Source of the DNA: Macrostomum lignano
Taxonomy: Eukaryota
NCBI GenBank assembly: GCA_002269645.1
Contig: NIVC01003582.1
Location: 25,753 to 89,752, forward strand
Direction of reading: 5' to 3'
Length of the DNA: 64,000 bases
Shown here: piece after piece, positions 1 to 64,000 of the stretch
Layout of the letters: each line of letters begins with the position of its first letter
How positions within the stretch are numbered: position 1 is the stretch's first letter
Translations under genes and position numbers: made by a program
The notes under the pieces: generated by a model
What the model was told of the DNA's origin: nothing
Databases searched by the model: none
Seen by the model: only the letters and a program-made list of their open reading frames with translations

Positions 1-2
1 CC

Positions 3-134
3 GCCTTCGCTCTTGACTGGATCTTCTTCTGGGTCTTTCTGCTGCTCACCTGTCTGATGTTCTTCGCTGTGGCCATTGTGGCGATGCCTGCGTTCACTGT
101 AGTGCACCCGACCGGGCACAGCAGTGAGCACTGA
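3..134 (+). CDS. 3' end (M4 helix and C-terminus) of a Cys-loop ligand-gated ion channel subunit, nAChR-like; partial
   Basis: The frame from nt 3 reads AFALDWIFFWVFLLLTCLMFFAVAIVAMPAFTVVHPTGHSSEH* (TGA 132-134). This resembles the nAChR M4 pattern 'A.v.D..F.W.F'. The ORF is too short for the track. Confidence 0.6.
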   Translation, partial: AFALDWIFFWVFLLLTCLMFFAVAIVAMPAFTVVHPTGHSSEH

Positions 135-2086
135 GTGGCAGTTTTGTTGCTGGCTGAGCCTGTTTTGTTGAGACAGTGTTGAGCACTTGATTGATTTTCA
201 CGCTTATTGTTTAGCAGTAACAGCTCATGTGATTCGATAATTATTTCTCTCAGCAGTGAAGCGCATTAGAAAATACCAATAATCAGCTCTGGCTTTTTGA
301 GCAGGCACTTCGGTCTCGGATTTATTCCAATCTCAACCCAAGGCTGCATTCACACTATGATAGACAATATTTTGTAGGACTAGATATGTTCATAAAAGTG
401 CTGCAGATCGTTATTAGTTTGCGCAGAACAAAAACTGGGCAGAAAATCCCCGCACAGCCGACCAGAATCCCTGTGTGCTGCATCAGCGCAGGGTTCAGTG
501 CGAATTTGCTCCCAGCAATTGGCGGCAGCGCTGAGGTTAGACATAATTGGAATGCTGAGCTTTTATGATCCCTTCTGACTGGACTGGCTGAGAGAGGGGT
601 AGGGAGGAGGAGGCTAAGAGAGAAGTTGCAGTACCATGGCGGGCGGAAGTACTTCGATCAAGTATGCATATTAAGCTGCATTTTTTAGTCGAGCATGCAC
701 GCATGTTCGATAGGGCAACAGCTGAAGCCGTACTAGAGAGGTTTAAAAGTTTTTGAAAAATAAAATAACATACTGATGCATTAATGCATAAAACCTATTG
801 AGTTAATGTTTATCACATTAGGAGGCTTGACAACAAGAACTTACGATTAGCCGTCAAATTTGCATTTTCTTTGGATTAGGCGCAGTCAAACTACTGAAAC
901 TGTCAGCAGCAGTAGGGTAAATAGCTTTTTATCGCCGAAATTTGTAAAATAAAAATAAAAAATTGCTAGTTTTAAATAACTATGTTGAAATCCTTTTAGT
1001 TGAAATTCAAGTTTAAAGAAACGCTTGCTTGACTACTGGTGTAAAAAGATGGTGCTTCATGCTCTGCTTCATGCTCTCTCTATCTATCAAACGACTAATG
1101 CATGCATAGGAGAGTCAATGGCAATGCTAGCTTAAAAAATTGGTCCTATAATTCTCCTTTGAATGAGCCGCCATGCTCAGCAGAATTGCCGATCCCAGAT
1201 ACGCATCACGGTCGATACCGGGGCCTGTCTTCACCGCGTCTCTCTCAACCTCTCTTTTTCCAGGCCTCCCTATAAACAATTTCCTGGCCCGAGTTCAGAT
1301 AACGTAAAGCGAAAAATAACATGCAATTTTCCCAATGATTCTCTCTGCCCCTCTCTTCACTAAAACCCCCCAGCTCACTTTCCTTTCCATTTCCTCTTCT
1401 CTTGATGTCGTCCCTGGGGGGGGGGGGGGCGGCGGGAGGAGAGCGGCCCTGAAGATTGCTCCTGCTCTTCCACAGGGCCGAAATGGGATGCATTTTTAAA
1501 AAGCGGGGCTGGGGGATTAGCGAGAAAATCCCCGATGAGTTTGGCCAGCTGATGACTGTTTCAACGCTGCTGGTGACAATGGCATCAATATTGCCAGCTT
1601 AGGTGGCTAGTTCCTGTCATTGATTATGCATTCTTGAGTAGAGTACGCCTGAGATGCCCTCAAGAGAATAGAGTTCTACTGTTAGTAGTGCTGCAGAATG
1701 AGGCAGCATATTTACAGAAGCAGAAATCTTGACGAAAAAAGTAAAATTAAATAGTAGAAAGCAAAATTTATACTATAGAGTCAGCATTGCAAGTACACAG
1801 TGTTTAAATATTATTAGCCTAACGGTATACACTTGCTGGGCTATTTAATATTGTAGAATTCAAAAATAGATATTTTAGCACAGGTGAAAATAAATTGTAC
1901 TCATTTTTTCTACATGTACCTTCAAATGTGTTCATGCATTACGCTTAGCTCGTATAAGAGAAGAAGGTATACTGCTAACAGATGTCTGTTTACTGGAACA
2001 GACAACACTCGCGTTTTGTAACATTATTATAGCATTGACGCATTGTGGGTGCCTGACTGGTTTAACGATTCTCGAGATTTCTTGTT

Positions 2087-2670
2087 GGCCTACATGGTCG
2101 AAGGGGTGAATCATTCCCAGATCGATGTCGGGATGCTTGGCTACAAGGTCGAAGGAGTGAATCATTCCCAGATCGATGTCGGGATGCTTGGCTACATGGT
2201 CGAAGGGGTGAATCATTCCCAGATCGATGTCGGGATGCTTGGCTACATGGTCGAAGGGGTGAATCATTCCCAGATCGATGTCGGGATGCTTGGCTACATG
2301 GTCGAAGGAGTGAATGATTCCCAGATCGATGTTGGGATGCTTGGCTACATGGTCGAAGGAGTGAATCATTCCCAGATCGATGTCGGGATGCTTGGCTACA
2401 TGGTCGAAGGAGTGAATCATTCCCAGATCGATGTCGGGATGCTTGGCTACATGGTCGAAGGAGTGAATCATTCCCAGATCGATGTCGGGATGCTTGGCTA
2501 CATGGTCGAAGGAGTGAATCATTCCAGATCGATGTCGGGATGCTTGGCTACATGGTCCAAGGAGTGAATCATTCCCAGATCGATGTTGGGGTACATGCTC
2601 GAAGGAGTGAATCATTCCCTGATTGATGTCGGGATACTTGGCTACATGGTCGAAGGAGTGAATCATTCCC
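2087..2670. repeat. 51-bp minisatellite, about 11 copies
   Basis: The unit is ATGGTCGAAGGGGTGAATCATTCCCAGATCGATGTCGGGATGCTTGGCTAC. It explains the repetitive ORFs 1932-2843 and 2043-2567. Confidence 0.95.
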
Positions 2671-2817
2671 ATCCTTAAAGCACGGTTAGCACTGTTAGGA
2701 TTTAGGATCGGGAATCGACACTTAAGGCCATCCCATCGTCCTATCGAGCAGTGGAGCAGTGTAGAGTACAGTTTGATGCAGTTGTACTTGGCCAGTCCGT
2801 ACCAAGCAAGCCGGAGC

Positions 2818-5800
2818 TCACACAGCCTGACCGGTGTCGGCATGCTGCCTCCGAGAGCCAGTCCTGTTGCAGCACAGCAGAGCCCAAGGCCGGCTGGTCT
2901 CGCGCACCAAATCGTCCAGCATCATGCAGAGAGCCGAGGCCAGCAGCAGCGCCGCGGCTGTCCAACCCAACGCGTAGCCGTAGCCGTAGCGGTGCGACTG
3001 AAACAGCAGCTTCTGCACGGCGTACGGGTAGATGCCCAAGGCCACTGTGGCCGACAGGGCTGCAATCAAAGCGAGCGCGAGGCAGAGTGAGATTTTGGCT
3101 CCTATTGTCAAGTACGACGTACCAAATACAAATGTACTTTTAGTACAGGTTGACAATTATTCATGGAAATACAAATTTCTAATAGTGATTATAACAATAA
3201 AAGATCAATGTCAGAAGCTTCAAATTCTAGCGTTTCTTATAATTGGCCTAGCGTTTGCCTTGGTCTGGGCTGCGGGTCTACTGGCTCAAGATGTATTCAA
3301 TGGATTAAAAGCACACAGGCAGGCGCTAAATAGGCATAAAACTAAGATTAATATTCTCAGTCCTTAGCAGTTGCCCCAGATGGGTTATTCAGTATTGACG
3401 AATGACAAGCATGATGCACGATTTCAATCTAGCTACCATTTCGTCTGAAAGACACAAAACACCCGGCCAAGGCTACTTAACTATAGCCGCTCATAAATTA
3501 TAACTGAGCTCTTTCCTTACCGGCTACAAAGAAGATCTCGCCAGCAGAGTGGAAGTAGTACATCTTCTTTGGCAGATAGCTGATACAGAGGCCCACTGAG
3601 GCGAGGCCGGTGCCCAGCCCGGCGAACAGAATGGCAAACAGCAACAGACCGATGGACGCCTTCTGCCAGTCTGGAGAAATTGTGAGGTTTTGTCGAGTGA
3701 TAAATACGACCGAGCGTTAATGTTTTTCCGCAGCAGAAAGAGTTCATGAGCCTTGCTTAAAGTGCAACGTCGCGTATCGCATATCGGACAGGTGCCAAGA
3801 GCCGGAGAGCTGCAGCAACGGTGCGCAGGTTTGTCCAACATGATTAATTCAGCGCCCTTCTTTTCTGCCGTGACAGCAGACGGGAAACTGGCTCTGCTCT
3901 GCGTGAGGGGCAGCGCGCCACGGCTCACAGGAAAGGCTGGCGGAGACCCGGTGCGTGTGTTTGTGCTCACAGAGGAAATTAGGACTGTGCAGCAGGATCC
4001 CCAGGGGGATGGAAGAAAGACCAAATAGATGGCAAAGAATATGCTTAGTTGTAGTCCAGGCTGATTTAACTGCAAAGCAGGCACTTTTTGTGCATTTAGA
4101 AGCAGACAGATTTACGGTGCTTTGTAATTCACATCGTTTTGTTGTCATACATCGTTTGGAAATAGATCTGAGCGGATGAGGAAAGGGCGAGTCTGATGTG
4201 GAGAGTGCTGGAAGAGATTGGAATAAAAATAACTATGAATTTCACTCACAGGAAGATGGTGAGTAGAGAATGCAGAGTAGGACTCACGAGTGTCAGGCTG
4301 AGTAGAGAATGCAGAGTAGGACTCACGAGTGTCAGGCTGAGTAGAGAATGCAGAGTAGGACTCACGAGTGTCAGGCTGAGTAGAGAATGCAGAGTAGGAC
4401 TCACGAGTGTCAGGCTGAGTAGAGAATGCAGAGTAGGACTCACGAGTGTCAGGCTGAGTAGATAATGCAGAGTGGACTCTAAGGTGTGGAAGGGCTCTAT
4501 GGTTTAATCTAACATCTAACAAACTACCTTGCAGCCGCAGTTTCCCGAAGCCGCTGCAGCCAGCTCTCGGCGGGACGCTGTGATTTCCTGGTTGCAGAGT
4601 CGCCACATACGAGCTCGGAGAGTTCGGGCACACGTCCCACAAGCTGACCCAACCTCTGCTACTCTCGCGCCAATGCCAGTGCGCCCCCGGTGCCACCGCA
4701 GCTCCCAACAGGGCGAGAGAGGCGCCTCCAAGCAAGGCGCCAAGGCAGCGCCAAGCCAAACGGCGCCGCTCTTGGGCGCCGGCGGCTTCGCTGTGTGGCC
4801 GGCGCTGTTCGTAGATTCCGACGCTGTCGGGGACGCGGAAGCTGACGAAACTCTTCAGCGTCTTTAGCTGCATCGCGAGGCCGCTCTGCCGCTGTTGGTA
4901 CACTTTCACTGTCTGGCACTCTGCTGAACCGCCAGTTCCGACAATCTGTCACTCTGTCACTTTGTCACTCTGTCACTCTGTCACTCAACAACTCAATCGT
5001 AAAGCATCTAGTGAAGAATGGACCAACTCAAGCTGACAGTCTCGCTGATCAAAGCTGAGCGACTCTTTACAGAGAGAAGGCAGGGGCAGAATTAAATGCA
5101 AGTAACCAAAAGAACGGCAGAGAGAGAGGGAAGGAGAGGGGGCGAGTAGAACAGGAATGGCAAGTGAATTTGGACTGAGAGCAGCCAATCGAGGGATGGG
5201 GGGCGAGGAGATGCGGCTCCCAGCTTCCGCAGCCATGCTCTAGTTTCCTCGTCTCCCCTTCTCCTCTTCTCCCATCTTCCTCTGTTAGGCTTATGGCCTC
5301 AGTTTTTTTGAGTAGCCACGGCAATGCCAGTTAAAGAGGGAAGCATAGAAAAGCTGGGGTGTGAGCACAGTTGTTCGCAGCTGTGGCAATTCCTGTCTCT
5401 CTTTCTTTGCCCGCTTGTCTTTTTTCTGCGTGAGCGTTTTTCTCGTTGTACCGCAAGGAGGAGGGGGCTGGCTCTGATGCATTGCTAGAGTCCCTTCTGG
5501 ACTGCCTGCCCACCTGGCTCCATGCATTTGTCGAATTAATTTGATGCTGCTGGGATGCTGGTGTGGTCTGTCTCTTTGCAGCTTCCATCTCAACATCTGT
5601 CTGTCTCTTGATGAAGCATTGCAAACCACGTGAATTTGGTAGTTAGTTCAGTTGGTGATAAGCTATAACTTAATACTTCTAAAAATTCATGGACCGCGGG
5701 CAGAAAGCTGCATCTAATTTGCATTAAATTTTAGTTGCGAACGAGTGCATGAGCACTGAGTTTATGAGCGCCAGCAGCATTTTATAATCATTTATCCCTT

Positions 5801-8800
5801 TTTCTTCCCTGTCTCACTCGCATCAACTTCGATCCCCAATACCGCCTCCCTCTTCTGCTCCTCAAAATAAACGCCTGCTCATGATAAATGAGGCCCTCCA
5901 ATGTCATTAAAAACCAGCAGAGCTCTCACCCCTTCCATCGGTGTGAGAGTCTGTTGAGCCGAAATTGCCAACACAGGTGTCATTGAGCTGATAGCAGGTC
6001 TGCCACAGGCCGGAGCGAGCCAGAGTGCTATTATCTGCGCGTGTGTCATTGGCCAATTTGTGTTTTGTTAGACATACGGCTACACCGGAATAAAATAAAG
6101 CTTTCAAATAATTATAAAACATCTCTAGCTATACTACTACTACCGATAATAAAGTAGCACGTTTGGTACGCCACGCGGAGAATATGCAAAGCCGTAGCTT
6201 AGTTACGAGAAAGATGATGCCGGATAATGTGTACTTTTGCCTAGTTTCGCTAGCTTGTGGAGAAAATATTGTCAGTGTAAAACAGCTCGCATTTGGTTTG
6301 GCTAGAACCCAGGTGATTGAGTAGAACCCAGGTGATTGAGTAGAACCCAGGCGATTAAGTAGAACCCACGTGATTGAGTAGAACCCAGGTGATTGAGTAG
6401 AACCCAGCTGATTGAGTAGAACCCAGCTGATTGAGTAGAACCCAGGTGATTGACTAGAACCATGCAGGTGATTGACTAGAACCCAGGTGATTGACTAGAA
6501 CCATGCAGGTGATTGACTAGAACCCAGGTAATTGACTAGAACCCAGGTGATTGACTAGAACCCAGGTGATTGAGTAGAACCCAGGTGATTGACTGGAACC
6601 CAAGTGATTGACTAGAACCCAGGTGATTGACTAGAACCATGCAGGTGATTGACTAGAACCCAGGTGATTGACTAGAACCCAGGTGATTGACTAGAACCCA
6701 GGTGATTGACTAGAACCCAGGTGATTGAGTAGAACCCAGGTGATTGAGTAGAACCCAGGTGATTGAGTAGAACCCAGGTGATTGAGTAGAACTTAGGTGA
6801 TTGAATAGGGATAGCTACATGTATGCCTATAAAGTCAAAGGTACTGGGTCTGAGCTAATTCTGAGTATTTAGAAGTGAAATTAAACGATTTTAACCTGCA
6901 ACCTGCACGCGCTTGCCTTAAGTAAGTGCTCAAAAAATTAGAGGTGCATAGTTGTACCGTTACTGTTTTAAATAGTGCTTAAATCACCGGTTTGGGAGGT
7001 TGCCATTATTATCAATACTACAATGCACCCTCTTTGACAGCATTACGCTCGTACTTATGCTTTGATGTGACGGTTCGTTGGTTTGTTAGCTGGGTACCTG
7101 TGTTCGTTTTATTGATTAGCTTTATTCAATTAGACTTTATTCTGCTAACTTGGTCACTTAACTTTATTCAATTCCAAACTTCTATGTACTCTGTAAACCA
7201 ATGCGTACTCTGTGCAATTCAGTGTACATCATTGCGCTAGCCTTGCCTCGCCCCTTAAGTCTCTCCACTTACTCAGCCATATAATGCACCAGTGAAGTTC
7301 AATATTCACAATATTTAACTTATTGCACTCGATCTGTGCTTCGTCAAGCAACTTAGACTGTTGCACTACTGCAAATATATCGCAAGAATTTATACTCGCT
7401 TAAACAACATTCGATTCCTGACTTTCGCGTCACGTCATGCTTGAAGCTTAATCCCCTTTTGTTGCAATAAATTTGGAGACAGACTCATAGAACCCTTTGG
7501 ACTATTTTTCACCATAGCAGACCCTTAGTCTATCTGTTTGATCTAGGGGTGTTTAGGACGGCAATTCAGGACGGGTTCGAACTCCGAACCCCGACCCGAA
7601 CATTTTTTCAAACCCCGAACCCGGTACCAAAACCTGACGAAGCAATTGCTATCATTAACCCCCCATCATTAGCAGTGGCTGTGACTTCTCGTGACAATTT
7701 TCTGGTCACTTAGGGGGCCTCACCGGCTCTTATTCGATCCGAGCTGCATCAAACTAATCCAGCATCATCCGATTTCGTGCCCTCTTCGTCCACTTCAAAT
7801 TTCCGGGAGTCCACGATGAAGATCTTGCTAATTCTCTGAGTCCCGCGAGGTGACTGAGGAGCCGGCCAGCTAGGGGGGGGGGTTCTCCTGCTCCATTTTC
7901 CTCCCTTCCTCAATTCCTCAACTCGAAAATGCTCGACAGGGAGAAAATTGAGACGGTAAGGCACTGGGAGGGCTCTTGATTCGCCTAATGCAATCGGACA
8001 TTCTTTCGTGCATTTAGGCCATGCATTTAAACAGGTTAAATCGTGCATCAATTTTCTGCTTTACAATGTCTTCTACTTCTGAAGCTGGATCGCTGCTTAA
8101 AATACAATACAGTTCATGTTCGTTGCTTTCAATTAACTTAACCTTGTACTTTTGTTGGACAATTTTTTTGCTTAGCCACCTGTAGAAGCCCTCTTGCAAC
8201 TTCGCAAAGTTACCGCTAAAAGCCAATGGCTACGAGAGTACCAATGAAGGTGATTCCTACCAAACAGCACGGTTCAGCATGCAGGCGGTTAAACAGACCT
8301 AAAAATCTGAAATTATAATTAAATTTCAAGTGTTCCCAAAACTCTAAATATCTCTAGCGCTTAAAATTTACCGAATTTTTCCTCCTTTGAAAGTTCAGGC
8401 TGTGAGACCCATATAATAATTAATTGATTACACCTGCCCCAATTGAACCAGATGTGCAACCAGATGTCAGCGGGCGCATCTGAAGACTGCGTACGGCTGT
8501 TCAGTCCAAGGACTGGGGGGTCGCCACACACCCTCAATTACCCCAACTATTGCTGCAAGGCACCCATTTTGCAGCTGGGTGAACTGAAGCAATGCTTAAG
8601 TGTCTTGCTCAAGGAAACAAATTATTCCAGGGGGAATCTTCACGTCGTGAGTCCGACGCTTTAACAACTGGACTGAAACACCCCAAAACCAAGAGAGACC
8701 CCCAAACGCGTAGTCCTGAAGGCCTTTTAAGCAACTTACCCAGCGAGTGGTAGGACCAGGAGGCGGTGGACAAGCAGATCAACAGGCAGGGAGCTGCCAG

Positions 8801-9604
8801 TGTCGCCATTGCCGCAGCAACCAAGCGACTGCGCACAAAAGTCGGATGCTCCCAGTAGGCTCGCAGCCGGTTCCACTGCGTGTTGCTCAACTCCTGCGCG
8901 AAGCTGCCAGCGTAGCTCACCTTCGACCGTCGGCCTCCGATGCCAATTAATTCGCCTCCACCAGCTGCTCGACTCCGTCGCTGCTGCTGCTGTTGTCGCA
9001 GGTGCAGTCGCTGTTTCTCCGGAGCCATCAGGGCCGCGCATTCTTGGCGCGCTTTCAATATCGGCGTTGTCAGACGCGCTTCTTCCTCGGCCTCGGCCTG
9101 AGCGACAGCCGCTGCAGCTGCCACTGCTGCCTCTGCTGCCGCGGATGCTTCAACTCGGGGCTCCTCTTTTATCCGGAGCTGCCGCCGCTGCTGCAGAGAG
9201 GCGCGTCGTTGGCGAGACCAGCGTGACCAGGCCGATGTGCCGTCGTCTGGATCCTCGGCCGCCGACACAGCACCGGCGGATTCAACACCCGACGAACGCA
9301 GTTGGAGTGTTGAAGGTCGACCACTAGGAGATGGCGGTGGCTGCTGCTGCTGCTGCGATGGCGGCTCCTCCTCGGAGGCACCACGAATCGGCGAAGCTGA
9401 CGGAGAAATCTCTACGCTGCTGCCAAGGCCCGTGTCGCCGCTGTTCTGCTGCCATGGTAGCGCAGCAGAAGCGGCACCGGTTGCCGCGTCGCCTTTGAAG
9501 CCGCTGCGCGTTCGAAAACGTCTCTGCTGGGTTCGCGCGACTGAGGCCTGCGGCACCCCCAGGAGTCCGGCTGTGTCCTCAGTCATGGCGTCCTGAATAG
9601 GCAT
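2818..9604 (-). CDS. PMP22/EMP/claudin-superfamily tetraspan protein, long isoform (4 coding exons)
   Basis: Exon 9604-8740 has a long N-terminus plus TM1 (LVAAAMATLAAPCLLICLSTASW; donor G|GTAAGT). Exon 6034 (or 6079)-5930 has the SGLWQTC..C motif (donor G|GTGAGA). Exon 3670-3521 reads DWQKASIGLLLFAILFAG..KKMYYFHSAGEIFFVA. Exon 3059-2818 reads ALSATVALGIYP..YGYGYALGW..QAV*. All three introns are phase 1 and GT-AG. Confidence 0.8.
4259..4465. repeat. 39-bp minisatellite, about 5 copies (intronic)
   Basis: The unit is GAGTAGAGAATGCAGAGTAGGACTCACGAGTGTCAGGCT. Confidence 0.95.
4528..4873 (-). CDS. Alternative first coding exon (TM1+ECL1) of the claudin-like gene, splicing to exon 3670-3521
   Basis: From ATG 4873 it reads MQLKTLK..LAWRCLGALLGGASLALLGAAVAPGAHWHWRESSRGWVSLWDVC..GCSGFGKLRLQ. 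The phase-1 donor CAAG|GTAGTT at 4528/4527 is compatible with the 3670 acceptor. Confidence 0.7.
6302..6803. repeat. 19-bp minisatellite with 21-bp variants, about 25 copies (intronic)
   Basis: The unit is TAGAACCCAGGTGATTGAG/C; variant units contain CATGCAGG. Confidence 0.95.
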
Positions 9605-12032
9605 TTAGATTTCATTAATAGATACGTGCGTTCTAGAGGGCTGCGACCATCCTTGTCTTCCCAGAAAATGACATCACACCGCTATGATACGAAAAGCAAT
9701 AGATGTAGGCTGAAAAGAGCCAGCTATTGGAAAAAATTTTTAAAACTGTCCTTTTTAGGCATTCCCGGGCGGATTTATGTCAATAAAAATCGATACCTTT
9801 ATCGTTTGAATTCGTGCAAATCAATGTCGGTCTCTGGATGCCCACAAATTTAAAAGCATTCTGCAGAACTTGTATGGTCAGTGCAGCGTTTTTTGTCTTA
9901 AATCCAATAGCTGCGGAAGGAATGGAAAATATCAATGAATAAATATGGATCCATAAGTACAGGCAGTCCGTAGATCGACAGAGGACTCTCATGAAACAAT
10001 TTTAATTTAGTGCAATAAGGTTGGATTCAAAAAAGAAAAAGAACAACAATCCTGTTTATTGCACTGCACTCGATAAAGGACCGGCGTCGAGACGATGTGG
10101 TGAATGCTTTTTATGTCCAGAATCGCGTGACAATTGAGCAGTGTCCCTTGCCAGCACTCTGTCTGGAGGCGTCAAGTCAAGGAGGCGGATTTGCCACCAG
10201 CTCAGCTAGGCCCGAATCGGGTGAACAGGCGGCCCACTCGATGGGACAGTACATCACTCCAGACCTTCGCTCGCTGCCGACCTCAAACTTGCTGCCTTCC
10301 TCTGAGAGCCTCCATCTCTCCCTCCCCAACTTTATCTTTTTCTTCCTTCCGTCTTCCAGTTCGGGCGGCGGGTGAGCAACGGATGCGGGGAAGAAATGCG
10401 AAGTAAAGAGCTGAGATTAAAGCAGTGGGCGACACAGCAGGCAACAGGCAGGCTGCACAGGCAAAAGCGGCTAGAGAATTCCAATGCATAAATCACGAAA
10501 GGACAGTGCAGTAGCAGCATCTGCCTCTCTCTATTCCCCAAGTTTTTATCAACCAACAGGCGACTAAAAAGTAGAATTCAGCAGGGGGATGGACAGCAGA
10601 GAAGCCCAGTCGATGCACTTATACTAACGGAAAAAGCTGAATTTACGGCTGTTCATAGAGCCAGGTGAAGAATATCTTAATAACAAATAAACAGAGTTCG
10701 TCTGGCTGTCAATCAGGCTGAACAGAGTCGCTGAGATGCGACGGATTTTAAACGGAACTGAAGTGGAGAGAGCTAAAAAACCGAAGCAAACAGAAGCTAT
10801 AGGAAGAGAAATGGAGAGCCGTGAAGGAGGGGAGAATTGAGCTTCTTCTTTAAGCCTCATCTGGCCGATCAATAACAGCCGGGATTGAACCCGACAAGAG
10901 TGCACCAGCACTTCAGCAGATTTTTCGAATTGTTTCTGTCACTTTTCAAGATAATGTCGATTATTGTCTGGGGCAGTTGGAGATTCAAGTTCCTACCTTA
11001 GCACATTACGCTCGTAGAATAGAAGGCCGTCTTTTACCTGGGTATAAATTATTTTTCTGCTAGGTAAGCCTACTGATCAATACTGTCCTTTAAAGTTGCG
11101 CCTCTCCCGCAATGAGTTGCCAGACGCGGAAGCTGGAGTCCTACCTTTCAGCGCTCCTCACCATTGTCTCCTTTCAACAGGGTTAAGAAACTGCATGGGA
11201 AGGCATTGCGTCTTCCAGTATCTATTTTAGTCAGAGACTCTTGTACGCTACCTGCCTTTGTCGCAGCTCTCAGGCCAGCACTAGCATGCAAGCTTGCTGC
11301 CTTCTGTGCGTGTCTGCCTGGTGGGTGTTCGTCACTCTCTAAGGAAAAAATGCTCAGAATTCTTGTGTAGCTCTCAAAGAAATGCCTCTTCTATGCCTTG
11401 TTGCCTTCATCGATTTTTTTGCTGTTTTGTTCGTGTAGCGTCGAAGCAAAAAGACGGGAGGCAGCGGGCGGTCGGGCTGAGGAAGAGTTGGGGGGGACTT
11501 GGGGTCCTGACCTGAGGTGAAGGCGAATTCCGCTGTTAATGAGGCCGGCGATGACAATGCGAGACTTGTTTTCTTCGTTAAGTTTTAATGGCTGCATCAT
11601 TTCAATGGAGTTTTAATATGAAAATTGCATGCATTTTTATACACTTTTATACACTAAAAATTATATTGCCATGTTCAGTCTCCGCTTGAGCTGCACTCAA
11701 GGACTACAGTAAGTTACCATGGAAATAGGAAGCTACACTGTTTATACTTTATTTTCGGGCCCAATTACTCTGTTTTTTTATGTCGATCTAAAAGTTTTTT
11801 GCATTCTTATTTTTAAATCTGCGGGAGGCTGGAAAAAAACAAAAGTAGCTACCTGTGCCTTCTCTCAGCTTTACAGTTTTTTTAAAAAGCCAGCAAACAG
11901 ACCTACCTTCAGGGACTTTTATGTGTTCTTCGGATGGTGAACGTCAGGGGCGCCGCCACCGGGGGGGGGGACAGGGGAGACATGTCCCCCCCAGTTGAAG
12001 CTATGGGGGGGACATACCAATGCATACCAATG

Positions 12033-12457
12033 CCAAAATGAGTGCCTGCGGCGCTAAAATGAGTGCCTGCGGTGCTAAAATGAGTGCCTGCGGCGCTAAA
12101 ATCAGTGCCTGCGGCGCTAAAATCAGTGCCTGCGGCGCTAAAATGAATGCCTGCGGCGCCAAAATGAATGCCTGCGGCGCCAAAATGAATGCCTGCGGCG
12201 CCAAAATGAGTGCCTGTGGCGCCAAAATGAATGCCTGCGGTGCCAAAATGAGTGCCTGCGGTGCTAAAATGAGTGCCTGCGGCGCTAAAATGAATGCCTG
12301 CGGTGCCAAAATGAATGCCTGCGGCGCCAAAATGAGTGCCTGCGGTGCTAAAATGAGTGCCTGCGGCGCCAAAATGAGTGCCTTCGGTGCCAAAATGAGT
12401 GCCTGCGGCGCCAAAATGAATGCCTGCGGCGCTAAAATGAGTGCCTTCGGTGCCAAA
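12033..12457. repeat. 21-bp minisatellite, about 20 copies
   Basis: The unit is AAAATGAGTGCCTGCGGCGCT/C. It produces the three repetitive ORFs at 11909-12607. Confidence 0.95.
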
Positions 12458-13573
12458 ATTCTGAAAATAATGTACATGTACTTGTAGAATTCTTGGCTTT
12501 GTCCCCAACCATAAAATCCATGTCCTGTTCAGCTTTGGCTTAGCCATGGACAACAAAAAATGCGAGCTACATGTATTATCAGCGGCTAAAGCAGCCCTGC
12601 AGACCATCCCGGATGCTGGGAGTTTTAAAAGCCAATTAATTCAGCAAAGACTGTCCTTGAACGCCAAGGGGAACTATTGCTACCCCAGCTGTCAGTTCCG
12701 TTGGTCGTCGCAACGTGTGAAGCTGACAGCTTCCGTCCCTTGGTGTGACCTCACTCTCTAACAGCCAAAAACAGCGCGAGTATTTCCCGAACTATCCATG
12801 ACATCTGAATCTTTAGAGAATCTAATCCAGATAAAACCAATGAGAATATGAATATTTATGCAACGGAAATTCGATGGATTATACTACTGAAAAACAATAT
12901 GCCCCCATTGGGTGTACTAGTCTGTCTATAGAGCTCCCCAGCCTCCATTCTCTTCTCTATTTTTTATACTTTCAGTATTCACTCTATTGTTGTCTGACAC
13001 GGGAGGATGTGAAACCTGCACCGCAGGATGAGATATTTGCCTGCTGTAGGAGACGCACTGCACTGCCAGTCAGATTATCCCCTCGTGGGAATTTCACCCG
13101 ATGCCATCCGAAACCTTCTAACACTTGAAGCGGCGCAAATGCGGACTGGTAGATGAAGATAGAGTGCACTATCCGCCGAGAGGAGCTCGAATGAATAAAA
13201 TCATTTCTCCGATTCGTGAAATAGTGGGAGGAGCAGCTTCAGAATTTTTAAATAATCATTGCTAAATGTTGAGAACGACTACACGCCATTTTTGCTAAGC
13301 TCTTTCTGCAAAAATGATAACATTGTTTACTGACCGTCTAAAATTTGTTCAATCGCAATTGTTCGTTTGTTATACTCGCTGCCCAGCGTGACATCCTAGA
13401 ATAAAAATACAATTCATGTCTCTTCACTGATCATCGGGATTTCGACAAATACTATGAGGAGGCAGGTAGTCATTCAGTTGATCCCTGAGCACGCACACTG
13501 GCATGCACACAGGCTAGACGTCAGGCAGTGTCTGCACCCTGTGCCTCGCCCGCGTGGTCGTGAATATCACGAC

Positions 13574-13834
13574 AAGCCCAGGTAAATCAGATCTACCTGA
13601 TCTAATGAGACCTAAGCCTACAGTTACCGGTATCAAGCCCAGGTAAATCAGCTCTACCTGATCTAATGAGACCCAAGCCTACAGTTACCGGTATCAAGCC
13701 CAGGTAAATCAGCTCTACCTGATCTAATGAGACCCAAGCCTACAGTTACCGGTATCAAGCCCAGGTAAATCAGATCTACCTGATCTAATGAGACCTAAGC
13801 CTACAGTTACCGGTATCAAGCCCAGATAAATCAG
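13574..13834. repeat. 61-bp tandem repeat, about 4.3 copies
   Basis: AAGCCCAGGTAAATCAG.. recurs at 13574, 13635, 13696, 13757 and 13818. Confidence 0.95.
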
Positions 13835-14249
13835 AACCGGCACCGACCAGTTAGTTACAAACGACTCACGCAATCCACGCAAGTTCTCAAAACATCAGCG
13901 CTCCAGCGGCAGTTGAGTGGGCAGGAGGCCTCGCTGCAGACAGTTGCCAAGCTGTTCAAACTGATGCATGACTGCTTTTGGACACGAGGTAATTGTAAAA
14001 ATTCCAAAAACTTAAGAGGGAGATGGGGAGAGAAGAAGAGCCCGAATCAGAACTTAAGTCCTCTATGTAGAGACGAGGTGAGTTGAGGTTGGCGCCATCA
14101 CCGGCAATTATTGGTGGGGTTGAGGTTCCCCGCACAGCTGCCTCTCCAAGAGCTACTGGCTGTTGGGGTGAGCAGAAACACAGATGGGGAATAAGTAGCA
14201 CGAGAAACACACAAAATTTATTGCCATTCGAAATATCAAAGCTATTTGG

Positions 14250-15028
14250 ACATCTAGGTATACTGCTTCTAACATCTATAGCTACTTGAACATCTAGATA
14301 TACTGCTTCTAACATCTATAGCTACTTGAACATCTAGATATACTGCTTCTAACATCTAGCTACTTGAACATCTAGATATACTGCTTCTAACATCTATAGC
14401 TACTTGAACATCTAGATATACTGCTTCTAACATCTATAGCTACTTGAACATCTAGATATACTGCTTCTAACATCTATAGCTACTTGAACATCTAGATATA
14501 CTGCTTCTAACATCTATAGCTACTTGAACATCTAGATATACTGCTTCTAACATCTATAGCTACTTGAACATCTAGATATACTGCTTCTAACATCTAGCCA
14601 CTTGAACATCTAGATATACTGCTTCTAACATCTAGCTACTTGAACATCTAGATATACTGCTTCTAACATCTATAGCTACTTGAACATCTAGATATACTGC
14701 TTCTAACATCTAGCTACTTGAACATCTAGATATACTGCTTCTAACATCTATAGCTACTTGAACATCTAGATATACTGCTTCTAACATCTATAGCTACTTG
14801 AACATCTAGATATACTGCTTCTAACATCTAGCTACTTGAACATCTAGATATACTGCTTCTAACATCTAGCTACTTGAACATCTAGATATACTGCTTCTAA
14901 CATCTATAGCTACTTGAACATCTAGATATACTGCTTCTAACATCTAGCTACTTGAACATCCAGATATACTGCCTCTAACATCTATAGCTACTTGAACATC
15001 TAGATATACTGCTTCTAACATCTAGCTA
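14250..15028. repeat. 40/38-bp minisatellite, about 20 copies
   Basis: The unit is TATACTGCTTCTAACATCTA(TA)GCTACTTGAACATCTAGA. Confidence 0.95.
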
Positions 15029-16113
15029 CGATGAGGCAAGCAAGAGTGCATATTGATCTGTATACTTGCCAAGATAAAAGCATTTCATAAAGGGTCAACA
15101 TCAAAAGTCTCGTCTCATTGCAACTTTCTTCTCAAGTAATACTCCCATGGATCAGTTACATCAGCGATTTGTAAGTTTACATCTCTCGAGTCTCGCGAAA
15201 TCTAGCCAGACACTGAGACAGCGAAAGTGCATTTCTATCTCTCCCATTATGAGCGCAATAGCAACAAATCAAGATTAAGGAAGCGCATACACACACAGCT
15301 CGAATGTCGCGAATTTGTGCATCTCTGATGACTGTACTGTACAGTTGGGCAGAGCACAGAACTGGCTACTCTCTATACCCAGAACACCCCAACGGGGAGG
15401 CACTGAGCGAGAAAAAAACCATTGAAAAGAAATATCCAAGCACCGACTGAACCGGCCTTGAAGAAGGGGAATTGCCCGCTCGCTCGGGACCAAGGCTTAT
15501 TCTTGTCTCCCACTCCCCCTTCGCAATCCAATTTCACATTTTGCTCTTAAGCCTGCCCCGGAGCTCGCAAAGGCCTCTAGGCTTGGACTAACTGACTGAG
15601 CTGTCCCCTCATTTTGCTCACTTTTCTCTGCTTTTGTAGATTGCAGGCTTTTTACAGCAAAGCGTTGCTTCATTATGCAGGCTGAAGTAATGTTACCTAG
15701 AACTCTACTTGTGTGTCCAATTATCAGCTTCACCTGGAACACTTTGATGGCTTTGGCCGTTAGCTACTAGTTAGATATAAATAAACATAGACTTAGCTTT
15801 AGCTGCTGGAACTAAGGGGCAGGGGCGTCGCGACACGGTGGCGAACAGGGGAAGGGCTTGTCAATGCCATGACGTAGCAGTGAGCAAAGAAACAAAAAAC
15901 TCGGACACTTGCTCGCATCTGTGTTAGACTTCTTGTAAAAATTATCACTTTGAAAGATTTTTCAGAGTTTACAAACAGGGTATCAAGTGCTGAAATATCG
16001 CCTTTATGCTCTCACGTTAAAAAAACTAAAACTATTGGCCCTTTGGCGCTACGTTTTCGGGGACATCGTCAAACAACCAGCGTTGAGACAACTCTGCCGA
16101 TTACGCTGACTCC

Positions 16114-16280
16114 TGAGCACATACAAACGCACTATACTGTACTCAGACACAGCACTCATACAAACGCACTATACTGTACTCAGACACAGCACTCATACAA
16201 ACGCACTATACTGTACTCAGCCACAGCACTCATACAAACGCACTATACTGTACTCAGACACAGCACTCATACAAACGCTC
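16114..16280. repeat. 37-bp tandem repeat, about 4.5 copies
   Basis: The unit is ATACAAACGCACTATACTGTACTCAGACACAGCACTC. Confidence 0.9.
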
Positions 16281-17497
16281 ACACAGGGTGTACAGCAGAC
16301 CCGACTCACTAATACTCAGGCATGTACACTCTCTGTTCTGCTCATTGAGCTTGGCTCTCATGGCTCTGTGAATCGCAGGGACAACTCCTGGGCCAATTTT
16401 TGTAGATCTAGACAGCGATTTTGTGCACAAGCCCCAAATTGATGTGGCTGCGCAACTCAACCCTGACTCTTCAAGTTACTCTACAGTCCGGTGCCTCAGA
16501 AAAGACCACTACGGCAACGGCGTGATTTCAGGACTGAAAATTTCTCAACGAACTGGGAATGCTGTCAAATCGAAACTTGCTATTAACTCGGCGAACACAA
16601 TTTCCGGCGTGATTGCGTCCAGGAGTTGCGTGTGACTGCGTTGCACTGCAGACGCGACAAAAACCTAGCAAGGGAAAATAGTTAAGCGGCATCGAAAACA
16701 CTTTTGGTTGAAGATGTTCAACACACTACTTAAAAAAGCACTTATTGTTTCAGTTTGACGTAGTTTTCTGAGAGATTTCCGTTTAATTTATTTAGACATG
16801 CTGCGTACCGTATTTGCCATTGATTACGCCAAATACCAGATTAGAAAAGCTACCTTACACTTAGTGTTCGCAAAGATTGTGAGTGAAAGGATTGGACGAA
16901 CGGAAAGCAATGTTCAAGAAAAATGTCACTATTGATAGTAGTATTAGCAGTCACAGAACAAGTCGATAAACTGAGAAATTGAGAAGTTTAAAAATGATGT
17001 TTTGCACTAGCTAGGTCGTGAAGAACTTCGTTTTTAGTGTCATGAGCTACGCTTGCAAATTCACTAACAAAAACACAGTTTATCCTATTTCAACATGTTC
17101 CCACATGAACAAATCGAATAGGAAGGGAGATTTTAGATAGAAAAGCGATTCCATCTTTCGTGCAAGCCGCCAAGTGCTACACATTCGGCCATCAAAGCAG
17201 ATCGTTCCGGAAACGCTCCATAAATTGGAGAACCCTTCCGAGCCATTCCGAAACGTTCAATTCGTCAATGTTTCAGTCGTAAAACTGTGGGATGGGGAGA
17301 GTCATTTCGCGGGATAATTGTTAACTATACTTTCCCGAAACAAGCCATGCAAAAACTGCTTGCGTGATGCTCGCTAGAGCCTAGGTCTAAGTTTTAGCTA
17401 GATAGTGAAATAGTTAGTGTCAGTTGTCCCTGAGTTAGTGTTTAAATAGACTAGATTTTTCACTACTACATTCAGTGCTACCATGCAGGAGGCAAAC

Positions 17498-18238
17498 ACG
17501 ACCAGGACGTGTGATAAATGGCTTAGTATGATTGACTCTACTAACGACCAGGACGTGTGATAAATGGCTTAGTATGATAGACTGTACTAACGACCAGGAC
17601 GTGTGATAAATGGCTTAGTATGATAGACTCTACTAACGACCAGGACGTGTGATAAATGGCTTAGTATGATAGACTGTACTAACGACCAGGACGTGTGATA
17701 AATGGCTTAGTATGATAGACTGTACTAACGACCAGGACGTGTGATAAATGGCTTAGTATGATAGACTCTACTAACGACCAGGACGTGTGATAAATGGCTT
17801 AGTATGATAGACTGTACTAACGACCAGGACGTGTGATAAATGGCTTAGTATGATAGACTCTACTAACGACCAGGACGTGTGATAAATGGCTTAGTATGAT
17901 TGACTCTACTAACGACCAGGACGTGTGATAAATGGCTTAGTATGATTGACTCTACTAACGACCAGGACGTGTGATAAATGGCTTAGTATGATTGACTCTA
18001 CTAACGACCAGGACGTGTGATAAATGGCTTAGTATGATAGACTCTACTAACGACCAGGACGTGTGATAAATGGCTTAGTACGTATGATAGACTCTACTAA
18101 CGACCAGGACGTGTGATAAATGGCTTAGTATGATAGACTCTACTAACGACCAGGACGTGTGATAAATGGCTTAGTACTGGTATGATAGACTCTACTAACG
18201 ACCAGGACGTGTGATAAATGGCTTAGTATGATTGACTT
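17498..18238. repeat. 46-bp minisatellite, about 16 copies
   Basis: The unit is ACGACCAGGACGTGTGATAAATGGCTTAGTATGATAGACTCTACTA. Confidence 0.95.
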
Positions 18239-19032
18239 TACTAATTGTCAATTAAGCAAAAATCAAATAAAGCATGCTGGGAAAATAGGTTTGGAGCAGT
18301 TTTTTGGCTAGATTTTGCTTTCATATTTGACACAGTCCCAAGAGAGGACCCAACGTTTATATTGTAAAACCAGTTTGTCACATTCCTAAAAGTAACATAG
18401 GATTTCGACGAGGTACCTCTGGTGTCAAATTTTACTGTGTGTTGGTGAAAAAACTTAACATGTGCCGAAAAAGCAATCGATAATTTATTCAGCTTTAAAA
18501 AAACTTGCCTCGATAAAATGATATACGTATACGGATTTGGAGAAAGTGCTGTCTCTGAGCTATTGATAAAAATTAGCTTGATGAAGAGAAAAGCATTGAG
18601 GAATGGCAATATGCGCTGTCATCCCGGATGTAAAATTTCCGACCATTTTATGACCCATTGTAGTTAAGGGTAATATTAATTGAAAGTTATCATAATTGTC
18701 GCAAGCGAAAGTTTTTGCTACAATTTTAGCGGCTACAGCTGCAGTACAGCAGCGACTGATTTATGGCCTTGTATCGATACCGAGAGATGAACCCTGACAG
18801 AAAAACTTGGCGCCGCTCGGCCCTAAAACAGTCCATCCGGCTGCCTGAAATCCCAGGCATTCCAATGGACCCTGTAGTTTTACGGTCCTCGATCTGCGGG
18901 CGGGGCGGTCATAGGCTGCCGTCCTGAAGCAGAGCATAACCAACAGTGCTCGAGAGCATAAAAGTCCCACTGCCAAGTCGATCTCAAACTGGTCCGGACA
19001 GGCTACCCGTAAAAGAGTCGAAAGCCTTAGAG

Positions 19033-20847
19033 ATGGTCCTTAAAGAAGACCTGGAATTCTTCTGCAACTCCACCTCTCTCCGAGGAGTTGCTAAGGCGTC
19101 GAAAGCGCCGACCCGGCCACTGAGAGCCATTTGGACAATTTACATTTTGGCCATGGCTGCCGCTCTGCTCACCTGCGTCTGCTTCATAGTTTCCGACTAC
19201 TCTCAGTACAAGACTATCATACAGTCCACGCTGGTGATCAACGACATGTCCAGTCACAGCTACCCTGCGCTCACCTTCTGCAATCACTACCCGTTCCAAG
19301 AGTCGGCGTACAAACTTTGGGAAAGCGGAGCGGTCCTGTCGCCAACTAATTATTCGAAAATGCTGCGCCGGCAGGCTTTTGAAGCGTTTAACAATAGCGA
19401 CTATTCGAGCATGGAGAACTTGCTGGTCTACGACACCAAGCGGGTGTATTATCAGACCCTGCCACACGAGCACGCTCTCAATGTCAGCTTCACCATACCT
19501 CAGGTGTTCATCTTCTGCATCCGTGGCCACGGCCAACAAATGGACATAACGGAGGCCAGCAGCTGCGAATTCATCATTAAGAGCATAAGTATTCCGTCAT
19601 TTTTCACCTGCTTCCAAGTGCAAATCAACCAGCCGCACGATTGGATCACGCTAATTTTGCACGTTGTCAAGGGTCCACAGAGCAGCTTTGAGGAGGCCTT
19701 TGTTCAGGACACGTTCGAACAGGCTCACGGACTTCGATTGCAGGTCAAAATAGAAAGCTGTCTCTGACTACCTTTATTATAATCGCTAGGAAATCTATAA
19801 AAATGTATTTTAGAGAGATGAATGCAATCAAGCTTTTGTAAGTTAGACTAGCTGCGCTGTTCAATGTGAACCACTCGTCGACTCAATAAAAACATTTCAA
19901 CCTAACAGGTCCACGAAAACGACACTTATCCGAACCCGATGGCCAAAGGCATCCACATCGAGCCGGGAAAACTGGTCGAGATTAACTACCGACACGTACG
20001 CTGGCACGAGGCCGACACTCCGCGCGACGTTTGCCTTCACCCGCAGGTCATGAAGTCTCGCCGAGTCAGCGACCTCGGTCAGGACTTCTCCTATTCGGCC
20101 GACGGCTGCGTCAAGGCAGCCATCGGGCGTCGGGTCCTGCGCCAGTGCGGCTGCTATTATGCCGAGTATCTGCGCGAGGCGCCCCCCAACGCTACGCACC
20201 CGTACTGCGGTGACATGCGTTTGGGACTAAAGGCTATTCACCACAACCTCCAGTGCCTCAGCCGCATTAATTTTACTGAGCTTAAGATCGGGCTGAGCTC
20301 CAGCGAATGCGTAATGCCGTGCTCCTCTTCAAAATTCGACACCTTCACCTCGCAGACGGTGTGGAAGGCTACCGACTGGCAGCTTTATTGGCTACTTAAA
20401 CAATCGCAGAGTTTTTCCCGCCTACGGGAAAGTCAGAGACTGCCGCAGGGGGCGGAGCGGGACAAGCAGTTCCAGTTAGCCAAGGACGGTCTGAAGCGGC
20501 TGCTCACTCGGCCTCGTCTGTCCAACGTCTCGACCAACGACTTCAAGCTGGACTTCGATTCGCACAGCGATGAGTTTGCCTACGTGACAGTGCGCCGCCA
20601 GAGTTGCAACACGATGCTCAAAGTCGAGGCCCAGTCACTGAACTTTAGCGCTTTAATGAGCCAAATTGGTGGATTGTGCAGCTTGTTTCTCGGCCTCACC
20701 TGCGCTGTTGTTGTGGAGCTGGTCGAGGTGGCTCTCATGCACCGGGTGCACAGAAAACAGAAGGCGGCTGCATCTGCGGCTGCAGCAGCTGCTATTGAGG
20801 ATGTCGAGATGAAGTGCGAACGCGAAAATGATAATCCAGCAAAATAG
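19033..20847 (+). CDS. DEG/ENaC (amiloride-sensitive sodium channel) family subunit, 2 exons, about 549 aa
   Basis: Exons are 19033-19743 (donor CAG|GTCAAA) and 19909-20847 (acceptor AACAG|), phase 0. Motifs: FCNSTSLRG pre-TM1, TM1, YPALTFCN, GLRLQ|VHE..P..GIHIEPG, Cys-rich thumb (CGC..C..C..C..PC), and TM2 SQIGGLCSLFLGLTCAVVVELVE. Confidence 0.9.
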
Positions 20848-22150
20848 CTGCGAGTATCATAATTAATTCATTACGAGTATCATAACTACCAGCTACTTGC
20901 CATCGCGATACCATTTCTGCTTGTACCACTCGTAGTGATGCCTCTAGATTTTGCTTTAGTGAATAAAGATGTTATGATCCATCTGCATCTGTATGCCAGT
21001 CACCTCGGGACACACTTCTTCGCCACTGCTGTTTTAGCGAGGCAAGATGACTGGACGAATAGACACCGAAACTAGCGGAAAAGTCTGCCAGTTCTATTTC
21101 ATCCCAGACTCTGATGCATTATTTAATGGCCAAAGTTCGGACCAACTTACTTCCCCTTTGGGTTTACTAAGGGCAATCTTTTTAAGCAGCTCACTTGAGA
21201 ATTGCGAAATTGATGAAATGAACTTCAATATCCCAATTAAGTCGTTCTTGTCTCACAAATTGGTTGACAGTTTAATGATTCTGGCGGGAAGGCCAGCACA
21301 GCGCTGCTTTTGTGTACGAACGAACAAGCGTCATGTTCAAAAATAGCTCGTACATATTACGCAATCGTACACACTAGTGATATCTAGATTACAGGGATTA
21401 AATGTAGGTTGCTTAAATATGAAGAATCTTCAATATAGTTAAACACTTTCATTGAATAATTAACCAAAAAATTGATTTTGAATTTTAGGTACTGTAGTAG
21501 TGTCATACTGAGAGAAAATTGATTTCTGACTTGTAGATATCGTAATGAGATCTTGAATACGCGATAAGAATATACTGGCTCGGGTTAGCTTAAACTCGGG
21601 TTAATAGCTTAAGTTGATTAAATCATAAATATTGCCAAACTTATGAAAACAAGTATATACATACAAGGTAAAACTCATGGAAAAAGAGCGTATTATTATA
21701 GGTACGACCAGGTACGAGGCGAGCATGCGGAAGCATTCACAGATAGTAATTGGATGGTCGTCAGAGAATCTAAGCATCTTTCTGCACGCTTCTTTTTGCT
21801 ATGCTGACGCAACAAGCTAAAATTTCCACCCGAATCTAGTGGTTAACAAGTGGCAGCTTTAATCCAACTCTAGCCGTAAGTCTCCACTCTCTCCTCACCA
21901 GCCGAAGCTGAGGCCTTGTGACGCAAATTGCCACTTTGACTACTGGTTTCGGTTTGGAAACTTTAACATGTTTCTGTGTGTACATTTGTTAATTTTTAAG
22001 CATACGAGTATATAACCATAAATACATGATTCTTTATTTAAAATGAAGTCAGCTTGACCTATAAAATACTAGTGCATGTCGCTGACTCGCTAAGTCAATT
22101 AGTTGTGAGTCAGCTCTCAAGTCTTCAAATCTGATTTTAAAAGAAGATGC

Positions 22151-23985
22151 TCAGTTGGTGTCACCAGTGTACTGCTGCTCCAGTGTCTTGTCAATGTCCT
22201 CGAATTCGTTGCGTAGAGTGGCAAAGGTGGGCCTCTCGTCCGGGTTCTGATTCCAGCAGGCCATCATGTACTGCTGGTGAATGCGCAGGGCGATCTCTTC
22301 GTCTGACCGAGACATTCCGGGCGTTCGCGGCACCGGGAGGCGATTTCTGGGATTCTTTACAAACTGCATGACCTCCCGGTTGGACATGCCGACGTAGATT
22401 GAGCCGCCCAGGGTGAGGATCTCGTACAGAAGCACTCCGTAGGACCAAACGTCCGACTTGGTGGTGAAGCGGTTCTCATGCATCGCCTCTGGAGCGGTCC
22501 ACTTCACCGGGAACTTGCCCAGTGACTCCGCCTGGTAGATTTCATCATCTTGAACTACCCTGTAAGTTAGTTATTTCAAGATTTTTTAGAAACAAGAAGT
22601 ACTTATTTCAATATTGAGACTAAAGTCAGTTACCTGGCCAAGCCAAAGTCTGCCACCTTGACAAAGTTATCCTTGCCGACCAGCACATTGGCTGCCCGAA
22701 GGTCTCGGTGGACGAACTTCTTCTCCTCCAAGTAAGCCATTCCGTCTGCGATTTGGTAGGCAATGTCTAGCAAAGTGGCCATCGGCAGTTTGCTGCTGCC
22801 CGAGTTCGACTTTCTCAGATAGTCCAGCAGCGCGCCATTCTCCATGAACTCCGTGATGATGTAGATCTGGTCGTTTGGCTCGAGAATTTTGGTACACACT
22901 CCCAAAATGTTGACAATCTTCGGGTGGGACAGCTTGTGCATGATTTTTGCCTCCTCTAGGAATTTTTCCTGCGACATGGCCGTGTCGGGCTTTAGCGTCT
23001 TGATGGCCACGTCAAGGATACCGTTCCATTTGGCCAGCCACACTGGAAAGCGTTGAGTTTTTATTCATTATCTAATTTATTAAAATTTTATCTGATTCTA
23101 ATAATCAATAAGCAACAGACCATTTTACCGTTCCGCATAATTCAAGGCACAGACAGTATCAGAAACTCTTACCCTCGCCGAAGCTTCCAGCTCCAAGTTT
23201 TCGCACCATGCTGAGAGTCTGGCGGGGAACTTCGATGTCTTTGAACTGCACAGTCGGTGGGTCTGTCGGACAAGGCTCGGCCAATGGCGAGCAGAGACCA
23301 CCGTCTAGGTGAGCAGAAGAAAAAATTGAGTTTGTACAGATCAATCGTCCATAATTAATAAGTTTCAATGAAAGTTGCTTTGTTTTTTCATAGCTTTGTT
23401 TCACTCACTTTTGTATTCATCGATCAGCTTCTGCACAGTCGGGTAGGTCTTCGACTTGTTGATGAAGAACACAGTTTCATCAGCCGAGTTCTTGATTTGG
23501 TAGTGCTTCACTAAGAAGTTGTTCTCGCATCGTCGGTCCGGAGTTCGAACGCTGAGCGCCAGCTTGGCCAAACCAGCGTTCTGCCTGGCGCACGGCCGGA
23601 TGATGTAGGTGCCAGCCTGCAGGCCGGCGCGCAGCAGCATCCGATTTGCGTCCATCCGGTTGCAATCCATCCAGCCAGATAGCTGGCACGGCAGGCCATT
23701 GTACTTTGTGATGTAGTTGTAGGGCACCAGACCGCTCCTGTTTGTCTCAAGGTTGCGCGCCTTCCACCACTGGCTACTCTGGCACTGCTCGGCGGTGAAC
23801 TCCAACTCGATCATGTCGCCTCTGCAGATGGTGAGCTCGTCCGGCTGCGTAGCCACGAAATTGTGGATTGCCATGTAGACGTTGCGGTCTGCTGGCCGGA
23901 CGGCCGACTTGTTGAGCTCAGCCTCGGCGTTTCCCGGCGAGACGCCCGTGCGCGGCTGCGTGCAGACTGAGAAGACGCTGCCCAT
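22151..23985 (-). CDS. Src-family non-receptor tyrosine kinase (SH3-SH2-kinase), 4 exons, about 508 aa
   Basis: Exons are 23985-23409, 23304-23173, 23042-22634 and 22559-22151 (GT-AG, phases 1, 1, 2). Motifs: MGSVFS myristoylation signal, SH3 (AIHNF..ELT..WW..GLVPYNY), SH2, GAGSFGEV, VAIK, HRDLRAAN, DFG, KFPVKWTAPE, and C-terminal QQY. The specific paralogue is not assigned. Confidence 0.95.
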
Positions 23986-24988
23986 TGTTGCTCTACTGTG
24001 CTGGATGTTCGTGCAAAGCGTACGCAGTGGAAGCTCGCTATGGCATTTATTTGCTGTTGTTAGCCAGGTGAGCCTGAACTTGGCGGACCAGTGCCAGGCA
24101 ACTTGTGGAGTCGCGAGTGTTTACATCAATTAGCAACTGCATTTCCCCCGTATCAGACTGGACACGCACAGCACCACTAGATGCAGCCTCGCTGCGACAA
24201 CCTCAGTTTCACGAATCATCCAGAATTATCTCGCATGCGACATGCGCCCCGGCTAGAAGCTGTAGTAATTGCTTATCTCTTCGCCCCGCAGTATCTGACT
24301 TCTATAAGCGGATCTCTCTCTTTCTCTCTAGCCCTCAAATATGGCGCGGTATCTACTATATTGAACGATCTAAAGTCAAATTTGGTCCCCACCCTCTCTC
24401 TCTCTCTTCTGCTTTAGTCTTGGTATTTGAAGTCTAGCCTGCCAGAGCAGTTGACTACAGGATGTGCACTGCGGCGCTATTGTTTATCACAGCCTGCGAC
24501 ACCCCACTGTGACCAAATTCTAGCTAAGCACCGTCTGTGAATCAGTGAAGCTAAATGCATAAAGCTGATATTACCTTTCAGCTGGATTTCATCGTATCAT
24601 CGCATCAGCTAACAATTAGCCCCCCTTCAAATATTGCATAGCTAAAGCACCAAGGGCTATCGGCATTTCGCATGCACCGTACCTTGAAGGCTAAGTCACA
24701 GCGGCCCTGACTTTATCATCTTTACACTCTATGTACGATGTGTACGATGCGATACGATGAGGGTGTGAATTTCTGGAAAAGCTGCTGTACACGATTTCCA
24801 AATTTGTGTGACTGAACTAAACTTTAAGAGTAGACAAGCGTTTTCCATACGAGTCACTGTCACTGTATTTCTAAGCATGCTGCTAATTGTTACGTCTTTC
24901 ATATGAAGAAAAACTATGAGCTACTTCTCAAATAGTATACAAAGCACTTTTTACAGAGATTTAAAACTGACAATAGGATGGTCCCAGT

Positions 24989-25693
24989 TGTGACGAATAA
25001 GGCGGAAGACTTTGTGTAGTGGATAATTGGGATTAATCTACGATCCAGCAGATCAGCAGCCGATTTTATCCTTAGCGTGAATTTGCAGATTTAGTATATT
25101 TAGATAGACATTTAGTATATTTGGATTGGTACTTAATTTGATGCGCCTAGCAAGGGCCGGTCAGGATTCAGTTGATTGGTGGGTGGGCCGAGGCAGGCGG
25201 TAGAGGGTTAAGGTAAAGAGGCCAGACAGCTAAGGGATCCACAAGCTTAGAGCGAGAAGCGAAGCGAGGAAGCAAATGGAGAGAGCGGCCGCTGACTGCA
25301 AGTGTATATTTATAATTGGTGAGTAAACAAGATAACAACAAGCTAATCCAAAAACCAGACAAACCCCACTCAGGCGCAATGTACATGTACAAATTATTCG
25401 ATAAAATACGATTATCGTGCAAGAATAACTATAACGCCAGTACGTGTACGTAGATGGAACTACTTTACGAGAAATAATACGATATGCAAGAAAAATATAA
25501 ATACAGAAAATAAAGAAAATAAATAAATAAATAAATACGAGGCTACAAAAACCTACAGATTCAGCAGTAACATTAGCGCAATAATATCATACGTGTTGAA
25601 TATTGTTAAAATTAAAGAATACAAGTAGTACGGTATGCATGCGAGATAAGGAAATACGATGCATATTAGGCTTCTACGAATTACACTGTCACA
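24989..25693 (-). repeat. 3' LTR of the large Gypsy (705 bp)
   Basis: TG..CA termini; close match to 33216-33856 plus 35394-35431. Confidence 0.95.
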
Positions 25694-25707
25694 CCCGCCC
25701 CTCCTCC
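25694..25707 (-). other. Polypurine tract
   Basis: The minus strand reads GGAGGAGGGGCGGG immediately before the 3' LTR. Confidence 0.85.
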
Positions 25708-26653
25708 GAAAAGAGCTGTGACAATAATTAGTAGTTAACGAAACAAAATGAAAATTATTGAAGCACGAAAGAACCGAAAATAGAGGAATGAACTTATAAC
25801 GATCGACGAGAACGATAACAGATATTGCAGCGGTGAATATTTGAATGAATTTGGGATTAAAAATCCATATCAGAAGTCAATATTTTAGATATTTGTGGAA
25901 ACTTCTGAAGGGACAGTAATATAGCAACAAGGGATACGAAAAAACCAATACGAAAAAAATTATTATGCAGATCAAAATATATGCTGCTGAATTACATGAC
26001 ATGATATATACAGACACAGTTCAATGCATTGATTTCTAACTAGATGTAATTTGCTAAACGGTAACTCGGCACAATAACCTAATAAAGTGGCCTGTCTGCC
26101 AGCACCACACAGAATGACAGGCACACATTAAAGAAGACAGCAACGCGAGATGAAGATGGTAGCCCCTAGTTTACCTAAGAACCCCAAAACACACGCGAGA
26201 AGAGGAAACGGAAAAAGAATTTGGGCAAGCCCAGAGGCGAGCCCAGGTTCACGCCGACGCGAACCCAGCCGAGGACCGGCCAATGCTGACCGCGAGGGCA
26301 CGCCCACTGAGCGCTGGAAACCGACCTCGGAACAACGAAACTAACGAGTGAACATAACAGCTTAACGAACGGCAGAGAACGCGCTAAAGACCGACAAGCG
26401 CTGCTTAACTCACAAACGAAACGCGATTAAATGACGATGCAAATTAACAAACTCTTGGACTGCTTTTATCCGAAAACTATTCATACATTGATGTTACACG
26501 TATCTACATGTACATGCATGAGCCCTGTACTCCGTTCTCTAATCTGTTTATTTTATTTTCTGTCAATTATATTAGTTTTTATGCAGTTTTAAAGGAAAAT
26601 TTTCTGAATGATAAGTTTACCGATCTTGATTTTTGAGTTTTGATTGATTTTTA

Positions 26654-28500
26654 TTAATTAAATAGCTGTGCTAGAAAATTTCGAAAACGTGACGGTTTGG
26701 TAACAATTCTTCCGGATCTAGTCGTCTGTGTCGATTGAGACAAGGAAATGGCGTCAATCTGTTCTTGTGGAACGACAGCTTCCATCATGGTCTCACTGTC
26801 AGGATCCTCGATGGTTTCTACCGGCATAGCTTCCCCCCTAACGGGACTGTCTTCGGCTGGAGCTTGCTCCTCGGTGACATCTTCTGCAGCCTCCTCCAAC
26901 AGATCGCCATTTTCATCGAACATAGCTCTGCTATTCTGCTCACTGTTCGAAACCTCGTTCAGGTCACCTTTATCGAGTACCTCCGCCTCTCCTTCCAAGG
27001 CCTCTATCGGCGCTGGTGGCACTGCAACTGGCAGGTCGGGAGCGGCAACTGTGATAACCTGCTGGGACTCATCCACAAGCGCTGATGATGCACTTTCTGA
27101 AACCTGGAGCGGTGGGGTCGCAGCACTTTGATTAGAACCGGTGATGGAACGCGAAGACTCCCAGGTAGACTGGTCGTCTCCTCGCAAGCCTAATCTTGAC
27201 GACGGCATTCTGGCTGGCATGCGAGTCCCGTACCTGTCGACAACATCTTCATATGTCTGTTTGTGCACACAGCGCTTCATCCGATCGATATTGCACACAT
27301 TGTGAGACGGGTTGGGAATGCGCTCCAAAGGATTTATTCTAGCGAATTTTGGAATGAGTCTGTAATTCCTCTCCGAAATCTTTTGCACCACTTTGTACGG
27401 TTCTAACCAGACAGCACTGTCGAGGCCACGATGGTTGGCGTTGAGGACCCATACAAGATCGCCTATCTCGAAGTTCGAGTTCAGCGCGCTGCGGTCATAG
27501 TAGCGCTTTTGGCGCTCTTGAGCTTTTCCACGGGCATGGCGCGCAGCGGCTGACACCTTAACGAGCGTCTGGTGCAGATAATGTGCATGCAGTTCAGGTC
27601 TGCACCTATCTTGAACTGGTGGACTATGATCGAGATCCAGTGGCAGATTTAGCTCGTGTCCAAAAAAGATCTTTGCGGGAGAAAATCCAGTGGACTCGGC
27701 GACTGTTGCCCGAATCGAGAGAGCTGTTAACCGGGCCACAAGAGGCCAATCGAACTGCCGATCCAACCAAATAACACGAATCTGACCTTTTACTGTCTGT
27801 ATCATTCGCTTAACCTTCCTGTTCGCTTGTGGACCTTCCTGTTCGATTGTGGACGTCGTGATGTGACACGCGCCATGTCCACGTCGAGAAGTCGAGTGAG
27901 CTCAGATACTGTGCTGTTGGCTGTGTTGCATATGCTGCATGCTATGCTGCATTATTCATAGATTTATTTTCTTCTAAAAGTAGTCTATGTGCCATCGGGG
28001 CAAAATGCTACCGTACACCTTGTTTGCTAGAAACTTCAATGCCCTTAACGGTAAAGAAGTATAAGAGCGATCTTCGTGCTCATGCCAATTTGGAGCTGCT
28101 CAAATAACGCCCTCCTTCAATTCATAAACCCAAGTGCCTTCGTGTTCTTCAACCGTAACAGTGCTGTTGACAAAGGCTGTACCGTTGTTCGAGACAATCT
28201 GTTCCATGCACCCGTATCTCGCGATCCATTCGGTTAGGATATTGACCGCGGTCGTTTCCGCTGAAACATCGGCTACGGGAATAACCTCTACAAAACCCGA
28301 AAATCGGTCTACCATTACGAGCAAGTACTTATATCCTGTTTGCTCGGGAAACGGACCTGCGTGATCGACGTGGAATACCTGGTTCGGGTAGCCCGAGAGT
28401 TCGGGCTGCAGTGGGGCTTTATGCTTTAGTTTTGACTTTTTCGTTCTAGCGCAGGCTTCACACTCAGCTAGATTCCCTTGACATACGTTTCTAGGTCGGC
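26654..28500 (-). pseudogene. pol: Gypsy integrase, disrupted, with acidic C-terminal tail
   Basis: Motifs: CEAC zinc-finger remnant, HVDHAGPF, VMVDRFSG, IVSNNG (catalytic D>N), QANRKVKR, TGFSPAKIFFG, WLEPYKV (GPY/F-like) and TRSGRIVTKPSRF. Confidence 0.9.
27915..28160. mobile_element. 246-bp solo LTR inserted in the integrase core
   Basis: Termini are TGTTGG..GTAACA (TGTT..AACA) with TSD GTGC at 27911-27914 and 28161-28164. Removing it restores TAFVNS-TVSELTRLL. Confidence 0.85.
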
Positions 28501-29299
28501 GATGGCAAAACGAGATCGAATAGCTGTCAGGGTTTTTGTAATGCCACTAACAGCATCAAATAACAAATAACATTCATTAACAGCATCAAATAACAGGAAT
28601 CACTAACAGCTTATTGGTTGACCTAGTGTTCTTTTTCGGCTTAAGTTGATATAGGAGGCCGTTTTCGACCTTCAGTTCATCGAACAGCACCACAAGATTC
28701 TAACTTCACGACTGCAACTCTGCAGGCTAGCCTTAGGAGGCTTTTCTGCACGGCCCTGCACGCAATCGATCAGTTGAGCGATGTCAACGCAAGTCTCTTG
28801 TGATTCGCGTGCCCATTCTAGTTCCGGGTTAAACCGACTCGACTGAAGATTTACTGGATGCCGATTGTTCAGCTTCAGCTACCCTAACTGCTAGTCGAGA
28901 CGTTTCGATTGGCATTGTCGCTTCGACAGCAGCCTCTGCAACTGGAGTCGCAGTGAAAAATGTGCACTGTGCTGATGTGTTGGTTGTGACTTTTTCGGTT
29001 TGACAAGCTAATGTTACTACTGTTTCGATATTGTGACGGCTCGTGACAGGCGAGTCCATCTGGCCACATACGTCCGCTACAAAGCATTGCACTGCGGCGT
29101 CAACTTGTTGCCTCCTGATGTTAACTGATGCTGACTTTTGTGCCTTCTCGCTTTTAAATTTCTCTTGAAATGCGGGAACCATGCTGCATGACGGGCAGTC
29201 GAAGTGATCGGCACGAAAGCGAGGATTTCGGCTCAGCATATCTGCCGTGACATGGTCTTTCCCTGGCCGGTACTGGACCTCAAAGTCGTATTCTCCGAC

Positions 29300-30684
29300 T
29301 ATTTGAAGAGCTGACTGTTCGATGTTGAATTCGTACAAATCTATGGTCGCGAGTCACTGCGCGAGCATGCCTGTGGCATGCTTCTTAGAATGAAGCCACT
29401 GAAGGGCTGCGGCATCCACTCTGACTGTAAAAGGTCGATCTAACAGATATGTACGGAAGTTTTCTAACACGAGCACTAACCCTAGTAACTCGCGCATGGT
29501 TGCACTGACTGTGAAAATTTCTTGAATGCGTACGCAACGACTTGTTCTGACCCATCTGGGCCAATCTGAGACAGCACGCCGCCAAATCCTTCAAGTGAAC
29601 TGTCGCAGTCGAGAACGAACCCACGACTGTCGGGAGACAGGTCCGGATACGCTAATACTGGTGGGTTACACAAACTGCGCTTGAGTTCTTGGAACGCACG
29701 TTCGGGCGTTCTAACCACACGAACTTTTCTGAACCTTTCGCCAACACGTACAGCGGCGTGGCAATAATTGAGAATCGTTGTACGAATTTCCTTTAATAGT
29801 TGGCAAAGCCGAGAAATGCCATTAACTGTTTCTTGTCTTTCGGTCTACACCACTCTTGAACTGCTCGAGTCTTGGCTGGGTCGGCTTCGATACCGTTAGA
29901 CGAGAATAAGAACCCTAAAAACTTAACTCTGTCTTTGAATAGCTCACACTTCGCAGGTTTAATCTTCAGATTGGCCTTGCGAAGTTGCCAAAGCACCAGC
30001 GCTAGGTGCGCGATCATTTGGTCGTTATTCTGTGCCTTTATTATTATGTCATCGAGATAAATTAAGCTAACTTTCATAAGCAATGGCTGGAATACCTTGT
30101 GCATTAATTTAGCGAAGTTCGCGGGAGCTGTTTTGATCCCAAAAGCTAGGTATTACCTTCCAACGAAACGTGCCTTGCGGACAAGAGAAAGCTGTAAAAT
30201 CTCTGTCTTCTTCTTTGATTCCCACCTGCCAATAAGCAGATGTTAAGTCAAGGCTACTAAGCACCGAAGAACCAGCCAGACTATCAAACGACTCGTCAAT
30301 TAATGGCAATGGAAAACTACAGGGTCTAATTAACTTGTTTACAGCTCGGTAGTCCATACATAGTCTCTGAGACCCGTCTTTCTTCTTAACTAACACTATC
30401 GGTGATACCCAGTCTGAATCACACTCTTCAATTACATCCTGCTTGAGTAGTTGACTAATATGTTGATCTAAGAACTCCTTTTGAGCTGGAGTTGTTCTTC
30501 TCGAAGCGAGCAGAACCGGACGACTGTCCTTCTCAATCAGATCGATTGACATTTCATGTAGCTTAGTACGACCGAGATCACTATCATCCTGTGAGATCTG
30601 GCTTAAGAAGTAATTAAGCGTGCGCAAAGTTAGAGCTAACTGATTTGGAGTCAGACTGGACTGGTCGAGTCGGAACTGTTTCAC
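29300..30684 (-). pseudogene. pol: Gypsy reverse transcriptase and RNase H, frameshifted
   Basis: Motifs: SPIVLVKKKDGSQRLCMDYR, SLDLTSAYWQ, YLDDIII, VKFLG, LDCDSS..GGVLSQ and FTVRVD..LQWL. Confidence 0.95.
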
Positions 30685-31099
30685 AAGCCATTCTGCTGTA
30701 CCTTTTTCTGGTGGTGGTAATCTTGAAATCTTACTGTTAAGGAGATTGCAGTTGTCTATGGAAAAATCCCTCTGACAGAGCAGTTGGTACCACGACTTCT
30801 CCCTGGCCTAGCTCTTGAAAAGATGCAATCTCTTGGTCACGCTCAATCCTAGCTGGTTGATCGCTACTATTTAGCAATCGGACTAACACGTGATTCGTCG
30901 GGCTGACTCTATCTACTGACCTAGCCACAAAACATTCGGAGCCCGTATTGAAAAGTTTAGAAGTGACATTCAAGTTCGGCACAGTGTCAATCACTCGACT
31001 CGGCACTAGGGTTTCCGAGTGAGGTGGTAGTTCAGAGGTACAAGCAGCCAAAACACGGCGCATGCGAAACACCCCCTTATCGCCCTCAATCACAGGCAT

Positions 31100-31868
31100 G
31101 CCCCACCGGCCACGAGTACCTGGCCACAGGTGAAGTCCAGCAGCACCTGGAAACCACGGACGAAATCAATACCTAAGAGCGATTCAGCAGTGGATTCTTC
31201 GGTCACAAGGAAAACGTGATGCTTTTTAATCTTGCCTATAGTTCCACTTCGCAACGTAAAGAGCCTAAAATCTGGGTGGCGGACCCGTTTAAAGCCGTCG
31301 CCTTTGCGCCTTTGTGCGCTGGCGAAAAGATGTTGTTGATCGGATCGGCTTCAACCAGTCTCTCCATGGCCTGCTTCTCCATCACGCTGGCGTTTGCTCC
31401 TGAGTCAAAGCAAGCCATGACCTGGTTGTCCCCGATTCGCAACTGGACAAAGAAGCTGGAATCCACCGCATGCTCATCGGAACTACGAGTAGTTTGGCCT
31501 AAATGCGTCTGATAAATCCATGGAATTGGCCTTACCCCACAAGCCTGATCGCGCTTTTTGCCAGAGTCAATTTTCCGATGGAATTGGACTCTTGTGCCTA
31601 CGAGCTGGTGCTGGTCAGCGGAACGGTTCAAGGATTCAGACAGCTCACCACGGTGAAAGAAGAGTTGGTTAGGAAGTTGTTCTGATTGAATGAAATCGAA
31701 GTTCCCCTTCCAGGAAACAATTGAACCAACCTTCGACGTGTGCTGGGTCTGACCATTTGGAGGATGACTAGCGGTCTGGTGAGCCATTGGAGGTGATGGT
31801 GTGATGGGACAGTCGGCAATGAAATGGTCCTCACCACCGCACCTGTGGCACTTCCTTGATCTTGACAC
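31100..31868 (-). pseudogene. Gag CCHC knuckle, cold-shock-like domain and aspartic protease
   Basis: CHRCGGEDHFIADC (31850-31809); VGSIVSWKGNFDFIQ..LFFH..VGTRVQF..A.GVRPI (about 31733-31524); CFDSGA (Asp at 31406); LLGIDF after a frameshift near 31240. Confidence 0.8.
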
Positions 31869-32540
31869 CGCTGTACCAAATTGCTGAGTTGCTCCGTGAT
31901 TTGGCGGTTCTTGTGCTTGTTATGTGGCTTGTGTTGGTTTGAATTTTGGATTGACTTGTTAGAAGGTTGTGGTTGATGAGAGGTCTGCTAACCGGGCATA
32001 AGATGCTAACCTATCGTAAAACTCGGCAATCGATTCGGTGCTGTTCTGGTGAGCGGCAACTATAGTTCAATATAACTTTTATCCCTAATGTTAGAGTCAG
32101 TGTAACGCACTCTCATAGAATTCAGTGCCTCTTCACAGGTCTGGTCCGTGAGATTGTTATTTAGAAAACTCCTGGCATTCTGGTGACAGAAGGGACAGCA
32201 GGACTGCAGTCTGTTGAAAGTAAGGAACCCTATGAGCTTCAATGTACGCATTGAACTGAGCTTCCCAAGCATCAAACTTCGTGGTGCAAGTGAACAACGG
32301 TGGCGGCCGAAGTTTAATGCGGCCCCCTGTTTCCTTCTGTCTGTTGACTCTGGTAGAACGATTGAGAACGGGACTCTCTTGAGAATTGATTTTCTAACAA
32401 CCGGTGCAGTGCGTCAATGGTATTAGCAAGAAGTGGCTCTGAGTCTGTGGTGTTGCTTGCCACAAACTTTCTTTCCTGAGCAGAAGCGTCTGGATTTGGA
32501 GCCGCCAGTGCATGGCACCCCTGTCCTCGCGGTCACTCAT
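31869..32540 (-). pseudogene. gag: Gypsy gag capsid region, frameshifted
   Basis: The probable ATG is at 32540. The frame around 32330-32060 reads IKLRPPPLFTCTTKFDAWEAQFNAYIEAH..TAVLLSLL..ALNSMRVRY. Confidence 0.7.
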
Positions 32541-32916
32541 GATCGGCTCGGCAAAGAAGGAAGATAAACGAAGCAAAGCGAAAGAGAGCAAACGACGAAG
32601 AAACAGACGAAAGAAAAGCAAAAAACACACTGAAAGTCTGGCGGAGGAAAATACCAGCCTACAGGAGCCTAAATTCACGCAAACCAGAGCAAAGCCGCCA
32701 GACAGAGCCCTATGCACACAAGCAGACAGGCTCACCCTTCTCAGGCTATTGAGGCTAATTGCAGATGGAACCGGCTCCACTGGCAGCGGCCGCAACGAAC
32801 GCCGGGTCAGCTCGGTCGCCTGGGTCGCTGTGGCTGTCGGATTCGCCGCGGCTCGCCGAGTTCACCGAGCCGTTGAGTCGTCGGGGCCACCGGGTCGCCG
32901 AGTTCACAGGTTTTCT

Positions 32917-33105
32917 GAGTCATCGGGGTCTCTGTGTTGCCGAGATCACCGGGTTGCTGAGTCGTCGGGGTCTCTGTGTTGCCGAGATCACCGGGTTGCT
33001 GAGTCGTCGGGGTCTCTGTGTTGCCGAGATCACCGGGTTGCTGAGTCGTCGGGGTCTCTGTGTTGCCGAGATCACCGGGTTGCTGAGTCGTCGGGGTCTC
33101 GGTGG
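32917..33105. repeat. 42-bp tandem repeat, about 4.5 copies, in the Gypsy 5' leader
   Basis: The unit is GAGTCGTCGGGGTCTCTGTGTTGCCGAGATCACCGGGTTGCT. Confidence 0.9.
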
Positions 33106-33192
33106 CGTCGAGTTCATGCACTGGGTTTGTTGAGTCTGTTGAGTCTTTGTCTCGGTGGCGCCGAGTTTATTGGGTTTGTTGAGTTGCCGTAG

Positions 33193-33209
33193 TCTCGGTG
33201 CGACTTCCA
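33193..33209 (-). other. Primer-binding site, tRNA-Gln-like
   Basis: The minus strand reads TGGAAGTCGCACCGAGA, 6 nt inside the 5' LTR boundary. It matches 14/17 to TGGAGGTTCCACCGAGA, the complement of the vertebrate tRNA-Gln 3' end recalled from memory. Confidence 0.6.
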
Positions 33210-33856
33210 AATTTATGTGACGAATAAGGCGGAAGACTTTGTGTAGCGGATAATTGGGATTAATCTACGATCCAGCAGATCAGCAGCCGATTTTACCCTT
33301 AGCGTGAATTTGCAGATTTAGTATATTTAGATAGACATTTAGTATATTAGGATTGGTACTTAATTTGATGCGCCTAGCAAGGGCCGGTCAGGATTCAGTT
33401 GATTGGTGGGTGGGCCGAGGTAGGCGGTAGAGGGTTAAGGTAAAGAGGCCAGACAGCTAAGGGATCCGCAAGCTTAGAGCGAGAAGCGAAGCGAGGAAGC
33501 AAATGGAGAGAGCGGCCGCTGACTGCAAGTGTATATTTATAATTGGTGAGTAAACAAGATAACAACAAGCTTAATCCAAAAACCAGACAAATCCCCTCAG
33601 GCGCAATGTACATGTACAAATTATTCGATAAAATACGATTATCGTGCAAGAATACTATAACGCCAGTACATGTACATAGATGGAACTACTTTACGAGAAA
33701 TAAAACGATATGCAAGAAAAACAAATAATAGAATAAATAAATACGAGGCTACAAAAACCTAAAGATTCAACAGTAACATTAGCGCAATAATAATACGTGT
33801 TGAATATTGTTAAAATTAAAGAATACAAGTAGTACGGTATGCATGCGAGATAAGGA

Positions 33857-35388
33857 GCCTCTTCATTTCGCCGGTTCGAAAAACGGAACCAGTTCCGAAC
33901 CGGTTCGACGCTCTTCATATCGATGGTTCGAAAAACAGAATCAGTTCCGGAACATGGTTCTGATTCTGGAATATGGTTCGAGAAATTTTCTCGAACCGTT
34001 GTCATGTTCACACTTTAACAGTAAAATATATTTGAAATCGTCAATTTTTTATTATTGTTACATAATTATTCCGTTCTTTGTCATATCCAAGAAGAAACAA
34101 ACTCAAAGAACGACAAAATTAAATTGTTAAGACTGTCAAACATAAAATAGGTTCGAAGCTCCTCATTTCACACTGGTTCTGGTTTTAGAACTCGAATTTA
34201 TTCTGGTTCTAGAACCGTTTGTCGTGAAGAGTGTGATAAATACAATATACGATACGGCAAATAGATTAGGCCATAGACAAACCTACGACGTATTATTGGA
34301 GCATGTAGAGATTTTCAAACTATTGGTCCTATTTGCCTATCGCCGGTCGGCGAGTCCTACCAGACTTTCTCCAATAGTCGCAGGTACGGTACAAGTAAAT
34401 AACGAACGCGATTGAAGCGAGTCAAGCGGATTTAGAGAGTGATAGTCCTAGATGATAAAGGCTAATCAAGATTGTGACACTAATTTACAAAGTAGTTACT
34501 TGAAATCAATTACAAACTTCTTAATACGCAAACTCGCAACGCAATTAATATTCGAGCACGGATAACAACGATATAATTAATTAGTTACGCACTGGTGAGC
34601 GGATCTCAGCTCGGAAGAAGAAGAAAGACCGAACAGGACTACGGAGAAAGACTCCTAAACACTGGCCTAAACCCAAGCCTACTCTCAGGCGAGGACCCCG
34701 ACGGATTGACAGTTCAGCGGAGCTCTGGCTAAGTCCTACCAGCTCTGCCCTTCAGTGCAACACTGAGGCCCTCGGGGTCGAGGCCACGTACTGTGTCAAA
34801 ACCGTCAGTTCCTATCTAAACCGCGCTCGTCGACGACGCCCTCAGGACAGGATTATCGCGGGCGTTACGCCAACAAGACTTTTGCGGTTGGGCGAGGGAA
34901 TAACACAAGGACCGGGGGAGACGATGCAGACCAAGCGCCTCAAAGCGCGATAAGAAGGCGAAACGGCTGGGAGGTTGAACAAACTAAAGGCCAAAAAACA
35001 GAAGTGAGATCTGACCGCCAAAACACACTTTCATTTATAGTCACTGTCAAACCCCTCAAACCCCCCCCCCTCAAGCCGTGGTGGGTGGTGGGTGTCTGGC
35101 CGGCCGCTCGTTAAGCTGACTTGCACTGGACCCGCGGCGCTCTCTCAGACCGGGTAGAACTTGTTTTTTTTGCCGCGTGCCAGGGTCCATGCCGATCACG
35201 ATTGGCTGGCCGCGCAAAGCTGGGGTATGCTGGAAAACTTCGACCATCCGCTGTGTCACAATTGGCGTCCAGCTTCTGACCTGTTTACACAAAATAAACT
35301 CTAAACTAAGGGAAAAAAGTACATTGAAACGCGTGACTAAAACAAGCAAAATAAACTAACACAAAAGATGCTCACACTACAAGAGGTC
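33857..35388. mobile_element. About 378-bp MITE-like element inside the 5' LTR, itself split by a solo LTR
   Basis: The left end is GCCTCTTCA; the right end reconstructs to TGAAGAG|GTC. AAGGA is duplicated at 33852-33856 and 35389-35393. Internal GGTTCGAAAAAC and GGTTCT..AGAAC subrepeats are present. Confidence 0.7.
34232..35381. mobile_element. 1150-bp solo LTR of a third family
   Basis: Termini are TGTGATAAA..CACTACA with TSD AGAG at 34228-34231 and 35382-35385. Confidence 0.85.
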
Positions 35389-36486
35389 AAGGAAATACGA
35401 TTCATAGGCTTCTACGAATTACACTGTCACACAGTTCTGTTATAGAAGGCGTTTTTTGTCCAAATTTACATTAAACACAGTCCTTTAATGGCTGCCAACT
35501 TCATTTAATTTAGGATAAATTCTGTTACAATGCTATTAAAAAATATCACTGCCTCGCGATTTCACTGTCCATGACAATCGTACACAGCTTTTCCAGCGTG
35601 CCGAGTCTACCGGCCTCTAGTGGTCCTTGGGCTCAACCTTTGAGGCAGATACATCCGCAAATACAAGCAAGGGTTCTAGCGTCTTCCGAACAAATTTCGC
35701 GTCAAGGCAGCACTCTGAAAAATTAAAACTCGTGACCGTAGAATAAGAAATAATGACATTTCTGCCTCGCCTGACCGTTTATTCTGTAGGGTCAATATAT
35801 GACACTGAATATGAATATTACATTGCGATACATTTAAGTGGTTATTAGAAAGTTTAGCTTCAGTGTACATAGTAAATCGTTTAAATATATCGTCTTTAAA
35901 TAATAGCATGGATATATTTGAAGGTAAAAAATTAGCTCTTGTGCTTGTGCTTGTGCTCTTAGTTTTGTGCTTAAAAGTGGTATAAAATGGAAACAGCGCA
36001 AGTCAACTCAATTTTTCGACAATTCATCGCAACGAAAAACAAGATACGCTGGATCATTTTAAACAAATTACAATGAAAATCTGGTGAAAAATTAAGTTAT
36101 GTCGTGGTCTAAAAGGGTGCCTAATTCTTGCAAAAATGAGCATACCTAAGTTCATATTGGAACTTGAAATCCTAACATATTCGAAAAACCAGCAGTGGAA
36201 CAGTTGGCAACCTAAACGGCAACCAGCTGGCATATCAGGGCATGCTTTGAACTTTTGATTGAAAAAAACACAATTTAAGCAAATTAGAAGCCTAGATGCT
36301 TCACAGAGAAAGTAGTTGTGCAAAAATTTTAATTTCGATCCGGTCACTTATGCTTATTGGAAATTTGGCAGCCTCATTTTCGTCAATAACTTTGCAAAAG
36401 CAGATCACAATAAGTTCACTTCGTAAGTTTTTTCATCAAACTAAAACTGCAACTTCTAAACTGGAGAGCCTCATTATCTTCATTCT

Positions 36487-38612
36487 TCACGGCTTCAACG
36501 AGTAGGAGTTGGAGTTTCTCGGAAAAATCGGCTCCACTTTTGAGCGCACAATGGCAGCAATGATTTTGAGCAGCAGGCCCAGGCCGATGATGCTCAGCAG
36601 TAGCAGCAGAAGAATGTCAGGAATTATCCAACCGTTAAACTTGTTGTAAATCGCGGTCGCGCTGGCCCAGGCGATGGCCATGTGCGGAGTGAACACGAAG
36701 CGCAGCACCCGGTCCAAGGTGGTCAGCTCCATCACCACGTAGGCAGCAACAATTGAGTTCAGCAGGCCCAGACAGATGAAACTGCAGGTTTCGCTAGTCA
36801 GGGTGCTCAGGTAGTTCAGAGAGATGTCCAGATTGAGGAACGAGGCGAAGACGGCCCAGCCGGCGTACAAACCGACGCCGTTCTGCACGAAGATTACGGT
36901 GAGCCAGTAAGCGGACTGGCGTAGGGCCAGCTGCCTCTTGCCTACGTACAGCCAGTAGTAGGACGAGGACAGAGCGGCAGCCAAGCTAACAGCCAAGGCA
37001 AACAGTACGCAAGTCTGTTGTTTTGGTGCCATGTGGGTGAGCGATCGCGATTTGTTAGCATAAAAGCCTGAACGGAGCATCAAACCATCCTGATCTAACA
37101 CTATTTAATCCCACAGCTATGCCTGAAAGATTCTTCAAACAGCCATCCTGTGCTAATAAACCTGCAAAGCACCCACCCCACTCCCCGACACATGTATATT
37201 TCAAACCCGAAAAACACCCACCCCACTTCCTGATACATGTCTATATCAAACCCGCAAAACAACCACCCCACTCTCTGATAAATGTAGAAATCAAACCCGC
37301 AAAACACCCACCCCACTCCCTGATAAATGTATTGTAGAAATCAAACCCGCAAAACACCCACCCCACTCCCTGATAAATGTAGAAATCAAACCCGCAAAAC
37401 ACCCACCCCACTCCCTGATAAATGTAGAAATCAAACCCGCAAAACACCCACCCCACTCCTTGATACATGTATAAATCAAACCAGCAAAACAACCACCCCA
37501 CTCCTTGATACATGTATATATCAAACCAGCAAAACACCCACCCCAATCCTTGATACATGTATATATCAAACCAGCAAAACATTCACCTTATTGTTGTCTG
37601 TTCTGACCACAGATACTAGAATAAATAGATCGGCCGCTCAGACATATATGCTTCGTAAAACAGCTTTCTACTTTCAGTTCAATAGCAAAGAAGAAGACGT
37701 AAGCTGAAATTCAACTCATTCCATTGCCTTAATAAAGTCAATGGAATGAGTTGAATTTTAGAAGCTCAAGGTCAGGCTTAAACAACTTGCTAATTGGTTC
37801 AGCAATAATGTACATTAGCCAGTCCATTGGAATGTACATGGTAGCTTTTATGCTGGAATCCTAAGAAAGGAAATAAAAACTGGGTCCGGGCGGGGGTAGT
37901 GTGGAAAGGGGCGGTTGGAGGGTTTAAGCTGGGGGTAAGAGCCAATAAATGAGTCTTGGCTTTATAAATACATCAAAATGCTTCTGTTTAGCTTACTACT
38001 GAACTGAAAGTAGTTTACACGAAAATGTGTTGAGTGGGCCATCTAGTTATTCTAGTATCTGTGGTTCTGACAAACCAACAAAACACACACCCCACTCCCT
38101 TGTCCTGAAAAGCCTGCAGAAGACATCCTCCAGCTTTAAAAAGTTGGAATCAACCGCGCCACTGGGCTACTCACCTGCGGTATCAGCAGATAGTTATACC
38201 GATCCACCCGGTCGGCTAAGAAGATCCAAGCCATGTTGAACAGGCTGGCGATGAAGTGCCAGAATAAGAGGCCGGCCGGGGCCAGATCCGGGTCGTTGCA
38301 CAGGAAGCCGCGGCCGCTAGGCGCTCGTCGACAAAGCGTTGTCCAGCAGTGGGCGATCACGACCAGCTGATAGGCATAGATCGCGATCCAGGCGGTGAAG
38401 GCCCAACCGACTGGCGTGAAACTGCTGTTAGTAAACGCGCCTCGTTCGCTCCAGGAGCGAATTCCGCTCGTATTACCGGACTCGAACAGGCCGATTTTTT
38501 GACCTATCTCAAGACCGTTTCCGTTGCTCAGATAGCTGGTTGCTATGCTAAACACCAGGGCGATGCTTGAGCACAGCAGTAGGATGCACTTTCCAACTCG
38601 CACCGAGCACAT
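36487..38612 (-). CDS. Uncharacterised multi-pass membrane protein, TspO/MBR-related, 2 exons, about 321 aa
   Basis: Exons are 38612-38175 (donor CAG|GTGAGT) and 37014-36487 (likely acceptor AACAG|; alternatives lie upstream). Motifs are FTPVGWAFTAWIAIY, FNMAWIF and NGVGLYAGWAVFASFLNL, with several hydrophobic helices. Confidence 0.7.
37140..37580. repeat. About 45-bp degenerate minisatellite (intronic)
   Basis: The unit is approximately AAATCAAACCCGCAAAACACCCACCCCACTCCCTGATAAATGTAG. A stray copy lies near 38072-38100. Confidence 0.9.
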
Positions 38613-39477
38613 TGTGTCTGGAGACAGTCAATTGAATGCGTTCTGCGTTCTTGAGTATGGATCAAAATATGCATCAAAATCTGTCGTGAAAAAGGATAAC
38701 TAGAGCGTGTCTGGATTAGCCGAATAAAATTACATGTAGGTTTCTATTTAATTGATTGGTTACTACAGAAGCAGTCGTCAATTTAAATCGTTGTTTTTCA
38801 ATATCAGCAAAAATAGACAGCATATTTTCAACCTTGTACGTACGAACTAAAAGCTGAAAGTGCAGAATTTGTTGTTTTCGACATCACAGCCCAATTGAAT
38901 GCTCTTATAGCTTTACAGAGCTGATTTTCAGATTTTCTCTCTGTACAAGCTATTCATCATCTCGGCTTTTGTGAGCAGGAATTGGGGAACGCTCAAAGCG
39001 AAGATTAGACAGAAATTCGTGGCTAGATTACACCATAATTTATGTAGCGATCCGGGAGGCTGCCGCATTGCATTTTCCTTCTATATGCGAGCAGGGGCTT
39101 TTAGAGGGATAAGCTTTCCCTATTTGATTCGTTCCCTCCATTCCTTTCAGATCTCTCCCTTAATATTTGCTTAATTTAAACCCACGTGAAGGCTCACTCA
39201 CTTTCACAAGCTTTCACAACATTTCCGGAAGCGAAATTCTTTTTGCTTTTTAGACGAGATTGAGCTCAATGGAACTTCGTCTTTAGTAGCACTCACACTG
39301 ATAACTCCACTGGCCCGAAAAACTAACAGTCACCTTTCCCCTTCAATCTTAATTTGTTGTTAACTTGCCTTTTCAACAAAAGCTAGTTTTCACTAAGATC
39401 CTTTATTCTTATTGGCAGGGACAGAATTTTAAGAGTAGAAAGTTCGCACTCCTAAATAGAGAAGGTAAATAGACATT

Positions 39478-39672
39478 GGGCCGTATGCAGAAAGCTTAGT
39501 CCAGACTAGATAAGTCCGGACTTGGGTAGTTCAGTCTATAGTCTATGGTCAAGCTACCCTAGTTCTGTCTATAGTAGACCGGTCTAACTTTGCGTTTCTG
39601 CATACCAAATCCAAGTCCAGACTAGCTTTTCAAGACCGGACTACCCTAGACAGAGCTCTCTGCATACGGCCC
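39478..39672. mobile_element. 195-bp MITE
   Basis: TIRs are GGGCCGTATGCAGAAAGCT / AGCTCTCTGCATACGGCCC. The 3-bp direct repeat ATT is at 39475-39477 and 39673-39675. Confidence 0.8.
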
Positions 39673-41008
39673 ATTTTAAATCAAATTTACGCGTACAAGT
39701 AGCGATCAGTTGATTTCCATATTGCTTACCAAATAGCAAAGCTTTCTTGCAATCTTGCCAAATTTGCTTCTGCAAGCGCTGTCTGTCTGTCTGTCTGGTC
39801 TGCTGCTGTTTCAATTCGTTCTCTCGTGTTAGTTTTCCTTCTCTTGTCAGTATTTTCATGAATTTTAAGGCCACAACCACGCCCTGAGATGTGTAGGCTT
39901 GACACAGCCCTGCGCTGTCTCGGTGCAACTCGGAGTTGAATGCGTGGCTGAGGTAGAGAGATGGGACTCCAGTGCTTGGTCGGTATGTGCTGAATGAGAA
40001 GCCTTTGGCTGTGTATCTGCCTCTGCCTGTCTGCCTGTCCGTCCGTCCCTCTATTTCATAGCAAAAAAGCGAAAGATATTCTTTCTTCGGCAAAATGGAA
40101 GTGTGCCTCACCGCCCCCCGCTCCCTCGGAGCGCAGGTCGTCAAGAACCCACCCAAATGCAAAAAAAACAAATCTTTTTCAATGCGCTTTAGCTCGAGAA
40201 ATGCAGAGCCTGCCTAACAAGCAGCTCTCCACCGTGCGCGCTGTTCAATATTAGTGGCTTTCTGTACTCTCGTACTCGCTTTTCGGCTACAAAACTGCTT
40301 AAACACTGTAATGCCTTTGGAAGAAATAGCTAATTGCTCGACAAAAGGCCCAGCATATTTCAATGGCTAATGATTGCGCTTGAGCATTTCTCACGGTGCA
40401 GTTTTTAAAGCCAAGTCAGCATAATTTTGATCTTCACTTAGAAAACTTTCTAAAATTGGGCTGGGGGCGCTTTAAAAAACCCGAAATATCACAACGTCTA
40501 AATACACTGGAGAGACGGGGAGACTTCTCAAGCCCGAAATTTCACAATGTCTAAATACACTGGAGAGACAGGAGACTATTCGGTGTTGTGAAATTTCGGG
40601 TTTTCATGTTTCGATATTGAGAAATTTCGAGTTTGTGAAACGACCCCAACTGGGAGTAATTTAAACTTTTCTTTAACAAATTCAAGAGGCATATTTTTTT
40701 GAAGATTCTAAAAACTCCTTTGTTAATTATACAATCCTATTCGAGAAATCTTAAATACCTTATGGGTATTTTGTTGTACTTTTTATTTGCAACTCAGTTG
40801 TCATAAATTGTCATAAATTACCATAGACTAATTTCCTTTTACAGTTCTTTCTCGCAGTTAAGTTTCTCGCCCCAAGCCTTCTCGTCGTTAACTCATAAAA
40901 TATATTGCAATTCAAATCTAAGTTAAGTTGTAGTTTCACTACAAATTGGTCCGGTGAGGCGGCGAAAGATATTACTCGCATACTCAATACTCACAGAAGA
41001 CAAATCCA

Positions 41009-41922
41009 ATGACGGACAGTGCAAGCAACAATTCCGCTCCTACACCACCTACAACCACGCAAGCCGCACCAAGTTCGGCCGCACCAAGTTTCCAGTGGTT
41101 ACACATGCAGTAGGAAACGCCGCCGACACCGCTTCAGTCTCCCTGGCCCACCTGAAGCTGCCAATCTTCTATCGCAACAACCCGGAAGCATGGTTCCTCA
41201 CGCTGGAGGCCCAGTTTATGCTCAACAGGGTGACCAACGAGACCGCCAAATTTTACCACCTAGTCTCTCATCTACCGGAGGATATCGCGGCTCTGCACTT
41301 GTCCGCTCAGACTCCAAAACAGTACGAACAACTGAAAACAGCGATTACATCGACTCTGCAAAAGTCCAAGCAGGAGAAGGTTTCGGAAGTATTGCAAGTC
41401 TCGGACCTCGGAGGAGACAAGCCATCAATCTTCATGCGCAAACTCCGGAGCAAGATGGAGCAGTGCCAGATACAGCCCGACGAGGAACTCCTCAAGGCCA
41501 CTCTGATGCGCTGTCTTCCACAGGACCTTCGTATCGCACTGTCGGGATTCCAACAGCAGTCATCCCAGTAAATTTCCGAGATTGCTGACTCGATGTTGGT
41601 CGTCAGAGGCCTTAGCTCTCCATCGCCAGCGACAGTTTGCCCAATTCAGCAGGCCGGTGCAGATCGGACACCCCAACAGCGCTTTGAGCAAGCTCCATAC
41701 CGACAAGCACCTGGTAAGCCCACTGGAACAGACCCATCTAAGCCTGGCCAACGCCCCGTCGTTTGCCGCTCACACCTCTACTATGGCCACCGTGCTCGGT
41801 CGTGTCGCCCCTGGTGCCAGTTTCCCAAGGACAGCTCGCGTCCGATCCGAGTGCTGCATCCCAATGAAAAAACGCCATCTCAGTCGCGTTCATCATCACC
41901 TTCTCGACAGCCGGAAAACTAA
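41009..41922 (+). pseudogene. gag: Gypsy gag, frameshifted with an internal stop
   Basis: It reads LKLPIFYRNNPEAWFLTLEAQF..KFYHLV, GGDKPSIFMRKL and C..HLYYGHRARSCRPWC. There is a TAA at 41569. Confidence 0.85.
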
Positions 41923-43871
41923 ACTAAACGCACTTCGGCGCTTCCTCGGTGTCGTCGGTTTCTACCGTCGATTCGTTCCCAACTTTGCCGACCGCATCTG
42001 TCCGCTGCAAGACCTACTCACTGCATCACTACAGTCAGCAGGAAACTTCCAATGGACAGAGCAGCATCAGAAATCTTTCGAAAACATCAAACAAGCTCTC
42101 TCAGAGAGACTACTGCTGCATCATCCGGACCCCAACTGTACTGCGTACCACCTGTACACTGATGCCTCAGCCGACTGTGTTGGTGCCGTTCTGCATCAAA
42201 CCTCTTCAACGGAACGTCACCTCTTGGCATGTTCAGCAAAAAGTTGTCGTCATCTCAAAGGACGTACAGCACGTTCGACCGAGAACTACTCGCGGCGTAC
42301 CTGGCAGTGTTGCACTTCCGCAACCTCATTGAAGGACTGAGCGTGACCTTGTTCACCGATCATAAACCACTAGCTCAGGCCTTCCACGCCAATCGCACCA
42401 CTACGTCAGATCGCAATCAGCGCTACTTGACCGTCTTGTCCGAGTACGTGGCAGATGTCCAGTACATTCGCGGTGCAGACAACGTAATAGCTGATGCCCT
42501 TTCTCGACTGCCTGACTTCCCAGTCAATGATCACGTGTCCAACATCGCAACAGTCGCTGTAGTCGCTGCCCCATCAAGCCAATTCCCTGTTGATCTGCCC
42601 AGTATCGCTGAAGCACAACGACCGGAGTCGTTCTCACCTGCACCAAATATTCGATCGTATTCTCTGGACAAAGACGTCGTCGTTTGGTGTGAGACGTCAA
42701 CGCCGTATCCTCGCCCGATCATTCCGCCGTCTCTCCGCGACGCCGTAATTGCCTCCTTCCATCGACTTGGTCATTTCAGCTACCGTAAAACAGCAAAACT
42801 CATCACAGAACGTTACTTTTGGCCCGGAATGCGCAAGTCCATCAAGACCTCCTGCTGGAACTGCCAGGACTGCCAACGGAGTAAAGTCACTCGCTACACT
42901 GTCTCCCCGCAACAGGCCTTCGCATTACCATCAAATCGCATTGAGGCGGTACACATCGATATTGTGGGACCACTTCCACCAGCTAATGCTACCACCTTTG
43001 GCCACCAGTCTGCCCGCTACCTTCTCACGATGGTCGACCGCTCGACTGGCTGGCTAGAAGCTACACCACTGGAATCAATAACCGCGGAAGTAGTCGCCCA
43101 TGCATTCGTCTCGTCTTGGGTCTCGCGCTACGGAGTGCCACTGTATGTAATCACTGATCGGGGGCGCCAGTTCGAATCAGAATTCTTTCACTCGTTCTCG
43201 TCATCAATTGGTTTTCATCGATTACGCACAACGGCCTACCACCCTCAAACCAATGGCAAGGTCGAGCGAGCCCATCGCACCCTGAAGACGATGCTACGTG
43301 CTCGAGGCAATGACTGGCTGACAGACCTACCTGTGGCTCTCCTCGCGATGCACGTCGCACCTGACGACCAAGGAATATCACCGTTCACCAGGGTTACCGG
43401 CGAGCTTCCGATGGTTCCGCGCATTCTAACTTCTGAACCACTCGCCCCAACGGACATTCGGACACGGCTGCAGGAACTGCTGACAGAGTTACCGAGTCCA
43501 CACGCGAAGACGCACGAACCACGGAGCTACGTGTACCCAAGGACCTGGAAATGGCTGAATTCGTCTGGGTTCGGGTCGATCGCGTGCGGTCGCCGCTCGA
43601 GGCGCCGTACTCAGGGCCGTATCGCGTGAAACAGCGAACTGACAAGTTCTTCGTTATTTTCCTACCGTCAGGCAACACCGAATCTGTCTCTATCGATCGC
43701 CTCAAGCCGGCGCGACTTTCGCTTCCGAAGTCGGCTGTTCAGCCGCCCGCGAACTCGCTGCCGGAAAAAGCCGCCAAACCAGAAGAACCGAGGGACTCAT
43801 CACCTCCTAGAGCGACCTCTAGCGGCCGCCGAGTCCAATTCCAACGCCATAATGATTACATTTTTAATTAA
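41915..43871 (+). pseudogene. pol: RT thumb, RNase H and integrase (HHCC, DDE, GPY/F), with two frameshifts
   Basis: Motifs: LRRFLGVVGFYRRF, LYTDAS, YSTFDRELLA, TDHKPL, NVIADALSR, H..GH..C..CQ, HIDIVGP, TDRGRQF, YHPQTNGKVER and APYSGPYRV. Confidence 0.92.
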
Positions 43872-45266
43872 CCTTGTAATGTATAACGTCTACTGACTGC
43901 TGTTCCAATGTTCTCAATATTTCTCAATGTTCAACCCCTCATATAAAATTTAGCTCGTATTTCAACTGTATAACCGCTTCGTTTCAATAATTTAAGCCAT
44001 TCCACCATTTTATAATTCAGTTACAGTCTCTTTTCCCCGTGCTCCGCAATTGGAGGGGGGAGTCGTATGGGTAATTTTGTTGTACTTTTTATTTGCAACT
44101 CAGTTTGTCATAAATTACCATAGACTAATTTCCTTTTACAGTTCTTTCTCGCAGTTAAGTTTCTCGCCCCAAGCCTTCTCGTCGTTAACTCATAAAATAT
44201 ATTGCAATTCAAATCTAAGTCAAGTTGTAGTTTCACTACAACCTTTTCAGAGCCTGACGCATCAGCTGACTGCGTAAGCCTGCGCATACTCGAGGATGCT
44301 TTCACCCGGCTTTAGCTATATCAGTGCATTTTCAAATTCATATGACTGAGCGAGGCAATACAGCCCCACGCCAGTGATGGCACACTTGAATTTTAAGGTC
44401 TGTGAATCAGGTTTTTTGCTTGATTTTTTCGTCTAATTAAAGGTGAGCCAGATGTCTCAAATGACATCAATAGGCTTCATAAATCCTTCAATCCAAGGTT
44501 ACATTTCGGATTAAAAAACACCTTGCCTTGTGCATTCGGAGTTGATGACATATCTTACGCGTATATGAGCAATGCATAGAGCGATAAATCAAAGTAAAAA
44601 TTTGTGCAAAGGCTACGTCACTGCTAATCAATAGTCAAACTAGAAATCACACTAAAAGCTAAAAAAAGAACTTTCAACATGCCGGTGACAACACGAAGGC
44701 AACTGAGTTTTGCAATTAGCGGGAGTAAAATAGGTAATCTAGGCTATAGTCGGGCTAGTGAGTCCAATGAATTTGTTATGCAGAGGCTGTCAGTAGATAA
44801 ATATTTACAACTGGTTTGTTTGAAGGATCGGAAAAATTTTGGTTTGGAAAGATGATTATGATTACTGTGTTGCTAAAGATGATAACAGGTGCGTTGACAG
44901 GTGCTAATGTAATAAACAACAAAAACAGAAACTTGATTAGGTCGTAAATGCGGCCACAATTAATTACAATTAGAGATAATTTTGCAAATAATTATAGGGC
45001 AGGAGACAAAAACAATAAGGTAAAGTAGCTCACATGAGCTTGTAGAGTCGCCACCACAAGTAGGGGGCTCAATAAGTTAATTCGTTGAAGAAAATTTCAA
45101 GGAGGCGTACGACGTAAAATAGACATATTTTATAATTTTTATAGAAATTTTATAGAAATTCAGAAGAGTACCAAAGAGACTTGAATGAAAACAATGATAA
45201 TTTCAACACCCTCAAACATTGTATTTCACGGTCTAAACGCCAGTAGTTCGACTAATTCTTCAGCAT

Positions 45267-46373
45267 TCAACCAAAACGATCGTCGGCCCGAATGAGTCGA
45301 TGCATTTCAATGGCTTCGTTGTTGGCACCGGCGTCTCCGTCGCAGAGCTGCCGATCGCATCGGCGATGGGACGGGGCGCGCCTCTGTTGCTGGAAGCACC
45401 AACTGCTACCCACCGATCGGCTGTACCGGACAAGCAGGAAGAAGTTCAGGCAGGAGTCAATGGGCTGAAAGACGCCGCCCCAGTTTGTAAAGTGTTCCAG
45501 CAGGCTCAGCGTGTTCGAGTTGAGGCCAGGACCGCTTAGCCCATGCAGCACGTAGCCCGCAGTGATCACGTAGCATAGAGCGAAAGGAAACTCAAGCAGA
45601 ACGAATCCGCCCGCCATTAGTAGGACCATCTTGCTGGCCCGCTTGCTACTTCTGTGATAGGCGAAGCGAACCCGCAGGCTGTACGCGATGCGACCGGTAA
45701 GCACCAGGATACTCAAGCCCGGGAAAAGCACGCCGAAACAGGCGAAGCTCAGGTAGCGCCGCAATTCCTCTCGCACCGCCGCAAACTCGGCCGAAGTAAA
45801 ATTTCCCACTATAAAGTCGCCGTTCTCGCGATCGTCGACGACGCTGTTGCTGAGATTGACGCCGCCAAGCACTGCAGTGGCAAGCATCGACAGACTAACA
45901 AGCACGGCAATCTGAGTGCGGGTTCCAGCTGCCGCCACAGCGATCGATGGACGAAGGAGCGCAGCGGCGCGGTAGAGCGTCATACACAGCAGCCAATGGT
46001 TGCGCACCGTCTGTACACCGTGCAGTAAGAGGCCAGCGCGAGGTGACAACAAGCGCTGGCAGAGAAGATAGCCAGCCAGGAGGCAGTTCAGCGCCACTTC
46101 CAGTCCAGTGAGGGCTGGCACTCCGCAAGCTCGCTCTCGGAGAGTGGTAGGCAACGGTGTACTGCAGTCATGCTGGTTACACCGCCTTCTAAGTCCTTTG
46201 CCGGCGGTGAGCAATGCAGCCAGAGCAGCTGCGTTCATGCCGCATGCCAGACAACTCAAACCAAGTGTAATACTAAAGGCGGCCACCTCTGCTGGTCCCG
46301 CGCCTGCTCCACCGGCCGCGCCGTCAGTAAAGTTTTTGCTGTCGCTGACAGTCTTGCCGCGAATTTGATCCAT
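45267..46373 (-). CDS. Class A (rhodopsin-like) peptide-type GPCR, single exon, 368 aa
   Basis: Seven hydrophobic segments are present. TM3 ends MTLYRAAALLRP (DRY equivalent), TM5 has LFPGLSIL, TM6 has FVLLEFP, and TM7 has IDSCLNFFL (Srw/FMRFamide-receptor style). Confidence 0.7.
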   Translation of the reverse strand: MDQIRGKTVSDSKNFTDGAAGGAGAGPAEVAAFSITLGLSCLACGMNAAALAALLTAGKGLRRRCNQHDCSTPLPTTLRERACGVPALTGLEVALNCLLAGYLLCQRLLSPRAGLLLHGVQTVRNHWLLCMTLYRAAALLRPSIAVAAAGTRTQIAVLVSLSMLATAVLGGVNLSNSVVDDRENGDFIVGNFTSAEFAAVREELRRYLSFACFGVLFPGLSILVLTGRIAYSLRVRFAYHRSSKRASKMVLLMAGGFVLLEFPFALCYVITAGYVLHGLSGPGLNSNTLSLLEHFTNWGGVFQPIDSCLNFFLLVRYSRSVGSSWCFQQQRRAPSHRRCDRQLCDGDAGANNEAIEMHRLIRADDRFG

Positions 46374-46774
46374 TTGCGTCTTTAAGCCGTTGTTTTAGCT
46401 AGCTATACTATCTCCCAAAATGTTTTGACTGCTATAGTCCTACATAGACATGGCATGTTATCCCCTTTATCCAAAAAAGTAACAGGAGTGAGGGCACAGG
46501 TAAGCCTGAGAACAGTCTATCCCATAGCAGCCAATCGTCGACCGTGTCTGAAAACTGTTGGATAAGAAAAAAGTGCTCCAGGACGAACTTAGACTGCTAT
46601 AGTTTTTCAGACGCGCCCATCAGCAATCAGTACTGCACATACTAACTATATTTTCACTAAACTTGAAGAAACTTTCTCAACAATGCTTTAGCACAGGGCT
46701 CGGCAAACTTTTTTTACCTCAATTGCCAGATAAAAGAATCTAGATCATTGTTACGGGCTGGATGAGATGAAAGA

Positions 46775-46985
46775 GGAAGTGAGAGGGAACGGGGAGAGAG
46801 AAGAAAAAGAGATGAGATCGAATCGATTAGAGAAGAGAAGAGAGAAGAGAAGAGAAGAAAGGATAGAAGAGGAGAAAGACAGAAGAGAAGAGAGGAGTGA
46901 AGAAACGAGAGGAGATGAGGGTTGAGAGGAGAGTGAAGAGGAGACAAAGGAGAGGAGAAGGGAGAGAGGATGGGACTTAGAAGAG
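46775..46985. repeat. GA-rich low-complexity tract
   Basis: Near-pure purine run (AGAAG/GAGA). Confidence 0.85.
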
Positions 46986-47303
46986 AGCCCGTGGGCCGTA
47001 TAGTTCGACCCCTTCGTCTCGAGGAGCTCGCTCCCTGGCCAAGATAACTAGACAGAAGGATGACAGTCAATGAAAGAGATTGTATGATATAAAAAGTGGG
47101 TAGACTTTGTTTGGGACTTGGGAGAAAAAGGGAGCCTGAACTTTCAAACGTGAAACGTGACTTAGCTACATATTTGAAAATTTAGGGACAATAATTAAAT
47201 CCGACGAGAAATTGTTTCTTGAGGAATTAAGCTTCTTTTCATTTGATATACACATGTTTTCTACGAAAATTTGACATTCAAAGAGTCAACTGTGCAATAC
47301 CAT

Positions 47304-47974
47304 TGTGACAGTGTGATTTGTAGAAGCGTGTATCGTATTTCTTTATTTTCATATGCATACCGTACTACTACTACTGTATTCTTTCATTTATTTTAACAAT
47401 ATTCGTACGTATTATTATCGCGCTATTTTTACTGTTAATTGCTTTGTTTTTTACTTTGTAGCCTCGTATGTATTTATACAATGTTTATACAATATTTATA
47501 CTTAGAACGCAGCTGCAGCTCTGGCTGCATTTGTATTTCATTATATCGTTATTATTTATCGTAAAGTAGTTCTACCTATGTACATGTACTGACGTATGTT
47601 ATTCTTGCATGATATATTTATCGATTAATTTGTACATGTACATTGCGCGCCACGTGGGGGTTTGGGTTTTGGATTAGGGGTGTTGTTGTAATTGTTATCT
47701 GTTTACCTACCAATTAAATATACGCTTGCAGTCAGCCGCCGCTCTCTCCCTTCGCTCCTGGGTTTTCGCTCCGCTTCTCGCGGCCCCTTAGCCGTCGCAT
47801 TCAATTGCTTTAGTCGCACTAAAATTAAGCAGCTACCAATCCAAACCTAACCTTCAATTCAACATACCAAATCCGAAATCAGCAATTTACGCTAAGGGAA
47901 GTCGGCTGCTGGCTCTAGATTATTAAATTTAACCGCTACACAAACCGTACGTCTTCCCGCCTTTATTCATCACA
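47304..47974 (+). mobile_element. 671-bp solo LTR related to the LTR of the 24989-35431 element, opposite orientation
   Basis: Termini are TGTGACAGTG..ATTCATCACA, the reverse complement of that LTR's ends. Internal homology includes CTTGCAGTCAGC.GCCGCTCTCTCC and GTAAAGTAGTTC. The TSD CCAT is at 47300-47303 and 47975-47978. Confidence 0.9.
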
Positions 47975-49254
47975 CCATGCTGCATTGAAACGCTATACAT
48001 TGAAAGTCCCTCGCGACAAAGGTAGTTGTTTATAATTATGACCATATGTAAAAGTACTGTAAACTACTATCCAGAATTTTCAATATTTACAAATAATATT
48101 TTACAAGTCTTGAGCTACTTTTTAGCACAAAGTTGGACTATTCTAGAGCTGTAAAGAAAGCTTTATTTATTAAAACACGCAAACATAATTTTAAAGTTTG
48201 CCGCCCACACAGCAAGGGCCGCGCGCGGGCGAGAGCGAGCGAACTCGTACAGTACAGTTCAGCAGTTCGGTCGGGAAAAAACATTGAGTAGGCCTATCTG
48301 TATAATGACTGCAAGTCAAACATATTATGGTGACAAATTTGACCATTGGCATTGGGCATTGGTAATTATAAATATGAAACAACTCAATACCACCATAAAT
48401 AGACCTAGGGCCTTTTCATATTGCTTGTTCTGGTTCTAGAACTAGATCCAATTTGTAAAGTATAACTTTTTGTCTCCTGAACTAGAGGGATATAAGTGCT
48501 TTAAAGTTGTGATTATTGAATGGCAATAGCCAAGAAGAAAGTGAAAAATTGTGCAAAGTGAAGCTGTAAGGCAGTCAAACATTTAGCAAAGTTAAATAAA
48601 ATAGTTATACTGCTTTTTTTCTTAGAAGATCCAAATCGATTCTTGTTCTGGAATTGGTAATATGAAAAGCCCCCTATTCTCAATAAAATGATCCCATTCC
48701 CAAAAACCCCCTTTAGGTCTATAACTACGAATCTTTATACTTTTGTTCTTTTTTTATTTCTACACTAGAACTAAAACTATGAACAAGGACTTATATATAT
48801 ATATATTATATATATATAGTATAATTTTATGTCCATTTTTTATTAGATAGGGCCTATTTTAAATATATGCTGATAAAGAATGAGGATATGGTTGTAGTCT
48901 TGTAGGTAGCAGAAAATGAAGAACAATCATATATTATTTCATTGTGGCAATCAGTAGCAGATTTAGGGTGGAGGCATACAATGCGCACTTCCTGACTTCC
49001 CATCAATTTTTTTTCCTTAGGGTAATAGGCCTACATATTACACATAGACATAACATAATAGGCCTGCCTGTACATATACATTTACATGATATAAATTATT
49101 ATAAATGATTATAATACATATTCTGTTCAACCTTAGTAATTTGCACCCCCTCCCCATTCAAAATTTTCTAGATCTGCGCCTAGTGGCAATAATTAACATA
49201 TATCCCCAACCCCAAAATTTTACCCATCTGGTACAATTTAGTTTTGTCCAGATT

Positions 49255-49505
49255 TGCAACTTAGTTCCTCCCAATTGTGATTTAGTTCTTCCTAATTGCA
49301 ACTTACTTCCTTCCAATTGTGACTTACTTCCTCCCAATTGCAACTTAGTTCCCTCCGATTGCGACTTAATTTTTACTTTGTATATGACTTTTCTTGCCTT
49401 TTAGCCTTTTACTCTTTTCTTCTCTTTCTCTTTCTCTTTCCTCTTTCACCCCTCTCTTCTCTTTCCTTTCTTTTCCTTTTCTCATCCTCTCCTTTCTTCC
49501 CCCAA
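49255..49505. repeat. 21-bp repeats followed by a CT-rich tract
   Basis: About 5 copies of CTTAGTTCCTCCCAATTGTGA/GCAA, then a TC-rich run. Confidence 0.75.
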
Positions 49506-51448
49506 TTTTTTGTGTTTTGCATTTTCAATTTTGCAACTTACCTTGGCCAGCAGCCATTTTACCCATTTAGTTTTGATGGGTTAGACGGGTGTTAGGCATG
49601 CATGATACTTAGTATATACTTAAAATTTCATTGTCATTTTTATTATTAAAAGAAAAAATAGGCAAACAAGATTATTGGTTGACTAGACATTTTGTCAATT
49701 AGGCATTATGGCAATTCAGCAAATTATAGCTGATTATCATAGCTATACCACTGTACTAGCCAGAGTATATGAGAAATAGTAATATAATGTCAAATTTGTA
49801 AAAAATATGTATATTTCTTGGAAGTAAATTTTTGTTGAAATGTTTGGTCCTCAATTTTGCACCTTAGGGTTGCATCATGCAGCTGAAAAATGTTGGCAAG
49901 TGTCAGCAAGCTCCAAAATACCCTTTTTGCCAAAAGTGTATCAATGATGATTATAGACTAGGCCTAGACTGTATTAGCTATAGGAAATTGTTTTAATTAT
50001 GCCTGCAACACTGGTTTGATACTCCAGGCATTCCTTAAATATTAAATAAGTGATATATAAAAGAGGGTGCACTAAGTTCTGATCAATAATAACTAATAAC
50101 AATTGTATTTAGATTTAATTAGTCATTCAGTGCAGATAAATGGCTAACAAGCTAATATGTCAAACAATAATTTTGGCTTAAACCAAATGTCTAGTTGCTA
50201 TAATGCCTAGTTGACAAATGCTGATTGACAAAATGCCAGTTGATAAAAAGTCCTGGAACCAATTATTGCATCTAATCTTGAAATTTAACCTATTTAAAAA
50301 AGCTTACATACACTAGACAGTTGCTAATTCCAATTCTAACATCAATGTGTTGATAGAGTCCTTAGCTTCAAAAGCTTAAACTAAGCTTATAAATCATTTT
50401 TTATTTTTCAAGTTTAGTAGAAGCAGGTATAGTTATAGCTAATAGCTATTTGGTCACTAAATTCAAAATAAAAAATATAGAAAAACACATCGAGAAATGT
50501 GCTAGTCATAGCACTATTTTTCAAATATCTATATTTTAATAATAATGGTTTTTATATTGTCTTGAACCTAGGTTTAAATTATAGCACTTTTTGACAAATT
50601 CTAATGGCATAAAATATACTAAACAAAGTATAACATGCCCATAGTCTAGTCTTGATTTTCTAGCATAGAGCAATAATATATATAACATTTTATAAAACCT
50701 CTTCTTTAGTTATTGGTTGCTCTAGAGTTTCAATTCAACTTGGTGCTCAAAGTCTTATAGTTCAAAAACAATAAAGGGATATATCATATAGCCTTTTCTT
50801 GGGTTTGTTTCTATCTATTTGGCTTATAGCTTTTTATCATATAGGAGTTAATAGTCAATCCTAAAGGCAGAGGTTCATTTTTATAGCCACTTTCATAGTC
50901 AAACATACCAATTACCAGTGTTAACATGCTTGAAAGTCAATATTTTTTGGTTGGGTTAATATTAGTCTCCTTGGTATTGGTATTATTCTTTGAAAGTTTG
51001 AATTCTTTAGTTGATGATTATAACAATGACTAGCCTACTATCTAAGTAATTACTGAACCTGCTCTTTAATTACTAAATTACTGAACCTATATTCTCTTTT
51101 TGAACTTAGGATTTTGTACTTGTTAGTAATAATCATCTTATTGGCATAGTACTACATACTACATGTATTGCTATTCCATTGAAACTGCTTACTGTTAACA
51201 TTAGCAACATTAGCAATCATGCAAATAATGGGCCAGTTGCATTACATTTGCTTTTAGCTATTGCAGCTTTATCAATTATTTGCAAGTAGCATTGCTTTGT
51301 TGTTAGACTTTTTGGCTGCATTTATATATTTTATCTTAACAATTTAACATCCTTTTGATAAAGCAAAGGCAAGTGTTATCACTGTTATTAACATTTGGTA
51401 CCACAGTGCTATGTTGTTGGTTAGTTTAGCATTATTAGTGCATCTGTT

Positions 51449-52204
51449 GGAGGTTGATAGCCCTCACAGATGGTTATCTAGCTGTTGGTCAAGTGTCTAT
51501 ACTTGTATGCTATTGGTTCCCTATCATTGGCTGACTAGTAGTAGGAGGTTGACAGCCCTCACAGATGGTCATCCAACTGTTGGTCAAGTGTCTATACTCG
51601 TATGCTATTGGTTCCCTATCATTGGCTGACTAGTAGTAGGAGGTTGACAGCCCTCACAGATGGTCATCCAACTGTTGGTCAAGTGTCTATACTCGTATGC
51701 TATTGGTTCCCTATCATTGGCTGACTAGTAGTAGGAGGTTGACAGCCCTCACAGATGGTCATCCAACTGTTGGTCAAGTGTCTATATTCGTATGCTATTG
51801 GTTCCCTATCATTGGCTGACTAGTAGTAGGAGGTTGACAGCCCTCACAGATGGTCATCCAACTGTTGGTCAAGTGTCTATACTCGTATGCTATTGGTTCC
51901 CTATCATTGGCTGACTAGTAGTAGGAGGTTGATAGCCCTCACAGATGGTCATCCAACTGTTGGTCAAGTGTCTATACTCGTATGCTATTGGTTCCCTATC
52001 ATTGGCTGACTAGTAGTAGGAGGTTGACAGCCCTCATAGATGGTCATCCAACTGTTGGTCAAGTGTCTATACTCGTATGCTATTGGTTCCCTATCATTGG
52101 CTGACTAGTAGTAGGAGGTTGACAGCCCTCATAGATGGTCATCCAACTGTTGGTCAAGTGTCTATACTCGTATGCTATTGGTTCCCTATTGTTGGCTGAC
52201 TAGT
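51449..52204. repeat. 95-bp tandem repeat, about 8 copies
   Basis: GGAGGTTGA recurs at 51449, 51544, 51639 and onward. Confidence 0.95.
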
Positions 52205-53561
52205 CCTCAAAGTCAGTTAGCTATTAATGTCAAAGCTTAAGCTAGGGGTTCACTGCTAGTTGCTTACTTTGGCAGCTTCTATCTAAGCCTTCTCTAGGCA
52301 TTCAATATCATCTTCTAGCCCTCTTTTCTTGCTTTTCTTAAGTGCATTTATATAAGCTCTATCACCACTAGCATGATAATGGCTTGGCTTCATTGCCACT
52401 AGCATGTACAATATAGAATCTGGTATATAGAATAATGCTGCACAGCAACAAAATTAAGCATATCTGAGGCCTCCTAAATCTTTTATAGTTCTTTTTTAAT
52501 AAGCTTTTTAATTGCAATGCTATTATAAACACTAGGAGGCCATTTTTATAGTAGCTTTCAGATAGATACTTTTAAGAATGCTTGAGCCTTCCTTTTCCAG
52601 CAGAGATTTCCAAATAAAATAAAATATCTTATTGAATCATGTGAACTTCTTTAATGTAGAAAATATCATAACCTTGGAGCATTGTATTGGAATTGAGTAA
52701 ATTAATTTTTGGTACTTCTTGGTAAAAAGAACTTATTGTATTCCAATAGTCTTTTAAGTCAGTTAGCTGTCAATTAGTCAATATCAAAGCTCAAGCTAGG
52801 GGTTCACTGCTAGCTGCTTACTTTGGTCCTTGTTGGTAGCTTCCATCTAAGCTTTCTCTAGGCATTCAATATCATCTGGCCTTCTAGAGAGGCCATCAAC
52901 ATTTTATTGCTGACCTGATCTGCAGTGCTAGATTTTGATATAAAATTTGCCAAGTCTTAGAGTAGTGGTATATTCTGTCCACAACTTCCAATATTTGTAG
53001 ATGACTAACACCTCACAATAAAAATATAACTATGAGCTGCAAACCAAGAAAGCACAATGGGGCATGCATCTGATCAGACCAAGTTTCTACTGTCTTAGAT
53101 AAATGCTCGTAGTACTGCAACTCAACAGGTAAAGACTGGTAAAGGTTGGTTTGCAATGCGCTTTGGAGTAGATCAAATTGTTATTCACTATAAATGATTC
53201 AATTGTAAGCCTCTTTTAAGCTGATAAACATTAAATTTTCAGTAGGCTTTTTTTAAGTTAGTAAAAATTAGCCACATCATTTTGGTGACCATAGGCCTAT
53301 ATAGACCAAATTAATGCCATTGCACTTGGAATTGAATCTAGGCCACTGGCACATCAGAGTGCTACCTACACTAGACCACTTAGGCTATGCCCCCCTGCAC
53401 TTTAATTTCTACAACTAATTGAATTAAGAATGAGTAATTTTATGTAAGAATTTAAGTATTTCTGTTTATTCTTATTAGATTTTTCGCTTTTGGTGTAGAC
53501 CCTAGCACTTGCAATTATTGTAGGAATATTTTAGTCTATCATGGTTATGAGTACTTTTTGA

Positions 53562-54552
53562 TAGAGCCTGCATTTGGTCACTGCAGTCAGCAGTACTCAA
53601 TATAGAGCCTGTATTTGGTCACTGCAGTCAGCAGTACTCAATATAGAGCCTTCATTTGGTCACTGCAGTCAGCAGTACTCAATATAGAGCCTGCATTTGG
53701 TCACTGCAGCCAGCAGTACTCAATATAGAGCCTGCATTTGGTCACTGCAGCCAGCAGTACTCAATATATAGAGCCTGCATTTGGTCATTGCAGCCAGCAG
53801 TACTCAATATAGAGCCTGCTTTTGGTTACTGCAGTCAGCAGTACTCAATATATAGAGCCTGCATTTGGTCACTGCAGCCAGCAGTACTCAATATATAGAG
53901 CCTGCATTTGGTCACTGCAGCCAGCAGTACTCAATATATAGAGCCTGCATTTGGTCACTGCAGCCAGCAGTACTCAATATAGAGCCTGCATTTGGTCACT
54001 GCAGTCAGCAGTACTCAATATAGAGCCTGCATTTGGTCACTGCAGTCAGCAGTACTTAATATAGAGCCTGCATTTGGTCACTGCAGTCAGCAGTACTCAA
54101 TATAGAGCCTGCATTTGGTCACTGCAGCCAGCAGTACTCAATATAGAGCCTGCATTTGGTCACTGCAGCCAGCAGTACTCAATATAGAGCCTGCATTTGG
54201 TCACTGCAGCCAGCAGTACTCAATATAGAGCCTGCATTTGGTCACTGCAGCCAGCAGTACTCAATATAGAGCCTGCATTTGGTCACTGCAGTCAGCAGTA
54301 CTCAATATAGAGCCTGCATTTGGTCACTGCAGTCAGCAGTACTCAATATAGAGCCTGCATTTGGTCACTGCAGCCAGCAGTACTTAATATAGAGCCTGCA
54401 TTTGGTCACTGCAGTCAGCAGTACTCAATATAGAGCCTGCATTTGGTCACTGCAGCCAGCAGTACTCAATATAGAGCCTGCATTTGGTCACTGCAGCCAG
54501 CAGTACTCAATATAGACCCTGCATTTGGTCACTGCAGCCAGCAGTACTTAAT
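53562..54552. repeat. 41/43-bp minisatellite, about 24 copies
   Basis: The unit is TAGAGCCTGCATTTGGTCACTGCAGCCAGCAGTACTCAATA. Confidence 0.95.
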
Positions 54553-54595
54553 AAGTTCCACTTCAATTGGTTTCCCACTCCAGCCAATCGAGCTC

Positions 54596-57500
54596 ATGGA
54601 AGCGGAGGACAGCTCGAACGGACGCCCAGATCGAACCTGCTTAGTGTGCTCAAAAAGCTTCAAGTACCCCAGTCAGCTGCGATTGCACCAGAGCGTGCAC
54701 TCGCTTGCGCGTCCGTTTCCTTGCGATGAGTGCGGGCGCACTTTTAAATACGCGTCGACGCTGAGCGAGCACAAGCTCATTCACGCCGCCGACTCGAAGC
54801 CGTTCGTGTGCGGCGTCTGCGGACGGGGCTTTGCTTATCGCGGCAACTACCGGGCCCACGCTGCAGTGCACGCCGATATTGACAAGCGGGAGCGCCGGTT
54901 CCGATGCGATCAGTGTGTACTTTTTATTTTAATATGACCGGCTAATAGCCGGCTATTGTGCGGTAGGTTTGATTAGAGTTTGTTGTTATGCCGTGTCAGC
55001 TATTAGATTTGTCATATGAGATTTGCCAGTCACGAGAATTATCAGCTATGTCTTGAGATTTGTCAGTCATGAGAATTATCAGCTATGAGATTTGTTGTCT
55101 ATAAGATCTGTCAGCTATGAGATGCGTTAGCTATGAGATTTGTCAGCTATGAGATTTGTCAGCTATGGGATTTGTCAGCTATGAGATGTGTTAGCTATGG
55201 ATTTGTCAGCTATAAAATTTGTCAGCTATGAGATGTGTTAGCTATGAGATTTGTCAGCTATGAGATTTGTCAGCTATGAGATTTGTCAGCTATGAGATTT
55301 GTCAGCTATGAGATGTGTCAGCTATTAGATGTGTCAGCTATTAGATTTACATATGAGATTTGTCAGTCACAAGAATTATCAGCTATGACTTGAGATTTGT
55401 CAGTCATGAGAATTATCAGCTATGAGATTTGTTGTCTATAAGATCTGTCAGCTATGAGATTTGTCAGCTATAAAATTTGTCAGCTATGAGATGTGTTAAC
55501 TATGAGATTTGTCAGCTATGAGATTTGTCAGCTATAAGATTTGTCAGCTATGAGATGTGTCAGCTATTAGATTTACATATGAGATTTGTCAGTCACAAGA
55601 ATTATCAGCTATGACTTGAGATTTGTCAGTCATGAGAATTATCAGCTATGAGATTTGTTGTCTATGAGATCTGTCAGCTATGAGATGTGTTAGCTGTGAG
55701 ATTTGTCAGCTATAAAATTTGTCAGCTATGAGATGTGTTAGCTATGAGATTTGTCAGCTATGAGATTTGTCAGCTATGAGATTTGTCAGCTATTAGATTT
55801 ACATATGAGATTTGTCAGTCACAAGAATTATCAGCTATGACTTGAGATTTGTCAGTCATGAGAATTATCAGCTATGAGATTTGTTGTCTATAAGATCTGT
55901 CAGCTATGAGATTTGTCAGCTATAAAATTTGTCAGCTATGAGATGTGTTAACTATGAGATTTGTCAGCTATGAGATTTGTCAGCTATAAGATTTGTCAGC
56001 TATGAGATGTGTCAGCTATTAGATTTACATATGAGATTTGTCAGTCACAAGAATTATCAGCTATGACTTGAGATTTGTCAGTCATGAGAATTATCAGCTA
56101 TGAGATTTGTTGTCTATGAGATCTGTCAGCTATGAGATGTGTTAGCTGTGAGATTTGTCAGCTATAAAATTTGTCAGCTATGAGATGTGTTAGCTATGAG
56201 ATTTGTCAGCTATGAGATTTGTCAGCTATGAGATTTGTCAGCTATTAGATTTACATATGAGATTTGTCAGTCACAAGAATTATCAGCTATGACTTGAGAT
56301 TTGTCAGTCATGAGAATTATCAGCTATGAGATTTGTTGTCTATAAGATCTGTCAGCTATGAGATTTGTCAGCTATAAAATTTGTCAGCTATGAGATGTGT
56401 TAACTATGAGATTTGTCAGCTATGAGATTTGTCAGCTATAAGATTTGTCAGCTATGAGATGTGTCAGCTATTAGATTTACATATGAGATTTGTCAGTCAC
56501 AAGAATTATCAGCTATGACTTGAGATTTGTCAGTCATGAGAATTATCAGCTATGAGATTTGTTGTCTATAAGATCTGTCAGCTATGAGATGCGTTAGCTA
56601 TGAGATTTGTCAGCTATGAGATTTGTCAGCTATGGGATTTGTCAGCTATGAGATGTGTTAGCTATGAGATTTGTCAGCTATAAAATTTGTCAGCTATGAG
56701 ATGTGTTAGCTATGAGATTTGTCAGCTATGAGATTTGTCAGCTATGAGATTTGTCAGCTATAAGATTTGTCAGCTATGAGATGTGTCAGCCATTAGATTT
56801 ACATATGAGATTTGTCAGTCACAAGAATTATCAGCTTTGACTTGAGATTTGTCAGTCATGAGAATTATCAGCTATGAGATTTGTTGTCTATAAGATCTGT
56901 CAGCTATGAGATGCGTTAGCTATGAGATTTGTCAGCTATGAGATTTGTCAGCTATGGGATTTGTCAGCTATGAGATGTCAGCTATGAGATGTCAGCTATG
57001 AGATGTCAGCTATAAGAGTTTTCAGCAATGAGATTTTGCCAGCTCTGCGATCTGTCAAAGATTTGCAAGCAGCACTAGTAAAATGTGTCAGTCCTGAGTC
57101 ATGAAAGGAGGCATGAAAGTGGGCCCAGGACGGACCAACCTAGGCCTCTTTTTAAGTTTGATCGGACTTAATTAATTAAAAAATTATTCTATTCTCATAA
57201 AAGTAAGCTGAAAGTCCACTGTTCCTTGGTTCAGTCCAGCATCCCAACCCAAATTGTATTGCGACATTTGCACCGCCACCAACAGGTGCCCAGCCGCTTA
57301 TTTGCACCGGTCTCACCTGCACGAGCACATCGCGGCGAAGCATTTGCAGTTGCTACAATCGGCTAGCCAGAATCCGGAAGCGGAAGTGGCTGAATCTCAG
57401 CCGGATGCAGCTGCGGAGCCGGCTGCCGAAGCACCCAAAGGCCTGTTTGAATGCGGCATGTGCGGCAAGGCGTACAGGTACCGGAACTCGCTGCTGGAGC

Positions 57501-59635
57501 ATCAGCGAGGTCACCGGAAACAGAGGCGGCTGCGGCGGGTGAGGCTTGACCAGATTTCAGATATGAGATTCTTAGATATGAGATGTGTCAGTTTAGATAT
57601 GAGATTTGTCAGCTTAGATATGATATTTGTCAGCTTGATACCAAAGTGTCAGCTTGATACCAGAATGTCAGCATGGATACCAGAATGTCAGCATAGATAC
57701 CAGAATGTCAGCATAGATACCAAAATGTCAGCATAAATACCAGAATGTCAGCATAGATACCAGAATGTCAGCATAGATACCAGAATGTCAGCAAGAATGT
57801 CAGCATAGATGCAAGAATGTCAGCATAGATACCAGAATGTCAGCATAGATACCAGAATATCAGCATAGATACCAGAATGTCAGCATACATACCAGAATGT
57901 CAGCATAGATACCAGAATGTCAGCATAGATACCAGAATGTCAGCATAGATACCAGAATGTCAGCATACATACCAGAATGTCAGCATAGATACCAGAATGT
58001 CAGCAAGAATGTCAGCATAGATACCAGAATGTCAGCATAGATACCAGAATGTCAGCAAGAATGTCAGCATAGATACCAGAATGTCAGCAAGAATGTCAGC
58101 ATAGATACCATTATGTAAAGGTACTGTCTAATACACCAGATCAAATATCTTCATTCCCTCCGCAGCCGCTGAAGTGCACCGTCTGCCACGTAATCTTTGA
58201 TGACGTTTTCAAGCTGCGTCAACACGTCGAACTGGACGACGCGCCGGAGAATGCCCGCCGTCACGTGTGCTGCAAGTGCGGGCGCGCCTTCTTGCGCCGC
58301 TGCTATCTGGCGCTGCACGTGGCCGGCGCGCACAAATTCAAACGACGCCACAACTGCCAGCTGTGCGGCAAGTCGTTTCTATTGTTAAAATGCCTCCGCC
58401 AGCACCAGGCCTGGGTGCATGCCGACGGTCTGTGCGGAACTGTGCGGACTGCGGCCGGCAGATCAGAGGCGGCGCCGCTGGCATGCGCGCCCACGCTGCC
58501 ACTCACGCTTGGCGACTGCGGCTGCAGCAGGAAGAGGACAAGGCTGCCGAGGCTTGGTCAGTGTGATGTCACTCGGGCTCGCCTCTGACTGACTGACTCA
58601 CTGACTGACACACTGACTGACTCACTGACTGACATACTGACTCACTGACTCACTGACTCACTGACTGACTAACTGACTGACATACTGACTGACATACTGA
58701 CTGACTGACTCACTGACTGACTCACTGACTGACACACTGACTGACTCACTGACTGACATACTGACTCACTGACTGACTGACTGACTCACTGACTCACTGA
58801 CTGACATACTGACTCACTGACTGACTCACTGACTCACTGACTGACATACTGACTCACTGACTCACTGACTGACTCACTGATTGACTCACTGACTGACACA
58901 CTGACTCACTGGCTGACATACTGACTCACTGACTGACATACTGACTCACTGACTCACTCACTCACTGACTCACTCACTCACTCACTCACTCACTCTGACT
59001 GACTGAGTCACCAACTCACCCCATCTCTCTCGAACGCATTTCAGCCGAACTCGCCAGCAAGAGAAACTGTTTAAAAAGCAATTAAGGGAGAAGAAGAAGA
59101 CAAACAAGAAGAAAAGCACAGAAAAGGAGAACGAAACGCCCGTGTCGCGATTTCGTTGCGACGCCTGCTTCAAGGAGTTTCCTCGACTGTTCAATCTGCA
59201 GCGCCATCAGCGTCGGGTTCACGACCGGCCTCCTGCCCGCGGCGACGGCAGCGCGCAGCAACGCCGTCGCTCATCGTCCTCCAATAGCGAGGCAAGACCC
59301 TTCAAGTGCGAAGCTTGTGGCAAAGATTTCCGTTGGGAGCGCAATTTGAAGGCTCACTCGATTGCACTGCATGGCGAAGGCGATCGGCCGGTTGAGAACT
59401 CATTTCAATGCGGCCAGTGCGACAAGGTCTTCCCCACGAGGGCGAGGCTGGACACTCACAGCCGGTCGCATTACAGCGCTCGGCCATTCGGCTGCAACCA
59501 GTGCGACGCGCCTACAAGCACAAGAAGAACCTGGTGGCCCACGTTCTGCGGTGCCACAGTGGGCTGGATCGGCAGGGTGATGCCGCCGGTGACTCCAGCG
59601 ACTCCACTTCGGAGGGGAACTCGGATGATGAGTGA
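54596..59635 (+). CDS. Multi-C2H2 zinc-finger protein (about 13 fingers), 4 exons, with two 1-nt frameshifts
   Basis: Exons are 54596-54912, 57286-57538, 58166-58556 and 59045-59635, all GT-AG and phase compatible. Fingers include CLVC..H..H, CDEC, CGVC, CDQ|C, CGMC, CCKC, CQLC, CADC, CDAC, CEAC, CGQC and CNQC. Indels lie near 58425 and 59507. Confidence 0.8.
55000..57030. repeat. 16-bp satellite organised into 226-bp higher-order repeats
   Basis: The monomer is TGTCAGCTATGAGATT. The marker TTTACATATGAG occurs at 55346, 55572, 55798, 56024, 56250, 56476 and 56798. Confidence 0.95.
57560..58110. repeat. 20-bp minisatellite preceded by 16/17-bp-type units
   Basis: The unit is ATACCAGAATGTCAGCATAG. 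Confidence 0.95.
58587..59010. repeat. (ACTG)n/(ACTC)n compound microsatellite (intronic)
   Basis: CTGA/CTCA tetramers with CATA and CACA variants. Confidence 0.95.
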
Positions 59636-60280
59636 CTCTGAGTGTTTTAGTGAATCCGAGTGTGACTTTGAGTGTTTTAGTGAATCCGAGTGTGACTTTG
59701 AGTGTTTTAGTGAATCCGAGTGTGACTTTGAGTGTTTTAGTGAATCCGAGTGTGACTTTAGGTGTTTTAGTGAATCCGAGTGTGACTGGGTGTTTTGGTG
59801 GATCCGAGTGTGACTTTGAGTGTTTTAGTGAATCCGAGTGTGACTTTGAGTGTTTTAGTGAATCGAGTGTGACTTTGAGTGTTTTAGTGAATCCGAGTGT
59901 GACTTTGAGTGTTTTAGTAAATCCGAGTGTGACACTGAGTTGAGTGAATCCGAGTGTGACTCTGAGTGTTTTAGTGAATCCGAGTGTGACTCTGAGTGTT
60001 TTAGTGAATCCGAGTGTGACTCTGAGTGTTTTAGTGAATCCGAGTGTGACTCTGAGTGTTTAGTGAATCCGAGTGTGACTTTGAGTGTTTTACTGAATCC
60101 GAGTGTGACTTTGAGTGTTTTAGTGAATCCGAGTGTGACTTTGAGTGTTTTAGTGAATCCGAGTGTGACTTTGAGTGTTTTAGTGAATCCGAGTGTGACT
60201 TTGAGTGTTTTAGTGAATCCGAGTGTGACTTTGAGTGTTTTAGTGAATCCGAGTGTGACTCTGAGTTGAGTGAATCCGGT
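59631..60280. repeat. 30-bp minisatellite, about 21 copies
   Basis: The unit is TTTAGTGAATCCGAGTGTGACTTTGAGTGT. Confidence 0.95.
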
Positions 60281-60915
60281 TGTCGTACAGAAACTTTAGC
60301 TACCTTTACTGTATTCAATAATCAAGTCGGATTGGGTATTTTTTAATATTCAGTGCAATAACATTTAACTTACACTTAAATTCTCTTTACCTAGTTAAAG
60401 TTCGTGGCAAGTTTCTTTATTTTTCGTTTCATATTACTCAATTCAGTAGTCTGCTTGAGAGGCTTGTTGAAGCATTCTGTTTTCCTTTCCATCTCTTTGA
60501 AACTTGGACACACAATATCCCAGGCTATGAGCGTCATACGTCTGTGGGTTTTTTATTTCCTATATTTCTGCGCTAACATCTTTTTGCTATTAATAAATGG
60601 TTGTTCAACTGTCAGCTTTTTAAGACAGGCATTTCATTACGAATTTTGGTGCACTTATTCTACCAATTGCTTAAAAGTATGGTTTTATTTATTTATGAAA
60701 CACCTTGTACTCGTAGCTAAAGTGGCTCTACTTAAGTAGTATGAGCTGTTGTTACTTTCTATAGTTTTATAATTTGAAGTGAAATTATCGGGTGCTAAAC
60801 ATGCGATAGAAGATACTGATTGTCATAAGTACAGAACATTACAGACAGTAGTATATAGAGTATTGCCGGTTCCATGATCAGTTATTATTAGCTAAGTTTC
60901 TTCCAATATTCTACC

Positions 60916-61735
60916 GATCCATGAGAATCGAGGAGGCCCTGCATGCTGGGGAATCATTGGGCTCATTGCGCAGCTGATCCATGAGAATCCAAGAGAGGCC
61001 CTGCATGCTGGGGAATGATTTGGCTCATTGCGCAGCTGATCCATGAGAATCCAAGAGAGGCCCTGCATGCTGGGGAATGATTTGGCTCATTGCGCAGCTG
61101 ATCCATGAGAATCCAAGAGAGGCCCTGCATGCTGGGAATGATTTGGCTCATTGCGCAGCTGATCCATGAGAATCCAAGAGAGGCCCTGCATGTTGGGGAA
61201 TCATTGGGGTCATTGCGCAGCTGATCCATGAGAATCCAAGAGAGGCCCTGCATGCTGGGGAATGATTTGGCTCATTGCGCAACTGATCCATGAGAGGCCC
61301 TGCATGCTGGGGAATCATTGGGGTCATTGCGCAGCTGATCCATGAGAATCGAGGAGGCCCTGCATGCTGGGGAATGATTTGGCTCATTGCGCAGCTGATC
61401 CATGAGAATCCGTGAGAGGCCCTGCATGCTGGGGAATCATTGGGTCATTATGCAGCTGATCCATGAGAGGCCCCGCATGCTGGGGAATCATTGGGTCATT
61501 ATGCAGCTGATCCATGAGAGGCCCCGCATGCTGGGGAATCATTGGGGTCATTGCGCAGCTGATCCATGAGAGGCCCTGCATGCTGGGGAATCATTGGGGT
61601 CATTGCGCAGCTGATCCATGAGAATCGAGGAGGCCCTGCATGCTGGGGAATCATTGGGGTCATTGCGCAGCTGATCCATGAGAATCCAAGAGAGGCAGTG
61701 CATGCTGGGAATCATTGGGGTCATTGCGCATCATG
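60916..61735. repeat. 62/51-bp minisatellite, about 14 copies
   Basis: The unit is GATCCATGAG(AATCCAAGAG)AGGCCCTGCATGCTGGGGAATGATTTGGCTCATTGCGCAGCT. Confidence 0.95.
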
Positions 61736-62319
61736 ATTAATATGCTAGGTTGGGAATGACTTGTTTATCTTATCAGTTAACTTTCTACAATCGACAAGAG
61801 AGCAGTGGAGTTGATAGAACACATAACAGTGTACCTTTGATCCAAGGCGAGTGATGGCAGTGTGACAGTGCTTAGACAGAGAGCAAACTCGATCTGTCTT
61901 CACTCCGCCAGCCGCGCTGTCCTTGTAGCCCTCATCGCCCTCGCCCTGGTCCGCTGCTGTCTTTGTTCCTCGACAGCGCAGGCGGCATCGAAGGAGTCGC
62001 GGCGAGCTCGGCCTCGTCCTGCCGCAGCTGCTCAACCCGAAGCCCACCGCTGAGTGATGGAGAACAGAGACTGTAGCGCTGGAGGCGGCAGCTGTCGGAC
62101 CCCGCAGCCGCTTCCAACTCCGACGGCGCCACTGCCGCTGCCGCCGACGCCGGCGGCTGACAGCTGCGTGAACAGCGACTTGCTGGCCTGCACGCGCGGG
62201 TACTTGGAGTTTGGACGGCGAGCCGCTGCGGCACCCGCGACTCTCGCAGCAGCCGTCGATGCTGAAGGCATGCTGAAGGTTTTCGTTAGCAGCATCGTCG
62301 CCTTCCTCCGACGCAGCCG

Positions 62320-62487
62320 TCACTGTCGAACCGGCAGCGCTGCCTGCGCTCCGGCCGTCGGCTGCTCCTCCGCTTTTCTACGACGTCGGCGCTCCTCGCG
62401 TTCAGCCTCGCGACGGCGCAGCTCGGAGGGATCGATGGGCTCGCCAGAGCAGCTCTGCGGCTGAGAGTTGTGCGCGGGCCGGCGGAC
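62320..62487 (-). CDS. Probable 3' coding exon of an unidentified gene that extends beyond the window
   Basis: The acceptor is CTGCAG|GTC at 62487. It reads VRRPAHNSQPQSCSGEPIDPSELRRREAEREERRRRRKAEEQ..PVRQ* with GC-rich, coding-like composition. No family was recognised. Confidence 0.45.
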   Translation of the reverse strand, partial: VRRPAHNSQPQSCSGEPIDPSELRRREAEREERRRRRKAEEQPTAGAQAALPVRQ

Positions 62488-62514
62488 CTGCAGTCGGACA
62501 GGAGATTTAGAGAA

Positions 62515-63978
62515 ATGAGATCCCAGATCCCGATCTCCCCAGATCCCGATCCCAGATCCCGATCCCAGATCCCGATCCCCGATCCCGATCCAGATCCCGA
62601 TCCAGATCCGATCCCAGATCCCGATCCAGATCCCGATCCCAAGATCCCGATCCGGATCCCGATCCCGATCCCGATCCCAGATCCCGATCCCAGATCCCGA
62701 TCCCAGATCCGATCCAGATCCCGATCCCAGATCCCGATCCCAGATCCCGATCCCAGATCCCGATCCCAGATCCCGATCCAGATCCCGATCCCAGATCCCG
62801 ATCCCAGATCCCGATCCCAGATCCCGATCCCAGATCCGATCCCAGATCCCGATCCCAGATCCCGATCCCAGATCCCGATCCCAGATCCCGATCCCAGATC
62901 CCGATCCCAGATCCCGATCCAGATCCCGATCCCAGATCCCGATCCCAGATCCCGATCCAGATCCCGATCCCAGATCCCGATCCCAGATCCCGATCCCAGA
63001 TCCGATCCCAGATCCCGATCCCAGATCCCGATCCCAGATCCCGATCCCAGATCCCGATCCCAGATCCCGATCCCAGATCCCGATCCCAGATCCCGATCCC
63101 AGATCCGATCCAGATCCCGATCCAGATCCCGATCCCAGATCCGATCCCAGATCCGATCCCAGATCCCGATCCCAGATCCCGATCCCAGATCCCGATCCCA
63201 GATCCCGATCCCAGATCCCGATCCAGATCCCGATCCAGATCCCGATCCCAGATCCCGATCCCAGATCCCGATCCCAGATCCCGATCCCAGATCCCGATCC
63301 CAGATCCGACCAGATCCCGATCCCAGATCCGATCCAGATCCCGATCCCAGATCCCGATCCCAGATCCGATCCAGATCCCGATCCCAGATCCGATCCCAGA
63401 TCCCGATCCCAGATCCCGATCCCAGATCCGATCCCAGATCCCGATCCAGATCCCGATCCCAGATCCCGATCCCAGATCCCGATCCCAAGATCCCGATCCC
63501 AGATCCCGATCCCAGATCCCGATCCAGATCCGATCCCAGATCCGATCCCAGATCCCGATCCAGATCCCGATCCCAGATCCCGATCCCAGATCCCGATCCA
63601 GATCCCGATCCCAGATCCGATCCCAGATCCCGATCCCAGATCCCGATCCAGATCCGATCCCAGATCCCGATCCCAGATCCCGATCCCAGATCCGATCCCA
63701 GATCCGATCCCAGATCCCGATCCCAGATCCCGATCCAGATCCGATCCCAGATCCCGATCCCAGATCCCGATCCCAGATCCCGATCCCAGATCCGATCCCA
63801 GATCCCGATCCCAGATCCCGATCCCAGATCCCGATCCAGATCCGATCCCAGATCCGATCCAGATCCCGCAGATCCCGATCCCAGATCCGATCCCAGATCC
63901 GATCCCAGATCCCGATCCCAGATCCCGATCCCAGATCCCGATCCCAGATCCCGATCCCAGATCCCGATCCAGATCCCA
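62515..63978. repeat. 13-bp satellite (GATCCCAGATCCC) with frequent 1-nt indels
   Basis: About 1.46 kb. It generates the spurious 509-568 aa ORFs. Confidence 0.97.
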
Positions 63979-64000
63979 GTCCACAGCAACAATTGGTAGG

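What the first reader, a model, noticed from the sequence alone, without database searches (positions are those of the whole stretch)
2818..9604. Claudin-like gene with two interchangeable TM1+first-extracellular-loop modules
Seen: two unrelated upstream modules each encode TM1 plus a W..(G/S)LW..C..C loop. One is exons 9604-8740 with 6034-5930; the other is the single exon 4873-4528. Both end in phase-1 donors that fit the same acceptor at 3670 and give ..DWQKASIG.. Known: ECL1 determines claudin pore selectivity and adhesion specificity, and vertebrate claudin-10a/b and claudin-18.1/.2 use alternative first exons in this way. Inference: this is an independent invertebrate case of promoter-switched ECL1 diversification for septate junctions.
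Basis: partly seen in the sequence, partly recalled or inferred. Interest (0 to 1): 0.7.

Follow-up and report, generated by a model that had tools for sequence, protein, structure and literature searches.

The report
Claudin-superfamily gene with two swappable front ends
This is a real four-helix membrane-protein gene of the claudin/PMP22/TMEM47 superfamily with two alternative front ends, each supplying its own start codon, first membrane helix and first outer loop, and the same layout occurs in a brachiopod and a bryozoan, so it is ancient; its expression and function remain untested.

Summary
On the minus strand, exons A1 (9604-8740) plus A2 (6034-5930), or the single exon B (4873-4528), join in phase 1 to C1 (3670-3521) and C2 (3059-2818). 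This gives complete ORFs of 453 aa and 245 aa. Both pass Pfam PF00822 and both model as four-helix claudin folds.

Both front ends are conserved elsewhere. The A type occurs in nemerteans, molluscs, annelids, a brachiopod and flatworms. The B type occurs in Macrostomum, Bugula and several spliced mRNA contigs.

The order A, then B, then one shared core also occurs in the Lingula and Bugula loci. It does not occur in the Owenia or Schistosoma loci.

The modules are not "unrelated". Their profiles align (hhalign 97%, E 9e-11), so they are diverged duplicates.

The family is uncharacterised and was found only in spiralians. Its nearest named relatives are TMEM47/PERP-like proteins, not classical claudins. 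The septate-junction role, and promoter switching as opposed to trans-splicing, are therefore untested. No transcript data exist for this organism.

Verdict: a real gene structure that parallels CLDN10 and CLDN18. It is a new variant of a known kind and of moderate interest.

The parts
8740..9604 (-). Exon A1. It carries the start codon, a cytoplasmic N-terminus of about 255 aa with conserved motifs (SAWSRWSRQRRAS, TPILKARQE, YWEHPTFVRSR), TM1 and the first residues of ECL1 (…SWSYHSL). Donor G|gtaagt, phase 1.
   Evidence: Sequence and translation. tblastn with Lineus P0004 residues 177-318 hits 9235-8741, E 1e-11. Aligned with A-type proteins. HMM built without the window: E 5.5e-11. The intron position just after the ECL1 Trp is shared with read-through products P0116 and P0133.
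5930..6034 (-). Exon A2, 105 nt, phase 1 at both ends. It encodes the rest of ECL1: DNSTLARSGLWQTCYQLNDTCVGNFGSTDSHTDGR.
   Evidence: M. lignano P0046 residues 214-239 hit 6038-5961 at 62% identity. HMM built without the window: E 1.8e-4.
4528..4873 (-). Exon B, the alternative single-exon front end. It has its own ATG, a short conserved N-terminus (MQLKTLKSFVSFRVPD…QERRRLAWRC), TM1 and ECL1 (HW…SLWDVC…GC). Donor G|gtagtt, phase 1.
   Evidence: M. lignano P0001 residues 96-184 hit 4870-4628, E 4e-10. Aligned with B-type proteins. HMM built without the window: E 9.7e-7.
3521..3670 (-). Common exon C1: TM2, the short intracellular loop and the start of TM3 (DWQKASIG…YYFHSAGEIFFVA). Acceptor ctccag|, entered and left in phase 1.
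   Evidence: tblastn hits from every family member tested, 54-69% identity.
2818..3059 (-). Common exon C2: the rest of TM3, ECL2, TM4 and the cytoplasmic tail, which ends …GQAV. Stop codon TGA at 2820-2818.
   Evidence: tblastn hits. The C-terminal Val is invariant in alignments A3 and A4.
4874..5150 (-). Region upstream of exon B, presumed B 5'UTR and promoter. It has in-frame stops before the ATG, and a long polypyrimidine tract followed by AG at about 5065/5063 that looks like a 3' splice site.
   Evidence: The function is inferred only.
4260..4479 (-). 39-nt tandem repeat in the B-C1 intron. The B reading frame stays open through it. Each of five units carries CTC|GTGAGT in phase 1, so these are possible alternative donors that would lengthen ECL1.
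   Evidence: Use of these donors is untested.

Best explanation
One gene on the minus strand (9604 to 2818) encodes a four-helix membrane protein of the PMP22/EMP/MP20/claudin superfamily. It belongs to an uncharacterised family found so far only in spiralian animals.

The gene has two mutually exclusive 5' modules. Module A (exons A1 and A2) supplies a conserved cytoplasmic N-terminus of about 255 aa, TM1 and ECL1. Module B (one exon) supplies a short, differently conserved N-terminus, its own TM1 and its own ECL1.

Each module has its own start codon. Each ends in a phase-1 donor that fits the single acceptor of the shared exons C1 and C2, which encode TM2 to TM4 and a tail ending in Val.

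Exon B has no in-frame way to receive module A, so it is skipped when transcription starts at A. It is used when the mRNA 5' end forms upstream of B, from an internal promoter or possibly by spliced-leader trans-splicing. The outcome is two proteins with the same TM2-TM4 body but a different N-terminal domain, first helix and first outer loop.

The two modules are old duplicates of one TM1-ECL1 unit, and the arrangement predates the split of flatworms, brachiopods and bryozoans.

Shown: exon anatomy, reading frames, family membership, conservation of both modules, and the same architecture in two other phyla. Inferred: that both are expressed here, how the switch is made, and what the loop difference does. 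Partner or adhesion specificity is the most likely effect.
For: - Exons, phases and complete ORFs of 453 and 245 aa.
- PF00822 scores are 49.1 bits (A isoform) and 40.0 bits (B isoform) against a cut-off of 26.7. The core alone scores 26.9, so each module adds to the match.
- AlphaFold models show four long helices plus short ECL1 strands: pLDDT 72.8 and 74.8, pTM 0.68 and 0.72. The best PDB matches are claudin-15, -4 and -3, TARPs and MP20.
- A-type homologues share three N-terminal motifs and the TM1-ECL1 part. B-type homologues share M(K)xFxKF…E..R.WRPFR.
- HMMs built without the window recover all three module exons as the top hits.
- Lingula locus L002 has, in order, A1 10001-11575, A2 57107-57205, B1 about 67255-67459, B2 about 79316-79420, C1 80488-80634 and C2 82395-82613, with phase-1 junctions.
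- Bugula locus L003 has an A N-terminal exon (KARKE motif) at 5359-5526, an A1-type TM1 exon at about 6680-6870, then B1 10001-10195, B2 10468-10584, then C1 and C2.
- Spliced B-type mRNA contigs L006, L007 and L008 have their own 5'UTRs, an in-frame stop 2-7 codons before the ATG, and no A-type sequence. The A-type mRNA contig L001 has no B sequence.
- The A and B module profiles are homologous.
- There is only one core exon set in the window.
Against: - No transcript evidence exists for this organism.
- In Macrostomum lignano, the closest species found, the A-type (P0046) and B-type (P0001) predicted proteins have different C-terminal exons, so there they come from different loci.
- The Owenia and Schistosoma A-type genes have no detectable B module.
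- Public models in Lingula (A1-A2-B2-C1-C2) and Dreissena (A N-terminus fused to the B module) combine parts of both modules, so the exclusive-use rule is not proven.
Confidence: 0.75

Rival explanations
1. Only one front end is still in use here. The other is a well-preserved relic of the ancestral two-module gene, or is expressed at negligible level.
For: Some lineages have lost one module from the gene: the Owenia and Schistosoma loci have only A. No RNA data exist for this organism.
Against: Both modules keep intact ORFs, canonical GT/AG sites in the correct phase, and the lineage-wide conserved motifs. A relic would be expected to accumulate stops or lose the donor.
Confidence: 0.1
2. There are two overlapping genes. 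Exon B with C1 and C2 is a compact B-type gene nested in the last intron of a larger A-type gene, whose own core exons lie beyond coordinate 1 of the window.
For: In M. lignano the A-type (P0046) and B-type (P0001) predictions end in different C-terminal exons. The window core is closer to P0001 at 58.6% identity. Only 2.8 kb lies downstream of the stop codon in the window.
Against: No second core was found in the 64 kb. In Lingula and Bugula a single core follows both modules. The phase match of A2 to C1 and the clean ...DGR-DWQKA... junction resemble the junction in other A-type proteins, for example ...TDGR-DWQNA... in P0003 and P0005.
Confidence: 0.08
3. The gene is built as described, but the protein is not a junctional, pore-forming claudin. 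It may act like TMEM47/VAB-9/PERP (an adhesion-complex organiser) or like TARP/gamma subunits (a PDZ-anchored auxiliary subunit of a channel or receptor). The swapped loop and N-terminus would then change the partner rather than paracellular ion selectivity.
For: The next-nearest families in the exhaustive search are named TMEM47-like or PERP-like. Fold matches to TARP gamma-5/7/2/8 and to MP20 are as good as those to claudins. The C-terminal Val is invariant across the family, as in PDZ ligands; the PDZ link rests on my own knowledge. The long conserved cytoplasmic N-terminus of module A has no counterpart in classical claudins. The pfam00822 superfamily has several functionally distinct clades (PMC3879130).
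Against: Nothing here excludes a septate-junction role. Claudin-15 and claudin-4 are the top structural hits, though by small margins.
Confidence: 0.5

Closest known systems
Vertebrate CLDN10 (10a/10b) and CLDN18 (18.1/18.2) alternative first exons
   Same: Two alternative 5' exons, each with its own start codon, encode the N-terminus, TM1 and ECL1 and join common exons encoding the rest of a four-helix claudin-fold protein (PMC7642450, PMC9153115, compared).
   Different: This is a different and distant family: PF00822 but not a claudin clade. One module is split into two exons. It also brings a conserved cytoplasmic domain of about 255 aa that the other module lacks. The arrangement is shared across spiralian phyla. 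Tissue-specific promoter use is documented in vertebrates but is untested here.
TMEM47 / VAB-9 / PERP clade of the PF00822 superfamily
   Same: It is the next-nearest named group in the exhaustive profile search, with E values of about 1e-15 to 1e-6. It shares the four helices, the ECL1 W…GLW…C…C motif and the small size of the core.
   Different: TMEM47-like proteins lack the A-type N-terminal motifs, the B-type N-terminal motif, the YYFHSAGEIFF motif in TM3 and the …V C-terminus. They score far below true family members, which reach E below 1e-30.
TARP / voltage-gated calcium-channel gamma subunits and lens MP20
   Same: The overall fold is the same (Foldseek TM-score normalised to target 0.65-0.75). 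The cytoplasmic tail ends in Val, as in the TARP PDZ ligand (own knowledge).
   Different: Sequence similarity is marginal: PDB phmmer gives E 1.4 for gamma-1 and 1.5 for MP20. No evidence of a receptor or channel partner exists.
Drosophila septate-junction claudins (Sinuous, Megatrachea, Kune-kune)
   Same: They belong to the same superfamily and are invertebrate proteins (PMC2172325 listed; PMC3879130).
   Different: No specific similarity was detected. None appeared among the hits that were named. The junctional role was not tested.

Membership tests
PMP22/EMP/MP20/claudin superfamily (Pfam PF00822) | Score above the curated gathering threshold of the PF00822 profile | tested here: met
   The A isoform scores 49.1 bits and the B isoform 40.0 bits against a cut-off of 26.7. 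The core alone scores 26.9.
PMP22/EMP/MP20/claudin superfamily (Pfam PF00822) | Four transmembrane helices with a large first extracellular loop carrying W…G/S-L-W…C…C | tested here: met
   The AlphaFold models have four long helices: H29-60, H116-144, H148-184 and H192-220 in the B isoform, and the equivalent in A. The motif is read directly in both modules.
PMP22/EMP/MP20/claudin superfamily (Pfam PF00822) | Structural similarity to solved claudin-fold proteins | tested here: met
   Foldseek against the PDB: claudin-15 4p79 E 3e-5 with target-normalised TM-score 0.75; claudin-4 7kp4 E 9e-5; TARPs and MP20 similar. ECL1 confidence is low (pLDDT below 50 in part).
Classical claudins (strand-forming junction proteins) | Groups with claudins rather than with other PF00822 clades | tested here: not met
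   The exhaustive profile search returns only members of this spiralian family among the strong hits that were read, and the weaker hits looked up are TMEM47/PERP-like proteins. No named claudin was among the hits looked up.
Classical claudins (strand-forming junction proteins) | Localises to and forms tight- or septate-junction strands and sets paracellular selectivity | not testable with these tools
   This needs localisation and barrier assays.
Alternative-first-exon claudin-type genes (CLDN10/CLDN18 design) | Two 5' modules, each with its own ATG, TM1 and ECL1, that splice in frame to the same downstream exon | tested here: met
   both donors are phase 1 and there is a single acceptor at 3670.
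Alternative-first-exon claudin-type genes (CLDN10/CLDN18 design) | Both modules are maintained as coding sequence | tested here: met
   Homologues of each module occur in other phyla. HMMs built without the window detect them. The same layout occurs in Lingula and Bugula.
Alternative-first-exon claudin-type genes (CLDN10/CLDN18 design) | Both mRNAs are made, from separate transcription starts | not testable with these tools
   No RNA data for this organism were available. The only indirect support is A-only and B-only mRNA contigs in other species.

The most novel reading that the evidence does not exclude
An uncharacterised, spiralian-restricted tetraspan family related to TMEM47 has kept a duplicated TM1-ECL1 cassette, with two separate mRNA 5' ends, for over half a billion years. 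The switch would change both the outer loop and the presence of a conserved cytoplasmic domain of about 255 aa. This would amount to two differently regulated surface-recognition proteins from one gene, arrived at independently of vertebrate CLDN10 and CLDN18. In this genome a 39-nt repeat carrying in-phase donors might add a further, length-variable loop series.
Probability: 0.45. Interest if true: 0.55.

Novelty: new variant of a known kind. Interest (0 to 1): 0.45.

Why it matters
Swapping TM1 and ECL1 through alternative first exons is how vertebrates obtain functionally opposite claudin-10 isoforms and the tissue-specific claudin-18 isoforms.

The same design appears here in a distant branch of the superfamily. 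It is retained in a flatworm-like genome, a brachiopod and a bryozoan. This suggests that cassette exchange of the first loop is a recurrent way to diversify claudin-fold proteins.

It also flags a conserved but unnamed spiralian protein family, with two recognisable N-terminal types, for functional study. A practical consequence is that current gene models in Lingula and Dreissena probably mis-join the cassettes.

Tried and rejected
- Word-indexed homologue searches were swamped by low-complexity transmembrane words and gave only 2-4 hits each. The exhaustive profile search was what revealed the family.
- The Lineus, Nucella and Dreissena proteins were not on record as genes, so NCBI isoform pairs could not be inspected.
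- I looked for an A-type and a B-type protein with identical cores, which would prove one gene. None was found among the representatives, probably because of clustering at 50% identity.
- I looked for B modules in Owenia and Schistosoma. None was found.
- Rfam found nothing in the window, so there was no RNA marker or organism clue.
- The literature searches returned no description of this family or of such isoforms in invertebrates.
- I considered and rejected a read-through or combined A+B protein for this window. Stops precede the B start codon in its own reading frame. By my own hand reading, not a tool result, a join of A2 to the acceptor-like site near 5065 reaches a stop.
Full report
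**Observation.**

- A1 (9604-8740) starts with ATG and ends G|gtaagt.
- A2 (6034-5930) follows cgcag| and ends G|gtgaga.
- B (4873-4528) starts with ATG, has in-frame stops a few codons upstream, and ends G|gtagtt.
- All three donors are phase 1.
- The only compatible acceptor is ctccag| at 3670. C1 (3670-3521) and C2 (3059-2818, TGA at 2820-2818) complete the reading frame.

The products are 453 aa (A1-A2-C1-C2) and 245 aa (B-C1-C2). Both joins make an Asp codon in front of WQKASIG. Both modules carry a hydrophobic helix followed by W…(G/S)LW..C…C.

**Is it more than chance?**
Both isoforms pass Pfam PF00822 (49.1 and 40.0 bits; cut-off 26.7). The shared core alone scores 26.9 bits, and module A alone scores 17.3 bits on profile positions 6-56. 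Each front end therefore adds real signal.

Module HMMs built only from other species pick A1 (E 5.5e-11), A2 (E 1.8e-4) and B (E 9.7e-7) as the top hits among 1,918 six-frame pieces of the window. tblastn with homologues hits the same exons and finds no second core in the 64 kb.

AlphaFold models of both isoforms give four long helices (pLDDT 72.8 and 74.8). Their best PDB matches are claudin-15, -4 and -3, TARP gamma subunits and MP20. The distal part of ECL1 is modelled with low confidence.

**The family.**
An exhaustive profile search of 1.84 billion representatives found only 223 proteins at E ≤ 0.001 and 15 at E ≤ 1e-30. The named strong hits are all spiralian and all "uncharacterized":

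- flatworms: Macrostomum, Schistosoma, Clonorchis, Spirometra, Cichlidogyrus
- nemerteans: Lineus, Tubulanus
- molluscs: Littorina, Nucella, Dreissena
- annelids: Owenia, Capitella
- the brachiopod Lingula, the bryozoan Bugula and the rotifer Brachionus

The weaker hits are named TMEM47-like or PERP-like. The family is therefore a distinct branch of the PF00822 superfamily, and its nearest named neighbours are in the VAB-9/TMEM47 clade rather than among the claudins. A review of the superfamily stresses that its clades do different things (PMC3879130).

**Two N-terminal types.**
Members fall into two types.

- A-type proteins have a long cytoplasmic N-terminus with three conserved motifs: SAWxxWSxxRRxS, TPxxKARQE and (F/Y)WEHxxF. 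The window's module A has all three.
- B-type proteins are short and start M(K)xFxKF…E..R.WRPFR. The window's module B aligns with them, best with Macrostomum lignano A0A1I8GV57.

Profile-profile comparison shows that the juxtamembrane, TM1 and ECL1 parts of A and B are homologous (97%, E 8.8e-11, 18% identity). They are diverged duplicates, not unrelated sequences.

**The architecture elsewhere.**
- **Lingula anatina.** The LOC106174080 locus (L002) contains, in order, A1, A2, a B1 exon (MKMKNFLKFKAREN…NRNWIEGE, gtaagt donor, phase 1), a B2 exon (…FQSGVFQVCETN…TEC…), then C1 and C2.
- **Bugula neritina.** Locus L003 has A-type exons about 3-5 kb upstream of B1, B2, C1 and C2.
- **Intron loss here.** In both species the B cassette is split by an intron soon after the ECL1 Trp, as the A cassette is in the window. 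This fits duplication of a two-exon unit and later intron loss in this genome's exon B.
- **Loci without B.** The Owenia and Schistosoma loci have A1, A2, C1 and C2 but no detectable B.
- **Macrostomum lignano.** The A-type and B-type predictions have different C-terminal exons. Duplication and loss have therefore also occurred.

**Transcripts.**
No RNA evidence for this organism was reachable.

Indirect support comes from other species. B-type mRNA contigs L006, L007 and L008 are spliced, have an in-frame stop 2-7 codons upstream of the ATG, and contain no A-type sequence. A-type contig L001 has no B sequence.

Two public gene models combine cassette parts. The Lingula model has A2 followed by B2. 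The Dreissena model has an A N-terminus fused to the B module. These are probably mis-joins, but they keep open the possibility of more complex splicing.

**Mechanism.**
The best-supported reading is mutually exclusive use of the two cassettes, decided by where the mRNA 5' end forms. Stops precede the B start codon in its own reading frame. By my own hand reading, a join of A2 to the acceptor-like site upstream of B also reaches a stop. Transcripts begun at A should therefore skip exon B.

A polypyrimidine tract followed by AG lies about 190 nt upstream of the B start codon. The B 5' end may therefore be formed by splicing from an upstream non-coding exon, or by spliced-leader trans-splicing, rather than directly at a promoter. 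This is inference.

The two products would share TM2-TM4 and the Val-ended tail. They would differ in N-terminal domain, TM1 and ECL1. What the loop does is unknown; adhesion or partner specificity is more defensible than pore selectivity.

**Verdict.**
Three points need correction:
- The design is ancient and shared across spiralian phyla.
- The modules are paralogous, not unrelated.
- The claudin/septate-junction function and the promoter switch are untested.

It parallels CLDN10 and CLDN18 (PMC7642450, PMC9153115) in a family that the literature searches did not find described.

Noticed in passing
window 4260-4479 (minus-strand gene, B-C1 intron): A 39-nt tandem repeat (5.7 copies) begins 49 nt after the exon B donor. 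The B reading frame stays open through it. Five units carry CTC|GTGAGT in phase 1 (exon ends 4444, 4405, 4366, 4327, 4288), the phase needed to join C1. Using these donors would add 28+13n residues to ECL1.
   Followed up: partly
window about 5063-5140: A long polypyrimidine tract followed by AG lies about 190 nt upstream of the exon B start codon. It looks like a 3' splice site and could serve an upstream non-coding exon or spliced-leader trans-splicing.
   Followed up: partly
window 8219-8353 (minus strand, A1-A2 intron): A short open piece reads RYLEFWEHLKFNYNFRFLGLF…CCLVGITFIGTLVAIGF. Its EFWEH..F closely matches the A-type juxtamembrane motif and is followed by a hydrophobic stretch. The A-module HMM gives E 0.015. 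It may be a decayed extra cassette or chance.
   Followed up: partly
window 6298-6808 and 2085-2671: A 19-nt minisatellite (26 copies) lies in the A1-A2 intron. A 51-nt repeat (11.7 copies) begins about 150 nt past the stop codon.
   Followed up: no
window 58585-59019, 59632-60266, 60916-61730, 62519-63977: A run of tandem arrays, including a 13-nt satellite GATCCCAGATCCC of about 116 copies. That satellite explains the GC-rich, skewed end of the window and the long ORFs on both strands there.
   Followed up: yes
window 42229-43629 (+): An ORF with RNase H, integrase zinc-binding and integrase core domains. It is a Ty3/gypsy-type retrotransposon pol fragment.
   Followed up: partly
window 18946-19767 and 19939-20847 (+): Two ORFs match the N- and C-terminal halves of the amiloride-sensitive sodium channel family PF00858. 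This is a neighbouring DEG/ENaC channel gene.
   Followed up: partly
window 45267-46373 (-): A 368-aa ORF gives a weak, sub-threshold match to rhodopsin-family 7TM receptors.
   Followed up: no
L002 (Lingula anatina LFEI02000514.1) 57107-57205 and about 79316-79420: RefSeq model XP_013410926.1 strings the A2 and B2 loop exons together, giving two G-L/V-F..C…C pieces in one protein. This is probably a mis-join of alternative cassettes. A related mRNA-derived protein (P0006) has only the A2-type piece.
   Followed up: partly
P0012 (Dreissena polymorpha XP_052285350.1): The model joins the A-type cytoplasmic N-terminus, up to FWEHKMF, directly to a complete B module (MKSFLKFK…). Either it is a real third combination or a prediction artefact. 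The locus could not be fetched.
   Followed up: partly
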